Shown here: piece after piece, positions 1-64,000 of the stretch
Numbering within the stretch: position 1 is the first letter of the stretch
Layout of the letters: every line of letters begins with the position of its first letter
Program-made: the position numbers and the translations under genes
The notes under the pieces: generated by a model
Seen by the model: only the letters and a program-made list of their open reading frames with translations
The model's database searches: none
What the model was told of the DNA's origin: nothing
Assembly (NCBI GenBank): GCA_051532055.1
Contig: JAOPTX010000015.1
Location: 153,334-217,333 of the forward strand
DNA: 64,000 nucleotides
Direction of reading: 5' to 3'
Source: Fibrobacterales bacterium
Lineage (GTDB): Bacteria; Fibrobacterota; Fibrobacteria; Fibrobacterales; JAOPTW01

Positions 1-820
1 GGTGACTGTTACTTATGATAATTTTTTGAGCTTCGAATGGAATGCCAAGAAAGTCACACCCGTGGGTTTGGAAGTTTTCAATTGAATCAGTAGTGAAAAA
101 CTGGTGTGAGCTATTTTTTGAGCATTGTGCATCAATTTCAGGGTGTCTGACAAGATAATCTTTGAGGCTTTGCGCAACAAGGGCGTCCTGACTTACAATG
201 GTAATATGTTTAGGGGTGTAAGATTTAATTTTCTCAAGAAGCATTGGGAAGTGTGTGCATCCTAGTACAATAGTGTCGATATTGGGGTCTTTATCGAGAA
301 GGATGTTAATATCCTTCTCGATAAAATAGTCAGCACCTTGGCTTTTGTGTTCATTATTTTCAACAAGGGGGACCCACATTGGGCAGGCTTGCTGAGACAC
401 AACGAGCTCTTTATGGAGCTTTTTAATTTCAAGGGGATACGATTTTGAATTAATTGTTCCAGGTGTGCCGAGAATTCCAATATGTCCAGTTTTTGTTATT
501 TTTGGTAATTCTTCAATAGTAGGCCTTAAAACACCAAGTACTCTGTTATTGGGTGATAGTAAGGGTAAGTCGTTTTGTTGGATTGAACGAAGTGCTTTAG
601 CAGATGCAGTATTACATGCTACAATAACTAAGGGGCAGCCAAGTGAAAAGAGTTTTTCGACGGCTTCTAATGTATAGGAGTATATTGAATCAAATGATCG
701 TGGCCCATAGGGAGCCCGAGCATTATCGCCAAGATAGATAAAGTCATGATCCGGGAGTTCATTAAAAAACTCTTTTAAGATAGTGAGACCACCATAACCG
801 GAATCAAAGACTCCAATCAT
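1..820 (-). CDS. murI: glutamate racemase (3' end runs off the window edge)
   Basis: Missing from the ORF track because it has no in-window stop. Manual translation from the ATG at 820-818 gives MIGVFDSGYGGLTILKEF..YLGDNARAPYGPRS..VIVACNTAS..IVLGCTHFP, which contains both catalytic-Cys motifs of MurI. The frame stays open down to nt 2. Confidence 0.9.
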   Translation of the reverse strand, partial: MIGVFDSGYGGLTILKEFFNELPDHDFIYLGDNARAPYGPRSFDSIYSYTLEAVEKLFSLGCPLVIVACNTASAKALRSIQQNDLPLLSPNNRVLGVLRPTIEELPKITKTGHIGILGTPGTINSKSYPLEIKKLHKELVVSQQACPMWVPLVENNEHKSQGADYFIEKDINILLDKDPNIDTIVLGCTHFPMLLEKIKSYTPKHITIVSQDALVAQSLKDYLVRHPEIDAQCSKNSSHQFFTTDSIENFQTHGCDFLGIPFEAQKIIISNSH

Positions 821-1722
821 TATTGTGCCTTAAATATATTTATGTGATAGCCGCCCTCTTTGTCGGTCGGGTCAGCAGTCTGATGAAACACATCCATAAT
901 TACAGGAGACTCTGTATAAGAACTTTCGTCAAAACTAAAGAGTACAGTGGACTCCTCATCTTTGATAAGTCTTTCCAAAGCACATTCACTGAAGAGGCAT
1001 CTCCATTGCACGAGGTCAGTTAGTTCTTCACGAGGAGCATTAGCATAATCTATTTGGACAAATACCCCTGCCTCGTTTAAGAATTTTCTGATATTGTTTG
1101 CATAGACTCGAGAAGTCATAAGATCATCAAAAATATCTTCTTTGTCGGGATTAGCATCAACTTCATCTTCAGGGTCCATCTCTCTGAATCGAGCGAGCAT
1201 TCCAGCGACATCATTGTCTTGTGCGTCTGCATATCCATTATCGTTAAATAGATCGAGGCTATCATCATCAGTAATTAAGTTGGGAAAACAGAGTATCGCG
1301 AGGTCAGCTTTTCCTTGAGGTATATCAAAATTGGGGAGTTTGGAGCAGTACAGGCGAAATTGAGATCCATCTTCTGTAAAGAGGCCTTCAGAATGTGTAA
1401 TAGATGCTTTTCCATTTGATCGTTCAACGAATGCATTGAGTAATTTATCGGAACCATCAACCCCAATAATTGTGGATTGTGGAAACACTTCATTGAGTAG
1501 TATCATTAACTCACCAGAACCACAAGCATAGTCTACAATAAACTTTGGGTCTGACAAATTGTTTTTACGGTAGTATTGGGCACACGTTTTGACAATATTT
1601 GAATAGGCGTTGAGATGATCTTGATCAGAACACTGTGAAAGCCACCAAGTACCTATTTGTGAATCGTAGATATCGGCCTTACCAGCAGCGAGTAGGTTTT
1701 CAAAATCAACATTTGTGCTCAT
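820..1722 (-). CDS. class I SAM-dependent methyltransferase, substrate unknown
   Basis: 300-aa ORF with SAM motif I (VDYACGSGEL) and a following IIGVDGSD acidic loop. Its TAA stop overlaps the murI ATG by 1 nt (TAATG), which suggests co-transcription. Confidence 0.65.
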   Translation of the reverse strand: MSTNVDFENLLAAGKADIYDSQIGTWWLSQCSDQDHLNAYSNIVKTCAQYYRKNNLSDPKFIVDYACGSGELMILLNEVFPQSTIIGVDGSDKLLNAFVERSNGKASITHSEGLFTEDGSQFRLYCSKLPNFDIPQGKADLAILCFPNLITDDDSLDLFNDNGYADAQDNDVAGMLARFREMDPEDEVDANPDKEDIFDDLMTSRVYANNIRKFLNEAGVFVQIDYANAPREELTDLVQWRCLFSECALERLIKDEESTVLFSFDESSYTESPVIMDVFHQTADPTDKEGGYHINIFKAQ

Positions 1723-1854
1723 TACAACTCCTTACATTTTCAATAAATCTAACAACTCAGTATACCTTTGTATCAAAAGATAATGGGTTTGATCTGTTCA
1801 AGATATAATTTGAGTTGAAAATAGTCATTAAATTGTTAACTTTCGACACTAATT

Positions 1855-1927
1855 GGGGTTATAGCTCAGTTGGTAGAGCATTTCGCTGGCAGCGAAAGGG
1901 TCAGGAGTTCGAATCTCCTTAACTCCA
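1855..1927 (+). tRNA. tRNA-Ala (anticodon GGC)
   Basis: 73-nt cloverleaf GGGGTTA..TAACTCC+A. The anticodon loop is CTGGCAG and the G3:U70 alanine identity pair is present. The T-loop is TTCGAAT. No CCA is encoded. Confidence 0.9.
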
Positions 1928-1946
1928 TTTTTTCAATTGTAAATAC

Positions 1947-1995
1947 GAAATTACTTCGTAATTTCAAATTAGGCGTACCGATGTACGCCTAATTT
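1947..1995 (+). terminator. two back-to-back hairpins downstream of tRNA-Ala
   Basis: Two perfect stems: GAAATTAC-TTC-GTAATTTC (1947-1965) and a 13-bp stem AAATTAGGCGTAC-CGAT-GTACGCCTAATTT (1966-1995). The only U-run is the TTT that ends the second stem. Confidence 0.5.
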
Positions 1996-2312
1996 GTAAA
2001 TGCCTCATACCTTGATATCTAAAATCGGAAAATTCTTTGGTGTCAGAGGCATGAAATAAATTTATCTGATTTTCCTGTTCAATATTTTTCAAAGAGAAAT
2101 CCTTTCCATTCTTAGTATCAAATTCTGTTACATTTTAAATCAATCGATAGTTTATTGAGTGTTGCCTCTATAGTCTTGTAAGAAATATTTCATAGTGCTA
2201 AAATAACTAACTATTGAGAGTTGTGACTGTACTCAATGTTCACAGGATTAATGTACATTGGTTGTGATATAAAAGGTGTGTGATTAGGTTGTATCAAAGG
2301 AAGGGGAAGCTG

Positions 2313-3590
2313 ATGAATTCATCATTACAATGGTTCTATATAATTACGATGCTATTAAGTAGTCATTTAGGGGCTGCAACTCTATCAAGTATTACTGAAG
2401 AAGCATTGAGTAAGGGGACTCATGTTGAAATTGCACGGCAAAAAGTGGCAATGGCTAATGCGGATGTCTCTATTGTAGGGAGCTTACCTAATCCAGTTTT
2501 TGGATATGGGTGGTACGGTGAGTCTGTTGAAACTAAGGTCGGGCCACAAGAGCAGAAATTGAGTATTACTCAAAAAATTCCATGGATTGGCAAACTTAAG
2601 GATCGAGTCGACATAGCTGAAGTTGAAGTTAATAAGCAAAGATTGGATCTTCAGACAATGCAGGCGAGCGTTGTATATCAAGTGAGAATGATCTGGGCTG
2701 AAATATGTTACCTATCCAGAGCGCGAGATATAAATAAAAAGACGCTTGCTCTGTATGAAAATTGGATGGAAAAACTACGTTCCGACTATGAATCTATGCG
2801 AACGTCTTATAGTAGAGTTATAAAAATGGAGACTGAAGTGACAGTGCTCCAAGAGGATATTTTTACTATTGAACGCAAATTAGCAGATCAATATACAAGG
2901 CTTGGAGTGTTTCTCAATCGTAAGATGTTGGGAGAATTTTTTAGTGATTCATTGGCATTGTATGCGAAACGAGCGGGAGATCAAGAGATAGATACCGTCT
3001 TGAGGATGAGTCCACAACTACAAAAGAGTCAATTACAACGCGAACTTTGGAAAGAAAAAGAGGAGCTTTCGAAGGGGGGGTATTTTCCCGATTTGGCAGT
3101 AGGGGCGACTTATATACAGACTGGTGATGCCGTTGGTATGAATGAAAGCGGTAAAGATCCGTGGATGCTGACAGTTGGTATAAGTCTTCCTCTCAATATT
3201 ATTCAAACGAATGCACAGGTTAAAAAAGCTCAGTTAGGAACTCAGCAAGCGGCGTCTAAAGCTCAGGAGATGAAGCTTTCCCTCGATGCCCTGATACAGA
3301 CTACACAAAACTTAATAGCTGAGTCTCAACGAATACAGTCATTGTATACCGATCGAGTGGTGCCGGATATTGAAAAATCAATACGGGTACAAGAAAACCA
3401 ATTTACCGTTGGGAATATTGATTTTATGCAACTTCTTGATGATTATCGTATGCTACTCAGGCTTCAGCTACGGGTGCATCAAGCCCTCAAAACTGAGTTT
3501 CAATCAAAAGCAAAAATACTTTGGATTGGTGGTGATGTCACTACCACTTTTAGCTATCCCTATGTGGTAGTGAATAAGGAGATACCATGA
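2313..3590 (+). CDS. TolC-family outer-membrane efflux protein (CusC/CzcC-like)
   Basis: The ORF is open from a GTG at 2280. The ATG at 2313 follows AAGGAAGGGGAAG and starts a signal-peptide-like sequence (MNSSLQWFYIITMLLSSHLGAA). It is long and helical, with two repeat halves typical of OMF proteins. Its stop overlaps the next gene (ATGA). Confidence 0.75.
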   Translation: MNSSLQWFYIITMLLSSHLGAATLSSITEEALSKGTHVEIARQKVAMANADVSIVGSLPNPVFGYGWYGESVETKVGPQEQKLSITQKIPWIGKLKDRVDIAEVEVNKQRLDLQTMQASVVYQVRMIWAEICYLSRARDINKKTLALYENWMEKLRSDYESMRTSYSRVIKMETEVTVLQEDIFTIERKLADQYTRLGVFLNRKMLGEFFSDSLALYAKRAGDQEIDTVLRMSPQLQKSQLQRELWKEKEELSKGGYFPDLAVGATYIQTGDAVGMNESGKDPWMLTVGISLPLNIIQTNAQVKKAQLGTQQAASKAQEMKLSLDALIQTTQNLIAESQRIQSLYTDRVVPDIEKSIRVQENQFTVGNIDFMQLLDDYRMLLRLQLRVHQALKTEFQSKAKILWIGGDVTTTFSYPYVVVNKEIP

Positions 3591-5341
3591 AAGATTCTAC
3601 TAATAAGAAGTTTAAAGTAATGGGCATACTGCTATTAGTAGTGGTTGCATTTTTTATGGGTAAAACTACGACGTCCTCTAAAATTGATGTATATGAGCAT
3701 ACTGATACTCATATTGAAGAAACAGTGTGGACTTGTTCAATGCATCCTCAAATTAAGTTACCCAAACCAGGGAAGTGCCCTCTCTGTGCAATGGACTTGA
3801 TACCACTTGAAAAAGATGATATGGTGGGCGAAACAGGAGAACCACAGATAAGGCTATCTGAGTATTCACGTAAACTGGCGAGTGTGAGAACGGCACGGGT
3901 CCAAAAAGCTACAAAAAATTCAACTCTTGAATTGGTGGGTGAGTTAGTATGGGATGAGACAAAGCTAAAAACAGAGACCGCTTGGTTTGGTGGGAGAATT
4001 GAAAAATTAAATGTTTCATTTACTGGGCAGTATGTTAAAAAAGGGCAGGTTATCGCTGAGATTTATAGTCCAGAGTTATACGCGGCTGCTGAAGAATGGC
4101 GACAATCAAAAGGATCTGATAATGATCGTCTCAAACAATCGGTGCATAAAAAGCTTAAGCTCTTAGGGCTTGATGATGATGATATCAAAAATTTATCAAC
4201 GATTAACTCTGAGCGGGTCATTCAGCGGGCGAAATATAGTGGTGTTGTAGTACGCCGAAGCGTTGAAGAAGGTCAATATGTAAAAATAGGATCTCCTTTA
4301 GTTAAGCTGGGTTCCACTCGGTCACTTTGGGTAGAGCTCGATGTATTTGAGCAAGATCTCCCGGGAATTCGAATAGGCCAAAAAGTTATGTTGAAGACTG
4401 AGAGTTTACCTGGGGAAGAATTTAAATCTACTGTTGGATTTATTCACCCTGTGTTGGATAAAATGAATCGGGCAGTTAAGGTTCGCTTGTCAGTCGCCAA
4501 TAGAAAGACTATGCTTAAGCCGGGGATGTTAGTACGGGGAAACATTTCGGTCAAAGGATTGACAGAGAAGTTATTGATACCTGAGTCAGCGCCATTGCTC
4601 ACTGGTGAAAGAGCAGTGGTATATTTAGAAATTGAGCCAGGAGTTTACACGGGTAGGGTTATTGTGTTAGGCGAGCATGTTGGTGCCTATTATGAAGTGT
4701 TAAAAGGTCTACAAGAAAATGATGTCATTGTTGCACGTGGCGCCTTTAAAATAGATGCAGCAATGCAAATTCAAGCCCTTCCTTCAGTGATGTACCCTAA
4801 AGGAGGTGGTTTGGCAGATGCCCACAAACATAATGCTATTGTGAAACAACAAAGCAAAAGTGGGGATGAGAAGAATGCCTTAAATAAGGGAATACTTGAT
4901 AGCAAGGGGAGTAAGTGGTTGGAAACCTATTTTTCAAGCTATATCAAACTACAGAAGGCTTTAGTCGCAGATGATGTAGAAAAAGCAAAGGCAAGCATAC
5001 TTTCCCTTGCGGCACAATTACATTCTATACCTAAAATTTTAAATGATGGACATACGAAACATAAGGCGGCGGGGTTTAAAGCTTCCGCAGAGTCGGGCGA
5101 CATAAATAGTATACGGAGTGAATTCCTGACTCTTTCTACAGCCTTGATACAGTGGCTCCGGAGTACCGAACTAAAACCAGGAAAAGGTGCAGCAATTTAT
5201 TTTTGCCCTATGGCAAATAAAAATAACGGAGCAGAATGGCTTCAGCAGGGTGGAGATGTACAAAACCCTTATTATGGAAGTGCGATGCTAGAGTGTGGGG
5301 AGCAGCGTTTGGTACTTTCCAAGCCTGAAGAGGATAAGTAA
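3587..5341 (+). CDS. RND efflux periplasmic adaptor (CusB-like) with an N-terminal Cys-rich metal-binding motif and a DUF3347-like C-terminal extension
   Basis: Contains WTCSMHPQIKLPKPGKCPLCAMDL (heavy-metal-binding domain pattern), a central HlyD/CusB-type barrel region, and a C-terminal YFCPMANKNNGAEWLQ..NPYYGSAMLECG pattern. Its stop overlaps the cusA-like start (TAATG). Confidence 0.85.
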   Translation: MKDSTNKKFKVMGILLLVVVAFFMGKTTTSSKIDVYEHTDTHIEETVWTCSMHPQIKLPKPGKCPLCAMDLIPLEKDDMVGETGEPQIRLSEYSRKLASVRTARVQKATKNSTLELVGELVWDETKLKTETAWFGGRIEKLNVSFTGQYVKKGQVIAEIYSPELYAAAEEWRQSKGSDNDRLKQSVHKKLKLLGLDDDDIKNLSTINSERVIQRAKYSGVVVRRSVEEGQYVKIGSPLVKLGSTRSLWVELDVFEQDLPGIRIGQKVMLKTESLPGEEFKSTVGFIHPVLDKMNRAVKVRLSVANRKTMLKPGMLVRGNISVKGLTEKLLIPESAPLLTGERAVVYLEIEPGVYTGRVIVLGEHVGAYYEVLKGLQENDVIVARGAFKIDAAMQIQALPSVMYPKGGGLADAHKHNAIVKQQSKSGDEKNALNKGILDSKGSKWLETYFSSYIKLQKALVADDVEKAKASILSLAAQLHSIPKILNDGHTKHKAAGFKASAESGDINSIRSEFLTLSTALIQWLRSTELKPGKGAAIYFCPMANKNNGAEWLQQGGDVQNPYYGSAMLECGEQRLVLSKPEEDK

Positions 5342-8300
5342 TGTCACAGAAGATCACTGATCCAAATCCAGGTCTTATTGGGAACCTTATCCGTTTTAGT
5401 TTAGAGAAAAAACTGATAGTTTTTATTGTGTTGTTGGGTGTATTGTTTGCAGGGTTTTCGACAGCCCCTTTTGATTGGAATCTAGCGGGGCTTCCCCGCT
5501 CTCCTATCCCTGTAGATGCCATTCCTGATATCGGTGAAAACCAGCAAATTGTATTTACTAACTGGAATGGTCGATCACCGCAGGATGTTGAGGATCAAAT
5601 TACCTATCCATTGACAGTACAGTTGATGGGGGTGCCGGGCGTTAAAACAATTCGGTCGTACTCATATTTTGGGTTTTCTAGTATCTATGTGATTTTTAAA
5701 GAAGATGTTGAGTTTTATTGGTCTCGAAGTAGAATCCTTGAAAAATTGAGCAGTCTTCCCGCAGGGGTTCTCCCATCGGGAGTCCAACCGGCATTGGGGC
5801 CTGATGCGACGGCATTAGGCCAGGTCTACTGGTATACCCTTGAGGGACTCGATTCTGAAGGAAAACCCACCGGTGGATGGGATCTCGACGAACTACGAAG
5901 TATCAATGATTTTTATGTGCGTTATGCGCTTCAGAGCGTTGAGGGAGTTGCAGAAGTGGCTGCCGCAGGTGGCATGGTTCGGGAGTATCAAATAGATATA
6001 GATCCCGATAAGTTACGTCATTATGATATTAGTATAGAGCAGGTGTATAAGGCTGTATCAGAATCTAATCAAGATGTTGGAGCTCGTACAGTTGAAATTA
6101 ATCGCATGGAGTATGTAATTCGCGGTAAGGGAAATGTACGGAATATTGATGACCTTAAGGCGACCGTTATTAAAGACCATGATAATCATCCGGTGTATCT
6201 CGAACAAGTAGCCCATGTATATCTGGGCCCCGCTCCACGGAGAGGGGCACTTGATAAAGGAGGTGCTGACGTGACGGGTGGTGTGGTCGTCGTTCGGTAT
6301 GGTGACAATCCACTCGAGGCCATAAAGGGGATTGAGGCAAAAATTGCAGAAATCGCAGCCGGGCTTCCTCAAAGAGTTCTTGATGATGGCACTATAAGTA
6401 AAGTGAGTGTCGTTCCCTTTTATAATAGGGCAGGTCTTATTTATGAGACGCTAGATACCTTAAGTAGCGCCCTCAGTGAAGAAATATTAATTACGGTGAT
6501 TGTTATTTTATTTATGCTCGGTCATCTTAGGTCAAGTATTGTGATTTCATTACTGCTCCCAGCAGCGGTGCTCGCCTGTTTTGTAGCTATGAAGCTCTTT
6601 GGGGTTGATGCGAATGTGGTGGCCTTGTCAGGGATTGCAATTGCTATCGGCACAATGGTGGATATGGGGATTATAATATCTGAAAATATCGTTATCCATT
6701 TACAGCAGGCTTCAGAAAAAGATTCAAAAGTAATGGTTGTCTATCGGGCAACTAAAGAGGTTGCAGGAGCAGTTGTTACAGCGGTAGCCACAACAATCAT
6801 CAGCTTTATACCCGTGTTTACAATGACCGCAGCTGAGGGTAAACTTTTTAAACCCCTTGCATTTACCAAAACATTCGCTCTTGGAGGGGCGCTTGCATTA
6901 TCCCTATTTGTTATCCCGCCCCTCGCAGTACTTCTGTTTAAAAAAGGCAAAGAGTTTTCAACAAAACGGCAGGAGCGTAATAATAAATGGTTTCTTCGAG
7001 GGTTATTAGTACTGGCAACAGTAGTGCTCTCTCATCATTGGTTGCCACTTGGTCCTGAATTCGGGGAATTTTTAAATCTTCTTTTTGTTTCGCTTTTACT
7101 CTTTGGAGTACTGTGGCTAATTCAGTTGTTTATAAAATATTACCCTCATATGTTGGGATGGTGCTTGGAGCATAAAGTGTTATTTTTATCGGCTCCAATT
7201 TTGATTCTAATAATGGCAGGAAATATTTGGCGAACTACGGGAAATGAATTTATGCCTGCCCTCGATGAAGGCTCATATTTACTTATGCCTACCACTATGC
7301 CACACGCTGGGTTTGAAGAGGCTCAAGAACAACTTGCCCTTCTCGATCAGATGATAGAAACTGTTCCAGAGGTTGAAATGGCGGTGGGTAAACTAGGTCG
7401 GGCAGAGACATCTCTCGATCCGGCACCTACCTCCATGTATGAGATTGTAATTAATTATAAAAATGAGTATGGGGTTGATAGTACAGGGGGGAGGGTGCGC
7501 CAATGGCGAGATCATATCAAGTCTCCTGATGATATCTGGAATGAAATTGTTAAAGTAACTAAGATTCCGGGGGTAACCTCTGCGCCAAAATTGATGCCTA
7601 TTGCAGCGCGCATTGTGATGCTACAAAGTGGTATGCGTGCCCCGATGGGCTTAAAAGTAAAGGGTCCAAATCTTCAATCTATTGAAGCGTTTGGGATGAA
7701 GGTTGAAAAATATTTGAAAGATGTTGAAGGAGTTGAACCTGCCACAGTCATTGCAGATAGAATAGTAGGGAAGCCTTATTTAGAATTTGATATTGACCGC
7801 AGAAAAGCTGCGCGTTTTGGACTCTCTATAAAGCAGATTCAAATGACTTTAATGACGGCTCTTGGAGGAAGAACTGCTTCTTATACGGTAGAGGGGCGTG
7901 AGCGTTATCCCATTCGCATCCGTTATATGAGGGAAAAAAGAGATGATTTAGATGCTATGCGTGGCCTACTTATTCGAACTTCACGGGGGGTACAAGTACC
8001 TATTTCTCAAGTTGCAACAATTAATTTTAGTAGAGGTCCCATGGTGATAAAAAGTGAAGATGGCTTTTTGGTGGGATATGTGGTCTTTGATAAAGAGTCT
8101 GGGTTGGCTGAAACAGAGGTAGTAGAATCGGCTCAATCTCATCTGCAGCATCTTATAGACAATGGGACATTGTCAGTCCCTGATGGCGTCAGTTATGTTT
8201 TTACGGGTAATTATGAGAATCAGCTCAGAGCTAAAAAGACTCTTTCTGTCGTCCTGCCCATTGCCCTTCTTGTTATACTGCTCATTCTCTATCTACAGTT

Positions 8301-8805
8301 TGGGAGTTTCTCAACAACGCTAATGATTTTTAGTGGGATTTTGGTGGCTTGGGCAGGTGGTTTTTTACTGATTGGTCTGTATAACACTGAATGGTTTTTA
8401 AACTTCTCTCTTTTTGGAGTCGATTTTCGTGAACTTTTTCAGATTCGAACGGTAAATCTATCTGTTGCTGTGTGGGTTGGATTCATAGCGCTGTTTGGTG
8501 TCGCCTCTGATAATGGGGTAGTTATCAGTGAATACCTTAAACAGAAGTTTTCAAAACAAAAAGCAAATAATAAGCAAGAGGTGCGGAAGTTAGTGATTGA
8601 GGCGGCGACGAGACGTATCAGACCTTGTCTTATGACTACTGCCACAACGCTCCTTGCCCTCATTCCTGTCCTTACAAGTACAGGGCGAGGCTCTGATATT
8701 ATGCTTCCTATGTCTATACCGTCATTTGGTGGTATGTTAGTTGTCATTATAAGTGTATTTGTGGTGCCAGTTCTCTATTCAATCAAGGAAGAGAGAAAGG
8801 TTTAA
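5341..8805 (+). CDS. CusA/CzcA-family heavy-metal efflux RND permease
   Basis: 1154-aa ORF with a 12-TM RND layout and two large periplasmic loops. It shows typical CusA/CzcA strings (VDAIPDIGENQ, ALSGIAIAIGTMVD, FGVASDNGVV). Confidence 0.9.
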   Translation: MSQKITDPNPGLIGNLIRFSLEKKLIVFIVLLGVLFAGFSTAPFDWNLAGLPRSPIPVDAIPDIGENQQIVFTNWNGRSPQDVEDQITYPLTVQLMGVPGVKTIRSYSYFGFSSIYVIFKEDVEFYWSRSRILEKLSSLPAGVLPSGVQPALGPDATALGQVYWYTLEGLDSEGKPTGGWDLDELRSINDFYVRYALQSVEGVAEVAAAGGMVREYQIDIDPDKLRHYDISIEQVYKAVSESNQDVGARTVEINRMEYVIRGKGNVRNIDDLKATVIKDHDNHPVYLEQVAHVYLGPAPRRGALDKGGADVTGGVVVVRYGDNPLEAIKGIEAKIAEIAAGLPQRVLDDGTISKVSVVPFYNRAGLIYETLDTLSSALSEEILITVIVILFMLGHLRSSIVISLLLPAAVLACFVAMKLFGVDANVVALSGIAIAIGTMVDMGIIISENIVIHLQQASEKDSKVMVVYRATKEVAGAVVTAVATTIISFIPVFTMTAAEGKLFKPLAFTKTFALGGALALSLFVIPPLAVLLFKKGKEFSTKRQERNNKWFLRGLLVLATVVLSHHWLPLGPEFGEFLNLLFVSLLLFGVLWLIQLFIKYYPHMLGWCLEHKVLFLSAPILILIMAGNIWRTTGNEFMPALDEGSYLLMPTTMPHAGFEEAQEQLALLDQMIETVPEVEMAVGKLGRAETSLDPAPTSMYEIVINYKNEYGVDSTGGRVRQWRDHIKSPDDIWNEIVKVTKIPGVTSAPKLMPIAARIVMLQSGMRAPMGLKVKGPNLQSIEAFGMKVEKYLKDVEGVEPATVIADRIVGKPYLEFDIDRRKAARFGLSIKQIQMTLMTALGGRTASYTVEGRERYPIRIRYMREKRDDLDAMRGLLIRTSRGVQVPISQVATINFSRGPMVIKSEDGFLVGYVVFDKESGLAETEVVESAQSHLQHLIDNGTLSVPDGVSYVFTGNYENQLRAKKTLSVVLPIALLVILLILYLQFGSFSTTLMIFSGILVAWAGGFLLIGLYNTEWFLNFSLFGVDFRELFQIRTVNLSVAVWVGFIALFGVASDNGVVISEYLKQKFSKQKANNKQEVRKLVIEAATRRIRPCLMTTATTLLALIPVLTSTGRGSDIMLPMSIPSFGGMLVVIISVFVVPVLYSIKEERKV

Positions 8806-8914
8806 TTGCACAACAGGGCTCTAGTTAAAGCGGAAGATTAAAAAGCGACCCACTTTTTTCCGTTCTGGATAGTTCCTTTTCTATATTGAAAGTGAATTAT
8901 TGATTGAGGCTCAT

Positions 8915-9940
8915 ATGAAAATTGTAGCAGTTGTGTTGTTGGGTGTTATAACACTCTTTTCCGCTGAGGTTTCATTTAAAAACCCTGATATCAAAACACG
9001 TTATTCTAAAAAGCTTCAAGAACGAATCAACTCTGGTGATGAATTATTACAAGAGTTTAACGGTGACGGGGAGTTTGAGGCACTATTACAGGCACATCCT
9101 GAATTGTGGGTCATTACTAACCTAAAAGATAGTATCGAACTTGCAACCTCTCTCAAGCTTGATTTGGTCTACATTGATGGTATTAATGAAGAGTCAATGT
9201 GTACTATACGGCGACCTGAGTCAATTGATACTCGTATGGTATGGGATGTAGAACTGGGTGTTGACTTTATATCTGGTGGTGCTAGTATAATACCTGAACA
9301 TATAAAGATCTGTTTTGAAAAGATCAAATCTGAGGTGGGGTATGCTTATTATAATGATAAAAAAGAGATTGTAAAAGTGCTTCCTGAGCAAATAGCAAAT
9401 GATCTTGAAGTGTACAGAGTGGCAGGAGATATTGCTGAAGATTTACAACTCAAGGTACTGGCTATTCAAAAAGAGTTTATTACAACCACAAAGTGCCCAC
9501 AAAACATTGAGTCTTATTTGGTTCTCATGGATATTTATGAGCAAGTTGACACCTTAATACAAGATATTTTCCAAGCAGAGAACGACCTAAGTGTTGTAAA
9601 AAATGGTGGGAAAAAAGTTACTGCATGCGCTTTCAGCAAACAGTGGAATGAACAATACTCAGAAGATTTCGATGTTACTTGTAATATTACTGACAACAGC
9701 TGTATCATTACTCAAAGCGAAGATGGCAGACGTGAGTGGGTGATGAATTTTGACCAGAATACCTTTGAATTTCAAGGAGAGAGTATTCTCTTTATTCCCA
9801 TAGGAGATCAGAGTATTCATGATGGAGGGCAAGTTATGGATCTTAGATTAATACCGTTATCGCAGAATCTCTATATTGAAGCGTATTTGAGTAAGGACAA
9901 AAAACCGGTTTCGCTTGGGCTTCTGACAATAGAAAAATAA
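8915..9940 (+). CDS. hypothetical secreted protein
   Basis: The ATG at 8915 follows GAGG and starts a signal peptide (MKIVAVVLLGVITLFSAEV). No motif recognised. Same strand as the efflux operon, 95-110 nt downstream. Confidence 0.5.
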   Translation: MKIVAVVLLGVITLFSAEVSFKNPDIKTRYSKKLQERINSGDELLQEFNGDGEFEALLQAHPELWVITNLKDSIELATSLKLDLVYIDGINEESMCTIRRPESIDTRMVWDVELGVDFISGGASIIPEHIKICFEKIKSEVGYAYYNDKKEIVKVLPEQIANDLEVYRVAGDIAEDLQLKVLAIQKEFITTTKCPQNIESYLVLMDIYEQVDTLIQDIFQAENDLSVVKNGGKKVTACAFSKQWNEQYSEDFDVTCNITDNSCIITQSEDGRREWVMNFDQNTFEFQGESILFIPIGDQSIHDGGQVMDLRLIPLSQNLYIEAYLSKDKKPVSLGLLTIEK

Positions 9941-9977
9941 AAAAGTCCCAGCTCTCATTGAGAGCTGGGACTTTTTT
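9939..9977. terminator. bidirectional rho-independent terminator
   Basis: An 11-bp GC-rich stem GTCCCAGCTCT/AGAGCTGGGAC flanked by an A-run and a T-run. It sits between the convergent genes ending at 9940 (+) and 9993 (-). Confidence 0.75.
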
Positions 9978-9992
9978 ATTAAATGTTTGATT

Positions 9993-10496
9993 TTAAGTCT
10001 CTTCACTTCCTCGAGCCATGATTACTTTACCAGTGCGAATATATTCAACGATATTGAATTTTTCACAGAGCTCTTTCATAGAATCGATTTTTTCTGAATC
10101 ACCCGTTACCTGAATAATGGCGGAATCGGGAGTCATGTCAACAGTCATCGCTTTGAAGTGTTGGATGATTTGTAAGAGTTCAGTTCTGTGTTCTGGTGGG
10201 CACTTGATTTTGATAAGCGCAAGCTCTTTTTCAACGATATCATCACCAGTGTGGTCATTTGCATGCAACACATCAACAAGTTTTTGTAATTGCTTGATAA
10301 TTTGTTCAAGAATATCTGGATTACCACGAGCGACGATATTCATTCGAGCAAATCGTTCCTCTTTTGAGGGGGATACGACTAGTGAGTCTATGTTATAACC
10401 GCGACGTGAAAATACCAATGCGATACGAACGAGAGCGCCGGGTCTGTTTTCAACCAGTAAACTAATAGAGTGAGCGGGGTGTTTGTTGTAGGGCAT
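9993..10496 (-). CDS. ilvN: acetolactate synthase small (regulatory) subunit
   Basis: 167 aa with an ACT-domain start, LLVENRPGALVRIALVFSRRGYNIDSLVV. Overlaps the ilvB stop by 1 nt. Confidence 0.9.
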   Translation of the reverse strand: MPYNKHPAHSISLLVENRPGALVRIALVFSRRGYNIDSLVVSPSKEERFARMNIVARGNPDILEQIIKQLQKLVDVLHANDHTGDDIVEKELALIKIKCPPEHRTELLQIIQHFKAMTVDMTPDSAIIQVTGDSEKIDSMKELCEKFNIVEYIRTGKVIMARGSEET

Positions 10497-12211
10497 TAGG
10501 TGCTCCCAGTTGGTTTTTCAAGTTTTACTTTTGGTGCTTCTGTCATCATGCTAGAATAGGGGGCGCCAGCAGGAATCATCGGGAAGACATTTGCTTCTTT
10601 TTCTACTTCACAGTGAATAAGAACAGGACCTTCATTAAAATCGAGTGCTCGTTCAATAATTTTTTCTACGTCAGCGGCGCGTTTTAGTTTCAATGCTTTA
10701 ATTCCATAGGCTTCTGCAAGTTTGCAAAAGTCAGGATTGTCAGAGAGGTCAACACCTGAATAGCGTTTGTCATAAAACATATCCTGCCACTGGCGTACCA
10801 TACCGAGAAACTTATTATCCATTACAAATACTTTAACGGGTATTTTTTCACGAGCAATGGTTGCAAGCTCCATAAGGGTCATCTGAAAGCCGCCATCACC
10901 GACAATGGCAATGGCAGTTCTGTTTGGATTGCCGACAGCCGCACCAATGAGGGCGGGAAATCCATAGCCCATTGTGCCAGCGCCGCCTGAGGTAATACAG
11001 CATCGAGGGGTGTTGTGAGTGTAAAACTGTGCAGTCCACATTTGGTGTTGACCTACATCAGTTGCAACAATGGCTTCGCCTGAAGTTTTTTGATGCAGAA
11101 CATCGATAATGTGCTGCATTTTTAGTCCACCCTGTTTTTTATAGTGGAGTGGGAATTTTCTCTTCCAGCCGGTTATTTGCTTGAGCCATTTTGTTGTATC
11201 AGCCTTAACTATTAATGGTGTTAATTCTTCTAGTACTTGTTTTGCGTCTCCAATGATTGAGACATCGGGTGTGAGGATTTTGCCAATTTCAGCAGGGTCA
11301 ATGTCGATATGGATTTTAACGGCATCTTTACAGAATTCATCAAGTTTTCCAGTGATGCGATCGTCCCATCGTGAACCAATAGACATAATAAGGTCACACT
11401 CTTCAACAGCTTTGTTGGCATAAGCGGTTCCATGCATGCCGAGCATTCCAAGCGATAAGGAGTTTGAACCAGCTATAGCACCAGCTCCAAGAAGAGTGTT
11501 GGTAACAGGAGATTGTAATTTCTCCGCAAACTCGGTTACCTGTTTCGAAGCGTCAGAAATTATACATCCTTGGCCAGCTAATATTACTGGGCGTTTTGCC
11601 TTTGAAAGGAGTTCAGCTGCTTTGCGAATTGCGCTTTCATCACCCTTTTCAGGAATAGAATAACCAGGGAGGTCAATGGTGGCATCAATAGGATTTGTGC
11701 AGAGCCCTGTCGCTACATCTTTAGGGACGTCAATTAATACAGGGCCTGGGCGGCCTGTCTTTGCAATATAGAAACTCTCTTTAACTACTTTCGCAAGCTC
11801 ATTTACATTTTTAACGAGAAAGGAATGTTTCACACAAGCAAAACTCATTCCAGAGATGTCGCTTTCTTGAAATGCATCTTTTCCAAGTTGCGAGGTTATG
11901 GTTTGGCCACTAATTACAACTATAGGGACTGAGTCCATGTGTGCAGTGTAGATGCCAGTTAATGTATTTGTCGCTCCTGGGCCGGAGGTTACAAGAACAG
12001 CACCTGGCTTCCCTGTTGCACGCGCATACCCATCTGCCATATGCACAGCAGATTGTTCATGACGAACAAGGATAAGTTGTATTGTTGAATCGAGTAATGC
12101 GTCAAAAAGAGGTATTGCTGCACCTCCAGGGTAGGCGAATACGCATTCAACACCCTCTTTTTTTAGAGAGTCGATAATGATTTCTGCGCCACTTAGATAT
12201 TTTTTTGCCAT
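10496..12211 (-). CDS. ilvB: acetolactate synthase large subunit (ThDP-dependent)
   Basis: Carries the ThDP/FAD enzyme motifs GYARATGKPGAVLVTSGPGATN and GDGGFQM..ELAT. The ORF is open from 12253, but MAKKYLSGAEII at 12211 fits the usual N-terminus. Confidence 0.9.
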   Translation of the reverse strand: MAKKYLSGAEIIIDSLKKEGVECVFAYPGGAAIPLFDALLDSTIQLILVRHEQSAVHMADGYARATGKPGAVLVTSGPGATNTLTGIYTAHMDSVPIVVISGQTITSQLGKDAFQESDISGMSFACVKHSFLVKNVNELAKVVKESFYIAKTGRPGPVLIDVPKDVATGLCTNPIDATIDLPGYSIPEKGDESAIRKAAELLSKAKRPVILAGQGCIISDASKQVTEFAEKLQSPVTNTLLGAGAIAGSNSLSLGMLGMHGTAYANKAVEECDLIMSIGSRWDDRITGKLDEFCKDAVKIHIDIDPAEIGKILTPDVSIIGDAKQVLEELTPLIVKADTTKWLKQITGWKRKFPLHYKKQGGLKMQHIIDVLHQKTSGEAIVATDVGQHQMWTAQFYTHNTPRCCITSGGAGTMGYGFPALIGAAVGNPNRTAIAIVGDGGFQMTLMELATIAREKIPVKVFVMDNKFLGMVRQWQDMFYDKRYSGVDLSDNPDFCKLAEAYGIKALKLKRAADVEKIIERALDFNEGPVLIHCEVEKEANVFPMIPAGAPYSSMMTEAPKVKLEKPTGST

Positions 12212-12669
12212 TTTTAAGGTCACCCATTGTTTGTGATTGGTAAAATGTACCAAATATTAGGGTAAAAGCCAAAAGATTGATTCATTTGTTTAGTTGTTTT
12301 GAGTGAAATTCCTTGTATTTTGTTTAAGTGGCGGTTTAGAGCAGCGCCCGTGTTGATAAAATGGCCATATTTTAGTTAAGTTGTTCTTTGTTGGTGTGGC
12401 TTTGTTATTTTGGTTAGTTTGGCTGTTCGCAGTTTGTTCTCGGTGTAAAAAATACGCAATGTGGGTAAAAGTGTAAAAATAGACTTGTATCCTAGCGATA
12501 AATAATGTTGTTTTGTGAAACACAATAAATAATTGCCCTGTTTCTCTAAAAAATGAGGAACAAGGGGGGATTGTTTACACATAGGAAAAGTAATTTGCGT
12601 TTTTTTATTATATATAATGAGAACGTTAAAACATCATACAACAACACTGATATATAACAGGAGAAATAA

Positions 12670-13293
12670 ATGGGTATTATTCTTAAAGGTTTTGGCTTGG
12701 ATCAATCCGGATGGGGCTTCATGTGGGCAATTGCAATCATGGGTGGTCTTGCACTGGGTCTTACAGTAGAGAGATTTTACTACATAGTGATTAAGTCTGG
12801 CAAAGGCAGAAAAGAGTTTATGAAAAATATTGCCGGAATGCTAAAATCTGAAAAAGTATCCGAAGCTATTAACTATGCAAAAACATCAGAGCTTCCATTA
12901 GCAAAATGTATTTATGCTGTGTTGTCTAACAAAGATCGTGGTGAGAAAGGGATGACTAAAGCACTTGATGAAGTATTCCTTACTGAAGCTCCAAGGGTTA
13001 ATCGTTATTTAAGTGTTCTGATGACTCTTGCAAATGTTGCAACACTCGTGGGTCTTATTGGTACTATTTTTGGTCTAATCATGGCGTTTGATGCGGTAGC
13101 GAATTTACCTGCAGCTGAGAGACCAACCGCACTTGCAAATGGTATTGCAGTAGCGATGAATACTACCTTCTGCGGACTATTTGTGGCTATTCCACTCATG
13201 TTTGCTCAGGGATATTTTTCAATGGAATCTGAAAGAATAATTGAAGAAATGGAAGAAAAATCACTGAAAGTTATCAATCTGTTTGATAAATAG
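12670..13293 (+). CDS. exbB: MotA/TolQ/ExbB-family proton channel
   Basis: 207 aa with VGLIGTIFGLIMAF and AVAMNTTFCGLFVAIPL motifs. An AGGAG Shine-Dalgarno site lies upstream. Confidence 0.85.
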   Translation: MGIILKGFGLDQSGWGFMWAIAIMGGLALGLTVERFYYIVIKSGKGRKEFMKNIAGMLKSEKVSEAINYAKTSELPLAKCIYAVLSNKDRGEKGMTKALDEVFLTEAPRVNRYLSVLMTLANVATLVGLIGTIFGLIMAFDAVANLPAAERPTALANGIAVAMNTTFCGLFVAIPLMFAQGYFSMESERIIEEMEEKSLKVINLFDK

Positions 13294-13333
13294 AAACTAT
13301 CAAATTATTGATTAACCTTTTCAAGGATTGTCC

Positions 13334-14134
13334 ATGTCGAGAAAAAGAAAAAAGATAAAAGCAGATGATCTCGATCTGTTGCCGGTAATGAATCTCTTTT
13401 CGATTCTAATTCCGTTTTTGCTTTCAGTTGCTGTTTTTCAAAAAATGGCAATTGTTGAAGTAAATATGCCATCGAGATCTATAATGAATAATGCCCCCAA
13501 TAAACCCGATGATCAATCATTATCATTAACGGTAGCTATTACTGGAAATGGATTGGAATTGTGGGCTCGGGGTGGTTCTTTGCCGAAAATTTATACGAAG
13601 GAGATGCATACATACAGATGTAAGTCTGATGAAAGCTCTTTTCGTGTTGATCCGGCTAAATTTAGCGAACAAAATCCTGTGAAGTGTAAAAGTGGCGATG
13701 TTGCTTCGAAATACGAGATAGAGACTATACATCTCTATGGTCTTGAAAAAACATCTGAAAAAGATCCAGGTAAAATAATGAAAGCAGTATACAATAGTAA
13801 CGACTCTGTTATTATTGACCAAACTGCAAATTTTATTCAACGACTTGACACTCTTAAGGTAGGAGATATTGTAGCTACCCTTGAAGAGGGATCAGGCCGA
13901 AAGGCTGACGCTGAAATAATGAGCGGTTTTCGTGAAGATTATCTCTCGGGTTATGATATGCTCGCTAAGACGTTAATTGGTATTAACAATCGATTTGGTG
14001 ACCTGCCTGATGCACAAAATATAATTGTACTTGCAGATGATAAAATCGTGTTCGATAAAGTAATCAATGTTATGGATGTTGCTCGTGAAGCTGGCTTTTT
14101 TAAGATCCAACTTGCTAAATTGGGAGGGAGCTAA
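13334..14134 (+). CDS. exbD: ExbD/TolR-family protein, long variant with an internal insertion of about 130 aa
   Basis: N-terminal TM with a conserved Asp (DLDLLPVMNLFSILIPFLL) and a C-terminal IIVLADDKIVFDKVINVMDVAREAGF. About twice the normal ExbD length. The ATG at 13334 follows AAGGA. Confidence 0.7.
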   Translation: MSRKRKKIKADDLDLLPVMNLFSILIPFLLSVAVFQKMAIVEVNMPSRSIMNNAPNKPDDQSLSLTVAITGNGLELWARGGSLPKIYTKEMHTYRCKSDESSFRVDPAKFSEQNPVKCKSGDVASKYEIETIHLYGLEKTSEKDPGKIMKAVYNSNDSVIIDQTANFIQRLDTLKVGDIVATLEEGSGRKADAEIMSGFREDYLSGYDMLAKTLIGINNRFGDLPDAQNIIVLADDKIVFDKVINVMDVAREAGFFKIQLAKLGGS

Positions 14135-14634
14135 TGGCACGTATGGGTAGAACCTATGGTGAAAAAGAGCAAAAGCTTAATATCACCTCTATGATGGACG
14201 CATTTACAATTGTACTTGTGTTTCTTCTCAAATCATTTGCTGCAGAAGGTAACCTTCTTACTCAAGCTGACAATATGAAACTTCCCTATTCTGTTTCTCA
14301 GAAACAACCAACAGAAGTATCTCTTTTGATTGTTGTTGACTCTGATCAGGTTCTTATTGATAACGTTCCCGTTATTGAAACGAAATTAGTTCGTGCTCAA
14401 GATTCACTTCTTGTAGCTCCAATGGTCGAAGAACTGAAAAAGAAGCGCGATGCTGAAAAGAAAGCTGCGTTAATCAGGGGCGATGATGGTGATGGCGAAG
14501 AAGGTGGTAAAGTTATCGTACAGCTCGATAAAAATACAGAGTATGACATTATGTACAAAGTAATGGCGACTTGTGGATTTGCAGAATATAATAATGTGGC
14601 CTTTGCAGTAGTGCAGAGAACACCAGGAGATTAA
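14134..14634 (+). CDS. exbD: ExbD/TolR-family protein
   Basis: 166 aa with NITSMMDAFTIVLVFLL in the TM and VIVQLDKNTEYDIMYKVMATCGFAEY at the C-terminus. Its start overlaps the previous stop (TAATG). Confidence 0.8.
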   Translation: MARMGRTYGEKEQKLNITSMMDAFTIVLVFLLKSFAAEGNLLTQADNMKLPYSVSQKQPTEVSLLIVVDSDQVLIDNVPVIETKLVRAQDSLLVAPMVEELKKKRDAEKKAALIRGDDGDGEEGGKVIVQLDKNTEYDIMYKVMATCGFAEYNNVAFAVVQRTPGD

Positions 14635-14645
14635 CAGGAGAACCA

Positions 14646-15593
14646 ATGACTAAAAATGATCCTAAAAATAATAAGGTAAAAGAAGTCGACAGGTTTACCG
14701 AAGCCCTGATGCCTGAGTCAGACGAAAGGGTGTATAAGTTTTCTGTTGTCTTTATAATTATTTCTTTAATCGCTTCTGCGCTATTTACAACTATTGTAAT
14801 TGTTCCTGAAATTATTCTCGCTAAGGAAACTGCCGAAATTGAAGCAGTTATGAAGATCGAGGAAAAAAAGAAGGAAGAGAAAAAAGAAGAGAAAAAGAAA
14901 AAAGCGAAGAAGAAACGCAAAAAGACCGGTGGTGGTGGTAAAAAACGCGGCAAGGGGACTCCAAATGCTCCGCAAAGTCGTGGTGTATTAAAGTTGTTAA
15001 CCTCACGTACTACAAAATCGGGCTTTAGTGCTTATTCGCTTATGAAAAACAAGAGCTTTGCTAAAGATATCAACAAGGTTCTTAAGAATGTTGCAGGTCT
15101 TCAAAAGACTGGAAAAACCAAATTGGGTGGTCGTCGAGGTAAAAAAACCTCTAAGTTTAATGACGGGTATGCGGAAGGTGGATCTGGTGGTATTGGAGAT
15201 ATGCTGAGTGGACTTCTTGGTGGGGGCGGCGGTGCTGTTTCTACTGGAGCTAAAGGTAAATTCAGAGCGCCAAGTAGCTCGGATATTGATATGGGTCAAG
15301 GAGGGGGCAACCGTTCTAAGTCATCTATCATGCGAGTTGTGAGAAGTCGTTCTCCTGGTCTGCGTCATATTTATAATAAATACCTTAAAAAGCATCCTGG
15401 CTTTGCTGGTAAAGTAAATTTGAATTTCACTATTGCCCCAAGCGGCAAAATCATTAAGATTAAAATAGTGGGATCCTCTACAGGGGTTAAAGCCTTTGAC
15501 AATGAGGTTAAAAACAAAGTACGTCGTTGGAAATTCGAAAGAATTAAATCGGGTAACTGTACGATTACGCTTCCCTTTGCTTTCTCTGAATAG
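14646..15593 (+). CDS. TonB/TolA-like energy transducer with an AgmX/PglI-type C-terminal domain
   Basis: N-terminal TM, a Lys/Glu-rich linker, Gly-rich stretches, and a C-terminal LRHIYNKYLKKHPGFAGKVNLNFTIAPSGKI..RWKF pattern. Confidence 0.65.
   Translation: MTKNDPKNNKVKEVDRFTEALMPESDERVYKFSVVFIIISLIASALFTTIVIVPEIILAKETAEIEAVMKIEEKKKEEKKEEKKKKAKKKRKKTGGGGKKRGKGTPNAPQSRGVLKLLTSRTTKSGFSAYSLMKNKSFAKDINKVLKNVAGLQKTGKTKLGGRRGKKTSKFNDGYAEGGSGGIGDMLSGLLGGGGGAVSTGAKGKFRAPSSSDIDMGQGGGNRSKSSIMRVVRSRSPGLRHIYNKYLKKHPGFAGKVNLNFTIAPSGKIIKIKIVGSSTGVKAFDNEVKNKVRRWKFERIKSGNCTITLPFAFSE
14859..14904 (+). repeat. 46-nt uninterrupted homopurine tract (codes the E/K linker)
   Basis: Reading 14859-14904 directly gives only A/G (GAGGAAAAAAAGAAGGAAGAGAAAAAAGAAGAGAAAAAGAAAAAAG). 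Confidence 0.8.
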
Positions 15594-15601
15594 CAAATTT
15601 T

Positions 15602-15633
15602 AGAGCCGGCTTATTCAAGCCGGCTCTTTTTTT
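15602..15633 (+). terminator. rho-independent terminator
   Basis: AGAGCCGGCTT-ATTC-AAGCCGGCTCT followed by a T-run, directly after the TonB-like stop. Confidence 0.8.
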
Positions 15634-15812
15634 ATTTACCGATGAAATGATGTGATTTTATTTTCTCAAAGCGATCTTTAAATTTCCTAAAAAAGGTTGG
15701 AAATAGATGGATTATTTTTCTGAGTTCAACGGATGGTGTTCCTCTGTTTTTTATCCCAAAGAGACAAAAAACAGTTAGCTTTTATCTATAACGAAATTAT
15801 GGAAGGTATCTC

Positions 15813-17225
15813 ATGAAAAAACTGTTGGTTGGTTCATTTATAGTGGGGCTCTGTTACTCTGCGGCTTTTGCTACATATGCTCGAATAGAGTCTATGGGTA
15901 AAAATTCAACCTATATAATGGATGACATGAGTATTTTTGATAACCCAGCAAATATTGGAATATATCCAAATTATTTAATTGGGGAGATGGGGACTTATCT
16001 TGATGACGTAGATCAAGGGAGTAATTTGGACCCTCAAAATCCTTGGTTTGGTGGAATATTTGCTATTGGAATAGGTCGTAATGCAAAAGCGGATCCTCGT
16101 TTTTCTATTGCGGGTGCCTTTAATCGTGTTGATCAAAAATTGTTCCGTTTCTTTCCGGATAAAATAGTAGTGAGAGACGTCTCTTCAAACGCTATAGGGA
16201 TAGACCCTACTATAGCAAGTATTGTTAAGGATACAACCCTTCCTGGTTTAAATCAAGCGCACCTTGTTGAGGTCCCCTCACCGACAACTAATTTTGATGG
16301 CTTTCTTGGGCTTTCTACTGAGTCAGGTGATCTCTATGGTCTTCATGTGTATGTTGCCTATCAAGATGGTGCCAATGAGCAGAATGGTATGTATCAGTTG
16401 AATAATGAAGCAAATGCCTCAATTATTAAGATGGATGCAGGAACTAATTTACAAGTGAGTAGTACTATTGATGCAGAAGTAGCAATAGGTATTGCGAGTA
16501 TGCAGTATGGTAAAGGGACTTTTATTGATTGGGATAATCTTTCTTATCTTGCAAATGCTCGACTCTTTTCAACGGTTGACATGATTAATGGTGAACTCGT
16601 ACCGACAGTGTCTTATGGTAATTATACTCTACCAGGGCAAGAGGCTGTGGAGATTCAAGCGGGTCTAGGGATTAATGTTTCTATGGATAACATGGGTTTC
16701 TTTTGGCTTGGTTTTGACTTCATAAGTAACACCTCAAAATATGTATCTAAAAGCGTTTCACAAGGATTGGGTTCTACTATTAGTTCTTATCCAAGTTTTT
16801 ATAATTATGAGGGTGAGGTGGTGTATTCAACATTTTCCACAACCAGCAACACTACGGCTGGGAAAGATGTTGTATCTGAGACTGGTGGCAAAATTAGTTT
16901 TGGTATCGAACGATCTATCTGGTGGGACTGGTTTATTATACGCGTAGGTGGCCAGAAAGTTATTACCTATGTCGATTGTGATCTTGCTGTCGAGGAAGGG
17001 GGCTACTGTGGTGAGTTTACCAATGTAAATGGCTCTGGAAATTACATGAGAACAAATGTAGCAGGCAATGGAACCAATAGTGATCATGTAGGATTTGGTT
17101 TTGGGATTAATGTTGAAGAGAAATTAAAAATTGATGTGACTGTTGCAGAAGATCTGTTATACAGAAACCCGTTTTCAGGACAGGGTCGATTCTTTTCACG
17201 ACTTTCAGCAACGTACTCTTTTTAA
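15813..17225 (+). CDS. outer-membrane beta-barrel protein, possibly PorV/FadL-like
   Basis: Signal peptide, an N-terminal ARIESMGKNSTYIMDDMSIFDNPANIG pattern (resembles the gARa.gMGga..DD.sa..NPAg start of PorV-type barrels), alternating beta-strand character, and a C-terminal ...ATYSF aromatic end. Confidence 0.55.
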   Translation: MKKLLVGSFIVGLCYSAAFATYARIESMGKNSTYIMDDMSIFDNPANIGIYPNYLIGEMGTYLDDVDQGSNLDPQNPWFGGIFAIGIGRNAKADPRFSIAGAFNRVDQKLFRFFPDKIVVRDVSSNAIGIDPTIASIVKDTTLPGLNQAHLVEVPSPTTNFDGFLGLSTESGDLYGLHVYVAYQDGANEQNGMYQLNNEANASIIKMDAGTNLQVSSTIDAEVAIGIASMQYGKGTFIDWDNLSYLANARLFSTVDMINGELVPTVSYGNYTLPGQEAVEIQAGLGINVSMDNMGFFWLGFDFISNTSKYVSKSVSQGLGSTISSYPSFYNYEGEVVYSTFSTTSNTTAGKDVVSETGGKISFGIERSIWWDWFIIRVGGQKVITYVDCDLAVEEGGYCGEFTNVNGSGNYMRTNVAGNGTNSDHVGFGFGINVEEKLKIDVTVAEDLLYRNPFSGQGRFFSRLSATYSF

Positions 17226-17240
17226 GGGATAGCTAACTAG

Positions 17241-17624
17241 GTGATTTATTTGTTATTTTTATACAGAGCCAGCATTGTCTGGTTCTTTCTTGTTTTATTG
17301 ATAGGCTGTACAGATTCTCGGTTCACTATTGAAAAAAAATTAGATAGCCTGTTGCAAAGTGACCTTAAGATGATCGTTGCTCAGCAGTTGAATGAGGTAG
17401 AAAGAAAGAATATTCTTGATACGCCTTACTACCGTGTTGACGATTTACGCTTTTTTCAGGGCGACACTGCTAATTTGTATGCTGCTTATGCGAGGGTCTC
17501 TTTTTTCTTTTATCAAGAGATTGCTCTTAAAGAGGTGCGCAAGTATCGTTTTAATGCCCAATATAATTATTGGGATCGTTATGAAAAAAAACTGAGACAT
17601 TTTTCTGAAACTTCAAAAAAATAA
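17241..17624 (+). CDS. hypothetical lipoprotein
   Basis: GTG-start ORF with a lipobox-like LLIGC. No other motif recognised. Confidence 0.4.
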   Translation: MIYLLFLYRASIVWFFLVLLIGCTDSRFTIEKKLDSLLQSDLKMIVAQQLNEVERKNILDTPYYRVDDLRFFQGDTANLYAAYARVSFFFYQEIALKEVRKYRFNAQYNYWDRYEKKLRHFSETSKK

Positions 17625-17721
17625 GCACTAGTGAGACATAACTAGTTACTTTTTACACTATAACACAAAACCAGTAGAATGCTATTGGGATATTCAGGCA
17701 TTAAATAATAAGAGGTGAACA

Positions 17722-18738
17722 TTGTTTTCACGAGTATTTTCCAGTGATATTGGAATTGATCTAGGAACCGCCAATGTGCTGGTTAATGTATCTAACAAGG
17801 GAATAGTAATAAATGAACCTTCGGTCGTTGCAGTAGATAGACGATCGGGTAAGGTGGTTCATATTGGCTCTGATGCAAAAAAAATGCTCGGAAGAACTCC
17901 TGATGAGATAATAGCATGCCGTCCTATGAAAGATGGTGTAATTGCTGACTTTAAACTCGTTGAGAGTATGCTTCAGCACTTTATTAAAGTGGTACAAAAA
18001 TATCCACTCTTCTTTTTACGTCCTCGTGTTGTTATTGGAGTTCCATCTGGTATTACCGAAGTAGAAAAAAGAGCAGTGGTAGATGCAGCTCAAAGAGCTG
18101 GCGCAAAAGAAGTACATCTTGTAGCAGAACCTATGGCAGCAGCTATTGGCATGGGAATTCCTGTTGAAGACCCGTCAGGTAATATGGTTATTGATATCGG
18201 AGGTGGTACCTCAGAAATTGCTGTAATAGCACTCTATGGAATTGTATGTGATACTTCTGTACGGGTTGGGGGTGATGAAATGGATGAAGCGATTATCGAT
18301 TATCTCAAACGCACCTATAATCTATTAGTAGGTGAAAGTACCGCAGAGCAAATTAAGCTACAAATAGGATCTGCATTTCCTCTTGAAGAGGAATTAGAGA
18401 TGCAGGTGAAAGGGCGTGATCAAACTGCAGGTATACCTCGCACAATGAATATTTCTTCAGTTGAAGTGAGAGAGGCTTTAAATCAGCCAGTTACTTCTAT
18501 TGTCGAAGCGGTAAAACAGGCACTTGAACGAACACCTCCTGAGCTTTCTGCTGATATCTTAGATAAAGGTATTGTTATGACTGGTGGCGGTGCTCAACTT
18601 CGTGGTCTTGATGAACGTTTGAGACAAGAGACTAATCTTCCTGTGAATGTAATTGATGATCCGTTAGTATGTGTTTGCAAAGGTACCGCACGAATACTTG
18701 AAGATATGGAGAAATATCACAAGGTTCTCATGAGATAA
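17722..18738 (+). CDS. mreB: rod shape-determining actin homologue MreB
   Basis: Contains DIGIDLGTANVLV, VAEPMAAAIG and VIDIGGGTSE. TTG start 4 nt after AGAGGTGA. Confidence 0.95.
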   Translation: MFSRVFSSDIGIDLGTANVLVNVSNKGIVINEPSVVAVDRRSGKVVHIGSDAKKMLGRTPDEIIACRPMKDGVIADFKLVESMLQHFIKVVQKYPLFFLRPRVVIGVPSGITEVEKRAVVDAAQRAGAKEVHLVAEPMAAAIGMGIPVEDPSGNMVIDIGGGTSEIAVIALYGIVCDTSVRVGGDEMDEAIIDYLKRTYNLLVGESTAEQIKLQIGSAFPLEEELEMQVKGRDQTAGIPRTMNISSVEVREALNQPVTSIVEAVKQALERTPPELSADILDKGIVMTGGGAQLRGLDERLRQETNLPVNVIDDPLVCVCKGTARILEDMEKYHKVLMR

Positions 18739-18749
18739 GGTGGGCATAA

Positions 18750-19580
18750 GTGTCAGCTCCTGTTAAGTCGTATGATTCAATTGTTGCTTTTTTAAAGTAT
18801 GGTAGGGGCATAACCTCTTTCCTAATTTGTATTGTAATTTCGTCAAGTCTTTTTAATCTTAATCTCGTTCAGAAAAAAACAATTTTTGACATCAGTATCA
18901 GCACATTCTTAGCACCTGCACAAAAAGTGCTCATGTGGATGGAGGGAATTAAAGATCTTCAGGCTGAAAATGTGTTGCTAAAGGAAGAGAAGGCGCGACT
19001 TCGGTTAGAAAATGATCTCTTGATTGAAGCTAAAATAGAGAATGTACGCCTCAAAGATTTTCTGTCTTTCAAACAAACAGAAGAATACCCTCTTATTTTT
19101 GCTCAAGTTATTGCGCGAGACCCTGGACGATTGCACTCCTCGTGTGTTATTGATGTGGGATCTAAAGACTCAATAGAAGTTAATATGCCTGTTTTTACTG
19201 CAAACGGTGTGGTAGGAAAGGTTTTTAAAGTGTTTAATTCTCACTCATATGTACAATTTCTTAATGATCCAGCATCTAAAGTATCCGCTATTGAGAACAG
19301 GTCGAGGACCATAGGGGTTCTTCAAACCGTTGACTCATATACGTTAGAACTTGCAGTACCTAATTATGCTGACGTGCGAGTCGGCGATACTTTGGTTACC
19401 TCAGGGTATGGTGGTATATTTCCAAAAGGTATGCGTCTTGGTGTAATTACAGGATTTATATCGGGTGATATTGAACTTATGAAAAAAGCAGAAGTAGCGC
19501 TCTTTCAAAGTCCAGCATATGTTGAAGAGGTATTTGTTCTAAAGAAAGAATCTGATTGGGTATTTAAGGGAGGAAAGTGA
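18750..19580 (+). CDS. mreC: rod shape-determining protein MreC
   Basis: Position after mreB. TM, coiled coil (LQAENVLLKEEKARLRLEN) and C-terminal beta domains (VVGKV..GGIFPKGMRLG). Confidence 0.85.
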   Translation: MSAPVKSYDSIVAFLKYGRGITSFLICIVISSSLFNLNLVQKKTIFDISISTFLAPAQKVLMWMEGIKDLQAENVLLKEEKARLRLENDLLIEAKIENVRLKDFLSFKQTEEYPLIFAQVIARDPGRLHSSCVIDVGSKDSIEVNMPVFTANGVVGKVFKVFNSHSYVQFLNDPASKVSAIENRSRTIGVLQTVDSYTLELAVPNYADVRVGDTLVTSGYGGIFPKGMRLGVITGFISGDIELMKKAEVALFQSPAYVEEVFVLKKESDWVFKGGK

Positions 19581-20056
19581 GAACGGCAATCGTAATTATA
19601 TTTGCATTCGGTGTACTGATTCTTCAATCAACACTCATAGAATTATTGAGTATTAATGATGTGAAACCAGATCTCACTATTATTTTTCTTGTTTACATTA
19701 GTTTGTTATTTGGTCCTGTTGCAGGTGTATTTACAGGCTTTTTACTGGGGATTATTCAAGATATTTATAGCTATGAGTTTTTAGGTGCCCATGCTTTGAT
19801 AAAATCAGCTATTGGTTATTTTGTTGGCCTTTTTGAAGAAGAGCTCATTAGCTTGGACTACATAACTAAAGTTATAATTCTCGTGTTTGTCTTTTATCTT
19901 CACGATATCAGTTATGGATTCCTTATTGATATGAAGTTTGATGAAGTTATAGCGTTTGTAAAACACAAGTCCCTATGGGAGAGCATCTATACCATTATTT
20001 TGGGGGCGTTTATCTTCTATTTAACGCATACCAACAAAAAAAACCATGTTCAATAA
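19577..20056 (+). CDS. mreD: rod shape-determining protein MreD
   Basis: 159-aa polytopic membrane protein with KPDLTIIFLVY..GFLLGIIQD. GTGA overlap with mreC. Confidence 0.75.
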   Translation: MRTAIVIIFAFGVLILQSTLIELLSINDVKPDLTIIFLVYISLLFGPVAGVFTGFLLGIIQDIYSYEFLGAHALIKSAIGYFVGLFEEELISLDYITKVIILVFVFYLHDISYGFLIDMKFDEVIAFVKHKSLWESIYTIILGAFIFYLTHTNKKNHVQ

Positions 20057-22340
20057 TAGCTCACTCCAAGAAGATCAGCATAATAGAAATGTAAAAAGTT
20101 CATTTCTTGTGTTAATTGTTGGTTTTGTTTTTCTTATTCTAGTCTGCCGTCTTTTTTATCTACAAGTGATTATGTATGATGAGAATGTCCGACTTTCAGA
20201 ATCTAATCGAATGCGAAAGATTATTATCAAGGCTAATCGCGGGAATATATTTTCTCGCAATAAAGAGATGCTTGTACGTAATAGAGTTTCTAACAATATC
20301 ATGGTAGAGCCTAATAAAGTTAAGGGACTGAGGGGGTTGCGTTCTGTTGTATTTAACAAAGATAGCACTGAAGATGCATTTTTAAAAAGTGAAGTATATG
20401 CAGAGAGAAAGGCCAAATTTGATGGGTATCTCAGAGAGTGGATTGAAGAAGTCGGTGATTCCATCATATATAAGACAATTCCTGATGCTTATGTTATAGA
20501 AGAAAGAAGAAAACTTACCACTGACTCCGTTTATAAAGTAGAGACTATTAGGCGACTATTTGGTGATTCCATAAAGGTATCTTTTGAAAAACTTCATTTA
20601 AAGGCCCTTCTTGATAAACAATCAGCACCGAAAAAAGACTCCATATATAGGTTACAAAAAAAACGACCCGGTTATGAAAAACGGGTTGCTATCTATGAGC
20701 GCAAATTAAAATGGTTTGTAAAGAATAGTCTGTGGGATTTTAGAATGAAATTAGAACAAGAAAAAGTTAAGAATCTTGATCTGTTTCACAACTTGTTAGC
20801 CCTTAGAAATGTTGATAATAAACAAGTATTTGACACCCTGCAAGCAATGGAGCGCATTCATGCAGCGAGCAGAAAGAATAGATTTAAACGACATCTACTA
20901 CTGGAAGATGTTGATTATGAAGTAGTATCTCTTGTAGTAGAGCATCAGGAACATTTACAGGGAGTGGTGGTTGAATATGACCCAAGGCGTTTCTATACTA
21001 GTGGTAAAACTGCTGCCCACATATTGGGATACAACTCAGAAATTACAGAGGATGAACTCAAGGATAGTCTTTTTACTGAATATAAACAGGGTGATTACAT
21101 AGGGAAGTCTGGAGTTGAAAAAATCTACGAACCAATGTTTCGCGGAGAAGATGGGATTAAATTTGTTGAAGTTGATGTGTATGGTCGAGAGCTAGGTCTT
21201 TTAGAGAGTATGCCTAATGAAAAAGCTAAGGCAGGGTATAACGTCGTAACCACAATTGATTTAGATCTTCAGAAAGTTGCTGAAGAAGCCTTTGCTGATA
21301 CGTTAAAGGGGGCCCTTGTTGCTCTTAATCCTCAGAATGGAGAGATATTGGCTATTCTATCTTCTCCAGCATATGACCCGAATATTTATTCAATAGAGGC
21401 ATCTCTCAGAAATGCTGCGATTGCTGAATTAAGAAGTGCAGATAAACCATCATATAATAGAGCAGTATTGGGGACCTATCCTCCAGGGTCACTTTTTAAA
21501 CTTTTTACATCTATTGCCGGAATGGAAACAAAGAAAGTTACACCAACATTCAAGTACAGAAAGGCGTGTAATGGAGCATTTAAATTTGGCCGAAGGGTAC
21601 AAAAATGTTGGAAAGCATCGGGTCACGGAAGAATGGATGTAATAGATGCGTTGAGAGAGTCATGTGATGTCTATTTTTATCAATTAGGCTTAGATATAGG
21701 AATGGACTCAATCAATAAATATGGGCGTATGTATGGCCTTGCGAGTAAAAGTGGGATTGACCTCCCTACAGAAAAATCAGGTTTATTAATGGATTCTACC
21801 ACATACAATAAACGCTTTAAACATAAAGGGTGGCGTTGGACTCGTGGCCAAATTCTAAATTTGGCCATAGGGCAGGGAGAGTTAGTAACCCCTCTCCAGA
21901 TGGCAAACGCTTTTGGAGCACTTGCAGCTAATGATTCATTGTACCGGCCCCACTTACTGAAAGAAGTTGTTGATGAAAATGGCCTTGTTATAAAACGTTA
22001 TGAACCAAAAGCGTTAAATGCAATTGATATATCAGATGAGACCTATAACACTATTATTACAGCAATGGAAGAAGTTATATCAGCTCCCCATGGTACTGGT
22101 GGATGGGCTCGAGTTAAAGGTGTTCGTGTAGGTGGTAAAACGGGATCTGCTGAGAATCCCCATGGTGAAAAAACCCATGCGTGGTTTGCTGCTGTTGCCC
22201 CCCTTGAGAAGCCAGAAATTGCTATAGCAGTTTTGGTCGAAAATGCAGGCCATGGTGGTTCTATTGCTGCACCAATTGCAGGCAAAGTACTGCGCCACTA
22301 TTTTGGAAGAAAAAAGAAGGTGACCAATGATACACAGTAG
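20046..22340 (+). CDS. mrdA: penicillin-binding protein 2 (elongasome transpeptidase), with a large N-terminal insertion
   Basis: Transpeptidase motifs are present: PPGSLFK (SxxK), a CDVYFY region and GGKTGSAE (KTG). 764 aa, against about 600-650 for typical PBP2. Confidence 0.9.
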   Translation: MFNNSSLQEDQHNRNVKSSFLVLIVGFVFLILVCRLFYLQVIMYDENVRLSESNRMRKIIIKANRGNIFSRNKEMLVRNRVSNNIMVEPNKVKGLRGLRSVVFNKDSTEDAFLKSEVYAERKAKFDGYLREWIEEVGDSIIYKTIPDAYVIEERRKLTTDSVYKVETIRRLFGDSIKVSFEKLHLKALLDKQSAPKKDSIYRLQKKRPGYEKRVAIYERKLKWFVKNSLWDFRMKLEQEKVKNLDLFHNLLALRNVDNKQVFDTLQAMERIHAASRKNRFKRHLLLEDVDYEVVSLVVEHQEHLQGVVVEYDPRRFYTSGKTAAHILGYNSEITEDELKDSLFTEYKQGDYIGKSGVEKIYEPMFRGEDGIKFVEVDVYGRELGLLESMPNEKAKAGYNVVTTIDLDLQKVAEEAFADTLKGALVALNPQNGEILAILSSPAYDPNIYSIEASLRNAAIAELRSADKPSYNRAVLGTYPPGSLFKLFTSIAGMETKKVTPTFKYRKACNGAFKFGRRVQKCWKASGHGRMDVIDALRESCDVYFYQLGLDIGMDSINKYGRMYGLASKSGIDLPTEKSGLLMDSTTYNKRFKHKGWRWTRGQILNLAIGQGELVTPLQMANAFGALAANDSLYRPHLLKEVVDENGLVIKRYEPKALNAIDISDETYNTIITAMEEVISAPHGTGGWARVKGVRVGGKTGSAENPHGEKTHAWFAAVAPLEKPEIAIAVLVENAGHGGSIAAPIAGKVLRHYFGRKKKVTNDTQ

Positions 22341-23559
22341 TGATGACCAGCGTGTTGATGTAACCTTTCTTACGGTACTTTTTGCAATTATTTCTATTGG
22401 TGTATTGATGGTATATTCGGCGACATTCAATGCTGAATCAGCATTCTATGAAACCTATTGGTTTAGACAAATAATTTATTTTGTTATTGGGGCCTTTATT
22501 GCAGGGGTTATCGTATTAGTTCCTCCCAAAGTCCTTTACTCTTCAGCCTACCCCCTTTACTTTATGTCCTTGCTCACACTAGCATATGTAGGGTTTGGTG
22601 GAGGTGAGTCAGTAAAAGGAGCAGCACGTTGGATTTCTATTGGTGGTTTTCGACTGCAACCTTCAGAGTTTGCTAAAATTGCCTATTTGCTTGCTATGTC
22701 TCGGATGCTCTCACAGAAAACTCTTTCACTTTCAAAGTTAAAAGGGTTTATAGGTCCTGGTGTACTTTTCATTGTTCCATTTGGTTTAGTATTGGGTCAA
22801 CCAGACCTAAGTACTGCTCTTGTATTTATGGTGATGACATTAATTGGGTTTTACTGGGCTGGGCTCTCAGTATTAGAAATAATTGTGCTTATTTCACCGG
22901 CTATTAGTGTTGTGACAGCTCACAATCAATATATTTGGATGGGAGTGTATGCATTACTCTTTTTATTGGTAATTTCACAAAAACTCGACCTTAAAGTTAC
23001 AATACTGATCTTGCTCATTAATCTCGCCGCTGGTTTTGGTTCATTTATGCTTTGGAATAATGGCCTCAAAGAGCATCAACGGTCTCGGATTCTTACTTTT
23101 GTCGATCCAATGAGGGACCCTAAAGGAGCGGGGTATCAGGTTATTCAGTCAAAGGTAACTATTGGATCTGGTGGGATATATGGAAAAGGCTTTGGTAAAG
23201 GTACTCAAGTTAATAACGAATTTTTACCAGAAGAGCATACGGACTTTATATTCTGTGTGTTGAGTGAGCAATTCGGTCTAATAGGTTGTGCTGTTGTGTT
23301 ACTCTTATATTTTATGTTGATTCAGAGGATGCTCTCAATTTGTAGAATCGTACGGGATGGGTTTCTCAATTTTATGATTATAGGGATAACCGCAATTCTT
23401 TCGTTTCATATTTTCGTTAATATTGCAATGACGTTAGGTATGATGCCTGTTACGGGGCTCCCTCTACCATTCTTTTCATATGGTGGGTCATTTGTCATGA
23501 CTTGTATGGTTCTTGTCGGACTAGTTATTAATATACGACTCAAGGGCGAATCAGACTAG
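22327..23559 (+). CDS. rodA: SEDS-family peptidoglycan polymerase RodA
   Basis: FtsW/RodA/SpoVE pattern: RLQPSEFAKI, GYQVIQSKVTIGSGGIYGKG, EEHTDFIF, GLPLPFFSYGGS. Confidence 0.9.
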   Translation: MIHSSDDQRVDVTFLTVLFAIISIGVLMVYSATFNAESAFYETYWFRQIIYFVIGAFIAGVIVLVPPKVLYSSAYPLYFMSLLTLAYVGFGGGESVKGAARWISIGGFRLQPSEFAKIAYLLAMSRMLSQKTLSLSKLKGFIGPGVLFIVPFGLVLGQPDLSTALVFMVMTLIGFYWAGLSVLEIIVLISPAISVVTAHNQYIWMGVYALLFLLVISQKLDLKVTILILLINLAAGFGSFMLWNNGLKEHQRSRILTFVDPMRDPKGAGYQVIQSKVTIGSGGIYGKGFGKGTQVNNEFLPEEHTDFIFCVLSEQFGLIGCAVVLLLYFMLIQRMLSICRIVRDGFLNFMIIGITAILSFHIFVNIAMTLGMMPVTGLPLPFFSYGGSFVMTCMVLVGLVINIRLKGESD

Positions 23560-23654
23560 CTGATATAATACCCCAAAATAATAAAAGTACTAAAACAAAT
23601 AATGGCAAAATATCTAATGGTGTGTGATCAAGCTCTCACTTTAACTATTAGTGG

Positions 23655-23683
23655 TTGAGTTTGCTCCTGAATAGTGGTATTCT
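23655..23683 (+). promoter_or_regulatory. sigma70-like promoter TTGAGT-N17-TATTCT for giant gene 1
   Basis: The hexamers and the 17-nt spacer were counted directly. An almost identical box precedes the paralogous gene at 29245-29273. Confidence 0.45.
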
Positions 23684-23716
23684 AATAGAATAGAGAGCCA
23701 CGGCTAGGAGTCTATC

Positions 23717-26700
23717 ATGAAAAGTTTGTTGTTAATTATCACCCTTCTTATAGGGTTTGAAAGTGTCCATGCACAAAATATCTCACAAGTTGGGTTCGAC
23801 CCAGAGTCTAATCGACTCTACTTTAGTTTTGATCAACCGTATATCACAATTGGTTCTGGTACGATAACAATTGATGTAATAAATAATGGCCTCTGGGAAA
23901 ACCCTATTGTTATAACTAATTGGAATACATATGCCGTTGGTAATGGAGTTACTATGCATATTGACTTTGCAGCGATTAATGACAATAGAATTTTAAATAT
24001 AATTGGACATGGTGTAGAGCTTCACGGAAACTTTCCATCAGGGATAGTACAATCGGCTGCAACACAAAGTGAACCTGATAATAGGAAGATATATTTGACA
24101 GATGGTGGACCATATGTTGAACGGGCAAGTTACTCTGAGTATAATAATGAAATACAAATATGGTTTACTCACCTTTTTGATGCCAGTACAGCTTTTAGTG
24201 GTGAGATAAGACTTTCAAATGATTCTTTTCAAAAGAGTTACCTTCTTGAAAACATAGCAGTCACCCAGAGTCCTGGACAACCAGTTCTCAATATTGTACT
24301 ACCCGAAGAGCTTAATTCTGCAGGCTTGGACCCTTATAATTGGATAATAGCCCTTGACCCAAACGTTGTGTTTTTTACAGACAATGATGGAAATATAGAG
24401 GGCAACTATCAATTATCAACAATGAGTGAATTAAGAATGGAATATTTTGATCATTCGTATCACTTCAATTCTTCTTATGTAAACGATGATATAGGTGGGG
24501 ACCCTTATCTATACGTGGAAATGTCAGAGCAGGCCATGTATAGTGGCGCAGGAGTAGTAGTAACTGCCCTAAATTCTCTTGGGGTAACAATCGAGTCTAT
24601 ACCATTGGATTTATCAGAAAATAGCCCCCCTGTAAATTCTTTTGATTTTTCACCAAGTATCTTTCTTAATACAACTCAATATTCAAAAATTGAGTCTTGG
24701 TTAAATTTGGGATACTATATTCAAGTAAATGCAGCAGAGGGAGCGTATTATGAATATAATTCAAATAATCTACCTGCATTTTCTATTCCATTTTCAAACA
24801 CCTCAGGTTGGTATATTGAAGGATACGATACATTGTATGTACAGCAAGGGCCTACATTTTACTCTATTCTTAATAAATATGATGAATCATCACAAATGGA
24901 ATACCAGGTTACATCAAAGGATGAATCAATACTTCCTTCAAATGGAATATCTGTAAAGCCTGTTGACAATGGATTTATTATAGAAGTATTACATTATATG
25001 AAATCAGGAACTGTACTCGATATAGATATATTAGCAACTGATGTTACTACTGGCCAATTTTCTAGAAAATTAGTGACGGTTAAGAAAGAGAGTGAAGAGG
25101 TACATTTTCTGGATATTGTCCAAAGTCGATTTGTAGAGAGTGAAGGTATTAGTCAATTAGTAGTGGACCTGACTGCACCAGTATTTGTGAGCAATGCTAC
25201 ACAAATTGTTATTGAAGCACTAGAAAGTCCATTTGAACATGAATCGTTAGAAGAATTCAGGCTCAATACCTCCGAAAACCCTATTGAGGGTGATGGCACT
25301 CAACATTTTAAGATAGGGTTAAGTGATACCCATATATTGCAAATTAAACGCTGGTATAGTGAAGGACATTTTGTAAAGATCGTTTTTGAAGAGGGTGCTT
25401 TGAGTCCAAAATTTTCTGAAATAGATATAGGAGGCTACACCTTTAGAGAAATTGGCGAAGGAATGAAAAACCCAGATGCGATAGAGTTTGATTACTATCA
25501 ACAATTTACAATTGGTTTAGATATAGAGGATAAAATATCTTTTTGGGTGCATAACCCAAGAGGGCCCTACGAAGATGTTGTTATTACAGAGATAGTGAGT
25601 CGTGATCCAGGAATTGTTACTGCATATTATAGTGGACTTAATAATAATGGTGAGCAAGAAATTAACGTGACTGGAATGTCTCAGGGGAGCACTGTTTTAA
25701 CCCTTACTTTTAATAATGGTTTTGCGATTTCAGAAGAAAAGCTCTATATAAATGTAACAGAAGATGTTGTGTATAATAATGGTATTAGAACAGAAGTACC
25801 CATGAATTACTCGATCTGGCCTAATAGTTATCATAGCGTAACTCTTTGGGCTGAAGCAACACCAAACCGTGAAAATAGTTATTTCTATATAACGGGATAT
25901 TCAACAAATAGTGATGTTGTAGAATTGATGGACTATAATACTGAAAGTTATTCTGATTTTTGGCTTAACTTTGAATCACATAATTCTGGTAATGCTCAAC
26001 TGGTTTTAACTATTACGGATGAGTTGGGTAATACCACTGAGAGAATTATCGAGGTTATTGTAGAGGATAATGGAGATCCTGGAATGGGAGGAATGGGGGA
26101 TTGTTATGGGCCTTGCCTAAATGATGTAACACTTATATATGATGAGGGAGTTAATGCATTAAGCTTACGTTGGAATGATTTTGTAAATATAGCGTACGAT
26201 TCAGAAATTGTATTAATGAGTCAAAATAATAAAGAGGGAGTTTCAGAGGAACAGGAAATAAGTATTCCAATTAATATTAATAATGTAACACGAATGGGAA
26301 CAGACATGGAGTTATCTATTAGTGAAACATTGAAGAATACAATCCTTGACCAATATAGATCATCTCATAATATGAGAGCAGTAATACCAGGAGGAGTATT
26401 TTATACTAATGATAATGTGTATTATGAGCCCGATAGCAGAGAGATATGGTTTCATCTGGAACAAGGTAATAATTTTGAAATATTCGCTTCTTGGTATCAG
26501 CCTATTGAAGGAAAAGTTACTATTGAATTTGATGGGGAAATCAAAATGGATCAACTCTATGCAATGTCTGGCACCTTAAGAGTAGGAACTTCAAATACAA
26601 ATAATGTTATAATACCATTTGCTAATCCAAGTACCGAACATGCGCATTGGTGTGGAACTGAACCGAGTGGCTATGAGCAAGAGTGTACTACTACTATTGA

Positions 26701-29068
26701 TATATATATCAGTCCTGAACAGAAAAAGTCAATAACTGAACTGGGAGACCAAAATAACCTATTAATTGCAATGAATGATGGCGCATTTTATAGTCGATAT
26801 GGTAATCCATTGGTAAATGCACAGTTTGATAATAAAATACGAATTTACTTTGGGACTGACGGTGGAGAAAATTGGGTTCAATCGGCAACTCTTAGTCCTA
26901 ATGATGGTCGGATTGTACTCAATATGGATAGAGAAATTAGTTCACTCTACGATATAACTCTTGATGAATCAAATTTCAGTGGGACACAACTTTTTATGGT
27001 TATGGTAGTTGATGTCAAGGGAGTTGATAATCAGTATAACAATGATAGTGAAGGTGGTGACCTGCCACCAGATAGTGATCCACGGGTATTGTATATTTCA
27101 AGGGCTCAAAATGGTGTCCAACTATTAGGTAATCAAATTATTATAACACTCAACCAAGAAAACAGAACTAAGGTTCAAAATTGGCGTGGTGATTATCGAT
27201 ACGCTCTTGATTATGGCGATATTGGATTTATGGTTGGCCCTGAAACTATGACGAGTACAGCTGGTGAAGTGGGTGGTGGTTTTGAAAATAGTATTGAGGT
27301 ACTCCCATTTGATGATGTAGAAGGAAGTGACGTTGAGGGCTCTTCTGTACCAGCGCCTCAAGTTAAGGTAGTAACCAATGAAGGTTTGAGCTATTTTGAA
27401 TGCAGTGGAGACACCACATGGATTGTAACAGTATATCCTAACGCCATACGAAATGACTGTATTGTAGGACAAAGAGTCTATTTAGAAAAAGGGGCTACCT
27501 ATCGGGTTGTTGCACAAGATAGTGAGGGAACTCCTAGTGATGCGGTAACTCAATCAAGTTTAGGTAGGCCAGTTCCAGATATTAGAATTGATACAACAGG
27601 AACTGCCCTACTCATTGGGTTTGTTTCCGAAAATGTTGATGATATAGAAAATGCGACATTTAGCTATAGTATTCGTGTTGGTGATAGTGTTGTTGTGGGC
27701 GATACCGCTTATACAAGTTGGGGCCATCAATTCTTTGGAGATAACGGTCAAACCTATATCATAGAAGCTAAAATGGAAAGCTTAGAGAAGGGAGAATTAG
27801 GTTTTATAAATCAATTTTCAATAACAGATACTATAACCCTTATTGCCCCGAGTACGTTATCAGTAAAAGCAAATGAATGGAATATGCTCTCATTTGGTGG
27901 TACGCCATTCCAAGTCTCGCAGCTTACTGATAGTGAAACTCTTTTTAAATGGGACGATAATAAAATTGAAGACCTACTTTTTAGTAAATACCTTTCGAAA
28001 GATGAACTTGATAATATTGAGCCTGGGGAAGCGTGTTGGTATCATTCAGAAATGGATACAGAGATTGAGTTAAAATATACAACCGAGACAATTTCAACTG
28101 TGTTAAGTCATGGAGATGAAGGCTGGAATCAAGTTGCTAATCCTTATAGTTTCAATTTGAGTACCAACGCTTTTGGTGAAAATATGGAGTTTTTTAAATG
28201 GAATGGTAGTCAATATTACAAAGTTAATTATCTCAAGCCAGGTGAAGGATATTTGACCTATGTTACTTCTGATGAGAGAATTACAATAGGTAAAGTAGTT
28301 GCATGGAAAACAGATGAGCTCTATTCTCTACAGACCTATAAAAAAGCGATGACAAATGAACAAGACTGGGAAATTACCGTTACACTTACCAGTGATGATG
28401 GAACTTTGCAGGATCAATATAATGTTATAGGTGTGAAGCCTATGGCGAGTAATGGTTTTGATGAATTGGATAAATATGAACTACCGGGAACAATGGATGA
28501 TGCGGTGATATTTTCAGTTCTTGAGGGGGATAAGATTCTCAGAACTAATTTTAAAGAACCGATAGAAGACATTGGGCTATGGAAAGTATCTGTAGGGACA
28601 ACGAGTGAAAACACATCGAATGGTACCCTCTCTTTTGAAGGAGTTGATGCAATACGGAGCCTCGGTTACTCTCTATTCCTTACAGACGGAGCCGTACAAA
28701 CTGAAATTGTTGGAACTTCTATACCGGTATCATTAACTGAAAATAAAGAATATGGTATTGTTGTCGCCAGAAGCGGTGTATCACTATCGTCTCAAGCTGT
28801 TGGTGCTGGGGTATTTAATTATCCTAATCCTGTAAGAGGTTACACACAAATTAGACTCCGTGGAGTGTACTCTATGGATGATAAAGCTACACTGAGGGTT
28901 TTTGATGTGAAGGGTTCAGTGGTTTACACTGGTGTGTATAATACAGACTCTGATATTATATGGCATGCAGAGTCTAACAGTGGAACTCCATTAGAACATG
29001 GGATGTACTATTACGAGCTTCAAATTGGTGGAACATCATACTCAAATGTCATGATGGTTGCAGAGTAG
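23717..29068 (+). CDS. giant secreted repeat protein with a T9SS type-A C-terminal sorting domain
   Basis: 1783 aa with a signal peptide (..ESVHAQ). The C-terminus FNYPNPVRGYTQIRL..LRVFDVKGSVV..GMYYYELQ fits the Por secretion-tail pattern. Paralogous to the next gene. Confidence 0.8.
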   Translation: MKSLLLIITLLIGFESVHAQNISQVGFDPESNRLYFSFDQPYITIGSGTITIDVINNGLWENPIVITNWNTYAVGNGVTMHIDFAAINDNRILNIIGHGVELHGNFPSGIVQSAATQSEPDNRKIYLTDGGPYVERASYSEYNNEIQIWFTHLFDASTAFSGEIRLSNDSFQKSYLLENIAVTQSPGQPVLNIVLPEELNSAGLDPYNWIIALDPNVVFFTDNDGNIEGNYQLSTMSELRMEYFDHSYHFNSSYVNDDIGGDPYLYVEMSEQAMYSGAGVVVTALNSLGVTIESIPLDLSENSPPVNSFDFSPSIFLNTTQYSKIESWLNLGYYIQVNAAEGAYYEYNSNNLPAFSIPFSNTSGWYIEGYDTLYVQQGPTFYSILNKYDESSQMEYQVTSKDESILPSNGISVKPVDNGFIIEVLHYMKSGTVLDIDILATDVTTGQFSRKLVTVKKESEEVHFLDIVQSRFVESEGISQLVVDLTAPVFVSNATQIVIEALESPFEHESLEEFRLNTSENPIEGDGTQHFKIGLSDTHILQIKRWYSEGHFVKIVFEEGALSPKFSEIDIGGYTFREIGEGMKNPDAIEFDYYQQFTIGLDIEDKISFWVHNPRGPYEDVVITEIVSRDPGIVTAYYSGLNNNGEQEINVTGMSQGSTVLTLTFNNGFAISEEKLYINVTEDVVYNNGIRTEVPMNYSIWPNSYHSVTLWAEATPNRENSYFYITGYSTNSDVVELMDYNTESYSDFWLNFESHNSGNAQLVLTITDELGNTTERIIEVIVEDNGDPGMGGMGDCYGPCLNDVTLIYDEGVNALSLRWNDFVNIAYDSEIVLMSQNNKEGVSEEQEISIPININNVTRMGTDMELSISETLKNTILDQYRSSHNMRAVIPGGVFYTNDNVYYEPDSREIWFHLEQGNNFEIFASWYQPIEGKVTIEFDGEIKMDQLYAMSGTLRVGTSNTNNVIIPFANPSTEHAHWCGTEPSGYEQECTTTIDIYISPEQKKSITELGDQNNLLIAMNDGAFYSRYGNPLVNAQFDNKIRIYFGTDGGENWVQSATLSPNDGRIVLNMDREISSLYDITLDESNFSGTQLFMVMVVDVKGVDNQYNNDSEGGDLPPDSDPRVLYISRAQNGVQLLGNQIIITLNQENRTKVQNWRGDYRYALDYGDIGFMVGPETMTSTAGEVGGGFENSIEVLPFDDVEGSDVEGSSVPAPQVKVVTNEGLSYFECSGDTTWIVTVYPNAIRNDCIVGQRVYLEKGATYRVVAQDSEGTPSDAVTQSSLGRPVPDIRIDTTGTALLIGFVSENVDDIENATFSYSIRVGDSVVVGDTAYTSWGHQFFGDNGQTYIIEAKMESLEKGELGFINQFSITDTITLIAPSTLSVKANEWNMLSFGGTPFQVSQLTDSETLFKWDDNKIEDLLFSKYLSKDELDNIEPGEACWYHSEMDTEIELKYTTETISTVLSHGDEGWNQVANPYSFNLSTNAFGENMEFFKWNGSQYYKVNYLKPGEGYLTYVTSDERITIGKVVAWKTDELYSLQTYKKAMTNEQDWEITVTLTSDDGTLQDQYNVIGVKPMASNGFDELDKYELPGTMDDAVIFSVLEGDKILRTNFKEPIEDIGLWKVSVGTTSENTSNGTLSFEGVDAIRSLGYSLFLTDGAVQTEIVGTSIPVSLTENKEYGIVVARSGVSLSSQAVGAGVFNYPNPVRGYTQIRLRGVYSMDDKATLRVFDVKGSVVYTGVYNTDSDIIWHAESNSGTPLEHGMYYYELQIGGTSYSNVMMVAE

Positions 29069-29101
29069 TTAACTACATTTGTTCCTTATAAAAGCTGATA
29101 C

Positions 29102-29153
29102 TTAAGGGTGTTAGCCTTATTTAAGGGTCAAATAGATCAAACTTCAAATAGAT
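29102..29153 (+). repeat. two pairs of short direct repeats upstream of giant gene 2
   Basis: TTAAGGGT occurs at 29102 and 29121. TCAAATAGAT occurs at 29128 and 29144. Confidence 0.6.
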
Positions 29154-29244
29154 GTAAAGTTATGAATAACGAGTAGAACTTTTTTTCTAAAAAAGTGATA
29201 CAATCTTTAAAATGTGATGGACAGTACATTTTAGAAATTTGAAC

Positions 29245-29273
29245 TTGAGAGTAGTCTTGTATTAACCTATTCT
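29245..29273 (+). promoter_or_regulatory. sigma70-like promoter TTGAGA-N17-TATTCT for giant gene 2
   Basis: Same architecture as 23655-23683, and TATTCTAA..AGAGAG continues to match downstream. Confidence 0.45.
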
Positions 29274-29301
29274 AAAGAGAGACAGTAGTTGGGGGTCGTT
29301 A

Positions 29302-32300
29302 ATGAAAAAGTATGCTATTCTATTAATTGTTATTTTAATTCAATCAGTTTATGCACAAACTATTTTAGCTCCCCGTTATGCAGATGGGGATAGTTCTGAT
29401 GTGCGCACGATTTATCGGGGCACTACTGTCACTATGTTACTTGAGACTCAAGCTTTAAACTATAAGTTTGACTGGGATAATAGCAACCCAATTCAAGCTG
29501 TACTTGAAGATTCATCAGCTTCACATCCTGATATTCCTATAACTATTAATATCGTTGATTACTGTTTGGGAGGGTCCGATTGTATGAATATTACATTCAC
29601 GGTTCCTGATAGTGTGCGTTATGGTGAGTGGCGCTTTAAAGTTATAGGAACAACTGATCCTAATATGCGATACTACCCAATAGCAGTTGTAGAAAAGCCT
29701 CTTCTTGTTTTTAATTATCAGACTGATTCACTCTGGTTTGAATCAATAGCTACGCCTTTACAAGGTCAGATAGGGTATTTTGATCTACCGGTTAAATATA
29801 TAGATAATAATGAAATAGTAACCAGTGGAATTATTGATGGCTGGACAAGTTTAGATCTTCTGTCGGGAAATATTTGGCTTGTTCCTACAGCGCAAGCTAC
29901 TAATAATCCAAAAGTGGAAATTAAACATGGTAGTAAAATGTTTATAGATATACCAAGAAATAATACTATACAGATTGAGCCTGGTCCTTCTTATCAATTC
30001 CAGAAGCTATATGAAGCATTTGATATACCTGTTAATATAATTAATTCCCCTCATTTTATTACAAAGGCTGAAGTAGAGCCAGGCGATTCATTACTCACCA
30101 TTTACTTTTCAGAGAAGATCGATACTACCTACTATTCAAGCGGTCCGTTGACTCTTCGTAACGGAGCACAGTCTTATTCAATTTCTAATATTCAGGATCG
30201 AATTATCTACATAGGAGATTCGACTCAGGTAGTTATTCAGATGCCTCAAATGGTGCAAGGTCTTAGTCCTTCCACATGGTACTTAGAACTTGACTCTCTT
30301 GCATTTAAAACGTATCCAATTTCGGGAGCTCTTTCTGTATATAATGCAGAAGTAAAGTATGAAGATAACTTTTCTGTTGATACAGTATATAGTAATACAA
30401 CTCAACTAACGAGCGCATACATGTCACACGACATGTATAACATAACTATGTTTTGGGATGCCCCTGTTGTATTTGATAGTTTACAAGGGGCGCGTTTGGT
30501 AGCAAGAGATTCGGTTGGTGTTGCTCAAAAGTATATTGATCTATATACAAACCTATATAATAGTACTGACCCCAACCTTCCTTATGTTGGTGATAGTGTT
30601 CAATTTTATATGTCTATTATGGAAATTGACTCTGTAATAAATTGGGAAAAAGAAGGTTATCAGGTGAGTATGAGCATTCCCTATGGGCAATATAGAGATT
30701 CCTTAACAAGTAGTTTGATACCGGCACAAGAAGTGCCGATAGTACTTCTTGATGATGGTATGTACCTATATGCTTATGATAGTGTTAATGTGATAAATAG
30801 CCAATATTCATCTTTTTTAGAATTGGATTTTACAGGTTATATAGGGGAGCCAGATAATTATATGCTGGCTGCATTGGTAGATAGTAATGGTGTCATTAAT
30901 GCTTCAGATGTCTACTTTCATTGGACAGGGGTATCTTGGATGATGCGGATTGAAAACATACCTGATTCTGGAACGGTTAATCTTGCTATTCAAATTACAT
31001 CACCTTTGGATGGAACGATTAAAGAACATGGTCTCTATTTTAATATTCAAAGTAATGTGAAGCCACCACTTACCTTAATAGATTCAAGGCTTACATTTGA
31101 TAGCATTCTCAATACCAATATAATTACATATCAATACAGTCATGTTGTTGAAAGTAAACATTTAGATGTATCTCTGAAGGCTTACGATAATGAATATCTT
31201 GGCGTTCGTTATGATAGTTTACAATTAATGTCACTTTCAGTGTTAATCGACTCATCAAAAACTATTGCTATGGGATTAACTGCCGCTCAATTATATACAA
31301 TTAATAATTGGGTCACAAATGGGTACACTGTTGTTACGGAAATAAATAGAGGGTTTGTTGCATCTCTCGAGTCAGGTGTAGAGACAAAAGAAGATATTAT
31401 ACAACTGCTCCCCGAAGATTCAATTTATATAGACCCTAAATTATTAGGTCCACATATTTTACAATTACCAGTAACTCAATTAACCGGTGTAATAGATTTT
31501 GAACTTTTTATTCAGTATGGAACGCAAAGTTCCTATTTGTTTAAGCCTATTTATTTTGATTCAGCGTATATTAATTTAGTCGACTCCATTACAACGTCTT
31601 TTAAAAATATTGAGATGCCATACTCTCTCATGGGTCAAACTGGTCAGACATCATTTAAAATAGTAGCTGGTGAGAATATGTACTATGTGTTTGATACTCT
31701 TGATGTAACATTAGAAATATTTGACCCTTATTTCCCTGGTGCATATTCCCTTCTGACTCCGTCAATTGGAAATTTAGAAAGTAATAAAGACACTGTTATT
31801 ACGGTAAGTGTCGATACCAAATATCCTCTTGCTGACCTTGAGCTTATAGTAGTCAGTTCCAATGGTCTTATTCCTGCTGCAAATAGAATAATTACAAAAT
31901 CAGGATATCGAACCTGGGATGTATTACTTACCCCTGTGATGAGCGGCGAGGAAGTCCTTGTTTTTGAACTCATACATCCTGTAGATGGTGTCTATACAAG
32001 CATCACACAAACAATCACAATAGCTCCCCAACAAACGGGCTTTTCCATTGATTCGGTAGCAAGGAATATGAGCTATACTGATATTCAAGATGTGGGTATA
32101 TCCCTTAGCTCAGAGTTTAGCCTTGAATTGGATCTCTCAGATGTGACTAATATGCTCACCAGTAATTCAGTGGCATTAGCCTCAAGTATCCCTAGTATGT
32201 GGGTTTTAAAAATTGATCCTGAAATGGATGAGGTAGGAGAACTTGTTGCTCTTTTAAAAGTGGTCGATTCAAATGGGATTGTTGTCGAGGAGCATTTTGT

Positions 32301-35300
32301 CCATACCTCTGTCGCATATAATAAATCAATTGTTATAGAACCATTTGATAATTTTTTACACCCTGGACAAACTCAACTCGTAACGATACATACCCAACCT
32401 GATTTTAATTTGACTGCGGAAACGGGTGAACCAAATGTACTGCCCAATAGTTCTATTAATATTTTTAAACAAAATGATACTCAATGGATACTCTCAATCA
32501 CTCCGGAATATGGGCAGTGGGGGAATACTGATATCATAATTCGGGCATTCAATGGATCGCCATTTGAAGTCGAATTTGAAAATATTGCAATTGAAGTTGC
32601 AAATGAAGTAAATGTCGACTTACTCTATGAACCATGTGTTGGCCTCTGCCTAGAGACTGTTCAGTTTCACTATAATGCATTCAATAGTAAATTGAGCCTC
32701 TTCTTTAACGATGTTATTTCTATTGAACAAAGTGGAACGGTACAATTTACCTCATATATCTATGATAGTAAAGATGATATGGTTCCCGATATTGGTGATC
32801 AGTATGAGTTACCTATTACTACTACTGCAATCATTGCAGGTACAAGTATTGAGTATACACTGTCTGAAGAACAAAAGAGAGTCATACAGAATCTAGACCT
32901 TAATAGTGATGACCTAAGGGTGTCGGTGGCATCTGGAACCGTACAAGGGACCTCTAATGGAATATTGAATAGTGGACGATTGGTTCCTGTTCATATTGAT
33001 AAAGGACCAAAATTTCAAGTATATGGTGCACAATATGATCCATTTGATAAAGAGATACGGCTTAAATTTGATGAATCCATAGATGACAATCTTTCAATAA
33101 CCGGTTCAGTCATTAAAATTGGTTTGGGTTCCCCACCTTCATCTACTATAGATATTGTAATTAATGATTATAGTATTGGAAGAAATGACTGTGTTGACGA
33201 TTGTAATACATCATCTGAATTGTCAATTCAGTTAAGTGACTCTGATTGGAATGCGTTGGAAGAACTAGCAGAAACTTCTATAAATAATCTCTTTATCAAT
33301 ATTCCAAATGGAACATTTACGGATATTTCAAATCAAGCTCTTGAGGAATCCGCTTTCAATGATAATATTCCTCTCAGTTTTGGGGTTGGCTATGGAGAGA
33401 ATTGGATTGAAAATGCTATTGTAGATCTCGTAAATGGAAGAGTAGAAATCACGTTTAACAAAAGTCTTGAGAGTTATCAAGATAGAGTTCTTGATATTGA
33501 AAATGGCTCCCAATCAACCCTCATGGTTATTGGAGTATTAGATCAGCAATACGATGTTTCAGATAGACATCCATTAGTGAGCCAACCTAATATGGTTTAT
33601 GTAGGTAGCGCTTCTGATCAAGTAACGTATGATGCACCGCTCGGAAAGCTTTTTGTAGAACTCAATGATCAAAATAAAGCAAAGATCATGTCATGGATTA
33701 GCACTTATGGTACAACTCTTGAAGGTAAAGCGGTAGTCTATTTCCCTCATAATACCTTAGGCGCACCATCTGGTGTTAAAAACCCTGAGCTTACTGCCCT
33801 TGCTTCAACAGGAACAATAACGATTCCTGTTGAAGGGAGTGTCATTGCGGCCCCTGATGTAAAAGTAGAGACGGGAGAAGGTATTGATTACTTTGTCATG
33901 GAGGATCAGTGGAAGATGTTTGTGACAGAGACAGCTATAGCTATTAATCCAACCTCTTCTGTTGAAGAAAATGTTGAGATAGGAAGTCGCATCTATTTAC
34001 AGGCAAATAAATTTTATCATGTTGTTGCGTATGAAGATGCACAGTATTCAGAGGCTGTTGTTGTTGATGCTTCAAAATATGCGGCACTAGATTTATCAGT
34101 AAAACAATCTGGCACAGCATATAGGGTCTCGTTTGTGACACGCGATAATATTACTATGAGAAATGCTACATTCGGAATGGTTTTACATCGTCCCGGTACT
34201 CTGCAAGAAGATACCCTTCAAGGTATTAAAGATGCTCACATAACGTCTTTTGGCTTTGATGGCGATACCATTGTAGTAAATGCCTATCTTGAGTCTCTCG
34301 AGGAAGGGGACTCGACATTTATTGCATCCTTTAATAAAAGTAAAACTTTTGTATTAAAGCTTCCACAAATTAAGAAGAGTGTACCGGCATCAGAATGGAA
34401 TATGATTTCATTCGGTTCAACAGAAAAAATTGTTGCTGATCTTGGTGCCTACACAACAGTATTTTGGTGGGATGATTCTAAATTACTCGACCTACTCTAT
34501 GGACGATATCGATCAGCGGAAGAATTGTCAAGTATTAAACCAGGTCAATCGGTGTGGATATATTCTGATGTTTCGCAAGATATACATCAATATTTTGATA
34601 CTACTGAAGTAAGTATTGAACTAATTGCTGGTGATGATGGGTGGAATCAACTTGCAAATCCTTATGGGTTTAATCTTGCGGTCGAAGGTTTTGGAAATCG
34701 AGAGTTCTTTAAGTGGAATGGAGTGAGTTATAGTAAAGTAAATTACTTAAAGCCGGGTGAAGGGTATTGGTCAACGGTAAGTGAAAATGAAGTACTCACC
34801 ATAGAACGTCTTCCAGTGTGGGATACAGCTCTTTCAGAGCGTAATAGTGAAATTACCTTTAAAAAGGGTGCCGCATCACGTCAGTTGTGGGATCTTGGAA
34901 TTGCCCTCTCACTTAATAATCGTGGAGTTGTTGATCAATATAATACTATTGGTGTTAATCCGTTAGCTGATAATAAGGTTGACTTTCTAGACAAAAGAGA
35001 GCTTCCCCAAAATATGAGTGATGTTCCGTCACTATCTATGGTAATTGATGGGAAACGATACCGCAATGACCTTAAGAAACCTATAGACGGTGCCGCTGAA
35101 TGGGTGCTTGCTGTTGATGTTCCGGAGGGTAAAGGAGGAGTGGCGCATCTTCAGCTTGATGGGTACTCGTCATTAAAGAATTTGGGATATTCGCTGTATC
35201 TTGTAGATGGAAGTAATGCAAAAAAACTTGAATCAAGTAAAACCGAACTGTTGTTAAAAGGTTCGACCCAATATCGACTTATAGTAAGTGAAAACGCTTT

Positions 35301-35589
35301 AAATACAAATCATCTAACGCGAGTGCCCACGCTCTTTAACTATCCTAATCCCGTGCGAGGAGATACGAGAATAATGGTTCAAAATCTTACTATGCCCGGT
35401 AAGACCATGGTTTTTAAAGTGATGGCTGTTGATGGAAGTGTTGTATATGAAAGAGTATATTCATATCAAACATCTTTTACTTGGAATCCGGTCACTATGA
35501 GTGGGGCACCTCTTAAAAGCGGGCTCTACTTCTATAGCGTATCAACAGGGGCTCATTTTATCCAGAGCACCCTACTTATAATGGAATAG
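29302..35589 (+). CDS. giant secreted repeat protein with a T9SS type-A C-terminal sorting domain (paralogue of 23717-29068)
   Basis: 2095 aa with a signal peptide (..QSVYAQ). C-terminal FNYPNPVRGDTRIMV..FKVMAVDGSVV..GLYFYSV. Its C-terminal ~985 aa are colinear with gene 1. Confidence 0.8.
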   Translation: MKKYAILLIVILIQSVYAQTILAPRYADGDSSDVRTIYRGTTVTMLLETQALNYKFDWDNSNPIQAVLEDSSASHPDIPITINIVDYCLGGSDCMNITFTVPDSVRYGEWRFKVIGTTDPNMRYYPIAVVEKPLLVFNYQTDSLWFESIATPLQGQIGYFDLPVKYIDNNEIVTSGIIDGWTSLDLLSGNIWLVPTAQATNNPKVEIKHGSKMFIDIPRNNTIQIEPGPSYQFQKLYEAFDIPVNIINSPHFITKAEVEPGDSLLTIYFSEKIDTTYYSSGPLTLRNGAQSYSISNIQDRIIYIGDSTQVVIQMPQMVQGLSPSTWYLELDSLAFKTYPISGALSVYNAEVKYEDNFSVDTVYSNTTQLTSAYMSHDMYNITMFWDAPVVFDSLQGARLVARDSVGVAQKYIDLYTNLYNSTDPNLPYVGDSVQFYMSIMEIDSVINWEKEGYQVSMSIPYGQYRDSLTSSLIPAQEVPIVLLDDGMYLYAYDSVNVINSQYSSFLELDFTGYIGEPDNYMLAALVDSNGVINASDVYFHWTGVSWMMRIENIPDSGTVNLAIQITSPLDGTIKEHGLYFNIQSNVKPPLTLIDSRLTFDSILNTNIITYQYSHVVESKHLDVSLKAYDNEYLGVRYDSLQLMSLSVLIDSSKTIAMGLTAAQLYTINNWVTNGYTVVTEINRGFVASLESGVETKEDIIQLLPEDSIYIDPKLLGPHILQLPVTQLTGVIDFELFIQYGTQSSYLFKPIYFDSAYINLVDSITTSFKNIEMPYSLMGQTGQTSFKIVAGENMYYVFDTLDVTLEIFDPYFPGAYSLLTPSIGNLESNKDTVITVSVDTKYPLADLELIVVSSNGLIPAANRIITKSGYRTWDVLLTPVMSGEEVLVFELIHPVDGVYTSITQTITIAPQQTGFSIDSVARNMSYTDIQDVGISLSSEFSLELDLSDVTNMLTSNSVALASSIPSMWVLKIDPEMDEVGELVALLKVVDSNGIVVEEHFVHTSVAYNKSIVIEPFDNFLHPGQTQLVTIHTQPDFNLTAETGEPNVLPNSSINIFKQNDTQWILSITPEYGQWGNTDIIIRAFNGSPFEVEFENIAIEVANEVNVDLLYEPCVGLCLETVQFHYNAFNSKLSLFFNDVISIEQSGTVQFTSYIYDSKDDMVPDIGDQYELPITTTAIIAGTSIEYTLSEEQKRVIQNLDLNSDDLRVSVASGTVQGTSNGILNSGRLVPVHIDKGPKFQVYGAQYDPFDKEIRLKFDESIDDNLSITGSVIKIGLGSPPSSTIDIVINDYSIGRNDCVDDCNTSSELSIQLSDSDWNALEELAETSINNLFINIPNGTFTDISNQALEESAFNDNIPLSFGVGYGENWIENAIVDLVNGRVEITFNKSLESYQDRVLDIENGSQSTLMVIGVLDQQYDVSDRHPLVSQPNMVYVGSASDQVTYDAPLGKLFVELNDQNKAKIMSWISTYGTTLEGKAVVYFPHNTLGAPSGVKNPELTALASTGTITIPVEGSVIAAPDVKVETGEGIDYFVMEDQWKMFVTETAIAINPTSSVEENVEIGSRIYLQANKFYHVVAYEDAQYSEAVVVDASKYAALDLSVKQSGTAYRVSFVTRDNITMRNATFGMVLHRPGTLQEDTLQGIKDAHITSFGFDGDTIVVNAYLESLEEGDSTFIASFNKSKTFVLKLPQIKKSVPASEWNMISFGSTEKIVADLGAYTTVFWWDDSKLLDLLYGRYRSAEELSSIKPGQSVWIYSDVSQDIHQYFDTTEVSIELIAGDDGWNQLANPYGFNLAVEGFGNREFFKWNGVSYSKVNYLKPGEGYWSTVSENEVLTIERLPVWDTALSERNSEITFKKGAASRQLWDLGIALSLNNRGVVDQYNTIGVNPLADNKVDFLDKRELPQNMSDVPSLSMVIDGKRYRNDLKKPIDGAAEWVLAVDVPEGKGGVAHLQLDGYSSLKNLGYSLYLVDGSNAKKLESSKTELLLKGSTQYRLIVSENALNTNHLTRVPTLFNYPNPVRGDTRIMVQNLTMPGKTMVFKVMAVDGSVVYERVYSYQTSFTWNPVTMSGAPLKSGLYFYSVSTGAHFIQSTLLIME

Positions 35590-35590
35590 A

Positions 35591-36322
35591 ATGAAAAAGA
35601 GGTTGAGTAACATTGTACATCAGAAATTTGCTCTACTAGATGCTCTGCTTTTTGGTGATCAATGCAGCTACTGCCATGAGAAAAAGCGTAAAAATTATCT
35701 TATGTGTGATACATGTACCCAAAAGCTATCACTGTTTTCAGAGTCTGATGCGCAAGTACAGCTGCCAAATAGTGATAATAGATTGTTATCACTTTTTCCT
35801 ATGACAGAATTAACTAAAAAGATTATCCATGATATTAAGTATAACCAACTACCGTCTCTCGCGACCCAATTATTAAAAGATACTCCCGTCAATTACTTTC
35901 ATGATATTGATTCACAGACACTATTAGTTCCTGTTCCATTACATAGTAAAAGAATGAGAGAGCGAGGGTATAATCAAGCTAAAGTAATTGCTCAAGGTGT
36001 TGCAGAGAGGACGGGGGCTACTGTCGTATCTCACCTATTAAAAAAGAATCATCATACAGGAAGTCAAACAAAATTGGGTAAAGAAGAGCGTCATCAAAAT
36101 ATGCAGAACGTTTTTAGTCTTATAAGAGGAACATCAATATCGGGAAAAAATGTAGTTGTTATTGATGACGTGTTTACAACAGGAGCAACAACTCAATCAT
36201 GTATAAATGCTTTGGAAAAAGGGAATCCTCAAAGCTTACATGTATTTACTCTCGTTCGGGCTGATATACAAGAAAAAAGTGATTTTGCAAAAGAGTTACA
36301 ATTGCACAATAATAATTTATGA
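35591..36322 (+). CDS. comF: ComF-family phosphoribosyltransferase-fold protein
   Basis: N-terminal Cys pairs (CSYC..CDTC) and the PRPP motif VVVIDDVFTTGATT. Confidence 0.8.
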   Translation: MKKRLSNIVHQKFALLDALLFGDQCSYCHEKKRKNYLMCDTCTQKLSLFSESDAQVQLPNSDNRLLSLFPMTELTKKIIHDIKYNQLPSLATQLLKDTPVNYFHDIDSQTLLVPVPLHSKRMRERGYNQAKVIAQGVAERTGATVVSHLLKKNHHTGSQTKLGKEERHQNMQNVFSLIRGTSISGKNVVVIDDVFTTGATTQSCINALEKGNPQSLHVFTLVRADIQEKSDFAKELQLHNNNL

Positions 36323-37213
36323 AACGATTGAGTTTCCACCCTTGTGGGTGGCGATTTCAAGGCGTTGATAGGCAATAGTTAATGTATCTGGAAGTATTGA
36401 CTCAGGGTTTTCTGAAGAGAGTTCTAAAATTTCTGCAACTCCTGAACTACAGGTTGTTTTTACTTCGTCACTATTACATAAAAATACTTTCGCAGCTACC
36501 TCATCACTAATTCTTCGAATAACTTGGAGCGCTTGTTCTTTTGCGCAATCATAAAAACTGGCAACTAATCGGTGCTCTTGATACCGTGCAAGAAGATCAT
36601 ACGGACGTAAATGTTTTTTACAAATGTCGGCAAACTCTTTAAGAATTTGATCGCTATAGACTTTAGAATACTTTTGGCAGATTGCGCTGTAATCATCAAG
36701 AGCAAGCATTGCAAATGATATCTTCTTTGCTTTTTCTTTAACAATATCAATCTGCTTTTCTGCTGCAATGGTAAAATGATCTCTTTTAAGGAGCTCAGTT
36801 AATGGATCAACAGTTGTATATTCTTTGAGCTCTGTTTCAGCCTGGTTCTTCATTACTTGTCTTTGGATTTCTTGTAAGACAGATGTTAAGTTAAGTGGGC
36901 GATAGAGTCGAGGGAACTTTCTGTTGTCGTAGGGAACAGTTTTTTGCTCTGGTTTAGGGTCATTGCAGACGAAGAGAATTGGTGTATCTTGATATCTAAT
37001 ATCATTTTTAATCTCTTGAGCAAAACTGTAATTATCTCTTGATTGGAGAGGAGTATCGATGAGCACAGCTGCTGGGGTATTATTTGTATCGAGTGTATGC
37101 CAAGTGTGTTCTTCTGATTCCGTAAAGAGCACTACATATTGAGAATCGAGTACTGCCTGAAATGCATCTCTATCTTCACTCTTACAAAATACAACTATAC
37201 TCTCTTTAAGCAT
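36317..37213 (-). CDS. pseudo-receiver plus degenerate GGDEF-domain protein (A-site lost, I-site RxxD kept)
   Basis: GGDEF fold markers DPLTELLKRDHF, LALDDY, TCSSGVAE and AYQRLEIATHKGGN are present. The signature reads RPYD-LLARY-QEHRL where RxxD-x5-GG(D/E)EF is expected. Confidence 0.75.
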   Translation of the reverse strand: MLKESIVVFCKSEDRDAFQAVLDSQYVVLFTESEEHTWHTLDTNNTPAAVLIDTPLQSRDNYSFAQEIKNDIRYQDTPILFVCNDPKPEQKTVPYDNRKFPRLYRPLNLTSVLQEIQRQVMKNQAETELKEYTTVDPLTELLKRDHFTIAAEKQIDIVKEKAKKISFAMLALDDYSAICQKYSKVYSDQILKEFADICKKHLRPYDLLARYQEHRLVASFYDCAKEQALQVIRRISDEVAAKVFLCNSDEVKTTCSSGVAEILELSSENPESILPDTLTIAYQRLEIATHKGGNSIVS

Positions 37214-37326
37214 ATTCCTTCCCAGTTTTTAAGTATTGAAAAGATACAATTTCTTGAGTGATTATCCGATGAGTTTATTGTAAACAATACAAAATGGAAA
37301 AGTACGGAGCCGTTGAAACGGGGAAT

Positions 37327-37361
37327 ACAAAAAACGCCCTCTTACAATGTAAGAGGGCGTT
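37327..37361 (-). terminator. rho-independent terminator of tRNA-Ser
   Basis: 13-bp stem AACGCCCTCTTAC/GTAAGAGGGCGTT followed on the minus strand by a T-run (plus-strand AAAAAA at 37327-37332). Confidence 0.7.
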
Positions 37362-37365
37362 TAAG

Positions 37366-37446
37366 CGGAGAATGAGGGACTCGAACCCCCAAGCCTTGCG
37401 GCGGCGGTTTTCAAGACCGCTGACTTACCAATTAGCCTAATTCTCC
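37366..37446 (-). tRNA. tRNA-Ser (anticodon UGA)
   Basis: The reverse complement GGAGAAT..ATTCTCC+G folds as a class II tRNA. The anticodon loop is CTTGAAA, there is a 13-nt variable arm (GCC-GCAA-GGC), and the T-loop is TTCGAGT. Confidence 0.85.
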
Positions 37447-37621
37447 ATTGGTGAAGACAAAGGTACTATTTCGTTTTTTAACTGTCAATAATTTTAAAGG
37501 GCATAACTGTGAAATAGTTAAAAGAGATTACAATTTCGTATTCAAAGATCAGGAATAGCTGATATAGGTATATCAATTACTATATTTCGTCCCAAATTGA
37601 ACAATTGTAAGCGAGAATATA

Positions 37622-38851
37622 ATGACAAAAGTAAACTCTAATTACGGAAAACTACAAGCTGGGTATCTCTTTCCAGAAATTGGCCGACGTGTTTCTAACT
37701 ATGTTTCAGAAAACCCTGATAAAAAAGTATTAAAACTTGGTATTGGCGATGTAGTACTACCTCTTCCAGAAGCTGTTCGTAAAGCGATGCATAGTGCGGT
37801 CGATGAAATGGGCACAATAGAAGGTTTTAGAGGATATGGTCCTGAACAAGGATATGACTTTTTAAGAGAAGCCATAGCAGGTGATTATGCTGAGAAGGGA
37901 TGTGATGTTGCCGCTGATGAAATTTTTGTCTCTGATGGCTCAAAATGTGATTCTGGTAATATTCAAGAGATCTTTGATGCAAATAGTAAAATTGCTCTTA
38001 CAGATCCAGTTTATCCTGTGTATCTTGATACCAACGTTATGGCAGGAAGAACAGGTGATGTAAACGAAAAGGGCCAGTTCGCCGGTATGACGTACCTGCC
38101 TACAACTGCTGAAAATAACTTCTTTCCAGCACTTCCAGATGTTGATGTTGATCTGATTTACCTTTGTTCACCTAATAACCCAACGGGTACGGTGATGAGT
38201 AAAGAACAGTTAACTGAGTGGGTTAATTATGCCAAAGAGAAAGGCTCAATAATTTTATATGATGGAGCTTATGAAGCATTCATCGGTGATGCTTCATTAC
38301 CCCGGTCCATTTTTGAAATTCCTGGAGCAAAAGATGTTGCTATTGAGTTCAGAAGTTTTTCTAAAAATGCAGGGTTCACTGGCGTACGCTGTGGCTATAC
38401 TGTGGTACCAAAAGGGCTTATGGGTAAAAATAGCGCCGGCGAAGATGTGTCGATTCATGCTCTTTGGAATAGACGCCATTGCACAAAATTTAACGGTGTT
38501 TCGTATCCGGTACAACGTGGTGCTGAAGCAGTATATTCACCTGAGGGTAAGGCTCAAATTGCAGAGCTTATTGAGTATTACATGAACAACGCTAAAATTA
38601 TTGGTGAGGGTCTTAAGAAAATTGGTATCGAAATTTATGGTGGTACTAATGCTCCATATATTTGGCTCAAGACTCCTGAGGGAATGAGTTCATGGGATTT
38701 CTTTGATAAACTTCTTAATGAGTGTCAAATTGTTGGAACACCTGGTGCAGGTTTTGGTGCTGCAGGTGAAGGATACTTTCGCCTCTCTTCATTTTGCATC
38801 AAAGAGAATGTTGAAGAAGCTGTTGCCCGTATCACAGCATTTTTAAAGTAG
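37622..38851 (+). CDS. dapL: LL-diaminopimelate aminotransferase
   Basis: N-terminal [20 protein letters not shown] is characteristic of DapL, and the PLP-Lys region is [15 protein letters not shown]. Confidence 0.9.
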
Positions 38852-38896
38852 ATCTAAAAAGTATATTTTCTCAATAACATAAAATATTGAGTTCTC

Positions 38897-38919
38897 AAGG
38901 GCCCCTATGGGGCCCTTTT
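38897..38919 (+). terminator. rho-independent terminator
   Basis: AAGGGCCCC-TAT-GGGGCCCTT followed by TTTT. Confidence 0.75.
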
Positions 38920-38977
38920 CTATTGATATTATGGGTAATACATTGGCCTTGATATCTGTCTCTATGGTATAATTTAA

Positions 38978-40147
38978 ATGATTGTTTTTTGGCGCGAGAT
39001 GACCGTGTCCCAGTTTAAAAAAGATTTGACGAGTAGTGAACTGGTGGATCTTCTTTTTAAATATACTGCAAAGATTGCTGAGGAGCGTAGCCTTGACAAT
39101 CTTTTAATCTTAATGAATGACCTCGGTAAAAAACTGGTTGTGTGTGATCGCTGTACCCTGTGGCTTATTGATAAAAACAAACAAGAGGTATGGACTAAAG
39201 TTGCTCATGGGGTGGATGAAATTAGGATGCCCATCGGTAAGGGTGTTGTTGGAGAATGCATCATGACAGGTCAATCAATAATAATTGATAACGCCTACAA
39301 TCACCCTACTTTTAATAAAACAATTGATAAAGAGACGGGTTATCAAACGCGTTCAATTATTGCGGAACCTATTTATGATGGAGGTGGTTCTATCATGGGG
39401 GTGTATCAAGCAATTAATAAACTTACTGAAGAAGGGCGATTTACACAATCTGATCTAGAACACATGAATCTCAGTGCAACCTATCACGGCAAAGCTCTTG
39501 AGTCTGCAATGCTCCTTAAGGAGATTGAGAGCACCCAGAGCGACCTTGTTTTTATTTTGGGTGAAGCGGGGGAGAGTCGATCAAAAGAAACGGGTAATCA
39601 TGTGAAGCGGGTGGCGGGGTACTGTGAGATTCTATCGCGTGCTTATGGATTGCCTGACGAAGAAGTTGAGTTGATAAAAATAGCTTCACCACTTCATGAC
39701 TTAGGTAAAATTGCTATTCCGGATTCGATATTGAAAAAACCTGGTAAATTGACATTCGAAGAGTTTGAGATTATGAAAACCCATGCGCAAATTGGTGAGG
39801 ATATTTTAATGGGCTCAGACCGACCACTCATAAATGCCGCTCGAATTATTGCTGGTGAACATCATGAAAAATGGAATGGAAAAGGGTACCCACGTGGGAC
39901 TTCAGGAGAAGCAATTCATCTCTATGGAAGAATTGCCGCAATTGCTGATGTATTTGATGCATTAGTGAGTGATCGGTGCTATAAAAAAGCTTGGCCTATC
40001 GAGAAAGTCTTGATTCTTTTTCGAGAAGAACGAGGAGAGCACTTTGATCCATCTTTGGTAGATCTCTTTTTTGAAAACCTCCAGGAATTTATCCGTATAA
40101 AAGAGGCCTATGTTGATGAATTTGATGCGTCTCAAGCAGTGTATTAA
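38978..40147 (+). CDS. GAF-domain / HD-GYP-domain protein (putative c-di-GMP phosphodiesterase)
   Basis: The GAF-like N-half contains CDRCTLWLID..GVVGEC. The C-half has HDLGKIAIPDSIL and HHEKWNGKGYPRG (HD-GYP). The start may instead be the ATG at 38999. Confidence 0.85.
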   Translation: MIVFWREMTVSQFKKDLTSSELVDLLFKYTAKIAEERSLDNLLILMNDLGKKLVVCDRCTLWLIDKNKQEVWTKVAHGVDEIRMPIGKGVVGECIMTGQSIIIDNAYNHPTFNKTIDKETGYQTRSIIAEPIYDGGGSIMGVYQAINKLTEEGRFTQSDLEHMNLSATYHGKALESAMLLKEIESTQSDLVFILGEAGESRSKETGNHVKRVAGYCEILSRAYGLPDEEVELIKIASPLHDLGKIAIPDSILKKPGKLTFEEFEIMKTHAQIGEDILMGSDRPLINAARIIAGEHHEKWNGKGYPRGTSGEAIHLYGRIAAIADVFDALVSDRCYKKAWPIEKVLILFREERGEHFDPSLVDLFFENLQEFIRIKEAYVDEFDASQAVY

Positions 40148-40258
40148 TTGAGATTACATCACATTGTTATGAGTTATTAATAATGATGTGATGTGTTCAA
40201 TGACAAATACGCATACGATTAATTATTAGTAAATAATCGTATGCTAAAAAAAGAAATT

Positions 40259-40295
40259 AAAAAAGGCTTATCTCTAAATGAGAAAAGCCTTTTTT
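40259..40295. terminator. bidirectional terminator between convergent genes
   Basis: AAAAGGCTT(A)TCTC-TAAAT-GAGA(A)AAGCCTTTT with an A-run on one side and a T-run on the other. Confidence 0.65.
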
Positions 40296-40312
40296 AATTA
40301 AACTTGAGGTAA

Positions 40313-40759
40313 TTAATTTAAAATAGATTGGATGATGCTGCTCACTGCTTTGTTGTCTGCACGACCTTTTATCTTAGGCTGTACAGCTTTCATTACTTTT
40401 CCAAAATCTTTTTTATCTTCAGCACCAACTTCTTCAATGGTCTCACCAACAATGGCCATAAGCTCTGCTTGAGAGAGTGCATCAGGGAGATATGTTTTTA
40501 AAATGATTACAGAAGCTTCTTCTTTTTCAACAAGATCTGCGCGTTCACCTTTCTTAAACATTTCTATACCATCATTTTTTTGTTTGATGGTTTTTTGAAT
40601 GGCATCAATAACTACATCGTCACATATGTCGATATTATTATTGATGCTAATATTTTTAATGTCGGAGTGCAACGTTCTGAGAAGAGCGAGTTTATCCTTA
40701 TTGCGATCTTTCATAGATTGCTTGACATCAGCTAAAACTCGATTTAACAAAGCAGACAT
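40313..40759 (-). CDS. yqeY: GatB/YqeY-domain protein
   Basis: 148 aa. The pattern L..D.K.AMK.RDK..L..LR...S..KN over two helical halves, and its usual position next to rpsU. Confidence 0.8.
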   Translation of the reverse strand: MSALLNRVLADVKQSMKDRNKDKLALLRTLHSDIKNISINNNIDICDDVVIDAIQKTIKQKNDGIEMFKKGERADLVEKEEASVIILKTYLPDALSQAELMAIVGETIEEVGAEDKKDFGKVMKAVQPKIKGRADNKAVSSIIQSILN

Positions 40760-40788
40760 TACAGTTCCTTCAATGAGAGTGATTGGTC

Positions 40789-40998
40789 TTAGTAGAGACG
40801 TGTTTTTTGTGCGTCTGCACGTTCTTTCAATCTTTTTCTTTTAAGAGCGGTTTTAAGCTTCTTTCTAGTCTCTGTTGGTTTCTCGTATCTTTTACGGTTC
40901 TTCACATCAGAAATAACGCCATTCTTTTCACAGGTTTTTGTGAAGCGTTTAAGAGCTTTCTCAAATGGCTCACTACTTTTTACGGTTACGCCTATCAA
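40789..40998 (-). CDS. rpsU: 30S ribosomal protein S21
   Basis: 69 aa and basic: VTVKSSEPFEKALKRFTKTCEKNGVISDVKNRKRYEKPTE. TTG start about 8 nt after GAGGT. Confidence 0.9.
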   Translation of the reverse strand: MIGVTVKSSEPFEKALKRFTKTCEKNGVISDVKNRKRYEKPTETRKKLKTALKRKRLKERADAQKTRLY

Positions 40999-41170
40999 TT
41001 AAATTACCTCATTTGGGTTGTTTTTATAAAATTCTTGACGAATATAGGTTAATAGAGAAGGATTGTCATTTAATTACTCACGCATGTAAAATTTAATTAT
41101 CTTTAAAAATTATGGGTTTTATTGGAAAAAAAGCGTAAAATATACCAATTGAGCGCTATCAGGAGATATA

Positions 41171-41959
41171 ATGAAATATACAGGCATAATTTTAGCTTCT
41201 ATTCTTGTCGCACTTTGCTTTTTAGCTTGTGGTGACAAAGAAGAGAAAAAAGTTGATATTATTACTGAAACCCTTGGACAGCCTGTGAATGACTCAGAGA
41301 ATGGCCCAGCAACTGATATCCCTGAAGAAGAATTTGAGGATATCGAAGAAGCGGTTATTCCAGAAGAGCCTACAGCCCTAGCGGATGATGAATATATACC
41401 AAAGCTGTATGAATCAGGGCCATATGTATTACAAGTTGGCGTGAGTCCTTCCGAGGTGATTGCAAGGAAATTATCAGCAAAAATCGAATCTAAGGGATAC
41501 ACACCTTATATATCTATGGTAGAGAACCCTGGTGATCTCGTTGGTACTTTTTATCGTGTTCGGATTGGGTATTTTAAGTCTTTAACTCAGGCGCGACTTT
41601 TTGGACATAATGTACTTATGCCTATGAATATCGCTTTTTGGATTGATAACCGAAAAAATGATGAGGTGGGTAACCCAACAAAAACCGAAGAAGATGTTGG
41701 CGATGAAGAGATGGAGGATGAGTTAGTTGAAGAGGTGACAGACGTTACTGTTGAATCAGATGACACCGAACAACCTGTTAAGAACGAAGAAATGTCGCCA
41801 GCTGCTGATAATGAAGTAACTTCAGAAGAAGTACCAGCGGCATTTACTGCTCCCAAAAAAGAAAAGATTCAAGGGTCAAAGACTAAAAAAACACCAGGGA
41901 AAGGTGATGATTGGGCAAGTGACTCGGATGATTGGGCAAATGATGATTGGGGCAAGTAG
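41171..41959 (+). CDS. SPOR-domain lipoprotein with an acidic DDW-repeat tail
   Basis: Lipobox FLACG. A SPOR-like core (YVLQVGVSPSEVIARKLSAKIESKGY..FYRVRIGYFKSLTQA). C-terminal GDDWASDSDDWANDDWGK. Confidence 0.7.
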   Translation: MKYTGIILASILVALCFLACGDKEEKKVDIITETLGQPVNDSENGPATDIPEEEFEDIEEAVIPEEPTALADDEYIPKLYESGPYVLQVGVSPSEVIARKLSAKIESKGYTPYISMVENPGDLVGTFYRVRIGYFKSLTQARLFGHNVLMPMNIAFWIDNRKNDEVGNPTKTEEDVGDEEMEDELVEEVTDVTVESDDTEQPVKNEEMSPAADNEVTSEEVPAAFTAPKKEKIQGSKTKKTPGKGDDWASDSDDWANDDWGK

Positions 41960-42044
41960 AAAATAAGCGGTAATTTACTATCTTTTATACGTAAGTATGG
42001 TCAGGCATAATGTCTGGCCATTTTTTTGTAATATGCGAGGAATA

Positions 42045-43361
42045 ATGTCTGATCAAGTTGGGAAGAAAGTTGGTATTATAAATTTAGGCTGTTCAAAAAA
42101 TCTTGTTGATGGTGAGTCCATTGTATCAGAGTTTAGTGAACAGGGCTATGAGCTTTCGGAGTCTATTGAAGAATGTGAAGTTATCCTTGTAAATACGTGT
42201 GGTTTTATTGAAAGCGCCAAAGAAGAGTCAATCAATGAGATTCTTGGAGTGTGTAAGCAAAAACAAGATGGACAAAAAGTTGTAGTAACTGGATGCTTAT
42301 CTGAGCGGTATAAAGAAGAGCTTAAGAAAGAAATCCCTGAAGTTGATCTCTTTGTTGGTAATTATGTACCAGGTGAATTGATACAAAAACTTGACATCTC
42401 TCAAGAGGAGCTCTGTTCAACGGGAAGTTTTGCTAAAAGAATTCTTCTGGGGGCAGAACACCACCACGCTTATCTTAAAATTAGCCGCGGGTGTAACCGC
42501 ACGTGTGGTTTTTGTGCTATACCACTTTTTAAGGGAAAACAAGATTCTCGAACTATCGATAGTGTGGTGCGTGAAGCACAGTGGCTTCAAGAGCAAGGGA
42601 TACAAGAGATCTCTTTAGTTGCTCAAGACCTCACTTATTTTGGTAGAGAAAAGCGTAAGGGTGAGACACTTGAGAAACTTCTTAAGACACTCATGAAAGA
42701 GACAGATATTCCTTGGTTTAGATTAATGTATATGTATCCTGGCTTTGTAGATGATGGGCTTCTTGAAACGATTGCAGTACAGGATCGAATTTGTAATTAT
42801 ATCGATATGCCACTGCAACATGGCTCAGATAGAATGCTGAAAAATATGAGAAGAGGACACACTAAAGAGCAGCTTCTTACTATTCTCAGGAAATTTAGAA
42901 ATGCAATTCCTGACCTGGCCATCAGAACAACTTTTTTACTTGGGTATCCAGGTGAAACTGAGGAAGATTTTCAACAACTTATGGAAATGGTTGATGAGTT
43001 TAAATTTGACCGCCTTGGATGTTTTACCTTCTCAACAGAGGAAGGTACACCTGTAATGGATATGGGTCTTCCTTCTGTGCCTCTAGACGTTGCAGAAGAA
43101 CGGGTTGAAGAGCTTATGACCATGCAGCAGAATATCTCGTTAGAGCGTAATCAAAGTCTCATAGGCTCTATTCAAAATGTTATTATTGATAGCGTTCCTG
43201 AGGGAAGTGATTATCATTTTGTTGGCCGTACCCAATGGGATGCTCCTGAAGTTGATAATTTTGTTAATATCGTTGAAGGCTCTGCCGATTTGGGGAGCTT
43301 TAGAAAAGTTCAAATAATTGATGGGTCGGAATATGATCTAGAAGCTCGATTTGTAGATTAG
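42045..43361 (+). CDS. rimO: ribosomal protein S12 methylthiotransferase
   Basis: Contains VGIINLGCSKNLVDGE, the radical-SAM motif CNRTCGFC and a TRAM-like C-terminus. The ATG at 42045 follows GAGGAA; the ORF is open from 41997. Confidence 0.9.
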   Translation: MSDQVGKKVGIINLGCSKNLVDGESIVSEFSEQGYELSESIEECEVILVNTCGFIESAKEESINEILGVCKQKQDGQKVVVTGCLSERYKEELKKEIPEVDLFVGNYVPGELIQKLDISQEELCSTGSFAKRILLGAEHHHAYLKISRGCNRTCGFCAIPLFKGKQDSRTIDSVVREAQWLQEQGIQEISLVAQDLTYFGREKRKGETLEKLLKTLMKETDIPWFRLMYMYPGFVDDGLLETIAVQDRICNYIDMPLQHGSDRMLKNMRRGHTKEQLLTILRKFRNAIPDLAIRTTFLLGYPGETEEDFQQLMEMVDEFKFDRLGCFTFSTEEGTPVMDMGLPSVPLDVAEERVEELMTMQQNISLERNQSLIGSIQNVIIDSVPEGSDYHFVGRTQWDAPEVDNFVNIVEGSADLGSFRKVQIIDGSEYDLEARFVD

Positions 43362-43459
43362 ATTTTAGCATGAATATACGGCGTTATTTGAGTTTCGACG
43401 TACTCAAATACGCTTTCAATCAAAATGCCTTGTATCTCCATACTTAAAGTCTAATCTAC
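43353..43459. repeat. 107-nt nested inverted-repeat element between convergent genes
   Basis: The outer 15-bp arms are GTAGATTAGATTTTA and TAAAGTCTAATCTAC (one G:U), and they overlap the rimO stop. The inner hairpin at 43381-43413 has a 9-bp core TATTTGAGT/ACTCAAATA. Confidence 0.6.
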
Positions 43460-43494
43460 GTTCAGTTTGAAGCTATTGGGTTATTAGAATTCGG

Positions 43495-44151
43495 TTACTT
43501 GCGTTTACCTGTGATTTTGTCTTCGAGTTTAAAAAGGCTGCCGTATAGCTGAATCAGGTCGTCAATCCAGATAGCGTCACGCTCTGAAATTAGTTTACAG
43601 ACTTCAGAAACGTTGTTTGCATTGTTGTAAGGGCCCACTTGATTGTCAATTTTAGCAAAAGGTCTCATGAAGACTGAAGCTGAAAATTGAGCCCTCAAAG
43701 AGCGGTGAAGGCGGTCAAAGAGGCGTTTTTTAACTGTTTGAATGTCTTGCTGAATTGTATTGGGAGGTACTTTTTCACTCAGCTTTTTCTGAATATCGGC
43801 AAGTTCGGAAGCAATTGATTCTTTGTCTGGCTTTGGTATATAGAGTTGCTTATTGATAAAGAAGCGCTTAAGGTTTTTAAATTCTCGTTCTAAGAGTTCA
43901 GGACCAAAGGTGTTTGCAAAAGGTGTAAAGTCTTTGGTTATTTCTTTTATTTTTAAGTGTTTACCTTGGCGTTCTGCCCATGTATCAAGTCGCTCTATCA
44001 ATCGTAGTGCTATAGGTTCATTTCCTACTAAAAGGAATGACTCAGCTTGAATTATTATGGTGTCAGCATAGGCGTATTTATGTGTTCCACTTACTGTGTC
44101 ACTTTTCAGTTGGGCTATTCTTTTTTTCCACTCATTAATACGCGTTTGCAT
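43495..44151 (-). CDS. hypothetical cytoplasmic protein, last gene of the stator operon
   Basis: 218-aa ORF 5 nt after the MotB-like stop. No TM or signal peptide, helical character, no motif recognised. Confidence 0.5.
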   Translation of the reverse strand: MQTRINEWKKRIAQLKSDTVSGTHKYAYADTIIIQAESFLLVGNEPIALRLIERLDTWAERQGKHLKIKEITKDFTPFANTFGPELLEREFKNLKRFFINKQLYIPKPDKESIASELADIQKKLSEKVPPNTIQQDIQTVKKRLFDRLHRSLRAQFSASVFMRPFAKIDNQVGPYNNANNVSEVCKLISERDAIWIDDLIQLYGSLFKLEDKITGKRK

Positions 44152-44156
44152 TTTAA

Positions 44157-44828
44157 TTATCCGTCTATTTTTGAATCGATTGTAGGGACTCGGATGATCT
44201 CTACTCGTCTATTTTTCATACGATTGGATTCGTGACTGTTTTCAACCTTGGGGCGGAACTCACCAAAACCTGCAGCAAAAATTCTTGATGGTACTAATGT
44301 ATTACTTTTCTTCATAAGTATGTTTACCACATTAGTCGCTCTCTTTGTAGAGAGTTCCCAGTTTGATTTAAAGAATTTAGAATTAATAGGTATATCGTCT
44401 GTATGCCCTGCCACCATGAGCATTTCATTCTTTCCAAGACTACTTCCTAAGACGTCACTTATTTTTCGAAGGACATCTTTACCTTTCTTTTTAACTATTG
44501 AACTACCGGTCGAGAAAAGAAACTCTGCTTGTATTTCAATTTTACCATCAGTTAAAGTGACAGACCCATCTCTGAGAGAGTTTCCGAGGGCTTGTGCAAG
44601 AAGAGCGTCACGCTCGCGCTCTGCTTTCTCCTTTGCGGCTTTCTCTTTTTGAAACTCCTCTTCTTTACGAGTGAATGCATCGATTTGTTTTGTTAGCTCT
44701 GCTTCTTTATCAGATTTCAGTGAAGACATAAATATAAATGCGATAAGAAAGAGTACGAAGAGAGCCATGGTCAAGTCGGTAAACATAATCCATGGAGTTT
44801 CATCGTGTTTATCTAGGTGAATAGCCAT
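44157..44828 (-). CDS. MotB/OmpA-family stator subunit (ZorB-like)
   Basis: N-terminal TM with a conserved Asp (WIMFTDLTMALFVLFLIAF), a coiled-coil linker, and an OmpA-type peptidoglycan-binding C-domain (GHTDDIP..NWELSTKRA..NRRVEI). There is no gap to the upstream gene. Confidence 0.8.
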   Translation of the reverse strand: MAIHLDKHDETPWIMFTDLTMALFVLFLIAFIFMSSLKSDKEAELTKQIDAFTRKEEEFQKEKAAKEKAERERDALLAQALGNSLRDGSVTLTDGKIEIQAEFLFSTGSSIVKKKGKDVLRKISDVLGSSLGKNEMLMVAGHTDDIPINSKFFKSNWELSTKRATNVVNILMKKSNTLVPSRIFAAGFGEFRPKVENSHESNRMKNRRVEIIRVPTIDSKIDG

Positions 44829-46622
44829 CTAAACCTCTGGCTCCTGGTCATACTCTTCAAGTGATTCACCTTGTAATTTCACTTGCTCTAAAACTTCAAT
44901 AAGAATTTCTTGAGTCTTGAGTGCATTTTCAACCAACACTTCTGAGGCTTTCTCATGGAAGGCCTCGAGGGTGGATTCAAGCTTCTCATAAAAACTATTT
45001 TGGTCATCTGTTTCAGATTCAGAAGAAGAGATGTGTTCAATTAAAGATTCAACTCCTATAGTAAACATCTCGAGAGATGCTTGGAACTCAACTTGGTTGA
45101 TTTTCATGAGGTTACCGCCCTCAGAAATATTTTCAGTAAAGTTCATGAGTGAACTCATTTGCTCTGAGTATTGGGTTTCAAGTTCTTTACCTAATTTTTC
45201 TTGTATCTCAAAATTGACTTTTGCCGCTTGGGCGAGGGTTTCGAACTCGTCTTGTAGCTTGCTAAACCCATCTCGACTTATCATACTGATAGACTCTTTG
45301 AGGCTTTCTGTAAACTCGGTTGTTTTTTGGAATACGGTATCCATCTGACCTTGATTATGGCTCATGTATTCAGTTTGAAGCCCCCTGGATTGCTCTTGGT
45401 GGGTATTGAGTAGTTCCATCTGTTTTTCAATTTGCTGCCCTTGAGCTTCTGGTATGGACTGTATTACAGTGTGGAGATTGTCGAGTTGAGTTGAAACACC
45501 TTGTGTACTCAGCTCAGCAATTTCTTTTTGCATATCAGGAATGGTTTTAATAAAACTGTTCAGCTCTGAAAGGCGCTCAGCAATTTCATTTGATGTGTTA
45601 CTGCTAATTTCTTTTTGGGATTCAAGAATTGAGTGGGCGCTATTCTCAACTTGAGAACTAAATGATGCGAGAAGTTCTCTTTGAGTTTCAATGGCCTCTG
45701 AGGCACTTTGGGAATGTTTGCTAATGATGTCATCAAGAACGGATTTATGAGAGCCAGAGAGTTGTTCAATTACTAGAGAGTTTGCATCTGTGATTGATTG
45801 TTGCAATGTGGTAAACGTAGACTCTAGTTTGTCACTAATTTGGTTACTCAGTGATGCAGAGTTATTGGTTAGCTGTGTACTCATATCGTTTGAGTGTTCA
45901 GTAAGTTTACTGCCAAGGGAATCTACAAATTGTGAGAGGTTACTGCTGAGCTCTGTAATGAGTTGTTCATTACGATTCTCCTGTTCAGGAGCGAGCTGGG
46001 GAATGAGATAAAAGTGAGTGTACTCTTCTACTTCGGACATCATCTCAATATAAGCATTTTTAACCACAGAGTTTGCGACGCTTAAAAGCATGAATGCAAT
46101 GAGACCTGTTAAACTGGTGCCAAAAATACCATTCATGTCAGAGAAAATTGTAGTTATAAGTGTTTGAATTTCAAAACTTTCACTCATTGAACTTCCGGCT
46201 GTGGAAATTGCACCCATCAAGCCAAAAAAGGTGCCAAGAAGACCGAGAGTCATAGTAAGATTGGCTGCTGAAGAGCCTAGTTTACTCGAAGCGCGAGCAG
46301 AGAGTATTTCAGAAAATGCAGAGAGGTCGACATGTTGATCGCGAGATTGTAGATCTTTGAGGATTTCATAGCGCTGATAGATAATTCTATCAGAAGGTTC
46401 AATAGTCGAATTTCCCGTACTCTTTTGTTCATGGATAGCATCTATTTCTGCTTGGGCAAAGGCGAGATTCTTAAGGTTCTTTAATTGGGTATATGCAAAG
46501 ATAGCAAGGAGCACTCCCCATATTACATAGCCATAAAGGGGGAACTGAAAATAGAGACACCCAATAAGACCTGCAAGTCCGAGGATGCTGAGAAAGATTA
46601 TTTTCCGTACAGCTGCTTTCAT
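44829..46622 (-). CDS. MotA/ExbB-like channel protein with a helical C-terminal tail of about 400 aa (ZorA-like architecture)
   Basis: Two N-terminal TM segments, then LGLLGTFFGLMGAI and GIFGTSLTGLIAFMLL (MotA_ExbB signature). Residues from about 200 to 597 are Ser/Gln/Glu/Leu-rich with no further TM. Confidence 0.75.
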   Translation of the reverse strand: MKAAVRKIIFLSILGLAGLIGCLYFQFPLYGYVIWGVLLAIFAYTQLKNLKNLAFAQAEIDAIHEQKSTGNSTIEPSDRIIYQRYEILKDLQSRDQHVDLSAFSEILSARASSKLGSSAANLTMTLGLLGTFFGLMGAISTAGSSMSESFEIQTLITTIFSDMNGIFGTSLTGLIAFMLLSVANSVVKNAYIEMMSEVEEYTHFYLIPQLAPEQENRNEQLITELSSNLSQFVDSLGSKLTEHSNDMSTQLTNNSASLSNQISDKLESTFTTLQQSITDANSLVIEQLSGSHKSVLDDIISKHSQSASEAIETQRELLASFSSQVENSAHSILESQKEISSNTSNEIAERLSELNSFIKTIPDMQKEIAELSTQGVSTQLDNLHTVIQSIPEAQGQQIEKQMELLNTHQEQSRGLQTEYMSHNQGQMDTVFQKTTEFTESLKESISMISRDGFSKLQDEFETLAQAAKVNFEIQEKLGKELETQYSEQMSSLMNFTENISEGGNLMKINQVEFQASLEMFTIGVESLIEHISSSESETDDQNSFYEKLESTLEAFHEKASEVLVENALKTQEILIEVLEQVKLQGESLEEYDQEPEV

Positions 46623-46640
46623 TAAGAGAATCCTTTTAAT

Positions 46641-47582
46641 TTACTTTTTATTTTTAAAGAGGTCGAGTTGTCCTTGTGAAAATCCGCGCGAAAATATTTC
46701 CCACTTAGTTTTGTACCAGTGTGATAATTCGAGAGAGATTCCCAGGCAAAAGTCGATATAATCTTCTGTAAATGCTCTGAAACCATTGTCCCATAAACCT
46801 AGTGGGTTCCACACTCTATTACCAATAGCGTTAAAAAGTGCAGCTTCAGTAGCGTAATAGCGTTTAGGTTGTTTTTGAATACCTGTGATAAACTTCTTTT
46901 GTGCAAGTGTGTAGAGGGAGCTTCGTATGTTTGTAATTACATTTTGATCTATGTTACGAAGACCGGCTTCAAGGGTAGGGAGTATCTTGGTTACAGGGGT
47001 CGAAATAGAATTTTGATGCCAAAGATTCGATCCATTTTTTTGAATATGGGTTGCTCGTGAATAAGTTGTAACAAGATTTTTTTCTGAATCGCCTACCATC
47101 AGATGGAGTGTTTGTAAAAAGAAATCTTTTATCTCTTTGGTGCGATGGCCAACTTTAAGTCGGTACCCCTCATCACTTTTTTCAATCCAGCCACCTTCTC
47201 TAAGGACGGGAAGCATGACATCAGCGGTGAGTCTCTGAGCCCATTTAGATCTGAAGTCTGCAAATTTATCTTCTATTTCTTTATTCAGGGCGTTAAACTC
47301 TCGTTGGCAAAATTTGAGACACTCTTCTGATTCAGAAATATATTCACTCTCTAGGGTGAAGTTTTTCTGAGATTGTTCAATATGTTCCCTTAATATAATG
47401 GAGTATGAGTTGTTCATTGAATGACTCAATTGTTGAACTACCTCTTGTTGAGGCAAAAAGCTTTTAAGGTCAACAATTGACTGACCGGTAAACTGTTTGA
47501 AAGCTTTCCTGAAGTTACTATCCAAAGGGTATATTTTCGGTTGAATTTCGAAGTAGAAATATAGAAATTCTAGGGGGATCAA
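46641..47582 (-). CDS. hypothetical cytoplasmic protein
   Basis: 313-aa ORF 18 nt upstream of the MotA-like gene. No TM and no recognised motif. The start is uncertain: the TTG at 47582 lacks a Shine-Dalgarno site. Confidence 0.45.
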   Translation of the reverse strand: MIPLEFLYFYFEIQPKIYPLDSNFRKAFKQFTGQSIVDLKSFLPQQEVVQQLSHSMNNSYSIILREHIEQSQKNFTLESEYISESEECLKFCQREFNALNKEIEDKFADFRSKWAQRLTADVMLPVLREGGWIEKSDEGYRLKVGHRTKEIKDFFLQTLHLMVGDSEKNLVTTYSRATHIQKNGSNLWHQNSISTPVTKILPTLEAGLRNIDQNVITNIRSSLYTLAQKKFITGIQKQPKRYYATEAALFNAIGNRVWNPLGLWDNGFRAFTEDYIDFCLGISLELSHWYKTKWEIFSRGFSQGQLDLFKNKK

Positions 47583-47639
47583 CAGTGAAAATTGGGAGGC
47601 CTAACAAATTGGTTAAACCACCATTTCATTAATGAGAGC

Positions 47640-48332
47640 TTAAAAAGTAGTTTCTATTGATTTCCAGATAGATTTCGCGATTTTCTTCTCTGTTATTGGT
47701 TTTTGACTCATGTTGATAGCATTCATGATTCGATTGTTTTTGTTCACCGATTGGGTAAGCTTCAATACGCCATCCATTTCAAGATAAGTACCAAATGCAT
47801 TGTTCTCAATAGTAGCACCTTTCACAGATACCTCTCCATTTGCAACAGTAATACCATAGCGGTTCTCGGTAAATGACCCACCACTAATGTGAACATCCTT
47901 AGAATTTTCGATCCATACACCATAATGGTTATTGATAAATTGACTCTCTTTTAATGTACCGTGAACATTGAGAAATGAATTTTTAAAGCCGTTCATAATC
48001 ACAACATAATTCATGACAATTGGTGATTGAGACCCATTAATATGCAGTCCAACCCAATGATTACTCGGGTTCTCGGCATGAAAAACAATGTTTTTTTGAG
48101 GGGTACCAAGAAATCGGATATGGCCTCTCAGGAGGAGCTTTGTGTAGTTTCTAAATTTGAGTACAACACCACCTTCAATCGTAAGAGTGTCTTCAGTATT
48201 GTTAAAAAGGTTTTCGTCGATTATATAGGGGCTATCACCCTGGTGAAGATAGACAGAACCCTTAAGAGAGGTTAGTATGGTGTTGGCATTGAGAGTTGTA
48301 ACGAGTAGCGCAATTGATAAAAATTTTATCAT
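47640..48332 (-). CDS. secreted parallel beta-helix repeat protein
   Basis: Signal peptide (MIKFLSIALLVTTLNA), and PbH1-like repeats of about 22 aa (NNHYGVWIENSKDVHISGGSFTENRYGITVANGEVSVKGATIENNAFGTYLE). Confidence 0.6.
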   Translation of the reverse strand: MIKFLSIALLVTTLNANTILTSLKGSVYLHQGDSPYIIDENLFNNTEDTLTIEGGVVLKFRNYTKLLLRGHIRFLGTPQKNIVFHAENPSNHWVGLHINGSQSPIVMNYVVIMNGFKNSFLNVHGTLKESQFINNHYGVWIENSKDVHISGGSFTENRYGITVANGEVSVKGATIENNAFGTYLEMDGVLKLTQSVNKNNRIMNAINMSQKPITEKKIAKSIWKSIETTF

Positions 48333-49123
48333 GGAACCCTCTGAAGTGTAACAGACTGAATAATTTGATAATTTGGGAATAGCTTGTTTGCAATTTTAAG
48401 ACTGACAGTTCCGGAAATATCAAAATTGCCAAACTCCAGATCACCATCATCAATGTTAAACACAAGAGAACCTTGGCCAAGAATAAAATTATCTTCTGCT
48501 ATCATTAGTGCACTCTCTTCTATTTTGTATTTAAGAGTGGTTAAAATTTTGGCAAATGACTGATCACCATTGGAATAAATATCATTGACTTTAAACCATT
48601 TATAAAGGTAGTTGCTCCTGTTTTCTCCTGTAGGAATTTTGAGTTGCTTTTCCCAGGTGTCCCCGATGTATGTTTCATGCCTGGGGAGAGATGGCTGAAT
48701 TTTAAGGAGGATGTTTGCGAGGTTAAAACCTGATACTTCCATTTCATCTGCAGCATTATTTTTTTCAAAGTCCTTGATTTCACCATAGGGATTAATTTTA
48801 AACTCAGATTTTTGAGAAAGAAGATAGTGCTCAATATGACGACACTCTTCTACGGTATATTGATTAGATCTGAAATCAATAGAGTCTATTCCGATTAAAA
48901 ACCGGCTGGTTTTGTCGTCAAAAGCTGATAGCAATGATTTGGTGAAGTAGATTTGCGCTTCACTAAAGAAACTACTCTCAGAGTCACCCGAAATCAGTTG
49001 GAGCTTTGTTTGTAAGAAATAATGACGTGGGGTTTCAGAAGTAAGATTAAAAGAGAGTTGTTTTGTCTCTTTTTGACACGCTGTAAATATGAGGATTGTT
49101 AATAAAAGGAGTGTTTTACCCAT
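48329..49123 (-). CDS. hypothetical lipoprotein
   Basis: Lipobox LIFTAC and beta-rich character. Overlaps the next gene by 4 nt (ATGA). Confidence 0.55.
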   Translation of the reverse strand: MGKTLLLLTILIFTACQKETKQLSFNLTSETPRHYFLQTKLQLISGDSESSFFSEAQIYFTKSLLSAFDDKTSRFLIGIDSIDFRSNQYTVEECRHIEHYLLSQKSEFKINPYGEIKDFEKNNAADEMEVSGFNLANILLKIQPSLPRHETYIGDTWEKQLKIPTGENRSNYLYKWFKVNDIYSNGDQSFAKILTTLKYKIEESALMIAEDNFILGQGSLVFNIDDGDLEFGNFDISGTVSLKIANKLFPNYQIIQSVTLQRVP

Positions 49124-49127
49124 TAAG

Positions 49128-49736
49128 TTAGTCTTCGCTAAAATCTATTGTAACATTTGTTAAATTTAAGTCTTTTAGCTGCGACTTTTGGGATAAATTT
49201 CGATACTCATCATTATTCTGGATGATTAACCCAAGTATTTTTGCACAATCTTCAGCTGTTTCTGCTACAACGAGCTCCTCAATATCTGGTGAAAATAGAT
49301 AGAATTTACCATCTTTTTGCCATTGAAGGGTTTTGATATTAGCTTCATCAAGTGCTGTTTCAACAATGGTTGGTTTCTTGATTTGTGAAGTAATAATCTC
49401 TTTGAGCTCATCAGGTGGAGTTGTTTTTAGAATACATTGATTGATTTTGTAGTTCTTAGCTTTTTTGGTAATGGTTTTATCAAATTCAGCTGAAGTAAGA
49501 AGAATAGGGGTGCGTTTGTATTGAGGAAGTTTGCGGATTTTTGTTGCGAGGTCAAATCCAGTGATACCTCCACCAAGATTATATTCTACAAGGAATGCAT
49601 CAAAAGTGTGTGATTTAATTAATTTCAAGGCATCCTGAACATTATTGGCAGGAAAAGTCTCTGCAATATCACTCAGATCTTTGGAGGTTTGCGCAGTTGC
49701 CTCTTTGCTGTCATCTAAATGGAGTATGTTAAACAA
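49128..49736 (-). CDS. single-domain receiver protein with Glu at the phospho-acceptor position plus a C-terminal domain of about 80 aa and unknown function
   Basis: CheY-like landmarks are present: LHLDDS (acidic pair), FLVEYNL (E51 where the Asp is expected), ILLTSA (Thr) and ILKTT (Lys). TTG start 4 nt after GAGGTGA. Confidence 0.7.
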   Translation of the reverse strand: MFNILHLDDSKEATAQTSKDLSDIAETFPANNVQDALKLIKSHTFDAFLVEYNLGGGITGFDLATKIRKLPQYKRTPILLTSAEFDKTITKKAKNYKINQCILKTTPPDELKEIITSQIKKPTIVETALDEANIKTLQWQKDGKFYLFSPDIEELVVAETAEDCAKILGLIIQNNDEYRNLSQKSQLKDLNLTNVTIDFSED

Positions 49737-49789
49737 CGGTCACCTCACAGTTTATAACAAGTGGTAGTACTATTTTATTGGTTTATTGT

Positions 49790-49817
49790 ATTATACTTTC
49801 GGCTATTATGCACTGAA
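49790..49817 (-). promoter_or_regulatory. candidate promoter TTCAGT-N16-TATAAT for the seven-gene operon
   Basis: Read on the minus strand, directly downstream of the trxB terminator and about 50 nt upstream of the TTG start. Confidence 0.3.
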
Positions 49818-49823
49818 AAATGA

Positions 49824-49856
49824 TAAAAAAAGGGGAGTTTCTAAAAAAACTCCCCT
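49824..49856 (-). terminator. rho-independent terminator of trxB
   Basis: 10-bp stem AGGGGAGTTT/AAACTCCCCT with a minus-strand T-run (plus-strand AAAAAAA at 49824-49830). Confidence 0.7.
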
Positions 49857-49913
49857 AGATTCAAATGGTGGCCTTCAAAAAGCAGTCAACATTAAGTTTT
49901 GCTTAAAGGTCGT

Positions 49914-50858
49914 TTATGTTTGGTCGAGTAAAAAGTGCTCTGCTTCTAGAGCAGCCATACAGCCAGTACCTGCGGATGTGATCGCCTGACGGTATTTACT
50001 GTCTTGCACATCACCAGCGGCAAATACACCGGGTACAGTAGTTTTAGTAGTGCCTGCTTCAGTTACAATGTAGCCTGTTGAGTCTGTCTCAACTTGTCCA
50101 TTCAAGAAACCAGTATTCGGAGTATGCCCAATTGCATAAAAGAGGCCCTTGGCTTCGATTTTTGTTTGCTCTCCCGTTTGTGTATCTTCACACACAACAT
50201 GTGATAATGTAGTCTCTCCAAGTGTCTCTTTGGGGACGGTATTCCAAAGAATTTCTATTTTATCATTATCAAAGGCCCGTTTTTGCATAGCTTTTGAGGC
50301 CCGGAGTTCGTCACGACGGTGAACGAGATAAACTTTTGAGCCAAATTTAGTAAGATGTACTGCTTCTTCTACTGCAGAATCACCACCACCAATAACCATG
50401 AGTGGAACATTTTTAAAAATGGGAAGTGCACCATCACACACAGCACAAGCCGATATCCCTTTCTGCCAATAGAGATCTTCACCAGGGAGGTTCATACGGC
50501 GGGCAGTTGCACCCGTTGCAATAATGACCGTTTCTGCTTCTAATGTCTCTCCACCTTCAACGGTTAACAGAAAGGGGCGCTTTGATAGGTCGGCAGATTC
50601 AATAGTTTCTGTCCGAATTGTGGTGCCAGAATTAACAGATTGGTCACGCATTTGGAACATAAGTTCTGGACCAGAGATACCAGTGGGGAATCCAGGGAAA
50701 TTTTCAATTTCTGTAGTGGTTGTAAGCTGTCCACCTGCTGCAATACCACCAGCCATAAACCCTTCAAACATTATAGGGTTGAGATTTGCTCTACCTGCAT
50801 AAATTGCGGCAGTATGCCCTGCTGGGCCAGATCCGATAATAACTACTTTTTCAGCCAT
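49914..50858 (-). CDS. trxB: thioredoxin-disulfide reductase
   Basis: Contains VVIIGSGPAGHTAAIY, the redox motif CAVCDG, and GGGDSAVEEA. The ORF is open from a TTG at 50873, but the ATG at 50858 (MAEKV) is more likely. Confidence 0.9.
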   Translation of the reverse strand: MAEKVVIIGSGPAGHTAAIYAGRANLNPIMFEGFMAGGIAAGGQLTTTTEIENFPGFPTGISGPELMFQMRDQSVNSGTTIRTETIESADLSKRPFLLTVEGGETLEAETVIIATGATARRMNLPGEDLYWQKGISACAVCDGALPIFKNVPLMVIGGGDSAVEEAVHLTKFGSKVYLVHRRDELRASKAMQKRAFDNDKIEILWNTVPKETLGETTLSHVVCEDTQTGEQTKIEAKGLFYAIGHTPNTGFLNGQVETDSTGYIVTEAGTTKTTVPGVFAAGDVQDSKYRQAITSAGTGCMAALEAEHFLLDQT

Positions 50859-50975
50859 AATAATTCCATTCAATATTTTAATTTAAAAGTAATAATAACG
50901 AATTCTAGACAAAAGGGAAGGGTTGTAATAGTTACAGTATTGATTAAAAAAGCAAATACTACAAAGATAAATACT

Positions 50976-51002
50976 AAAAAAGGCCACCTCAATGAGGTGG
51001 CC
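50976..51002 (-). terminator. rho-independent terminator of gltD
   Basis: GGCCACCTC-AAT-GAGGTGGCC followed by a T-run on the minus strand. Confidence 0.75.
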
Positions 51003-51024
51003 CAAATAAGTAATGAGTATTTAA

Positions 51025-52482
51025 TTATGCAAAAAGGTTTGTATTTGCTTTCTGTTCAAGTTGTGAAGGACGTTTTTGTAAGAACTCATCAACTGAAACA
51101 GCACATTCTCTCCCTTGAGAAATGGCAGTAACCACGAGAGATTGACCAATATGAGCGTCACCACAGGTAAACACATTGTCCCCTGCAGTTGTTTTATAGT
51201 TGGTAAATGTTTTCACATTACCACGTTCATCATAATCGACACCAAGAGTGTCACAGAGGCCATCGTGTTGTGGGTGTAAAAAGCCCATCGCGAGGAATGC
51301 ACGTTCACACGGGATTTCTTTTTCTGAGCCCGTTACTTCAACAGGTTTTCCATCAGTCCACTGGACATCAACAGTTTTTACCGCTTTTAGGTTTCCATCA
51401 TCATCACCAATAAATTCTTTGGTCATGATGGAATAAAGCTGTTCCACACCTTCTTGGTGTGATGTAGTAAACTTTTTGACACGTGGATAGGATGGCCAAG
51501 GATTATTTGCTGCACGTTGGGCGGGAGGCTCAGGCATGAGTTCAAACTGTTTTACGCTTGATGCGCCATGGCGGTTAGAGGTCCCAACACAGTCCGATCC
51601 AGTATCACCACCACCAATAACAACTACATTTTTATCAGTTGAAAGAATATCTTCGCCTTCATACTCTTTGCCTTGTACACGTTGAGAATTTTGTTTGAGG
51701 TATTCCATTGCATAATAAACACCTTTAAGACTTCTGCCTGGAACAGGAAGGTCACGAGGGACTGTAGATCCAATAGCTAATACCATTGCATCGTAATCTG
51801 ATTTAATGTCTTCAATGGCAATATCTTTGCCAACATTGGCATTGATTTTGAATTCGATACCTGCTTCGACCATTACAGCTAAACGACGATCAATTATTGA
51901 TTTGTCGAGTTTGAAATCAGGGATACCATAACGAAGGAGACCTCCAATAGCATTATCGCGTTCGAAAACAGTTACTTTGTGACCAGCAGAATTTAGCTGT
52001 TCAGCAGCTGCAAGTCCGGCTGGGCCAGAACCGATAACTGCGACAGTTTTACCTGAACGAGGTACTGTACACTTTTTGTTAACCCATCCTTGTTTAAACG
52101 CTTCTTCTATGATAAAACGCTCAATATTGTGAATGGTTACTGGAGGTTGGTTAATTCCAAGAACGCAGCTTCCTTCACAAGGTGCGGGACATATGCGCCC
52201 CGTAAACTCAGGAAAGTTATTTGTAGAGCTAAGTATATCATAGGCTTCAGCCCAGTCTTCTTTATAGACAGCATCATTGAATTCAGGAATGATGTTCCCA
52301 AGTGGGCACCCATTGTGACAGAAAGGGGTACCACAGTCCATACAACGACCAGCTTGATCGTGGATTTTTTCTCCAAAATCTTCGTCTTTGTAGAACTCTT
52401 TGTAATGTTTTACACGTTCTTCAGCTGGTTGTTTACCTGGCTCTTCACGGTCAAAATTTAAGAAACCTTGTGGATTACCCAT
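51025..52482 (-). CDS. gltD: glutamate synthase (NADPH) small subunit
   Basis: Fe-S Cys clusters (CMDCGTPFCHNGCP, CPAPCEGSC) and GSGPAGLAAA. Overlaps the gltB stop by 8 nt. Confidence 0.9.
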   Translation of the reverse strand: MGNPQGFLNFDREEPGKQPAEERVKHYKEFYKDEDFGEKIHDQAGRCMDCGTPFCHNGCPLGNIIPEFNDAVYKEDWAEAYDILSSTNNFPEFTGRICPAPCEGSCVLGINQPPVTIHNIERFIIEEAFKQGWVNKKCTVPRSGKTVAVIGSGPAGLAAAEQLNSAGHKVTVFERDNAIGGLLRYGIPDFKLDKSIIDRRLAVMVEAGIEFKINANVGKDIAIEDIKSDYDAMVLAIGSTVPRDLPVPGRSLKGVYYAMEYLKQNSQRVQGKEYEGEDILSTDKNVVVIGGGDTGSDCVGTSNRHGASSVKQFELMPEPPAQRAANNPWPSYPRVKKFTTSHQEGVEQLYSIMTKEFIGDDDGNLKAVKTVDVQWTDGKPVEVTGSEKEIPCERAFLAMGFLHPQHDGLCDTLGVDYDERGNVKTFTNYKTTAGDNVFTCGDAHIGQSLVVTAISQGRECAVSVDEFLQKRPSQLEQKANTNLFA

Positions 52483-55400
52483 TAACAGCCTCCTTTAATT
52501 CGGCTTTTTTTCTTAGTAGTACCTTTTTATAATCAGTTGGCATTACTTTTATAAATTTCTCTAGGTTGTTTTCCCAGTCTGCAAGTATTGCTTCTGCAAC
52601 ATCAGATCCGGTAAAACTGTGGTGATTTTCAAGCATTGTACGAAGCATAATAATATCTTCTTCGTCTTTAGTATCAAATTCAACCATACCCATATTACAG
52701 TTTTTCTCAAAAGTGCCATTAGGGTTGTAAACATATGCAACACCACCACTCATTCCGGCAGCAAAGTTACGCCCTGTGTCACCAATGATAATTGATAAAC
52801 CGCCAGTCATATATTCACAACCGTGATCACCTATCCCTTCAACAACAACCTTGGCTCCCGAGTTACGTACGCAAAAACGCTCACCTGCAATTCCACGGAT
52901 ATACGCTTCACCTCTAGTAGCACCAAAGAATGCAACATTACCCACGATGATCTCATTTTTAGGATCAAAAGGAGCTTTTTTATCAGGGTACACTACAAGG
53001 TTTGCTCCCGAAAGACCTTTACCAAAGTAGTCATTAGCATCACCTTCAAGCTCAAAACGAATACCCTTTGCAGAGAACGCGCCAAAACTTTGCCCCGCTG
53101 ATCCTTTAAATTTAATGTGAATCGTATTGTCAGGAAGGCCTGCAGCATCATATTTTTTAGATATTTCATTTGATAAAATTGTACCAGTAGCTCGGTCTGT
53201 ATTAAGTATCTCGAGCTCTGCAGTAACCTTTTCTCCGCTTTCAAGAGAAGACTTTGCAATTTTAAGAAGTTTTTGATCAAGTACTACATCGAGACCGTGA
53301 TTCTGTTCAATTGAACAAAATTTAGTTTGGTTTTCATCACCTTGTTCTTTGTAGAGAATTGGGCTGAGGTCGATGTTTTTGTATTTCCAGTGATCAAATT
53401 TATTTGGCATTTCAAGACAATCAACTTGTCCAACCATTTCATTTACTGTTCTAAATCCAAGCTCTGCCATAATCTCTCTAAGGCCTTGAGCAAGCATAGT
53501 AAAGTAGTTTACAACGTGATCAGGGTTGCCGGTAAAACGTTTTCGCAACTCTTCATTTTGGGTTGCAACACCTACAGGGCAAGTATTCTCATGACACTTA
53601 CGCATCATAATACACCCTTCAACAATAAGCGCTGTCGTTGCAACACCCCATTCTTCGGCTCCAAGAAGAGCTGCTACAGCAATATCTTTTGGAGTTTTCA
53701 TATGGCCGTCTGCTTGAACAGTAATACGATTTCTGAGTTTATTGCGTACAAGTGTTTGATGGGCTTCGGCAAGACCGAGTTCCCAAGGAAGACCTGCGTG
53801 CTTAATGGAACTGAGTGGCGATGCACCAGTACCACCATCGTGCCCAGAAATAAGAACAACGTCAGCTTTACCTTTACATACGCCTGCAGCAATCGTACCA
53901 ACACCCGCCTCAGATACGAGTTTTACATTGATTCGTGCAGCGCGGTTTGCATTTTTAAGGTCATAAATAAGTTGTGCGAGATCTTCAATAGAGTAGATGT
54001 CGTGGTGAGGTGGAGGTGATATAAGACCAACACCTGGTGTGGAGTTACGGGTAGAACCAATCCAGTCATTTACTTTGTGACCAGGTAGGTGTCCGCCTTC
54101 TCCGGGTTTTGCACCTTGCGCCATTTTAATTTGAATTTCATCTGCATTTGTGAGGTAGTAACTATGTACGCCAAAACGTCCTGATGCAACTTGTTTAATT
54201 GCAGAACGCATTGAGTCGCCATTTTCCATCGGTTTAAAACGCCTTGGATCTTCGCCGCCCTCACCAGAGTTTGATTTACCGCCAATACGGTTCATTGCAA
54301 TAGCAAGAGTAGTATGGGCTTCCCAAGAGATCGAACCAAAAGACATGGCACCGGTTGCAAAGCGTTTGGTGATTTTTTCTACTGATTCAACTTCGTCAAG
54401 GGGGATACTTCCCTTAGATTTAAAGTCCATAAGTCCACGAAGCGTATATGCTTTTGTAGCATCTTCATCAGAGACTTTACAGAACTTTTTGAACGTGTCG
54501 TAATCGTTATTTTTAGATGCTTCTTGAACGAGTGAAATCGTTTCTGGATTAAACTGGTGATCTTCACCACGGTGTTTCCATTGGTATACTCCACCCACAT
54601 CAAGACGTGGATTAGGGATATGTGCTTCAGGAAATCCAATTTTATGTTTCGCAAGAGTCTCTTTGGCAATGTCGTTAAGAGTAAGCCCTTGGATACGAGT
54701 TACCGTTCCAGTAAAATAGAGGTCAACAACTTCTTTACTTATACCAACAGCTTCAAAGATTTGTGCAGCTTGATAGGATTGTAAAGTCGAGATTCCCATT
54801 TTTGAGAAAATCTTAAGAAGGCCACTGTTGATGGACTCTGCGTAATTTTCAAAAAGTTTTTCAGCGCTATATTTCTCTTTGAGTTTATCCGTTTCATTAA
54901 GATCAACGAGAGTTTCAAGTGCGAGATATGGGTTAATAGCAGAAGCGCCATAACCAATAACCGTTGCAAAATGGTGAGTTTCAATAACATCTGCTGCTTC
55001 AACAATAATATCTGCCTTGCCACGAAGTCCTTCACGGATTAAGTGGTGATGTACAGCTGCCGTTGCAAGAAGTGATGGAATACCTGCGTGGTCACTGTCG
55101 ACGCCACGATGCGAAAGACAGATAATAGAGAACCCATCCTCAACAGCATCTACTGCATAACGGCAAATTCTATCGATAGCTTTTTTGAGTGTTCCCGCTT
55201 GATCAATAGCGCGGAAGGTAATATCAATAGTTTTTGTTTGAAAGTGATCATTATCAATATATTTCAATTTTTCAAGATCAGCATTACTAAGTACTGGGTG
55301 TTCTATCTCAACTTTATGACAGTGACGTGCGGTCTCATCAAGGAGGTTTTGTGATCCGCCCACATGGGAATGCAATGCCATAACCATACGTTCACGAATT

Positions 55401-57004
55401 GAGTCAATTGGTGGGTTCGTTACTTGAGCAAAGAGCTGTTTGAAGTAGTTACCGAGATGCTGAGCTCTATGAGACAGGACTGCAAGTGGGGTATCATTAC
55501 CCATTGACCCAAGAGGTTCTTTACCTTGGTTTGCCATTGGTTCTAAAATTACTGAAACATCTTCTTTTGAAAAACCAAATGCCTGCTGTCTGTGTAAAAG
55601 CACAGTATGGCTTGGCTGTTTAACCAATTCTTGTGGCTCAGGAAGGTCTCTAAGGTCAATTTTGTACTCTTTTAACCAATCTTGATATGGTTTTTGTGAA
55701 CAGACCTGTTCTTTGATCTCTTCATCAGATATGATGCGCCCCTGCTCGAGGTCTGCAACAAACATTTTACCTGGCTGAAGACGACCACGTTTTACTACGA
55801 TCGAAGGATCGATACAGACACAGCCTGATTCTGATCCCATGATAAGGGTGTCATCTTTGGTAACCATATAACGAGAAGGTCTAAGGCCGTTACGGTCAAG
55901 AGTAGCACCGACAATTTTACCATCGGTAAAACAGAGTGACGCAGGTCCATCCCAAGGTTCCATTATACATGCGTAATATTCGTAGAATGCTTTTTTAGCT
56001 TCTGACATTTGATCATGTTGTTGCCACGCTTCTGGAACAATCATCATCAGTACATGGGGGAGTGAACGACCACTGAGTACGAGGAGTTCGATTACCATGT
56101 CGAGGTTTGATGAGTCCGACGAATCCGGATTACAAATAGGTAGAATCATATCGAGTTCTTCTTTCGAGAACTTTGTTGATTCAAAAAGTGCTTCACGTGC
56201 TTTCATCCAATTCAGATTACCACGAACCGTATTTATCTCACCATTATGCGCAATGTAGCGAAATGGTTGAGCCAAACGCCACGAAGGAAATGTATTGGTC
56301 GAGAAGCGTGAGTGTACTAGGGCAAGAGAACTTACGACATCTTTATTTTTAAGGTCGTCAAAATAGGTTCTCACTTGTTCTGTATTAAGTTGTCCCTTAT
56401 AAAGGATAGTCCTATACGAAAGTGAGATAATGTGGAAGATATCATTGATATTAACCACTGTTTCGTGGGTGATACGATTGGTGTATTTGCGAAGAACAAA
56501 AAGTCTTCGTTCAAATGCATCTTGATCGAGCTCAATCGGTTTACGAATAAATACTTGCTCAATGTGTGGTTCAGTATCACGAGGCGCTTGGCCTAAATTA
56601 CTGTTATCCACAGGGACATGACGGTAGCCAAGAATCTCTAGGCCAAGTTTATCACAGTGTTTTTTAAAAATTGCTTTACACTCATCACGGGTGTCTTCTT
56701 CTTGTGGCAAGTAACACATGCCAACACCGTATTCACCTGCTGAAGGGAGCTTAATATTAAGTTTAAAGCACTCTTCAGTAAAAAAAGCATGAGGAATCTG
56801 GAAAAGAATTCCTGCACCATCGCCAGAATTTGCATCGTATCCGGTACCACCACGGTGTTCCATACGTGCAAGCATAGTGAGTGCATCATCGATAACGTTG
56901 TGTGACTTACGTCCCTTAAGGTTTGCTACGAAACCGATACCACAGCTATCATGTTCAAATTCGGGTCTATAAAGCCCTTGATTTGTCTGTTTATTTAAAG
57001 CCAT
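52475..57004 (-). CDS. gltB: glutamate synthase large subunit
   Basis: Ntn amidotransferase start ..FEHDSCGIGF, followed by the FMN/3Fe-4S and GXGXG domains. The ATG at 57004 follows GGAGGTAACAGGA; the ORF is open from 57034. Confidence 0.95.
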   Translation of the reverse strand: MALNKQTNQGLYRPEFEHDSCGIGFVANLKGRKSHNVIDDALTMLARMEHRGGTGYDANSGDGAGILFQIPHAFFTEECFKLNIKLPSAGEYGVGMCYLPQEEDTRDECKAIFKKHCDKLGLEILGYRHVPVDNSNLGQAPRDTEPHIEQVFIRKPIELDQDAFERRLFVLRKYTNRITHETVVNINDIFHIISLSYRTILYKGQLNTEQVRTYFDDLKNKDVVSSLALVHSRFSTNTFPSWRLAQPFRYIAHNGEINTVRGNLNWMKAREALFESTKFSKEELDMILPICNPDSSDSSNLDMVIELLVLSGRSLPHVLMMIVPEAWQQHDQMSEAKKAFYEYYACIMEPWDGPASLCFTDGKIVGATLDRNGLRPSRYMVTKDDTLIMGSESGCVCIDPSIVVKRGRLQPGKMFVADLEQGRIISDEEIKEQVCSQKPYQDWLKEYKIDLRDLPEPQELVKQPSHTVLLHRQQAFGFSKEDVSVILEPMANQGKEPLGSMGNDTPLAVLSHRAQHLGNYFKQLFAQVTNPPIDSIRERMVMALHSHVGGSQNLLDETARHCHKVEIEHPVLSNADLEKLKYIDNDHFQTKTIDITFRAIDQAGTLKKAIDRICRYAVDAVEDGFSIICLSHRGVDSDHAGIPSLLATAAVHHHLIREGLRGKADIIVEAADVIETHHFATVIGYGASAINPYLALETLVDLNETDKLKEKYSAEKLFENYAESINSGLLKIFSKMGISTLQSYQAAQIFEAVGISKEVVDLYFTGTVTRIQGLTLNDIAKETLAKHKIGFPEAHIPNPRLDVGGVYQWKHRGEDHQFNPETISLVQEASKNNDYDTFKKFCKVSDEDATKAYTLRGLMDFKSKGSIPLDEVESVEKITKRFATGAMSFGSISWEAHTTLAIAMNRIGGKSNSGEGGEDPRRFKPMENGDSMRSAIKQVASGRFGVHSYYLTNADEIQIKMAQGAKPGEGGHLPGHKVNDWIGSTRNSTPGVGLISPPPHHDIYSIEDLAQLIYDLKNANRAARINVKLVSEAGVGTIAAGVCKGKADVVLISGHDGGTGASPLSSIKHAGLPWELGLAEAHQTLVRNKLRNRITVQADGHMKTPKDIAVAALLGAEEWGVATTALIVEGCIMMRKCHENTCPVGVATQNEELRKRFTGNPDHVVNYFTMLAQGLREIMAELGFRTVNEMVGQVDCLEMPNKFDHWKYKNIDLSPILYKEQGDENQTKFCSIEQNHGLDVVLDQKLLKIAKSSLESGEKVTAELEILNTDRATGTILSNEISKKYDAAGLPDNTIHIKFKGSAGQSFGAFSAKGIRFELEGDANDYFGKGLSGANLVVYPDKKAPFDPKNEIIVGNVAFFGATRGEAYIRGIAGERFCVRNSGAKVVVEGIGDHGCEYMTGGLSIIIGDTGRNFAAGMSGGVAYVYNPNGTFEKNCNMGMVEFDTKDEEDIIMLRTMLENHHSFTGSDVAEAILADWENNLEKFIKVMPTDYKKVLLRKKAELKEAVNG

Positions 57005-57207
57005 ATTTATCCTGTTACCTCCGTTAATACGCATTGCATTATACTCAAATGTTGCGCAAAGGAGTTATGAATATCCGTTTTTCATCTCATTTTCTAATTG
57101 CTCGGTCAAGATAGTAAAATTTAGTTATAATTTCTAGTCTAAAGTGAGCTGTCTACAGAGAGCTATTGGTCAACATGACACTATAAAGTGTCTTTTTTTA
57201 TTAAAAA

Positions 57208-57630
57208 GTGGAATATATGGTCAAAATTGAACTGTTACTTGATGAATCCGAAGCCTTAAATGCAAAAGAGCCCACAGGGACATGCTTGTTTCAAAATGAA
57301 ACAGAGGAGGTGCGAGGTGAGTATACTTACTTGGACGCATGGTTTATTTGCCTCATTAAAGGGCTCGACTCAATACGGGACGAGGAGACTGCAACTATTG
57401 ATGTTGAATTTGCCGACCAACCGGAAGCCATGATCATTGAAAAAATGAATGGGGCCTTGGTGCTCTCCTATTTCGGGGAGAAATGCTCTGTTGGTGCACA
57501 AATATTTTTTGAGTCAGAACTTAAAAAGGTTATAGCTCATTTTATCGATAGGTTTAAGAAGACAGAAGCGTATAGTGATAATACCTTTTTTGAGGTATTA
57601 GAAGATTACTGTGCTACAGGGGATGTATGA
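57208..57630 (+). CDS. hypothetical protein
   Basis: 140-aa ORF that is acidic and has no TM. Overlaps the next ORF by 4 nt. Confidence 0.4.
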   Translation: MEYMVKIELLLDESEALNAKEPTGTCLFQNETEEVRGEYTYLDAWFICLIKGLDSIRDEETATIDVEFADQPEAMIIEKMNGALVLSYFGEKCSVGAQIFFESELKKVIAHFIDRFKKTEAYSDNTFFEVLEDYCATGDV

Positions 57631-58034
57631 TAGCCCGCTTGTTGTGTACTTGGTGTTTTGTGGTGACGGCACTCTTTGCAGCCGAGTCACAGTCAATACT
57701 GGTAAATCCAGGAATAATTGACATAGGTATGCTCGACTCAACTGTTGATTCAGTATTTGGTACTGCCTATATATATAGTAAAAACGATTTTTCTATAAAA
57801 ATACAGTCTCAAGATGATGTAACTCATACCTCCACAGAGGTTACTTTAACACTGCACAAAGACGGATCTGTTGAAGAAAGTACATTAGGGCAGTATCGTG
57901 GTTACAAAGTTTTGATGGCCGTATCGGTCAAAGATGCGGCACAAGGTAAGTCAATTAGAAAATTCATCACTTTTGATTCTTCAGAATTTCCAAATGAAAA
58001 AATTGGTTTAATGCTCGTGGGATTTAAACAATAA
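57627..58034 (+). CDS. hypothetical secreted protein
   Basis: 135 aa with a signal peptide (..VVTALFAAESQ) and beta-rich character. Confidence 0.45.
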   Translation: MIARLLCTWCFVVTALFAAESQSILVNPGIIDIGMLDSTVDSVFGTAYIYSKNDFSIKIQSQDDVTHTSTEVTLTLHKDGSVEESTLGQYRGYKVLMAVSVKDAAQGKSIRKFITFDSSEFPNEKIGLMLVGFKQ

Positions 58035-58078
58035 CACCTTGTTGATTAATAGCATTCTTTTTATTATTGTCTCACAAT

Positions 58079-58152
58079 CGGGATGTAGCTCAGTCTGGTA
58101 GAGTGCTACAATGGGGTTGTAGTGGTCGTTAGTTCGAATCTAATCATCCCGA
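58079..58152 (+). tRNA. tRNA-Pro (anticodon GGG)
   Basis: Acceptor stem CGGGATG..CATCCCG+A, anticodon loop ATGGGGT, T-loop TTCGAAT. 74 nt, with no encoded CCA. Confidence 0.9.
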
Positions 58153-58198
58153 CTCAACAAAAAAAGCTCCTTTTAGGGGCTTTTTTTGTTGAGTCGGG
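58148..58198 (+). terminator. long hairpin terminator overlapping the tRNA-Pro 3' end
   Basis: A stem of about 23 bp, CCCGACTCAACAAAAAAAGCTCC / GGGGCTTTTTTTGTTGAGTCGGG. Its left arm begins inside the acceptor stem. Confidence 0.65.
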
Positions 58199-58406
58199 AC
58201 GGTATTGTAGGGTGTGCTGTTCGATAAGCCGTGAGCAATAGTACTCATGTTCATTTCTTCCAGTGTAATAGTTTTATTGAGAATACAATTAATCTAATTC
58301 TAGAATAGGACCTTTATTATATTATATAATTGATAAGCTAAAGTTTTTTGGTTAAAAATCGATTAATATTAACAGATGAACTCCCATGGTGTGGTGATTT
58401 CTGTTT

Positions 58407-59537
58407 TTGTACGATCCAGGAAGAAGGTACAGTTTGAAAAAGGTCGTTTTTGGAATAGTCAGTGCGCAGAGTTGTCTATTTGCCCAGGTGACTGCAGAAT
58501 CAATGAGTAAATCATTTACGGATAGTATTAATCCTACCATTATTATTGTGGTTGCGATTATTGCCGTTCTTCTGGTTGCGTTTTTCGTGTTGTGGGAAAT
58601 AAAAAAGGTTGATGCTCAAAAACAGCTGAAAGCTGAAGTGAGTTGGAATAAGTTTTTTACAATGGTGAAGGAAAAAGAACTCTCTGAAAAGAAAATTAGC
58701 CTTTTGAAAAAAATGATCACTTTGGGTGACGTAAAAGCTGCTGATTCTATCCTTTTTTCTCCTGTTGTATTTGAGAATATCATTGAGAACTACTATACGG
58801 TCCTTGAAAAGAAAGGAACAGTTGGAGCGGCACTCTCCTATGAGTTGATCCATGAAATACGAGATGAGCTTGGATATTCACGTCTTCCCCTTGAAACACC
58901 TTACGTATCAACGCGACAGTTAAAAGTTGCGACTACCTTAATGCTTCAAGAAGAGGGAATGAAGCAGACAACAACCTCGAATATCGATGACAACAAAGAA
59001 CAATTTTGGAAAATTGGCAATAAATTTGAAAAAATTCTAAAGCCGGGGTCTGAAATGAAGGCATCTTTTACCCGAAATGGGGATGGCGAATATCATATCA
59101 CGACAAAAGTTGTTAAATGCACACCCGATGAAATCACCTTAGAGCATTCCAGGCAGGTATCAAGAAAACAACAAAGAAACTGGGTGCGGGTTGATGTTAA
59201 TCTTCCCATTATGGTGATTGCGACGCTCGAGTATGAAGATGGTCAGAAAGTTACTGAAAAGGTTCGCGGTAGAATTCGTAATATTTCGGGAGGTGGTGCA
59301 TCGATACGACTTCCCATTAGAATCCCAGGTGACAGTTCAATATTTATGAATTTTGATCTCTCGGGAGTGAAATTTAATAGGATTGAAGGTCACATTATTC
59401 GTGTAAGTGATAAAGCTGATGGGGCAGATGAAACGTTTCAACATTCACTGAAATTTATCGACTTAGAATCTCAGCTTCAAGAAAAGATTGTACGCTATGT
59501 TTTTGAGGTCCAGAGAAAAGAATCTCAGTGGCGCTAA
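58407..59537 (+). CDS. membrane-anchored PilZ-domain protein (c-di-GMP receptor)
   Basis: PilZ motifs RKQQRNWVR (RxxxR) and NISGGGASI ([D/N]xSxxG), with one TM near the N-terminus. The start is uncertain: TTG at 58407 or ATG at 58503. Confidence 0.75.
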   Translation: MYDPGRRYSLKKVVFGIVSAQSCLFAQVTAESMSKSFTDSINPTIIIVVAIIAVLLVAFFVLWEIKKVDAQKQLKAEVSWNKFFTMVKEKELSEKKISLLKKMITLGDVKAADSILFSPVVFENIIENYYTVLEKKGTVGAALSYELIHEIRDELGYSRLPLETPYVSTRQLKVATTLMLQEEGMKQTTTSNIDDNKEQFWKIGNKFEKILKPGSEMKASFTRNGDGEYHITTKVVKCTPDEITLEHSRQVSRKQQRNWVRVDVNLPIMVIATLEYEDGQKVTEKVRGRIRNISGGGASIRLPIRIPGDSSIFMNFDLSGVKFNRIEGHIIRVSDKADGADETFQHSLKFIDLESQLQEKIVRYVFEVQRKESQWR

Positions 59538-59719
59538 ATACCGAATTTAATTGAAAAATAAGCCAATTTGTGGTAACCTTTATAGTATATTTGCCTATAA
59601 GAGGTTGAGTCTATTAGAGTTATCTTAGAAATTGAAGGGGTGCATCAAGAGATGAGGATGCCAATTATGATAGTGAATACTCACTATACTTCGTCCTTGA
59701 ATGTGAACTTTGAGGTGTT

Positions 59720-60862
59720 TTGAGCTTTTTAACTGATTTTATTAAAAAGGTTAAAGGGGAGTCTACCACATTAGGTATAGACGTTGGACACCATTGTGTA
59801 AAGATCGCTAAGGTTACTCATAATCAAAACTCTTTCAAGCTTGTTGACTATGGGATAGTTGAAGTTCCCTTTGGAACAATAGTTGATGGGGTTATTCAGA
59901 ATAGTGAATCCCTTGGTGGCATTATTTTAAACCTCATTGATCATATGGGAGGTGTTGACTCAAATACTGATGTCGTTCTCTCTCTTTCTTGGTCAAATGG
60001 TGTTTTGGCTGATATTGTAAAAATGAGAACTCAGCCTGGTATGGCTGATGAAGAATTGATATTGGCTGAAGCGGGAAGACGCGCGCCATTTGATGATCCA
60101 GATATTACTTTGGATTATAAGATCTTGAATAAATCAGAAGAATCTAATGATATTGATGTCTTATTAGTTGCAGTGAAAAACGATATATTGAATCGGTGGG
60201 TTGTCTTTTTTAAAGACGCAGGGATACACCCTGCAGTTATCGATGCTGATACCTTTGGTTTGTACAATGCACTGAACTATATATTAGAAAATGAAAGTAG
60301 TACTGATGGCCTAGAGGAAAGTCTAGAACCAGAAAGTGATCAAGGGCCAGTAGAAGAAAAGAATAATAGTTATGGTATTCTCAATCTTGGTCATGCGAAA
60401 TCAAATATTACCTTTGTGAATAAAGGGCTTTACCATTCTACTCGAGATATACCGAGAACTTCAATTGAAGGAGTCGCTCGGAAATTTGCTCGGAGTTTAG
60501 GTGTTCGTCAGGAGAAGGCCTTTGGTATTATCCATGGTGAGACCTATGAAGGAATCACCGATGAGATGATAGAACAGGCGTATCGGGATGCCTTTGAAGA
60601 TCTAGCAATGGATACCCAACAGATGTTTAATTATTTTAAGCAAACTGGTGGAAAGGGTGAGCTAAGTCTCTATTTGTGTGGTGGTGGTGCAGCATTGGCT
60701 GGTATTGTCGAAGCATTTACAGAACGCTTGGAGGTTCCAGTACAGCTCCTCGATATCGGTAAAAATATAACCGTTGATGAATATAAATTTCCCGATGGAT
60801 TGGATCAAGAAGTCTCTTCACAGTTAGCTGTTGCTATTTCTATGGCGATGAGGAAGGTGTAA
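59720..60862 (+). CDS. pilM: type IV pilus assembly ATPase-fold protein PilM
   Basis: Contains LGIDVGHHCVKIAKV and LCGGGAALAG. TTG start 3 nt after GAGGTG. Followed by pilN and pilO. Confidence 0.85.
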   Translation: MSFLTDFIKKVKGESTTLGIDVGHHCVKIAKVTHNQNSFKLVDYGIVEVPFGTIVDGVIQNSESLGGIILNLIDHMGGVDSNTDVVLSLSWSNGVLADIVKMRTQPGMADEELILAEAGRRAPFDDPDITLDYKILNKSEESNDIDVLLVAVKNDILNRWVVFFKDAGIHPAVIDADTFGLYNALNYILENESSTDGLEESLEPESDQGPVEEKNNSYGILNLGHAKSNITFVNKGLYHSTRDIPRTSIEGVARKFARSLGVRQEKAFGIIHGETYEGITDEMIEQAYRDAFEDLAMDTQQMFNYFKQTGGKGELSLYLCGGGAALAGIVEAFTERLEVPVQLLDIGKNITVDEYKFPDGLDQEVSSQLAVAISMAMRKV

Positions 60863-61438
60863 GTGGAACGTATTGAGCTCAATTTAATACCGATTGAACA
60901 CCGTCTCAGTAAGATGGATCATACGTGGATGCTCGACCGTAGGGTCATTTACCCTAGTTTTATATTATTGATCGAACTTGTTATTTTTGCAATAGCTTGG
61001 ATAACTATTTCTGAAACAAATCGGCAATTGAATAATGATTTAGAGGCTATCAATCATAAAATTAGACTTCAAGCTCCGATACAGAAAGAGATTAAAACTC
61101 TTGATGAAGCACTGCAAAAGAAAAAACGTAAAAATCGAGCATTAAAATCTATTGAAGTAAGTAAAAAACGATGGATAGAAATTTTTGAAGATATTAGTAC
61201 CACCTTACCAGGTAATATGTGGGTATTAAACATTATTCAAAATAAAGAAGTGTCGAAAGAAGTTCTCTTAAAAGGGGTCACCTATAACTTTTCAGAGATT
61301 TCACAATATATGATGGCTTTGGAGGAACAGCGTAGTTTTCAAGAGCTTCTGTTGAACTCAATAATTACTATTAAGTACAAGTCTAATACAGCCTATCAGT
61401 TTGAAATAAAGTGCATTTTGAAAGAGAGTGTAGAGTAA
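60863..61438 (+). CDS. pilN: type IV pilus assembly protein PilN
   Basis: N-terminal ELNLIP motif, a single TM, a coiled coil and a C-terminal alpha/beta domain. GTG start adjacent to the pilM stop. Confidence 0.75.
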   Translation: MERIELNLIPIEHRLSKMDHTWMLDRRVIYPSFILLIELVIFAIAWITISETNRQLNNDLEAINHKIRLQAPIQKEIKTLDEALQKKKRKNRALKSIEVSKKRWIEIFEDISTTLPGNMWVLNIIQNKEVSKEVLLKGVTYNFSEISQYMMALEEQRSFQELLLNSIITIKYKSNTAYQFEIKCILKESVE

Positions 61439-61441
61439 CAT

Positions 61442-62065
61442 ATGTTTGAAGATCACAACAAAATTCGTACAATGTACGCTGCAGCAGTAACACTACTGAT
61501 AGTGGCTATTGGCTATGGATTTTGGAGTCTCTTTCTCATTGAGAACTGGAACTTTATTGATGTAAATAAAGAAAATATCAAAAATAGAGAACTTCAGTAT
61601 CAGCGAATACAGAGACAGGTGAAACGGGTTGATGACTTGAGAACTGAAGTACGTAAAGCTCAAAGAGAGCTCACTGAATTAAAGGCTATGTTTCCTGATC
61701 AGGAGTCTGTACCTTTACGGTTGAATGACTTATATAAAGTGCTTCGTACTTCTGGAGTTAAAATCACAGGATTCAAGCCACTAGAACAGAAAGACATTAA
61801 ACCTGTAAATGCTGCTGATGACCCTAAATATCACTATAGAGAAAATATTTACACTGTTGAGTTAGAAACAGGGTATCATATGCTTGGTGTTTTGTTTGAA
61901 GGATTGGCAAATCTTGGGTATCCTATCTCTTTGAGAAATGTACGCATTAATAAATATGCTGGACTTGAACAGGAGCTTGAAAAAAGTGAACGTCATGGCT
62001 GGGTTCCGACAACAATTGCCGTGTCATTTAATTTGGTCACCTATTCATCAAGGGAGGGCAACTAA
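61442..62065 (+). CDS. pilO: type IV pilus assembly protein PilO
   Basis: TM, coiled coil (VDDLRTEVRKAQRELTELK) and a C-terminal domain, in the expected position of the operon. Confidence 0.7.
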   Translation: MFEDHNKIRTMYAAAVTLLIVAIGYGFWSLFLIENWNFIDVNKENIKNRELQYQRIQRQVKRVDDLRTEVRKAQRELTELKAMFPDQESVPLRLNDLYKVLRTSGVKITGFKPLEQKDIKPVNAADDPKYHYRENIYTVELETGYHMLGVLFEGLANLGYPISLRNVRINKYAGLEQELEKSERHGWVPTTIAVSFNLVTYSSREGN

Positions 62066-63900
62066 TGAAAATTAAAGTAGTGCTCCTTTGTATTGTTATG
62101 GCAATGACAATTTCGGCCGCGAGCCTAGAAAAAGTTTATGCTGGATGCGAAATTGGCTCGTGCTCAATTAAGTTCTCGTTTGATTCAAAAGGAAATCTAC
62201 CAAGGTATCATCAGAAATGGAATGAGCGTGAAAATGAGCTTCAAGTGCTCTTTAAGCAAACCACATTTGGCTTTAAAGATAAGAGCTTTAAAGTGCCTAG
62301 TTCACAGTGGTTAAAAAATGTGTATGTACACAATTATACAAAGGGAACTGTACGGTATCAGGTTTTTCGATTCCGCTTTATAAAACCACAAACTTTTAAT
62401 AAAGTACCTGTTTCACTTATCAATAATAGTGAGTTCAAATTTTCATTTAAAAATATTTCAGTTGCTCATAAAGCTTGGACTTTGAAAAGAAAGAGTACTA
62501 CGGAGCCTTTAGATCTTGAAAATAAGGTACCAAAGCGAAAAATAGTTAAGGCCCAAGCAAAGAAAAAGAAACAAGAAGTGGCTATTAGGGTGCCAAAGGT
62601 TGTTGAGGCTAAAATTACAAGTAAGTCGATACAGAAGAAGCCGGTGGCAAGTAGTCTTAAAGAAAAAGACACTGTGCCTGTAGATAAGAAATTGATCCCG
62701 GTACCGTTATTGAAAGAGAATAGGCAAGATGTTAATACATTCACTAAAATGAGTTATAGTAAGAATCGAAATTTAAAGCGATTTTATTTAAGTTTTTTAA
62801 AGCCTGACCTACAATACAATCATTCCATTACCCGTAATATTGTTGAATTGACATTTAAAAATCTAAAATATAAAGCTGGAATTAAGAACTTTAGCCTACC
62901 AACAAATGATATTGTCCGAAGTATAACTTATAACAAATCTCATAAGAAGCATACTATTAGAATTGTACTCCATTCGAATGGTGATCAATATAGACTCTTT
63001 GATTATGAGAATAAAATAGTGCTTCAGTCAGTGACTAATAGCGTGCAAAATCAATTGGTTTTTTGGAGTAATATAAACAGTCGAGAAGAATTTGTTCAGG
63101 CACCAGAAAAGCTAAGGTCTCCAGAAGCGTCATTAGAAGATTTCGAGAAGTCTCTTGGAAAAGAGGGCGACACTACTATTAGTTTAGATAAAACATTTGC
63201 CCTTGGGGGCGGTGTTAAAGAGTTAATAGCAATTGGTGATAGAGTGAGTGTGAGAAGCAAGCCTACGACAGCGTCAAAAGTTCTCGATTATCTTGATTTT
63301 GGGAAACGCGTAACATTTCTCGACATTCAAGATAATTGGTACAAAATTACCTATAACAATATGACAGGATTTGTTTTTAAGACACTTCTCTCTTATGAAG
63401 ATAAATTAACTGAGGAGCAGGGGCGACGTCTCATGAAGCAAGTAAATGCCAGTTTTGCTCAATTGAAAAAAAGAGCTACTATAGCCCCAGAGCTTGCGTT
63501 GACCGTTCAGGAAGTAGTTGAGAATAACAATGATGAAGCATCTCATGAGTCACCATTAGTTGCTCCTGTTGGTCCTACTGAAGAAGAACTGGTGGGTGAT
63601 TTATCCGACAAAATTAAGTATTCAACATTTGGACGTCGAGATCCTTTTATTCCTGTTACCGGTCCGGATGACTCTGGGATAAATATTGATGGCGTTAAAC
63701 TCGTTGGGATTATTTGGGATAAAACATCCCCGATTGCAATTTTAGAAGATGTACGAAATACAGGTGTTTCTTATACTTTGCAGGTGGGTGATAAAATCCT
63801 CAATGGCAAAGTTGAAAGAATAACCGCAACAGAAATTGTGTTTCAGTTGTCTGAATTTGGTGTACAACGACAATATTCAATGGCATTGCCAGAAAATTAG
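62065..63900 (+). CDS. PilP-like protein fused to two AMIN-like modules and an SH3b-like domain
   Basis: Signal peptide. The C-terminal RDPFIPV..VKLVGIIWDKTSPIAILED..YTLQVGDKI..V..I....IVF fits PilP. An SH3b-like VSVRSKPTTASKVLDYLDFGKRVTFLDIQDNWYKITYNNMTGFV is present. 611 aa, against about 170-200 for typical PilP. Confidence 0.6.
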   Translation: MKIKVVLLCIVMAMTISAASLEKVYAGCEIGSCSIKFSFDSKGNLPRYHQKWNERENELQVLFKQTTFGFKDKSFKVPSSQWLKNVYVHNYTKGTVRYQVFRFRFIKPQTFNKVPVSLINNSEFKFSFKNISVAHKAWTLKRKSTTEPLDLENKVPKRKIVKAQAKKKKQEVAIRVPKVVEAKITSKSIQKKPVASSLKEKDTVPVDKKLIPVPLLKENRQDVNTFTKMSYSKNRNLKRFYLSFLKPDLQYNHSITRNIVELTFKNLKYKAGIKNFSLPTNDIVRSITYNKSHKKHTIRIVLHSNGDQYRLFDYENKIVLQSVTNSVQNQLVFWSNINSREEFVQAPEKLRSPEASLEDFEKSLGKEGDTTISLDKTFALGGGVKELIAIGDRVSVRSKPTTASKVLDYLDFGKRVTFLDIQDNWYKITYNNMTGFVFKTLLSYEDKLTEEQGRRLMKQVNASFAQLKKRATIAPELALTVQEVVENNNDEASHESPLVAPVGPTEEELVGDLSDKIKYSTFGRRDPFIPVTGPDDSGINIDGVKLVGIIWDKTSPIAILEDVRNTGVSYTLQVGDKILNGKVERITATEIVFQLSEFGVQRQYSMALPEN

Positions 63901-63909
63901 GATAGGTGT

Positions 63910-64000
63910 ATGAAAAAAATAGTGGTTTTGCTTTTATGGCTCTGTGTGTCAATACACGCGCAGTTTGATGATGCATCCATCTATGCCGATGATGTAACCT
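63910..64000 (+). CDS. 5' end of a secreted protein, probably the PilQ secretin (runs off the window)
   Basis: The ATG follows TAGGTG and starts a signal peptide (MKKIVVLLLWLCVSIHAQ). The call rests on position after pilMNOP only. Confidence 0.4.
   Translation, partial: MKKIVVLLLWLCVSIHAQFDDASIYADDVT

Follow-up and report, generated by a model that had tools for sequence, protein, structure and literature searches.

The window analysed here, a 64,000-nt stretch of DNA whose source is described as a marine, cellulose-degrading Fibrobacterales bacterium, carries two giant genes, p1 and p2, between rodA and a comF-like gene (Table 1). Both open reading frames exist exactly as the first-pass annotation had placed them, adjacent and 1783 and 2095 aa long, and together they occupy 18.2% of the window (about 18% had been claimed). 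The signal peptides proposed for both products can be read off the translations as Sec-type N-termini. Both proteins are acidic (pI 4.2-4.4), and 12 of their 13 cysteines lie in close pairs, C1440 of p1 being unpaired; we counted these compositional traits toward a probable extracellular character. The reported lack of a catalytic motif was borne out: a motif scan of p1 and p2 found no HExxH, DxDxD, or YD, and no catalytic or other Pfam or NCBIfam domain was matched across the ~1,700-2,000 residues before the tail in 11 family members (p1, p2, and nine relatives). Consensus scans of the intergenic spacer, its hairpin included, gave nothing above shuffled background.

Table 1. Features of the p1/p2 locus (positions within the window)
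Feature	Coordinates	Strand	Details and basis
rodA	22327..23559	+	upstream flank; last gene of mreB-mreC-mreD-PBP2-rodA; Pfam
p1 gene	23717..29068	+	1783 aa; mature ~197 kDa, pI 4.2; ORF list, translation, composition
p1 Sec signal peptide	23717..23773	+	aa 1-19, cleavage VHA/Q, MKSLLLIITLLIGFESVHA/Q; read off translation
p1 N-terminal variable region	23774..26101	+	aa 20-795; at least 3 helix-bearing modules (22-118, 224-346, 508-566); 660-795 aligns with p2
p1 three consecutive modules	26102..27301	+	aa 796-917, 920-1046, 1048-1195; from CYGPC pair; homologous to p2 1112-1501
p1 two plain β-sandwich domains	27329..27853	+	aa ~1205-1379; via alignment to modeled p2 1510-1690
p1 pre-CTD cassette	27854..28801	+	aa 1380-1695; AF2 pLDDT 83.7
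p1 T9SS type A-like C-terminal sorting domain	28814..29065	+	aa 1700-1783; profiles, AF2, family-profile PDB matches
Intergenic spacer p1/p2	29069..29301		233 nt; weak hairpin 29094-29115
p2 gene	29302..35589	+	2095 aa; mature ~231 kDa, pI 4.4; ORF list, translation, composition
p2 Sec signal peptide	29302..29355	+	aa 1-18, cleavage VYA/Q, MKKYAILLIVILIQSVYA/Q; read off translation
p2 N-terminal region	29356..32634	+	aa 19-1111; extra N-terminal domain (Cys88/Cys94), helix-bearing modules (e.g., 252-314, 603-694; motif also at 437-465), then Ig-like domains ~700-1105
p2 three consecutive modules	32635..33804	+	aa 1112-1235, 1238-1361, 1364-1501; AF2 model pLDDT 80
p2 two plain β-sandwich domains	33829..34371	+	aa 1510-1690; AF2 model
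p2 pre-CTD cassette	34372..35325	+	aa 1691-2008; alignment to p1 and relatives
p2 T9SS type A-like C-terminal sorting domain	35341..35586	+	aa 2014-2095; profiles, family-profile PDB matches
comF-like phosphoribosyltransferase	35591..36322	+	downstream flank; Pfam

From the cysteine pairs CYGPC (p1 aa 796, nt 26102) and CVGLC (p2 aa 1112, nt 32635) to their C-termini, the two proteins had been described as colinear. Pairwise alignment agrees, matching p1 796-1783 to p2 1112-2095 at 30% identity and 50% positives (BLASTP, E = 2e-132), and every matching string quoted earlier falls within it. Judged by this alignment, the similarity of the C-terminal halves is far above chance. Under laxer BLAST settings the colinear block reaches back to p1 660 and p2 984, and a weak N-terminal colinearity missed earlier emerges between p1 14-570 and p2 146-694 (19% identity, E = 2e-8). 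Because the N-terminal parts align in addition to the C-terminal halves, p1 and p2 are paralogous over nearly their full length. The pair is old.

The N-terminal module said to be reused in both proteins is real by profile methods. Plain BLAST found no internal repeats in p1 or p2; self-alignment of a seven-sequence family profile (hhalign) gave off-diagonal matches at E = 1.7e-17 and 2e-7. A module HMM trained solely on three C-half modules, with 40 shuffled sequences as background (best E = 5.8e-3), recovered N-terminal copies in p1 (22-118, 7e-6; 224-346, 1.5e-3; 508-566, 7e-4) and in p2 (252-314, 4e-6; 603-694, 1.8e-3), and the C-half modules of p2 match one another at E = 1e-7 to 2e-3 (pairwise hhalign). 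The L(S/T)xxQxxxIxxW motif lies at all quoted places (p1 317 and 535, p2 437 and 659). AlphaFold2 (AF2) models, built on alignments of only 10-16 sequences, show each C-half module of p2 as a β-sandwich with one α-helix (aa 1189-1200, 1313-1325, and 1456-1473). The repeat module is accordingly modeled as a divergent FN3/Ig-like β-sandwich with one embedded α-helix, to which the motif is predicted to correspond. Foldseek matched the p2 module model to FN3/Ig arrays at E = 2.6e-10, and the matches of our models also include an S-layer protein, adhesin repeats, and complement MG domains; these matches are generic, with TM-scores below 0.25 for every array match and higher only for single small domains (TMt ≤0.60). 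The module's unclassified status holds, with no Pfam or NCBIfam match outside the tail and no described adhesin or S-layer family that fits. The modules are followed by plain β-sandwich domains, which in p1 include nearly invariant "GTA..F ... NATF" strands, and three relatives (P0004, P0005, and P0006) are colinear with p2 over its full length. As modeled, p1 and p2 are all-β proteins built of ~15-18 Ig/fibronectin-like beads.

Between the beads and the tail lies a two-domain cassette of ~320 residues, overlooked in the first pass; no other part of the two proteins is as well conserved or as widespread. In p1, domain 1 is a W-rich β domain with an internal duplication (motifs EWNMLSFG/PGEACW and GWNQVANPY/PGEGY; hhalign E = 5e-12 for the duplication), and domain 2 is modeled as a β-sandwich. 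Domain 1 is the best-conserved part of the pair (49% identity between p1 and p2) and retains five invariant Trp and conserved Tyr and Asn among 16 distant members. About 140 of the best 150 matches to the family profile cover only its last ~320 positions; 149 of these 150 have the cassette at their very C-terminal end, and most of the 324 matched protein clusters have it immediately N-terminal to the sorting domain. Proteins that carry it immediately before the tail range from 377 to 4187 aa, and it is also present on single, unpaired genes. The passengers of 19 sampled members comprise only PKD, Big_9, He_PIG, fn3, Ig_3, and Y_Y_Y domains and no enzymes, and the source organism belongs to Fibrobacterota for all eight members whose source name states one. 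With no match in Pfam, NCBIfam, or PDB, the cassette appears to be a previously undescribed module that is phylum-restricted among source-named members.

The surrounding locus is conserved, and its giants diverge far faster than neighboring genes. In one relative (L005), the rodA-giants-comF arrangement recurs with three giants behind a rodA that is 91% identical in amino acids and 77% in nucleotides; where RodA is 91% identical, the giants are only 30-38% identical. A comF-like gene also lies 3' of the arrays in L001 (74% aa identity) and L002 (39% within the first 64 aa), and paired giant genes are kept in relatives, with a copy number at the locus of two or three. The closest relative, tPB_Fibr2, is a metagenome-assembled genome (MAG) from a deep-sea biofilm that grew on cellulose board and in which this organism is dominant (PMC11980830). 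Compared with it, the locus shows blocks of 63-80% nucleotide identity amid a background of ~94%, a mosaicism between MAGs that could partly stem from mixed-strain assembly. The last 920 aa of p1 share 87% identity with its tPB_Fibr2 orthologue (dN/dS, 0.06-0.17), and p2 aligns with its own orthologue there without a gap, at 75% identity across its 2095 aa. Windowed dN/dS values of 0.04-0.49 place both genes under purifying selection.

Pfam and NCBIfam matches in p1 and p2 are confined to the last ~80 residues. These tails had been called near-identical, which is true of the FNYPNPVRG motif common to both and not of the whole 84-residue tail (36% identity). They match Por_Secre_tail/TIGR04183 at E = 1e-4 to 3e-3, and the scores of p1 and p2 fall narrowly below the curated cut-offs of both T9SS profiles (17.3 and 22.0 bits versus 23 for TIGR04183; 21.4 and 21.3 bits versus 27 for PF18962). 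At the family level, PF18962 is matched in 10 of 11 relatives (best E = 5.5e-6), and many distant cassette proteins score above or close to its cut-off. The best PDB match of the family profile is the solved PorU CTD (E = 2.6e-5), with PorZ and HBP35 also matched. Homologues carry T9SS or Por sorting-domain names in NCBI and UniRef; MGL1936838.1, for instance, is named T9SS type A sorting domain-containing protein by NCBI. The 7-strand sandwich predicted for the tail (AF2) agrees with the 3+4 sandwich that one account describes for T9SS CTDs (PMC11285876), and published accounts report the T9SS for the Fibrobacteres-Chlorobi-Bacteroidetes superphylum (PMC11205867, PMC12421860). No T9SS component is encoded within the 64,000-nt window. 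Despite the sub-cut-off scores, the family-level evidence supports reading the tail as a T9SS type A sorting domain.

We therefore propose, with a probability of roughly 0.6, that p1 and p2 are most likely non-enzymatic, T9SS-exported, surface-anchored adhesin or coat fibrils; the earlier reading as surface-layer or adhesin-like T9SS cargo with no catalytic domain is thereby supported. Each protein would cross the inner membrane via Sec by its N-terminal signal peptide, and the type IX secretion system would then recognize the C-terminal ~80-residue sorting domain and pass the protein through the outer membrane. Following the pattern of those type A cargo proteins that have been studied, the sorting domain would be cut off and the new C-terminus fixed to the outer leaflet. 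The position and conservation of the cassette suggest that it may form a membrane-proximal base serving in anchoring, spacing, or lateral assembly. From it the ~15-18 beads could project outward by tens of nanometers, assuming a few nanometers per bead; the N-terminal beads, which evolve fast, would form the exposed end that makes contacts. These might bind cellulose fiber, the biofilm matrix, or other cells, and might be seen by phages and grazers.

Another reading takes the tail for a plain Ig domain of the FlgD type that plays no part in sorting, which would make the proteins periplasmic or otherwise exported. The sub-cut-off T9SS scores would fit, as would the tails' additional matches to FlgD_ig and those of the family profile to FlgD structures (E = 2e-3). 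However, FlgD_ig and T9SS CTD profiles are known to cross-match, the PorU CTD outranks FlgD among the PDB matches, and the domain is always extreme C-terminal and carries an NYPNP motif; with distant cassette proteins reaching or approaching the PF18962 cut-off as well, we regard this reading as very improbable. The same holds for mobile gliding-motility adhesins of the SprB/RemA kind, moved over the surface by the T9SS motor, which the data already disfavor. Giant, repetitive T9SS-type cargo would suit that role, and the best Pfam tail match of p1 is CHU_C, a type B CTD (E = 5.5e-5); yet its score is 23.7 against a cut-off of 27, p2 has no CHU_C match, none of the NCBIfam type B CTD models is matched, the relatives are annotated as type A, and the flanking genes are rodA and a comF-like gene rather than a PorP/SprF-like gene.

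It is also conceivable, though unlikely, that p1 and p2 co-assemble into a two-dimensional S-layer lattice like that of TfsA/TfsB, described as S-layer-forming T9SS cargo (PMC8869499), with the cassette giving the lattice contacts. An adjacent paralogous pair whose pairing is kept in relatives, an acidic, Cys-poor, all-β composition, and the best Foldseek match of the cassette model, to the in-situ S-layer protein 7ptp, all point that way. p2 and its orthologue differ at 25% of residues and yet have zero indels over 2095 aa, which suggests tight geometric constraint. The 7ptp match, however, has a TM-score no higher than 0.16 and involves a generic Ig array, a chain of ~18 beads would be commoner in a fibril than in a lattice subunit, and the locus holds two or three copies; one lattice is hard to reconcile with a cassette found on proteins of such different lengths and on unpaired genes. 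A still more doubtful alternative makes p1 and p2 substrate-binding scaffolds, in which the W-rich duplicated domain is a carbohydrate-binding module (CBM) that keeps cells or vesicles attached to cellulose, with the beads as a spacer. The invariant Trp and conserved Tyr and Asn would suit such a domain, as would the two similar faces created by its duplication and some local Foldseek matches to the sugar-binding and Ig part of GH2 enzymes, and so would the cellulose-dwelling habit of the relatives (PMC11980830). Against this, no CBM family is matched in Pfam, the conserved aromatics may be mere core residues, the GH2 matches have TM-scores of ~0.16, and a C-terminally anchored protein would place the cassette next to the membrane, the wrong end for a solid substrate.

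Among the closest known systems are T9SS type A cargo with Ig-like passengers (TIGR04183/PF18962, FCB superphylum), with which p1 and p2 share the N-terminal Sec signal, the ~80-residue C-terminal 7-strand sandwich with a PNP motif, and a tail profile resembling the PorU, PorZ, and HBP35 CTDs. They differ in tails that score just below the curated cut-offs and in the preceding cassette, which has no counterpart in Pfam, NCBIfam, or the PDB. TfsA and TfsB are encoded side by side in Tannerella. They too are described as two large non-enzymatic T9SS cargo proteins building a surface structure, in Tannerella forsythia (PMC8869499), whereas p1 and p2 are longer, bead-like, and from a different phylum. 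The flavobacterial gliding adhesins are likewise giant, repetitive, T9SS-exported surface proteins. SprB and RemA end in type B CTDs and have a PorP/SprF partner gene close by, neither of which applies to p1 and p2. FN3 and bacterial Ig-like repeat adhesins share the beads-on-a-string β-sandwiches (Foldseek probability 1.0 versus FN3 arrays; matches include 6xi3, which is the extending region from a large adhesion protein, as well as proteins with Big-1 and BIG2 domains), but p1 and p2 have no profile match to fn3, Big_x, PKD, or cadherin, and their module has an extra predicted α-helix between late strands. Fib_succ_major (PF09603/TIGR02145) and fibro-slime (TIGR02148) are lineage-restricted Fibrobacter surface-protein domains tied to life on cellulose, and neither is matched in p1, p2, or the nine relatives. 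The cassette is a separate, unnamed module that, like them, appears to be lineage-restricted.

Two adjacent giant genes, p1 and p2, which encode putative surface proteins, are present as the first-pass annotation had them (see table), separated by 233 nt. The colinearity it claimed for their C-terminal halves is borne out by BLASTP (p1 796-1783 against p2 1112-2095; 30% identity, 50% positives, E = 2e-132), and the alignment begins exactly at the cysteine pairs it had named as the onset, CYGPC (nt 26102) and CVGLC (nt 32635). With laxer BLAST settings, the colinear block reaches back to p1 660 and p2 984, and the N-terminal parts are likewise colinear (p1 14-570 against p2 146-694; 19% identity, E = 2e-8). 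Because colinearity extends into the N-terminal parts, the greater length of p2 can be assigned to two sources: an additional N-terminal domain of ~130 residues and ~200 more residues in the middle of the protein. Conservation between the paralogues varies by region. Both are acidic and Cys-poor and, as the annotation had noted, neither carries a catalytic or repeat motif of the HExxH, DxDxD or YD kind. Together the proteins have 13 cysteines: twelve sit in close pairs, which probably form loop disulfides or bind a metal, and the last is the lone Cys1440 of p1. The CxxxC pair that opens the C-terminal half is kept in most full-length relatives, with a variant (CGGIFC) in homologue P0007. Relatives also carry low-complexity inserts between their beta domains (beads) that are absent from p1 and p2, such as (SSSSYIPL)n at residues ~360-460 of P0003 and (DTT[IL]I)n at ~1590-1625 of P0006, and the N-terminal halves of P0008 and P0009 contain long Ser-rich linkers. 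Promoter and terminator scans around the two genes scored no better than shuffled background.

Features of p1, p2 and their surroundings (nt positions refer to the window unless stated; aa, residues)
Feature	Position	Strand	Remark
p1 gene	23717-29068	+	1783 aa
p2 gene	29302-35589	+	2095 aa
p1 Cys pairs 796/800, 979/990, 1229/1248	26102-26116, 26651-26686, 27401-27460
p2 Cys pairs 88/94, 1112/1116, 1297/1301	29563-29583, 32635-32649, 33190-33204
Gln after signal peptide	p1, 23774; p2, 29356		also P0003, P0005, P0006, P0010, probably P0004
Probable cleavage sites in family members			VHA↓Q, VYA↓Q, SHA↓Q, VYS↓Q, GYS↓Q, VSA↓Q
Module 1 helix	p2 aa 1189-1200		EEQKRVIQNLDL
Module 2 helix	p2 aa 1313-1325		DSDWNALEELAET
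Module 3 helix	p2 aa 1456-1473		DQNKAKIMSWISTYGTTL
Three modules after Cys pair			p1-p2 identity 25%
Next two domains			p1-p2 identity 35%
First cassette domain			p1-p2 identity 49%
Second cassette domain			p1-p2 identity 29%
Tail			p1-p2 identity 36%
CusCBA-like efflux system	in window
ExbB/ExbD/TonB	in window
mreB-mreC-mreD-PBP2-rodA	immediately upstream of p1
comF-like phosphoribosyltransferase, GGDEF protein, aminotransferase, GAF-HD protein, glutamate synthase	downstream of p2
GGDEF diguanylate cyclase	36317-37213	-	close downstream of giant genes
GAF-HD (HD-GYP-like, PF13487) protein	38978-40147	+	close downstream of giant genes
Three-giant array	L005 1159-17008 / L002		JAOPTP010003023.1

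Plain BLAST found no internal repeats in p1 or p2. Self-comparison of a seven-sequence profile aligned p2 422-1491 with 179-1344 (E = 1.7e-17) and 517-718 with 1032-1244 (E = 2e-7). An AlphaFold2 model of p2 1105-1690, built from 10 sequences (pLDDT 80, pTM 0.59), comprises three modules in a row of 120-140 residues each, followed by two plain sandwiches. Each module is predicted to fold as a beta-sandwich in which one alpha-helix lies between late strands, and the L(S/T)xxQxxxIxxW motif by which the annotation had defined its repeat corresponds exactly to these modelled helices. The S/T-x-x-Q/E part of the motif looks like a helix N-cap in the model, and the 'GYxVxV' that follows forms the next strand. 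The three modules are pairwise homologous (E = 1e-7 for the closest pair, 6e-4 and 2e-3 for the others), and a hidden Markov model (HMM) trained solely on them recovered the N-terminal copies already proposed, together with others (p1 22-118, 224-346 and 508-566; p2 252-314 and 603-694), at E values of 4e-6 to 2e-3 compared to 6e-3 for the best shuffled control. The two weakest of these matches are marginal alone, yet lie at predicted positions. We relied on the un-iterated HMM; the iterated version, trained on its own matches, drifted into the flanks.

A Foldseek search of the PDB with the same model gave 216 matches at E <= 1e-3, led by FN3/Ig receptor ectodomains (cytokine receptors), fibronectin and contactin (E down to 2.6e-10, probability 1.0); global TM to FN3/Ig arrays was low, as flexible bead chains would give. 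The annotation had suggested HMM searches for two Ig-like families. Big_5/SbsA-Ig had no match in Pfam or NCBIfam, and a Pfam scan of p1, p2 and nine relatives found none for fn3, Big_x, PKD or Big_5/SbsA-Ig at E <= 0.1; FlgD-Ig did match, but below threshold and on the tail only. Given the Foldseek matches to FN3/Ig arrays, the predicted module is an FN3/Ig-like sandwich that is divergent and carries an extra helix, and it belongs to no sequence-defined repeat family.

Like this helix-bearing module, the cassette, a two-domain unit of ~320 residues just before the tail (the last ~80 residues), is undescribed in Pfam, NCBIfam and the PDB. It had no sequence match in any of the three, and when PDB sequences were searched with the cassette profile, only the tail matched. 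In an AlphaFold2 model of p1 1370-1783 from a 16-sequence alignment (mean pLDDT 83.7, pTM 0.70), three beta domains were found, at model residues 1-165 and 178-320 and, as a seven-strand tail, 329-414. Cassette domain 1 is an internal duplication whose halves align at E = 5e-12 (hhalign), each with the pattern W-x-M/Q...F-x-W...Y...PG-x-G-Y-W; Trp19, 43, 72, 101 and 126 (alignment numbering) are fully or almost fully conserved among 16 distant members. Foldseek searches of the PDB and BFVD with the three-domain model returned generic beta arrays at TM <0.2 (S-layer protein 7ptp, complement MG domains, adhesin repeats, a GH2 sugar-binding plus Ig part). Some small domains also matched proteins that resemble sorting domains.

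When 1.84 billion representatives were searched exhaustively in HMMER with a profile of the p1/p2 C-terminal halves minus the tail, 324 proteins matched at E <= 1e-3, 12 of them at E <= 1e-30. The matches include p2 itself and a partial p1 orthologue; four full-length, colinear relatives with 28-38% identity to p1/p2 (P0003, p1-type; P0004, P0005 and P0006, p2-type); and, among the 150 best of the 324, ~140 that cover the last ~320 profile positions only. An HMM of cassette plus tail matched 149 of these best 150 with a median of 9 residues left after the match, and the unit therefore forms the extreme C-terminus in those 149; proteins bearing it range from 377 to 4187 aa among the best 150 of 324. 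At 50% identity, cassette plus T9SS tail is present in at least 324 protein clusters, and all eight source-named members that state an organism are Fibrobacterota (Fibrobacterales, Chitinivibrionales, 'Fibrobacteria', Fibrobacter intestinalis and uncultured Fibrobacter). Passengers in 19 sampled members comprised PKD, Big_9, He_PIG, fn3, Ig_3 and Y_Y_Y domains only, or nothing recognizable, with no enzyme domains; P0017, a further member, is named at source as a VCBS repeat-containing protein. A word-indexed protein search gave no match with p1 or with its cassette alone; the cassette-plus-tail profile retrieved mostly tail-only matches there, P0151 being the sole protein covering the cassette. 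Looked up in the contig index, p2 had no exact match, and of two metagenome scans, one held no locus and the other a single weak one (L006). Neither Fib_succ_major (PF09603/TIGR02145) nor fibro-slime (TIGR02148) matched p1, p2 or the nine relatives.

The assignment of the tail to T9SS C-terminal domains (CTDs) stands in part: matches to the CTD profiles are significant (E = 1e-4 to 3e-3) but do not reach the curated cut-offs, with 17.3 bits for p1 and 22.0 for p2 against TIGR04183 (cut-off 23) and 21.4 and 21.3 against PF18962 (cut-off 27). Pfam and NCBIfam matches of p1/p2 are confined to the last ~80 residues (Por_Secre_tail, TIGR04183, CHU_C, FlgD_ig; E = 1e-4 to 5e-3), every one below its curated cut-off, and CHU_C in p1 only (23.7 bits; cut-off 27). 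When p1, p2 and nine relatives were scanned singly, PF18962 matched 10 of the 11 (best E = 5.5e-6), with no credible match beyond the tail. In a PDB search, a profile from 16 family tails matched the CTD of PorU (6za2; E = 2.6e-5), PorZ (5m11; 0.02) and HBP35 (5y1a; 0.14), with FlgD Ig domains and a T9SS CTD (8glk/8glj) ranking after PorU. The same profile retrieves annotated T9SS type A proteins from a large database, and homologue MGL1936838.1 carries the name 'T9SS type A sorting domain-containing protein'. The modelled tail has seven strands at p1 1698-1781 (pLDDT mostly >80), in agreement with the published 3+4 strand sandwich of T9SS CTDs (PMC11285876). In Prevotella intermedia, CTD motifs are predicted to dock onto PorV (PMC11969387). 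Type B CTDs (TIGR04131) had no NCBIfam match in p1/p2, and no PorP/SprF-family partner gene adjoins them, the neighbors being rodA upstream and the comF-like phosphoribosyltransferase gene downstream. Based on the profile matches to solved CTDs, the modelled strands and the lack of a type B match or neighbor, we take the tail to be, very probably, a divergent Fibrobacterota version of the type A-like T9SS signal.

Sec signal peptides of p1 and p2, predicted by eye, consist of MK(S/K), a hydrophobic core and VHA↓Q or VYA↓Q. Gln is the first residue after the probable signal-peptidase site in 7/7 family members read, although the site of P0004 (...YIQAAQF...) is ambiguous. Such a 'Q-rule'-like Gln is curious in Fibrobacterota, since the rule has been reported to hold for Bacteroidetes specifically, rather than for the FCB group as a whole (PMC5837995). 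The T9SS itself is placed in the Fibrobacteres-Chlorobi-Bacteroidetes superphylum by two papers (PMC11205867, PMC12421860).

A GTDB genome scan identified one close relative, contig JAOPTW010000086.1 (locus L001) of 'Fibrobacterales bacterium tPB_Fibr2'. This and a second bacterium were the dominant Fibrobacteres of a biofilm that was breaking down a cellulose board at a depth of 855 m (PMC11980830). The contig begins inside the p1 orthologue; its gene order then matches that of the window, with a p2 orthologue of 2095 aa followed by the comF-like and GGDEF genes. Identity is 87% over the last 920 aa of p1 and 75% over all 2095 residues of p2 with zero gaps; for a repeat protein that has diverged this far, the length of p2 is under unusual constraint. 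Between p2 (window 29302-35586) and L001 2999-9283, 25% of residues differ and nucleotide identity drops to 63% in places, with no indel over 2095 codons. Windowed dN/dS values against tPB_Fibr2 were 0.04-0.49, and both genes are therefore functional. Nucleotide identity is ~93-96% at 26305-27800 and 29300-30500, 74-81% at 27805-29000 (p1 cassette and tail) and 63-80% at ~30800-36800 (comF together with the greater part of p2 and some of the GGDEF gene), with dS of ~0.1-0.2 in conserved blocks and 0.8 to >2 in divergent ones. The second divergent block crosses comF (74% aa identity) into the GGDEF gene; the aminotransferase beyond is 96% identical at the aa level. This mosaic suggests either block replacement by recombination with divergent alleles or a chimeric or mixed-strain MAG assembly.

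Contig JAOPTP010003023.1, from the same study's community assembly, carries a rodA 91% (aa) and 77% (nt) identical to that of the window, followed by an array of three giants, 1949, 2174 and 2120 aa long, and a comF-like gene. Locus position is therefore conserved, and the p1 and p2 types predate that split. The middle giant belongs to the p2 type, with P0004 apparently its truncated close relative. Copy number thus varies from two giants to three, and the giants are 30-38% identical to those of the window, a far faster divergence than that of the rodA flank. Other family members stand singly elsewhere in the JAOPTP assembly (GCA_047518385.1), which is a whole-community metagenome assembly of the tPB_BHT04 biofilm (PMC11980830); loci L002-L005 are therefore not assignable to a single organism, and a reading of GCA_047518385.1 as one MAG with five family members was rejected. 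With its position conserved, its copy number variable and its divergence mosaic under purifying selection, the interval from rodA through the giants to comF looks like a strain-variable surface locus.

The gene content of the window is that of an ordinary chromosome. No T9SS components lie within its 64 kb, and two ORFs had no Pfam match: 15813-17225 (470 aa; between the TonB-like gene and mreB) at E <= 1e-3 and 8900-9940 (346 aa) at E <= 1e-4. Surface adhesins are often under cyclic-di-GMP control, and GGDEF and HD-GYP-like genes are near neighbors here. A functional tie of the giants to the mreBCD-PBP2-rodA operon was dropped, position alone being conserved with no other support.

Taken together, the features of p1 and p2 point to exported, non-enzymatic surface fibrils or coat proteins: both have a signal peptide and are acidic and poor in cysteine, with all but one of the cysteines in close pairs; they consist of ~15-18 beta beads without a catalytic domain; and a conserved membrane-proximal cassette and T9SS-type tail go with fast, mosaic distal divergence under purifying selection. 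We propose, with a probability of roughly 0.6, that they would first be exported by Sec and then pass through the T9SS, where the tail would be removed and the proteins attached through the new C-terminus, with the cassette as base and the variable N-terminal beads as interacting tip. A tail without a sorting role would accord with its sub-threshold scores and is very improbable beside the PorU match. Gliding adhesins similar to SprB would suit giant Ig-like arrays with a T9SS-type tail and are hardly to be expected given a tail that reads as type A-like and the absence of an adjoining PorP/SprF-family gene. The Trp-rich cassette could instead be a carbohydrate-binding module (CBM) of a cellulose-binding scaffold; the near-invariant tryptophans are compatible with this, and the structural matches, one sugar-binding part included, are generic; such a role is quite unlikely. 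Somewhat less improbable, though still unlikely, is a two-component S-layer lattice: as in TfsA/TfsB-type S-layers, p1 and p2 are an adjacent pair of large CTD-bearing genes. That likeness is one of gene arrangement, which is kept in L001 and expanded to three genes in L002/L005.

Building on the proposal of surface-attached fibrils or coat proteins, we speculate, tentatively and against the odds, that the cassette may be a Fibrobacterota-specific surface-attachment or assembly module and p1/p2 a heteromeric, antigenically variable, strain-exchanged coat. The cassette would then act as a second layer of T9SS anchoring, docking cargo on a lineage-specific outer-membrane or LPS partner or polymerizing laterally, while p1 and p2 (and a third paralogue in relatives) would build a heteromeric coat swapped between strains by recombination. 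If so, this coat would be the main interface of these cellulose degraders with substrate and phages. Fibrobacterota are specialist cellulose degraders for which fiber attachment is essential and only partly understood. Cassette and T9SS tail, with Ig-like-only passengers as sampled, represent a large unannotated surface-protein class in the phylum, and the cassette provides a concrete domain for testing anchoring or assembly. Its homologue in cultured Fibrobacter intestinalis (WP_078776924.1) means that it could be studied in a cultured organism, and the giants locus, which looks strain-variable, matters for strain tracking and for phage-host studies in communities that degrade cellulose. Giant T9SS cargo with Ig repeats is already familiar, and nothing known is overturned; what is new here is the cassette ahead of the tail, which occurs in 324 clusters or more and, as far as source organisms are named, in Fibrobacterota only.

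What the first reader, a model, noticed from the sequence alone, without database searches (positions are those of the whole stretch)
43495..49817. Seven-gene operon around a long-tailed MotA-like channel and a MotB/OmpA stator: a Zorya-like core without recognisable Zorya effectors
**Seen in the sequence.** Seven minus-strand ORFs run from 49736 down to 43495. The gaps between them are 4, -4 (ATGA overlap), 57, 18, 0 and 5 nt. The first gene is preceded by a TTCAGT-N16-TATAAT box and a GAGGTGA Shine-Dalgarno site. The trxB terminator lies upstream and a nested hairpin lies downstream, so a single transcription unit is likely.

**Gene order:**
- a receiver protein with Glu at the acceptor position;
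- a lipoprotein;
- a secreted parallel beta-helix protein;
- a 313-aa cytoplasmic orphan;
- a 597-aa MotA/ExbB-like protein with a helical tail of about 400 aa;
- a 223-aa MotB/OmpA-like protein with a TM Asp (FTDLT) and a peptidoglycan-binding domain;
- a 218-aa cytoplasmic orphan.

**Established knowledge.** MotA/ExbB proteins paired with MotB/ExbD proteins form ion-driven 5:2 rotary motors. A MotA-like subunit with a very long cytoplasmic coiled-coil tail, together with a peptidoglycan-anchored MotB-like partner, is the defining core (ZorA/ZorB) of Zorya anti-phage systems.

**Inference.** This is either a divergent Zorya-type defence system with new partner proteins, or a new pmf-driven envelope-spanning machine regulated through a receiver domain. 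I could not see helicase, HNH or other nuclease motifs in any of the five partners.

**Caveat.** The flanks are housekeeping genes (rimO, trxB, gltBD) and there are no mobile-element marks, so a defence-island context is absent.
Basis: partly seen in the sequence, partly recalled or inferred. Interest (0 to 1): 0.85.

Follow-up and report, generated by a model that had tools for sequence, protein, structure and literature searches.

The report
Phylum-wide Zorya-III-like motor gene cluster
This is a distant, chromosomally fixed relative of the type III Zorya anti-phage system: a proton-driven, cell-wall-anchored membrane motor with a long internal tail and two helical partner proteins, inherited vertically across the cellulose-degrading phylum Fibrobacterota, which makes a core cellular role more likely than a mobile defence role.

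Summary
The seven minus-strand ORFs exist exactly as described. The 597-aa and 223-aa proteins are a ZorA/ZorB-type pair. PADLOC best hits are ZorA3 (2.9e-13) and ZorB3 (6.6e-39), ZorA chains are the only 5:2-motor subunits in the PDB matched by the A profile, and the stator Asp18 and peptidoglycan-binding motif are conserved.

The arrangement orphan313–A–B–orphan218 mirrors canonical type III Zorya (DUF3348–ZorA–ZorB–DUF2894). The downstream orphan is a remote DUF2894 relative (hhalign E 2e-4; 0/40 shuffled nulls reach it). The upstream orphan shows no detectable DUF3348 similarity and has a confident helical fold with no structural neighbour.

The conserved unit is not seven genes. A six-gene block (DUF6263 lipoprotein, beta-helix, F, A, B, G) keeps its order in 73 of 80 loci; 112 species genomes, almost all Fibrobacterota, carry the A protein. 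The Glu-for-Asp receiver occurs only in the window's lineage. One syntenic relative lacks the lipoprotein and beta-helix genes. Other lineages keep only F, a membrane-anchored A tail and G.

Flanks are housekeeping genes, and divergence tracks trxB and rimO, indicating vertical inheritance.

Verdict: a new variant of a known kind (type III-like Zorya). Its role is probably constitutive envelope sensing, with defence not excluded.

The parts
49831..49856 (-). Intrinsic terminator of the upstream trxB gene. It marks the upstream boundary of the transcription unit.
   Evidence: An 11-bp stem with 5 G-C pairs followed by T7.
49790..49819 (-). Promoter-like site (TTTTCA-N18-TATAAT). The Shine-Dalgarno sequence GAGGTGA lies just before the TTG start at 49736.
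   Evidence: Best-scoring site in the scan, 10 of 12 matches, and read directly in the sequence. The count of such sites in the region is not above chance, so this is not demonstrated.
49128..49736 (-). Pseudo-receiver protein of 202 aa: a REC domain with Glu at the phospho-acceptor position, plus an uncharacterised C-terminal domain of about 80 aa. It is a lineage-specific accessory gene.
   Evidence: Pfam Response_reg 1e-11. E51 aligns with CheY D57 in all four homologues. The gene is present only in the window, L001, L014 and L178.
48329..49123 (-). Exported lipoprotein of the DUF6263 family, 264 aa.
   Evidence: The lipobox Cys16 is invariant in 27 sequences. DUF6263 matches 23 of 27 family members, best E 1.8e-7. 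The gene is co-ordered with the core in 73 of 80 loci. A relative also accompanies the motor-less trio in L183.
47640..48332 (-). Exported right-handed beta-helix protein, NosD-like, 230 aa. Its start overlaps the lipoprotein stop by 4 nt.
   Evidence: Pfam Beta_helix matches 27 of 27 members and NosD 20 of 27. The N-terminal signal-like segment is read directly from the sequence. It has an Asn ladder and a conserved C-terminal W..IE..F. It is the fastest-evolving member, 55% identical in L001 where trxB is 87%.
46641..47525 (-). 'F' protein, at the position of the type III DUF3348 gene. It is cytoplasmic and almost entirely helical, with no structural neighbour; 294 aa from the TTG at 47525 (the ORF is open up to 47582).
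   Evidence: AlphaFold pLDDT 90.7, pTM 0.87. No neighbour in the PDB or BFVD. The family has 79 clusters, all with no Pfam annotation and all named members Fibrobacterota. No significant profile similarity to DUF3348.
44829..46622 (-). 'A' protein: ZorA-like channel subunit of 597 aa. It has a transmembrane head with MotA/ExbB-type channel motifs (about residues 1-200), a variable helical tail (about 215-430) and a strongly conserved tail tip (about 500-580).
   Evidence: PADLOC ZorA3 2.9e-13. hhalign against canonical ZorA3 gives probability 97%, E 4e-11. ZorA chains 8vvn and 8qyd are the only 5:2-motor subunits in the PDB matched by the family profile. Conservation map.
44157..44828 (-). 'B' protein: ZorB-like stator subunit of 223 aa. 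It has an N-terminal TM helix with Asp18, a charged helical linker and an OmpA-type peptidoglycan-binding domain. Its start abuts the A stop with a 0-nt gap.
   Evidence: PADLOC ZorB3 6.6e-39 over the full length. hhalign against ZorB3 gives probability 100%. Pfam OmpA 1e-16. Asp18 and the peptidoglycan-binding motif are conserved in 83 sequences.
43495..44151 (-). 'G' protein, at the position of the type III DUF2894 gene. It is a cytoplasmic all-helical protein of 218 aa and a remote DUF2894 relative.
   Evidence: hhalign of the diverse family profile against 86 DUF2894 proteins: score 33.7, E 2e-4, 183 collinear columns, 0 of 40 shuffled nulls reach it, and the control against DUF3348 stays at null level. 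One of 46 remote relatives hits Pfam DUF2894 at 0.0011. The model is all-helical with pLDDT 69.
43381..43413 (-). Imperfect inverted repeat in the convergent intergenic region between the G gene and rimO. It is a possible transcription stop.
   Evidence: Read directly in the sequence. The terminator scan does not report it because it lacks a T-run.

Best explanation
**What it is.** The locus encodes a divergent, vertically inherited relative of the type III Zorya cassette (F–ZorA–ZorB–G). In this lineage it is extended by two exported proteins (a DUF6263 lipoprotein and a small beta-helix protein) and by a phosphorylation-independent pseudo-receiver.

**How it most likely works.**
- *Shown by homology and conserved residues:* A and B form a ZorAB-type, ion-driven channel complex. 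B contributes the TM Asp (Asp18) and anchors the complex to peptidoglycan through its OmpA domain. A contributes the channel head and a cytoplasmic helical tail of about 390 residues.
- *Inferred by analogy with solved ZorAB:* the stoichiometry is 5:2, the tail is a pentameric coiled coil roughly 55-60 nm long, and ion flow makes A rotate around B when the peptidoglycan-binding domain engages the wall.
- *Inferred from co-retention:* the helical proteins F and G act at the conserved tail tip. Lineages that have lost the channel head and the stator still keep F, a membrane-anchored tail with the conserved tip, and G together.
- *Inferred from location and gene linkage only:* the lipoprotein and the beta-helix protein act on the periplasmic side, as envelope-state inputs or anchoring partners for B.

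**Biological role.** The cluster is present in at least 112 Fibrobacterota species genomes, sits at housekeeping loci, diverges in step with its neighbours and has no recognisable effector enzyme. I therefore think it is a constitutive envelope-state sensor or transducer of this phylum rather than a mobile defence island. A contribution to phage resistance, as reported for proteobacterial type III Zorya, remains possible.
For: **ZorAB identity:**
- PADLOC ZorA3 2.9e-13 and ZorB3 6.6e-39.
- hhalign against canonical type III proteins: A probability 97%, B probability 100%.
- ZorA chains are the only 5:2-motor subunits in the PDB matched by the A profile.
- Asp18, the peptidoglycan-binding motif and the channel motifs are conserved.

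**Type III relationship:**
- The gene order is the same as DUF3348–DUF802–OmpA–DUF2894 in L007, L008 and L013, and as the zorFABG order given in PMC11946911.
- G resembles DUF2894: E 2e-4, 0 of 40 nulls reach it, and the control is flat.

**Co-conservation:**
- The order lipoprotein–beta-helix–F–A–B–G is kept in 73 of 80 loci.
- 112 species genomes encode a relative of A.

**Vertical inheritance and housekeeping context:**
- Identities to L014, L001 and L178 are 95, 87 and 75% for trxB, against 89-98, 55-88 and 30-50% for the cluster proteins, with the same flanks throughout.
- In Fibrobacter the upstream gene is a true TadA equivalog and argH lies downstream.
- GC content is unremarkable.

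**F and G linked to the tail tip:**
- Fibromonadales loci, L181, L185 and L183 carry F-like, a TM-anchored tail-only A and G-like, with no channel head and no OmpA gene.
- The tip is the most conserved part of A, while the middle of the tail is not conserved.

**No effector enzyme:** (Pfam, NCBIfam, PADLOC; G model against the PDB; that model has only pLDDT 69; F model against the PDB and BFVD).
Against: - No experiment supports any part of this. Stoichiometry, rotation and the F/G–tail interaction are all inferred.
- F shows no detectable similarity to DUF3348, and the A tail tip shows none to the ZorA3 tail. The 'type III relative' claim therefore rests on A, B, gene order and a moderate G signal (HH probability only 46%).
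- The window's B is below the NCBIfam ZorB3 equivalog cut-off (125.6 against 194 bits). By sequence, its peptidoglycan-binding domain is closest to MotB and PomB among solved structures.
- The cluster proteins evolve faster than their neighbours, and tail length varies from 490 to 717 aa. This would also fit an arms race, that is, defence.
- The lipoprotein and beta-helix genes are missing in L178, so their membership in the machine is not obligatory.
- I could not determine what fraction of all Fibrobacterota genomes carry the cluster.
Confidence: 0.6

Rival explanations
1. It is a bona fide anti-phage Zorya system: a fourth subtype, or a deep branch of type III, that has become fixed in the Fibrobacterota chromosome. 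ZorAB senses phage-induced envelope perturbation. F and G, perhaps with host factors, execute the defence. The exported beta-helix protein and lipoprotein widen the range of sensed insults.
For: - A and B best match Zorya models, not flagellar, Tol or Exb models.
- The layout is that of type III, and G is related to DUF2894.
- Type III Zorya from Stenotrophomonas protected E. coli against phages (PMC8565338).
- The cluster proteins, especially the exported beta-helix protein, the tail and G, evolve faster than their neighbours.
- Tail length is variable.
- One MAG carries two copies.
Against: - The cluster is found in at least 112 species genomes at housekeeping loci and is inherited vertically. 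This is unlike the patchy, island-borne distribution typical of defence systems (established knowledge).
- No nuclease, helicase or other effector fold is present.
- The PADLOC DUF3348 and DUF2894 models, which score 245-306 bits on canonical proteins, do not see F or G.
- Motor-less F–tail–G variants persist in housekeeping synteny, whereas the motor is essential for Zorya I defence (PMC11946911).
Confidence: 0.27
2. It is an envelope-spanning output machine, analogous to Tol-Pal, GldLM/T9SS or Agl-Glt. The inner-membrane motor would drive movement, secretion or positioning of the beta-helix protein and lipoprotein at the outer membrane, for instance for adhesion to cellulose. F and G would be cytoplasmic regulators.
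For: - Two exported proteins are translationally coupled and lie directly upstream of the motor genes in 73 of 80 loci.
- Beta-helix proteins are often carbohydrate-binding or carbohydrate-active (Pfam Beta_helix/NosD).
- Fibrobacter depends on envelope complexes for cellulose adhesion (PMC6851124).
Against: - B has no long periplasmic force-transducing arm like TolA, TonB or GldM. It is a peptidoglycan anchor.
- L178 keeps receiver–F–A–B–G without the two exported proteins.
- No other lineage examined that keeps F, the A tail and G has the beta-helix gene; among them only L183 keeps a lipoprotein relative. The conserved business end is therefore cytoplasmic.
- No T9SS, Glt or Tol family hit was found.
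Confidence: 0.08
3. The seven genes are not one system. The F–A–B–G cassette is a unit, while the receiver, lipoprotein and beta-helix genes are merely neighbours that happen to share a strand and a promoter.
For: - The receiver is lineage-specific.
- The lipoprotein and beta-helix genes are absent in L178.
- A gap of 57-114 nt separates the beta-helix gene from F.
Against: - Lipoprotein–beta-helix–F–A–B–G keeps its order in 73 of 80 loci even though the flanks differ.
- A DUF6263-like lipoprotein also precedes F in the distant locus L183.
- The receiver stays next to the cassette in L178, where the receiver is only 35% identical.
Confidence: 0.05

Closest known systems
Zorya type III (DUF3348 protein – ZorA3/DUF802 – ZorB3 – DUF2894 protein; Payne et al. 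2021, PMC8565338)
   Same: - The four-gene order and strand are the same, and the partner proteins are of broadly similar size.
- A and B best match the ZorA3 and ZorB3 models and canonical proteins.
- The downstream partner is a remote DUF2894 relative.
- Both lack a recognisable nuclease or helicase effector.
- The canonical examples I fetched also sit among metabolic genes rather than in defence islands.
   Different: - The upstream partner F has no detectable DUF3348 similarity.
- A lacks a Pfam DUF802 hit and is shorter (597 aa against 719-810 aa). The tail tips are not alignable.
- B is below the ZorB3 equivalog cut-off.
- There are two extra exported proteins and, in this lineage, a pseudo-receiver.
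- Named members are confined to Fibrobacterota; the weakest relatives come from MAGs of unidentified taxonomy. The cluster is inherited vertically.
Zorya types I and II (ZorAB with ZorC/ZorD, or with ZorE; PMC11946911, PMC11890865)
   Same: Both have a MotA-like head with a long helical tail, and a peptidoglycan-binding ZorB with a TM Asp. The solved ZorA chains 8qyd and 8vvn are the only 5:2-motor subunits in the PDB matched by the A profile.
   Different: No ZorC, ZorD or ZorE homologue is present. The PADLOC scores for the type I and II models are far weaker than those for type III.
Flagellar stator MotAB/PomAB
   Same: The B subunit architecture is the same (TM Asp plus an OmpA-like peptidoglycan-binding domain), and this domain is the closest solved-structure match by sequence (MotB 6ysf/8ucs at 1e-21). 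A carries MotA/ExbB-type channel motifs.
   Different: The Pfam MotA_ExbB score is below the gathering threshold (14.1 against 22.9 bits). In place of the compact torque-generating cytoplasmic domain there is a tail of about 390 aa. The A profile matches no MotA or PomA chain in the PDB.
Tol-Pal, ExbBD-TonB and GldLM/Agl envelope motors
   Same: All belong to the general class of ion-driven 5:2 inner-membrane motors encoded next to genes for periplasmic or outer-membrane proteins.
   Different: B is a peptidoglycan anchor, not an ExbD/TolR/GldM-type subunit. There is no TolA- or TonB-like partner, and no family hit to Tol, Exb, Gld or Agl components.

Membership tests
Zorya (any type) | ZorA: a MotA/ExbB-like membrane head followed by a long C-terminal helical tail | tested here: met
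   PADLOC ZorA3 2.9e-13, covering residues 125-571. hhalign against canonical ZorA3 gives probability 97%. ZorA chains are the only 5:2-motor subunits in the PDB matched by the family profile.
Zorya (any type) | ZorB: an N-terminal TM helix with the ion-binding Asp, plus an OmpA-like peptidoglycan-binding domain, encoded immediately after zorA | tested here: met
   PADLOC ZorB3 6.6e-39 over the full length. Pfam OmpA 1e-16. Asp18 and the peptidoglycan-binding motif are conserved in 83 sequences. The gap between A and B is 0 nt.
Zorya (any type) | ZorA5B2 assembly and ion-driven rotation | not testable with these tools
   No multimer modelling or experiment was available. This is inferred by analogy with 8qyd and 8vvn.
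Zorya (any type) | Demonstrated protection against phage | not testable with these tools
   Requires an experiment. The searchable literature contains no report describing Zorya in Fibrobacter: the one paper holding both words is a Tn7 cargo-gene survey that I did not read.
Zorya types I and II | Effector genes zorC and zorD (type I) or zorE (type II) next to zorAB | tested here: not met
   None of the five partner proteins gives a PADLOC hit at E <= 0.1.
Zorya type III | Gene order: partner – zorA – zorB – partner, on one strand | tested here: met
   The window has F–A–B–G. Canonical loci L007, L008 and L013 have the same order, as does the zorFABG order in PMC11946911.
Zorya type III | A DUF3348-domain protein encoded upstream of zorA | tested here: not met
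   Neither Pfam nor PADLOC hits any F family member, although the PADLOC models score 306 bits on the canonical protein. hhalign scores are at null level: 14 of 60 and 4 of 40 shuffles reach the real score. Only the position and the rough size correspond.
Zorya type III | A DUF2894-domain protein encoded downstream of zorB | tested here: inconclusive
   No direct HMM hit for the window protein. However, the profile-profile comparison gives E 2e-4, 183 collinear columns, 0 of 40 nulls and a flat control. One of 46 remote relatives hits Pfam DUF2894 at 0.0011. I read this as remote homology with moderate support (HH probability 46%).
Zorya type III | ZorA3 carries DUF802, and ZorB3 meets the NCBIfam PRK09040 equivalog cut-off | tested here: not met
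   A has no DUF802 hit at E <= 0.1. B scores 125.6 bits against a cut-off of 194, whereas canonical ZorB3 proteins score 343-386 bits.
Defence island / mobile defence system (context criterion) | Patchy distribution, neighbouring defence or mobility genes, atypical composition | tested here: not met
   112 species genomes carry it. The flanks are tadA/argH or trxB/rimO. Divergence tracks the neighbours. GC content is unremarkable.
Flagellar MotAB stator | MotA with a compact cytoplasmic torque-generating domain; Pfam MotA_ExbB above threshold; flagellar gene context | tested here: not met
   MotA_ExbB scores 14.1 bits, below the gathering score of 22.9. A long tail replaces the compact domain. 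No flagellar genes lie near the cluster in the window or in the 80 loci.
Tol-Pal / ExbBD-TonB | An ExbD/TolR-type B subunit and a TolA/TonB partner | tested here: not met
   B is OmpA-type. None of the seven proteins hits a Tol, Exb or TonB family.

The most novel reading that the evidence does not exclude
The cluster may be the first example of a Zorya-type motor that serves as a core, non-defence component of a bacterial phylum.

On this reading, the ancestral functional unit is a membrane-tethered cytoplasmic complex made of F, the tip of the A tail and G. The ZorAB ion-driven head and stator are an optional power or sensing module that some lineages have discarded.

If so, proteobacterial type III 'Zorya', which also lacks an effector enzyme and also sits among metabolic genes, might itself be primarily an envelope-surveillance machine whose anti-phage effect is secondary.
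Probability: 0.35. Interest if true: 0.8.

Novelty: new variant of a known kind. Interest (0 to 1): 0.62.

Why it matters
- **Type III mechanism.** Type III is the least understood Zorya type. Its two partner proteins have no known function or structure: no PDB entry matches them by sequence.
- **A natural experiment.** This family provides a deeply diverged, vertically inherited sister group with natural 'deletion series': with and without the exported proteins, with and without the receiver, and with and without the motor head and stator. These variants point to the tail tip together with F and G as the functional core, and they give concrete interaction hypotheses to test.
- **Defence annotation.** A ZorAB-like hit is commonly taken to mean 'defence system'. 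Here the distribution looks like that of a housekeeping machine.
- **Fibrobacter biology.** This is a phylum-wide, uncharacterised envelope-associated motor in organisms whose envelope biology underlies cellulose degradation.

Tried and rejected
- **F against DUF3348.** I ran four rounds of hhalign: 5 sequences, 85 sequences, 57 sequences including Fibromonadales, and 36 sequences including L181/L183/L185. All stayed at null level. Two short motif correspondences seen by eye (LSQ.M..WSIAL.EHL against LSQWLGWTDAIALS.AL; ESAVDAVSK against LAVVDAVME) are therefore not claimed.
- **G against DUF2894 with Fibrobacter-only profiles.** This was not significant: E 0.01-0.08, with the controls scoring as well. 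It became significant only with the diverse relatives found by the exhaustive HMMER search.
- **A tail tip against the ZorA3 tail.** Null result; 9 of 30 shuffles reach the real score.
- **The upstream deaminase in Fibrobacter loci as a possible defence effector.** Rejected. It passes the TadA equivalog cut-off.
- **Structure searches for F and G.** No meaningful matches. Against the PDB the best E for F is 0.019 with TM below 0.27; the best E for G is 0.9, and the G model has only pLDDT 69. F against BFVD also gave nothing.
- **PDB sequence-profile searches** for F, G, the lipoprotein and the beta-helix protein found nothing credible.
- **Apolipoprotein matches of A** (Pfam and PDB) are treated as compositional matches to an amphipathic helical tail.
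- **Linking to F. succinogenes S85 locus tags and proteomics.** This failed because the cluster-member look-up timed out. The S85 envelope proteome paper lists several OmpA and ExbB/MotA proteins, but I could not map any of them to this cluster.
- **Rfam scan of the window.** Only three tRNAs, and nothing in the cluster.

Full report
**1. Observation**

The seven minus-strand ORFs are present at the coordinates given: 49128-49736, 48329-49123, 47640-48332, 46641-47582, 44829-46622, 44157-44828 and 43495-44151. The junctions are 4, -4, 57, 18, 0 and 5 nt.

- Upstream lies a strong trxB terminator (11-bp stem followed by T7, at 49856-49831). It is followed by a TATAAT-containing promoter-like site at 49819-49790, and GAGGTGA precedes the TTG start.
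- Promoter-like sites are no more frequent in this region than in shuffled sequence (19 against 17.3), so the promoter is only plausible.
- The downstream inverted repeat (about 43381-43413) is real but has no T-run.
- The 313-aa ORF probably starts at the TTG at 47525, giving 294 aa as in its close relatives.
- GC content across the cluster (0.36-0.39) is like the rest of the window.
- The window comes from a Fibrobacterales MAG. The A protein is 100% identical to a protein named 'MAG: hypothetical protein OCC49_06850 [Fibrobacterales bacterium]'.

**2. What the proteins are**

| Gene | Size | Identity | Key evidence |
|---|---|---|---|
| Receiver | 202 aa | REC domain plus an unknown C-terminal domain of about 80 aa | Pfam Response_reg 1e-11. 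Glu replaces the acceptor Asp (CheY D57) in all four homologues; the DD, T and K positions remain. It is a phosphorylation-independent pseudo-receiver. |
| Lipoprotein | 264 aa | DUF6263 family | Lipobox Cys16 is invariant. DUF6263 matches 23 of 27 members. |
| Beta-helix | 230 aa | Beta_helix/NosD-like, exported | Matches 27 of 27 and 20 of 27 members. |
| A | 597 aa | ZorA-like | PADLOC ZorA3 2.9e-13. Pfam MotA_ExbB only 14 bits, below threshold. |
| B | 223 aa | ZorB-like | PADLOC ZorB3 6.6e-39 over the full length; Pfam OmpA 1e-16. |

Further support for A and B:
- Against canonical type III proteins fetched from Burkholderiales replicons, hhalign gives A probability 97% (head domain) and B probability 100%.
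- In the PDB, ZorA chains (8vvn at 3e-7, 8qyd at 4e-7) are the only 5:2-motor subunits matched by the A-family profile. The remaining hits are mostly apolipoproteins, with a few other helical or coiled-coil proteins, and are compositional matches to the tail.
- B's peptidoglycan-binding domain is closest to MotB and PomB among solved structures.
- Across 83-85 family members, B keeps pW..TDL (Asp18) and the motif G.TDD...NW.LS..RA. A keeps LGL.GTFFGLM and GIFGtSL.GL. The middle of A's tail (about 215-430) is unconserved, while its tip (about 500-580) is strongly conserved.

**3. Relation to type III Zorya**

Type III Zorya is defined as zorA and zorB flanked by a DUF3348 gene and a DUF2894 gene, in the order zorF-A-B-G (PMC8565338, PMC11946911). 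Canonical loci L007, L008 and L013 show DUF3348–DUF802–OmpA–DUF2894. The window's orphan313–A–B–orphan218 has the same layout.

*Direct HMM scans fail.* Pfam and PADLOC find nothing for any F or G family member. The positive control works: the same PADLOC models score 245-306 bits on the canonical proteins. Note that PADLOC-DB v2 swaps the ZorF and ZorG labels relative to the papers, so I refer to the partners by DUF number.

*Profile-profile tests with empirical nulls:*
- With Fibrobacter-only profiles, neither partner is distinguishable from shuffled templates.
- The one exhaustive HMMER search, run with the G profile, found 83 representatives with a graded tail of remote full-length relatives. 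One of these hits Pfam DUF2894 at 0.0011.
- With this diverse profile, G against 86 DUF2894 proteins scores 33.7 (E 2e-4, probability 46%) over 183 collinear columns. The shuffled nulls have mean 13.6, sd 3.0 and maximum 26.4, and none of 40 reaches the real score. The reversed template scores 22, and the control against DUF3348 scores 16.9.
- I therefore accept G as a remote DUF2894 relative, with moderate confidence.
- F remains at null level even with added divergent members.
- The A tail tip is not alignable to the ZorA3 tail.

*Structures:*
- F models confidently (pLDDT 90.7, pTM 0.87) as a helical protein with one small hairpin. It has no neighbour in the PDB or BFVD.
- G is all-helical with pLDDT 69, and has no neighbour in the PDB.
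- No solved structure matches DUF3348 or DUF2894 proteins by sequence.

**4. Distribution and co-conservation**

A pattern scan of one genome per GTDB species found 112 genomes encoding a relative of A.
- Almost all are Fibrobacterota: Fibrobacter, Hallerella, Fibrobacteraceae, Fibrobacterales and 'Fibrobacteres/Fibrobacteria' MAGs. They include the cultured F. intestinalis ATCC 43854.
- Five bins with other labels have typical Fibrobacter flanks and are probably mis-binned.

In the 80 loci fetched, 73 have exactly lipoprotein–beta-helix–F–A–B–G on one strand. One further locus, L014 (the 93%-identical relative), has these six genes preceded by the receiver. The other six loci lack one to three of the six genes.

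Gene content by lineage:

| Lineage or locus | Genes present |
|---|---|
| Window, L001, L014 | receiver, lipoprotein, beta-helix, F, A, B, G |
| L178 (same trxB…rimO–SPOR–S21–YqeY–HD-GYP synteny as the window) | receiver, F, A, B, G |
| Fibrobacter and relatives (73 loci) | lipoprotein, beta-helix, F, A, B, G |
| Fibromonadales (L174-L176) | F-like; a short (about 208-aa) protein with one TM helix and only the conserved tip of A; G-like |
| L181, L185 | F-like; TM-anchored tail-only A (411-414 aa); G-like |
| L183 | DUF6263-like lipoprotein; F-like; tail-only A (513 aa, 2 TM); G-like |

None of the last three groups has a channel head or an OmpA gene, and all sit in housekeeping synteny. The deepest conserved set is therefore F, the A tail and G. 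The ZorA head plus ZorB, the two exported proteins and the receiver are successively less universal layers.

**5. Context and inheritance**

- In Fibrobacter, the gene directly upstream is a genuine TadA (155-159 bits against a cut-off of 150). argH commonly lies downstream, with a few variable genes in between.
- In the window's lineage the flanks are trxB and rimO.
- Identity to L014, L001 and L178 falls in step: trxB 95, 87 and 75%; rimO 94, 82 and 63%; cluster proteins 89-98, 55-88 and 30-50%.
- This is vertical inheritance at a fixed site, with the cluster evolving faster than its neighbours. The fastest members are the beta-helix protein, G and A.
- No mobile-element or defence genes were seen nearby.

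**6. Mechanism**

*Shown by homology and residue conservation.* A and B are a ZorAB-type ion-channel pair. B has the ion-binding Asp and a peptidoglycan anchor.

*Inferred by analogy with the solved ZorAB structures (PMC11946911, PMC11890865).* The stoichiometry is 5:2, the tail is pentameric, and A rotates around B when B engages the wall.

*Inferred from co-retention.* F and G act at the conserved tail tip.

*Inferred from export signals and tight linkage only.* The lipoprotein and beta-helix protein provide periplasmic input to B, or anchor it. The Glu-for-Asp receiver would be a constitutive adaptor rather than a phospho-switch.

*Role.* I favour a constitutive envelope-state sensor or transducer over a classical defence island, because of the distribution, the context and the lack of any effector fold. 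The defence reading keeps substantial weight for two reasons: type III Zorya protects E. coli, and the cluster evolves fast.

**7. Novelty**

No paper in the searchable library mentions DUF6263. The only paper that contains both 'Fibrobacter' and 'Zorya' is a Tn7 cargo-gene survey, which I did not read. A 2025 survey of MotAB homologues shows ZorAB only for structural comparison, excludes it from its phylogenetic analyses and does not mention Fibrobacter.

I classify this as a new variant of a known kind: a type III-like Zorya cassette with an unrecognisable upstream partner, added periplasmic components, phylum-wide vertical inheritance and natural motor-less derivatives.

**8. Limits**

- Everything is computational.
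- The census is a lower bound, because detection relied on two peptide patterns.
- The taxonomy of the motor-less loci L181, L183 and L185 is unknown.
- The G–DUF2894 link is moderate.
- I could not fold DUF3348 or DUF2894 proteins, or any complex.
- I could not tie the cluster to expression data in F. succinogenes S85.

Noticed in passing
PADLOC-DB v2 models PDLC00652-00658 (tested on L007:2670-3374 and L007:6461-7030): PADLOC-DB labels the DUF3348 models 'ZorG3' and the DUF2894 models 'ZorF3'. The papers use the opposite naming (DUF3348 = ZorF, DUF2894 = ZorG). This can cause confusion when type III annotations are compared.
   Followed up: partly
L174:8001-9924, L176:8001-10168, L181:4733-7756, L183:3233-7978, L185:4799-7723: These are motor-less relatives. 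They carry F-like, a membrane-anchored protein made only of the A tail (208-513 aa) and G-like, in housekeeping synteny, with no channel head and no OmpA stator. L183 also has a DUF6263-like lipoprotein.
   Followed up: partly
L024 and L081 (both from MAG JAKSIE01, 'Horse_feces13'): One Fibrobacter MAG carries two copies of the six-gene cluster on different contigs with different flanks. This could be a paralogue or a mixed bin.
   Followed up: no
L071, L074, L082, L088, L090: Genomes labelled Oscillospiraceae, Eggerthellaceae, Sodaliphilus, Senegalimassilia and Methanomethylophilaceae, all from one 'H07xxx-L1_cleanbin' series, carry the cluster with the same flanking gene families as Fibrobacter loci. 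They are probably mis-binned contigs rather than horizontal transfer.
   Followed up: partly
L007 (Caballeronia plasmid NZ_CP071132.1) and L013 (Burkholderia sp. YI23 CP003090.1): Canonical type III Zorya sits just upstream of the same transketolase/MFS/SDR genes in both replicons, and no defence or mobility genes are nearby. The canonical system also looks chromosomally fixed in this group.
   Followed up: no
window:47640-48332 (-), C-terminus: The beta-helix family ends in a conserved W..IE..F-COOH (W223, E227 and the terminal F230 are invariant in 27 sequences). This could be a docking or sorting motif.
   Followed up: no
window:46641-47525 (-): The F family has a set of invariant polar residues (H141, D146, E186, K94/W95/R98, Y271/K274/R280 in 294-aa numbering; E47 and H48 are nearly invariant) on a fold with no structural neighbour. 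These suggest a binding or catalytic site of unknown nature.
   Followed up: no
window:23717-29068 (+) and window:29302-35589 (+): Two adjacent giant ORFs of 1783 aa and 2095 aa lie upstream of the region studied. I did not examine them.
   Followed up: no
window:38978-40147 (+): A GAF plus HD-GYP-type protein (Pfam GAF, HD and HD_5 on its homologues) is conserved in the same synteny block (HD-GYP, YqeY, S21, SPOR, rimO) in L001, L014 and L178.
   Followed up: no
window:43691-43712 (-): A terminator-like hairpin lies inside the G coding sequence. It is probably a chance match, since the region has 7 such sites against 4.6 expected.
   Followed up: no

Follow-up and report, generated by a model that had tools for sequence, protein, structure and literature searches.

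The window analysed here is a stretch of 64,000 nucleotides from contig JAOPTX010000015.1 of a Fibrobacterales bacterium, and the target gene closes a co-directional array on its minus strand. The features at the locus are as follows.

43385..43410, no strand: perfect 9-bp inverted repeat, TATTTGAGT / ACTCAAATA, with an 8-nt loop, between the ends of the target gene and a convergent RimO-like gene
43495..44151, minus strand: target gene, ATG start, encoding a soluble, basic, all-α protein of 218 aa
44157..44828, minus strand: ZorB3-like subunit, 223 aa, with an N-terminal TM helix and a C-terminal OmpA-type peptidoglycan-binding domain
44829..46622, minus strand: ZorA3-like subunit, 597 aa, with a membrane head and, in the cytoplasm, a helical tail of roughly 390 residues
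46641..47582, minus strand: partner gene occupying the position of ZorF (DUF3348); the ORF has 313 aa, and a probable TTG start at 47525 gives 294 aa
47640..48332, minus strand: 230-aa secreted protein with a right-handed beta-helix and a signal-like segment at its N-terminus (Pfam Beta_helix 1.2e-8, NosD 1e-5)
48329..49123, minus strand: lipoprotein-like protein, 264 aa, N-terminus MGKTLLLLTILIFTAC, with a 4-nt overlap with the beta-helix gene
49128..49736, minus strand: receiver-domain-only response regulator, 202 aa (Pfam Response_reg 1e-11), which in the window clade opens the co-directional array
49856-49831, then 49819-49790, minus strand: terminator-like hairpin followed by a promoter-like site, both from a consensus scan only

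The hairpin closes the upstream trxB-like gene, and the region at 49819-49790 is the likely start of a 7-gene unit, as judged from its match to consensus. At the opposite end, the inverted repeat may serve as a bidirectional terminator; a scan for G+C-rich terminators did not pick it up. The target lies where the initial annotation had placed it, 5 nt past the stop of the MotB-like gene, and on the minus strand, which had been left unstated. It is co-directional and invariably linked with ZorB, and only the five bases TTAAA separate the TAA stop of the ZorB-like ORF from its ATG, so the two are probably co-translated.

The target is a genuine gene under strong purifying selection rather than a chance ORF, because synonymous differences far outnumber non-synonymous ones in comparisons with orthologues. 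Over codons 138-218, we counted 41 synonymous and 0 non-synonymous differences from a 90%-identical orthologue, and 41 and 7, respectively, from a 64% orthologue. The protein has neither a TM segment nor a signal peptide, in agreement with the earlier reading: its top Kyte-Doolittle hydropathy is 1.18 in a 19-residue window and its N-terminus is not hydrophobic. The GRAVY value is -0.53 and the pI 9.6. The composition had been described as rich in K/E/L/R, which is near, but the commonest set is K/I/L/E/R (K24, I21, L21, E15, R14, A14). The motifs of the family are W58, IPxxER, RLxRSxRA, VGPYN, ERDPIWVEDF and a basic C-terminal tail, and conservation is extreme over the last ~80 residues, where the polar positions R147, S151, N176, D192 and D198 are invariant.

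That no motif is recognisable holds for the single sequence, which has no match of useful E-value in Pfam, PADLOC, NCBIfam or PHROGs and does not match the DUF2894 models even at E<=10. No catalytic motif or family was found in Pfam, PADLOC, NCBIfam, PHROGs, PDB sequences, PDB folds or BFVD; searching PDB sequences with both family profiles yielded nothing below E=0.2. The AF2 model of the target (pLDDT 83) is a small all-helical fold of eight helices, at residues 2-18, 23-42, 45-73, 84-100, 107-125 and 130-161 and, after the GPYN loop, 178-191 and 193-217. Foldseek searches of this model against PDB and BFVD returned nothing below E=1.5, and matches to an Hsp70 lid and to designed bundles were dismissed as generic helical matches.

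The label of an orphan, given to the protein initially, does not survive a wider search. A word-indexed homologue search with the target returned only itself and two close relatives. A full HMMER search over 1.84 billion cluster representatives recovered 30 clusters related to it, so that the family is small, with some 30 clusters at 50% identity. A genome scan added 72 species-level loci, essentially one per species representative and all from Fibrobacter, Fibrobacteraceae or Fibrobacteria; since the scan was limited to the pattern RDPIW[VI]ED, derived from a subset of the 32-sequence alignment, the restriction to Fibrobacterota is a lower-bound observation and not proof of absence elsewhere. 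A ZorB homologue lies directly upstream of the target relative in all 72 loci with enough DNA, and a ZorA homologue and the ~294-aa partner follow further upstream in 67 of 67. The gene order is identical even in relatives of 24-31% identity, so that the assignment of the target to the stator pair is upheld and the loss of synteny that would speak against it is not seen. The most divergent family members mostly come from contigs too short for their context to bridge the target family and DUF2894. A stand-alone OmpA gene on a Parabacteroides plasmid was discarded as a match. We also dropped a toxin-antitoxin or transcription-factor reading of the target, for which no HTH or toxin family was matched and the linkage to ZorAB is invariant.

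The stator pair itself was correctly recognised as Zorya-like, with ZorB3 and ZorA3 as the best PADLOC models. ZorB retains the conserved, proton-carrying Asp, D18 ('FTDL'), within its TM helix, matches PADLOC ZorB3 at 6.6e-39, NCBIfam NF006547 at 1.7e-36 and Pfam OmpA at 1.2e-16, and reaches 120-143 bits with canonical type III ZorB, whereas controls stay below 3. The hydrophobic segments of ZorA fall within residues ~2-43 and ~165-187; its best PADLOC model is ZorA3 (2.9e-13). DUF802 itself was not matched in the Pfam scan of ZorA, in which the tail appeared helical and apolipoprotein-like and a weak MotA_ExbB match was seen (E=0.041). Profile comparison with the canonical DUF802 head nevertheless gave an hhalign value of 1.2e-11 at 97% probability, and the HMM scores were 60-75 bits as against 26-34 for reversed controls. 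By these comparisons, the pair is homologous to type III ZorAB.

Like MotAB and the other 5:2 motors, ExbBD and TolQR, the pair has a MotB-like TM Asp and an OmpA-like domain in its B subunit. However, the long tail of ZorA here has no counterpart in MotA, ExbB or TolQ, and none of their systems includes a DUF2894-like partner. The cluster has no flagellar, TonB or Tol-Pal neighbours, and there are no flagellar genes in the 36-52 kb interval of the window. Scores for the MotB-type NCBIfam models are far under the cut-offs. The long ZorA tail, the context and the sub-cut-off MotB scores thus speak against a flagellar MotAB stator.

Type III Zorya is defined as zorF-zorA-zorB-zorG, that is DUF3348-DUF802-OmpA-DUF2894 (PMC8565338), in the order zorFABG or zorGABF (PMC11946911). 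The ZorG of these papers is DUF2894, Pfam PF11445, which equals the PADLOC-DB model PDLC00654, there labelled 'ZorF3'. The canonical loci that we examined have the order DUF3348-DUF802-OmpA-DUF2894, with a DUF2894 gene of 189-232 aa that abuts or overlaps the OmpA gene; on Ralstonia and Caballeronia replicons they likewise lie among metabolic genes, and they include 135 Ralstonia megaplasmid records. The cluster in the window resembles them in having four same-strand genes, with accessory genes on either side of zorAB, and in its clearly homologous ZorA and ZorB. It differs in that ZorA is shorter (491-645 aa versus 698-1031 aa), that a lipoprotein and secreted beta-helix pair is usually added, together with the receiver protein in the window clade, and that vertical conservation of the cluster extends across a phylum.

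The upstream partner is a further difference, being not recognisably DUF3348. Many positions of this soluble 294-aa protein are invariant, among them a C-terminal WYxxKWxxxxRGxxxGQLxxF motif, and the 15 family members scanned gave no Pfam or PADLOC match. A link to DUF3348 was not seen in hmmscan, in custom HMMs (2.0 bits, which is the control level) and in hhalign (P=0.55), and the comparison by eye was unconvincing too. To judge from sequence comparison, a DUF3348 gene in this slot has apparently either been exchanged for another or changed too far to be recognised. Because the upstream partner lacks DUF3348 similarity, the system is, by its sequence, not a textbook type III Zorya.

The target itself shows several likenesses to ZorG. 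It directly follows a ZorB3-type gene on the same strand, its length of 218 aa compares with 189-232 aa, and it is soluble and all-α. Among the 32 target relatives, DUF2894 is the top recurrent family, matched by 2 members in Pfam (best 1.1e-3) and by 4 in PADLOC (best 7.3e-5), always in the GPYN/ERDPIW region; no relative reaches the Pfam gathering score of 25 bits, the best seen being 14.3 bits. Custom DUF2894 HMMs scored the family at a maximum of 14.1 bits and a median of 5.2, versus 5.0 and 0.8 for reversed and 3.0 and -1.1 for shuffled sequences, with one control outlier at 9.5 bits. The alignment is collinear (hmm 7-166 to residues 11-199). In hhalign, DUF2894 was the best of 13 comparisons, reversed controls included, with P=0.0045 over 170-191 collinear columns and a probability of only 8-10%, whereas the control profile DUF3348 gave P=0.014 over 65 columns. 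Because of this low probability, the DUF3348 control and the HMM outlier, the sequence evidence for kinship with DUF2894 is by itself not decisive.

The predicted structures point in the same direction. The AF2 model of a canonical DUF2894 protein has helices at 3-18, 25-39, 44-73, 86-96 and 118-144, a GPLNS loop, helices at 152-169 and 171-190, and a basic tail, and these appear in an order matching that of the target; this model is of low confidence (pLDDT 63), and the comparison concerns helix order alone, not a superposition. Both proteins carry, some 40-45 residues before the C-terminus, a GP(Y/L)N loop that leads into a helical hairpin, and both end in a basic tail. The target differs in scoring under every curated threshold, in an aligned identity of ~12%, in an additional helix (107-125) at the place of a disordered loop in canonical DUF2894, and in a K/R tail that is much shorter in the window protein. 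The target family has so far come only from Fibrobacterota, whereas the canonical examples examined were all from Betaproteobacteria.

Taken together, we conclude with a probability of roughly 65% that the target is the soluble cytoplasmic fourth subunit of a type III-like Zorya operon, [partner]-ZorA-ZorB-[target], and probably a very diverged homologue of DUF2894 (ZorG). It looks like a diverged variant of a known yet unsolved system, not a true orphan. The earlier view that its function was unassignable from sequence is not upheld, as the DUF2894/ZorG slot and the weak collinear similarity allow a probable assignment.

The genomic setting bears on what such a subunit might do. The locus is a vertically conserved Fibrobacterota cluster and not a mobile defence island, because it has housekeeping flanks (trxB, rimO, S21, GatB/YqeY-like, dCMP deaminase, DNA pol III delta and greA), synteny across deep divergence, a flat GC of 0.36-0.40 without an anomaly at the locus, and no PADLOC matches in the array beyond ZorA3 and ZorB3. 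Patchiness, defence or mobile neighbours and odd composition are typical of defence systems, not a formal requirement for them. The upstream dCMP deaminase flank is kept in 56 of 72 loci. The beta-helix gene occurs in 65 of 67 loci, usually upstream of the four-gene core, and is missing in L004; the lipoprotein-like gene, with a faint DUF6263 match in one relative, occurs in 66 of 67. The response regulator adjoins the array only in the window clade, L001, L002 and L004.

These features leave some room, perhaps one chance in a few, for the same subunit having another role. The cluster would then be a lineage-wide housekeeping envelope machine rather than a dedicated anti-phage system, composed of a peptidoglycan-anchored, ion-driven ZorAB-like motor, two cytoplasmic partners and a periplasmic or outer-membrane lipoprotein/beta-helix pair, with the target as a structural or regulatory subunit. 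Phylum-wide vertical conservation in a fixed gene order among housekeeping genes, with essentially one locus per species representative, is atypical of defence systems, and the unremarkable composition, the nearly constant envelope gene pair and the setting of the canonical Ralstonia and Caballeronia loci are in line with this alternative. On the other hand, canonical type III Zorya reduced phage plaquing once moved into E. coli (PMC8565338), a result that comes from one Stenotrophomonas system only, and conserved chromosomal defence systems do exist. Moreover, the downstream flank is variable, with an argininosuccinate lyase gene in only 22 of 64 loci.

Somewhat less probable is that the target is an unrelated, lineage-specific helical protein occupying the DUF2894 slot by non-orthologous replacement, its similarity being compositional or due to chance. 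The failure of single-sequence matching, the hhalign probability of no more than 10% and the local score of the DUF3348 control, nearly as good as that of DUF2894, would all be expected from such a protein, and the apparent replacement or divergence of the partner in the other slot indicates that replacement occurs in this system. Against it, the similarity is collinear, nearly full length and, in both directions, above the reversed and shuffled controls; the top recurrent match comes from two curated DUF2894 models that are independent of each other, in one motif region; and the helix order, the placement of the GP(Y/L)N loop and the basic C-terminal tail all agree.

The initial annotation regarded the target as the prime candidate for the output of the system, on the ground that genes immediately downstream of zorAB encode effectors or partners. 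Its membership of the stator-pair system is supported by the linkage; in type III, however, accessory genes flank both sides of zorAB, and therefore the upstream 294/313-aa gene is an equally good output candidate. ZorC, ZorD and ZorE of types I and II are also soluble and encoded beside zorAB, those of type I being recruited via the ZorA tail (PMC11946911), and the DNA-binding ZorC is basic, as is the target. The target is, however, much smaller and has no helicase, nuclease or HNH domain, and the PADLOC models of ZorC, ZorD and ZorE were matched by none of the seven array proteins and 32 family members. An enzymatic or toxic effector is accordingly improbable, despite the place of type I/II effectors directly downstream of zorAB (PMC11946911) and the invariant polar residues in the conserved C-terminal 80 residues, because the fold is small and all-helical, sequence, fold and BFVD searches gave no catalytic match, the most conserved segment has a pLDDT of 61-80, below that of the variable N-terminus, which fits an interface ordering on binding better than an active site, and invariant polar residues are no fewer in the 294-aa partner encoded upstream. 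The term 'effector' is thus unproven for want of a catalytic motif or fold match, and a role as adaptor or regulator is more likely.

For the diverged fourth subunit that we favour, a mechanism can be proposed. By analogy with type I Zorya (PMC11946911), ZorA5B2 would form an ion-driven rotary motor, anchored in peptidoglycan, with soluble partners recruited by its cytoplasmic tail. The target would act as a non-enzymatic adaptor or regulator, docking on the ZorA tail, on the 294-aa partner encoded upstream or on both, via its near-invariant C-terminal module, which is made up of the RLxRSxRA helix, the GPYN loop and the ERDPIWVEDF helical hairpin. Its basic surface and K/R tail may contact an anionic ligand, e.g. 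nucleic acid or membrane, and the faster-evolving N-terminal three-helix bundle may give lineage specificity. Payne et al. proposed ZorF and ZorG as regulators of ZorAB (PMC8565338); the literature that we searched contains no mechanism for ZorG.

Type III Zorya loci number 6,401, compared with 7,742 for types I plus II (PMC8565338), so that type III is nearly as common as the other two together. The present locus would add to the DUF2894-like subunit a second, deeply diverged lineage, and the few residues common to both lineages are candidates for the functional interface and for mutagenesis. Such residues lie in the N-terminal W/R-rich helices, in the RxxRSxRA-like helix and in the GP(Y/L)N loop with the hairpin that follows it. 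Since Pfam and PADLOC models miss two of the four genes, Zorya-III-like systems are under-counted outside Proteobacteria. Vertical, phylum-wide conservation and the attached envelope genes also raise the question of whether this motor family always serves in defence. If the cluster is an envelope machine, the type III Zorya architecture in general could be, or could derive from, a housekeeping motor that also interferes with phages.

The target is a 218-aa ORF on the minus strand (43495-44151) that opens with ATG. The stop of the upstream minus-strand ORF (44157-44828) is TAA, and only five bases (TTAAA) separate it from that ATG, just as the initial annotation had it. The encoded protein is hydrophilic (GRAVY -0.53) and basic (pI 9.6), and the earlier prediction that it carries no TM segment is borne out by a maximum 19-residue hydropathy of 1.18. 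Its most frequent residues are K, I, L, E and R, so that isoleucine has to be added to the K/E/L/R richness described before. The single sequence matches nothing in the family libraries, even at E<=10, in agreement with the absence of a recognisable catalytic motif. Codons 138-218 differ from a 90%-identical orthologue by 41 synonymous and 0 non-synonymous changes, and from a 64% orthologue by 41 and 7; evolution is much faster in the 137 codons before them. The target is clearly a functional gene. It is the last of seven genes in a tight co-directional minus-strand array with gaps of -4 to 57 nt, listed here with two genes from the neighbourhood 36317-40147.

Genes of the array and two neighbouring genes
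49128-49736, minus: receiver-only response regulator
48329-49123, minus: lipoprotein-like 264-aa protein
47640-48332, minus: signal-peptide right-handed beta-helix protein, 230 aa
46641-47582, minus: 313-aa ORF; real start probably TTG at 47525, giving 294 aa (294-aa partner)
44829-46622, minus: 597-aa membrane protein with long helical tail
44157-44828, minus: 223-aa TM and OmpA-domain protein
43495-44151, minus: target, 218 aa
38978-40147, plus: GAF and HD-domain protein
36317-37213, minus: REC-GGDEF-like protein

The last two are cyclic-di-GMP-type signalling genes, as read from the Pfam annotations of orthologues in two loci from other genomes (L002, L004). The response regulator, whose best NCBIfam match is a weak one to the PorX receiver domain, adjoins the cluster only in the window clade and in the fetched loci L001, L002 and L004. 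The lipoprotein-like and beta-helix genes overlap by 4 nt. Upstream of the array lies a strong terminator-like hairpin (49856-49831), followed by a promoter-like site (49819-49790). The gap separating the target from the convergent RimO-like gene holds a perfect 9-bp inverted repeat (43385-43410, 8-nt loop), which is likely to be an AT-rich bidirectional terminator that the G+C-based terminator scan missed. The GC content is flat across the region, and the flanks are housekeeping genes (thioredoxin reductase, glutamate synthase small subunit, RimO, SPOR protein, S21 and a YqeY-like gene).

A word-indexed search with the target returned itself and two relatives only; when all 1.84 billion cluster representatives were scanned with HMMER, 30 related clusters emerged. 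The family alignment conserves W58, IPxxER, RLxRSxRA, VGPYN, ERDPIWVEDF..LY and a K/R-rich C-terminal tail. Scanning genomes with the pattern RDPIW[VI]ED gave 72 loci, all of them, in this motif-limited scan, in Fibrobacter, Fibrobacteraceae, Fibrobacteria or 'Fibrobacteres' assemblies. The loss of synteny with the stator pair that would have refuted the initial annotation was not found: among loci with enough upstream DNA, a ZorB homologue directly precedes the target in 72/72, and ZorA and the 294-aa partner lie upstream in 67/67 each. The same gene order is also retained in metagenome relatives of 24-31% identity. The target belongs to the stator-pair system and is part of a Zorya-like system. 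The lipoprotein-like gene (66/67) and the beta-helix gene (65/67) accompany this core so regularly that their products are suggested to be periplasmic or outer-membrane partners of the motor; the pair is missing in L004. Housekeeping genes flank the cluster throughout the relatives. An upstream dCMP-deaminase gene is found in 56 of the 72 Fibrobacter loci and in the distant locus L091. The downstream flank is variable, with argininosuccinate lyase in only 22/64 loci, and the 3' side is a possible hotspot of rearrangement or insertion. The MAGs RGIG8275 (L024/L044) and Horse_feces13 (L038/L054) each carry two whole-cluster copies on different contigs, which could be paralogous systems or reflect bin contamination or strain mixture.

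The best PADLOC models for the 223-aa and 597-aa proteins are ZorB3 (6.6e-39) and ZorA3 (2.9e-13), respectively. We built our own HMMs from canonical type III loci on Caballeronia, Aquabacterium, Ralstonia, Cupriavidus, Burkholderia and Paraburkholderia replicons, where the annotated loci run DUF3348 - DUF802 - OmpA family - DUF2894, in agreement with the published type III order. Against these HMMs the ZorB family of Fibrobacterota reaches 120-143 bits (controls <3) and ZorA 60-75 bits, with reversed controls at 26-34 because of the coiled-coil tail. The ZorA heads of the two groups align in hhalign at 1.2e-11, and in ZorB the Asp where the TM helix begins (D18) is retained. By sequence, the stator pair is thus assigned as Zorya type III-like.

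In type III Zorya, ZorF is DUF3348 and ZorG is DUF2894 (PMC8565338, PMC11890865), and the order is written zorFABG/zorGABF (PMC11946911). Hu 2024 uses both orders, and the PADLOC-DB DUF2894 model PDLC00654 is labelled 'ZorF3|ZorF', in conflict with Payne 2021 and Mariano 2025. The 294-aa partner, whose orthologues start MDSNFRKAF at the place equivalent to TTG 47525, is highly conserved: 41 positions are invariant across 15 diverse members, and the C-terminus carries a strikingly conserved WYxxKWxxxxRGxxxGQLxxF motif. It matches no known family, and DUF3348 similarity is absent in hmmscan, with custom HMMs (2.0 bits, the level of the controls) and in hhalign (P=0.55). The locus therefore lacks one of the features that define type III Zorya in current models, and is filed as a type III-like variant rather than as a member.

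The target resembles ZorG in position, directly after zorB, in size (218 aa vs 189-232 aa) and in its basic C-terminal tail. When 32 family members were scanned one by one, DUF2894 headed the recurrent families in both Pfam (2 members, best 1.1e-3) and PADLOC (PDLC00654; 4 members, best 7.3e-5); the matches always span the GPYN-ERDPIW region, and none of the 32 reaches Pfam's 25-bit cut-off. Our DUF2894 HMMs score the family at up to 14.1 bits (median 5.2), against 5.0/0.8 (max/median) for reversed and 3.0/-1.1 for shuffled controls, in collinear, near full-length alignments (hmm 7-166 to residues 11-199). In the opposite search direction, scores reach 17.6 bits, vs 7.6 for controls. The best of 13 hhalign comparisons reaches P=0.0045 over 170-191 collinear columns with a probability of only 8-10%, and the unrelated helical DUF3348 control P=0.014, locally. 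By eye, a motif alignment is plausible both N-terminally (DUF2894 LDAWR.RG.DR.DPVRF.FIEAL.RRA...GEARR.LD.RL; target family L..LRK....P.WR..YA..LL.RA.EY.AVG...EA.....RL..W) and C-terminally (NAGPLNS..LVHRSL.LM.E.SP.YL..FL.Y.D.L.W; VGPYN....L......V.ERDPIWVEDF..LY..L). The AF2 models (pLDDT 83 for the target, 63 for Ralstonia DUF2894), compared by helix order only, predict the same order.

Predicted elements in AF2 models (target; Ralstonia DUF2894)
Helix: 2-18; 3-18
Helix: 23-42; 25-39
Helix: 45-73; 44-73
Helix: 84-100; 86-96
Helix: 107-125; none, disordered loop
Helix: 130-161; 118-144
Loop: GPYN; GPLNS
Helix: 178-191; 152-169
Helix: 193-217; 171-190
Tail: short K/R; disordered, basic

The sequence evidence is weak but coherent, and homology to DUF2894 is probable. 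With a probability of roughly 0.9, the target is the functional and positional equivalent of ZorG, the fourth subunit of a ZorAB3-type system. Rather than unassignable, as initially annotated, it is best seen as a ZorG/DUF2894-like subunit, strongly diverged, in a type III-like variant of Zorya that is Fibrobacterota-wide and that current models detect only half.

Whether such a cluster serves defence has to be weighed against a housekeeping motor. Defence systems are typically patchy and island-borne, whereas this cluster occurs in many Fibrobacterota species with a fixed gene order over deep divergence, housekeeping flanks, flat composition and attached lipoprotein/beta-helix genes. The canonical type III loci L008, L009 and L083 (Caballeronia, Aquabacterium, Ralstonia) likewise sit among metabolic or transport genes, not defence or mobile genes, and DUF2894 matches on 135 Ralstonia megaplasmid records hint at lineage-wide conservation there too. 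A Stenotrophomonas type III Zorya, however, protected E. coli from phages (PMC8565338). We regard the housekeeping motor as unlikely.

That the target is the output module or effector, as first proposed, finds no positive support, the 294-aa partner being at least as good a candidate. For the ZorG-like subunit, we found no catalytic family, no solved-structure relative by sequence, no PDB or BFVD fold match to the AlphaFold model (best E 1.5 and 2.2), and no ZorC/D/E similarity among the 32 members in PADLOC. Its conserved residues ~140-218 are modelled at a confidence of 61-80 and the faster-evolving N-terminal bundle at 82-97, which fits an interface that becomes ordered when it binds. The ZorA5B2 complex of type I Zorya is a rotary motor, proton-driven and PG-binding, whose ~70-nm cytoplasmic ZorA tail relays the signal and recruits soluble ZorC and ZorD (PMC11946911), and Payne et al. 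suggested that ZorF and ZorG regulate ZorAB (PMC8565338). By analogy, the target would probably be a non-enzymatic adaptor or regulator that uses its invariant C-terminal module to dock on the ZorA tail, the 294-aa partner or both, and that may make contact with nucleic acid or membrane through its basic surface or tail.

This deep second lineage of the DUF2894-like subunit singles out conserved, candidate interface residues in a subunit that is uncharacterised, and the way in which the cluster is conserved casts doubt on a purely defensive role.
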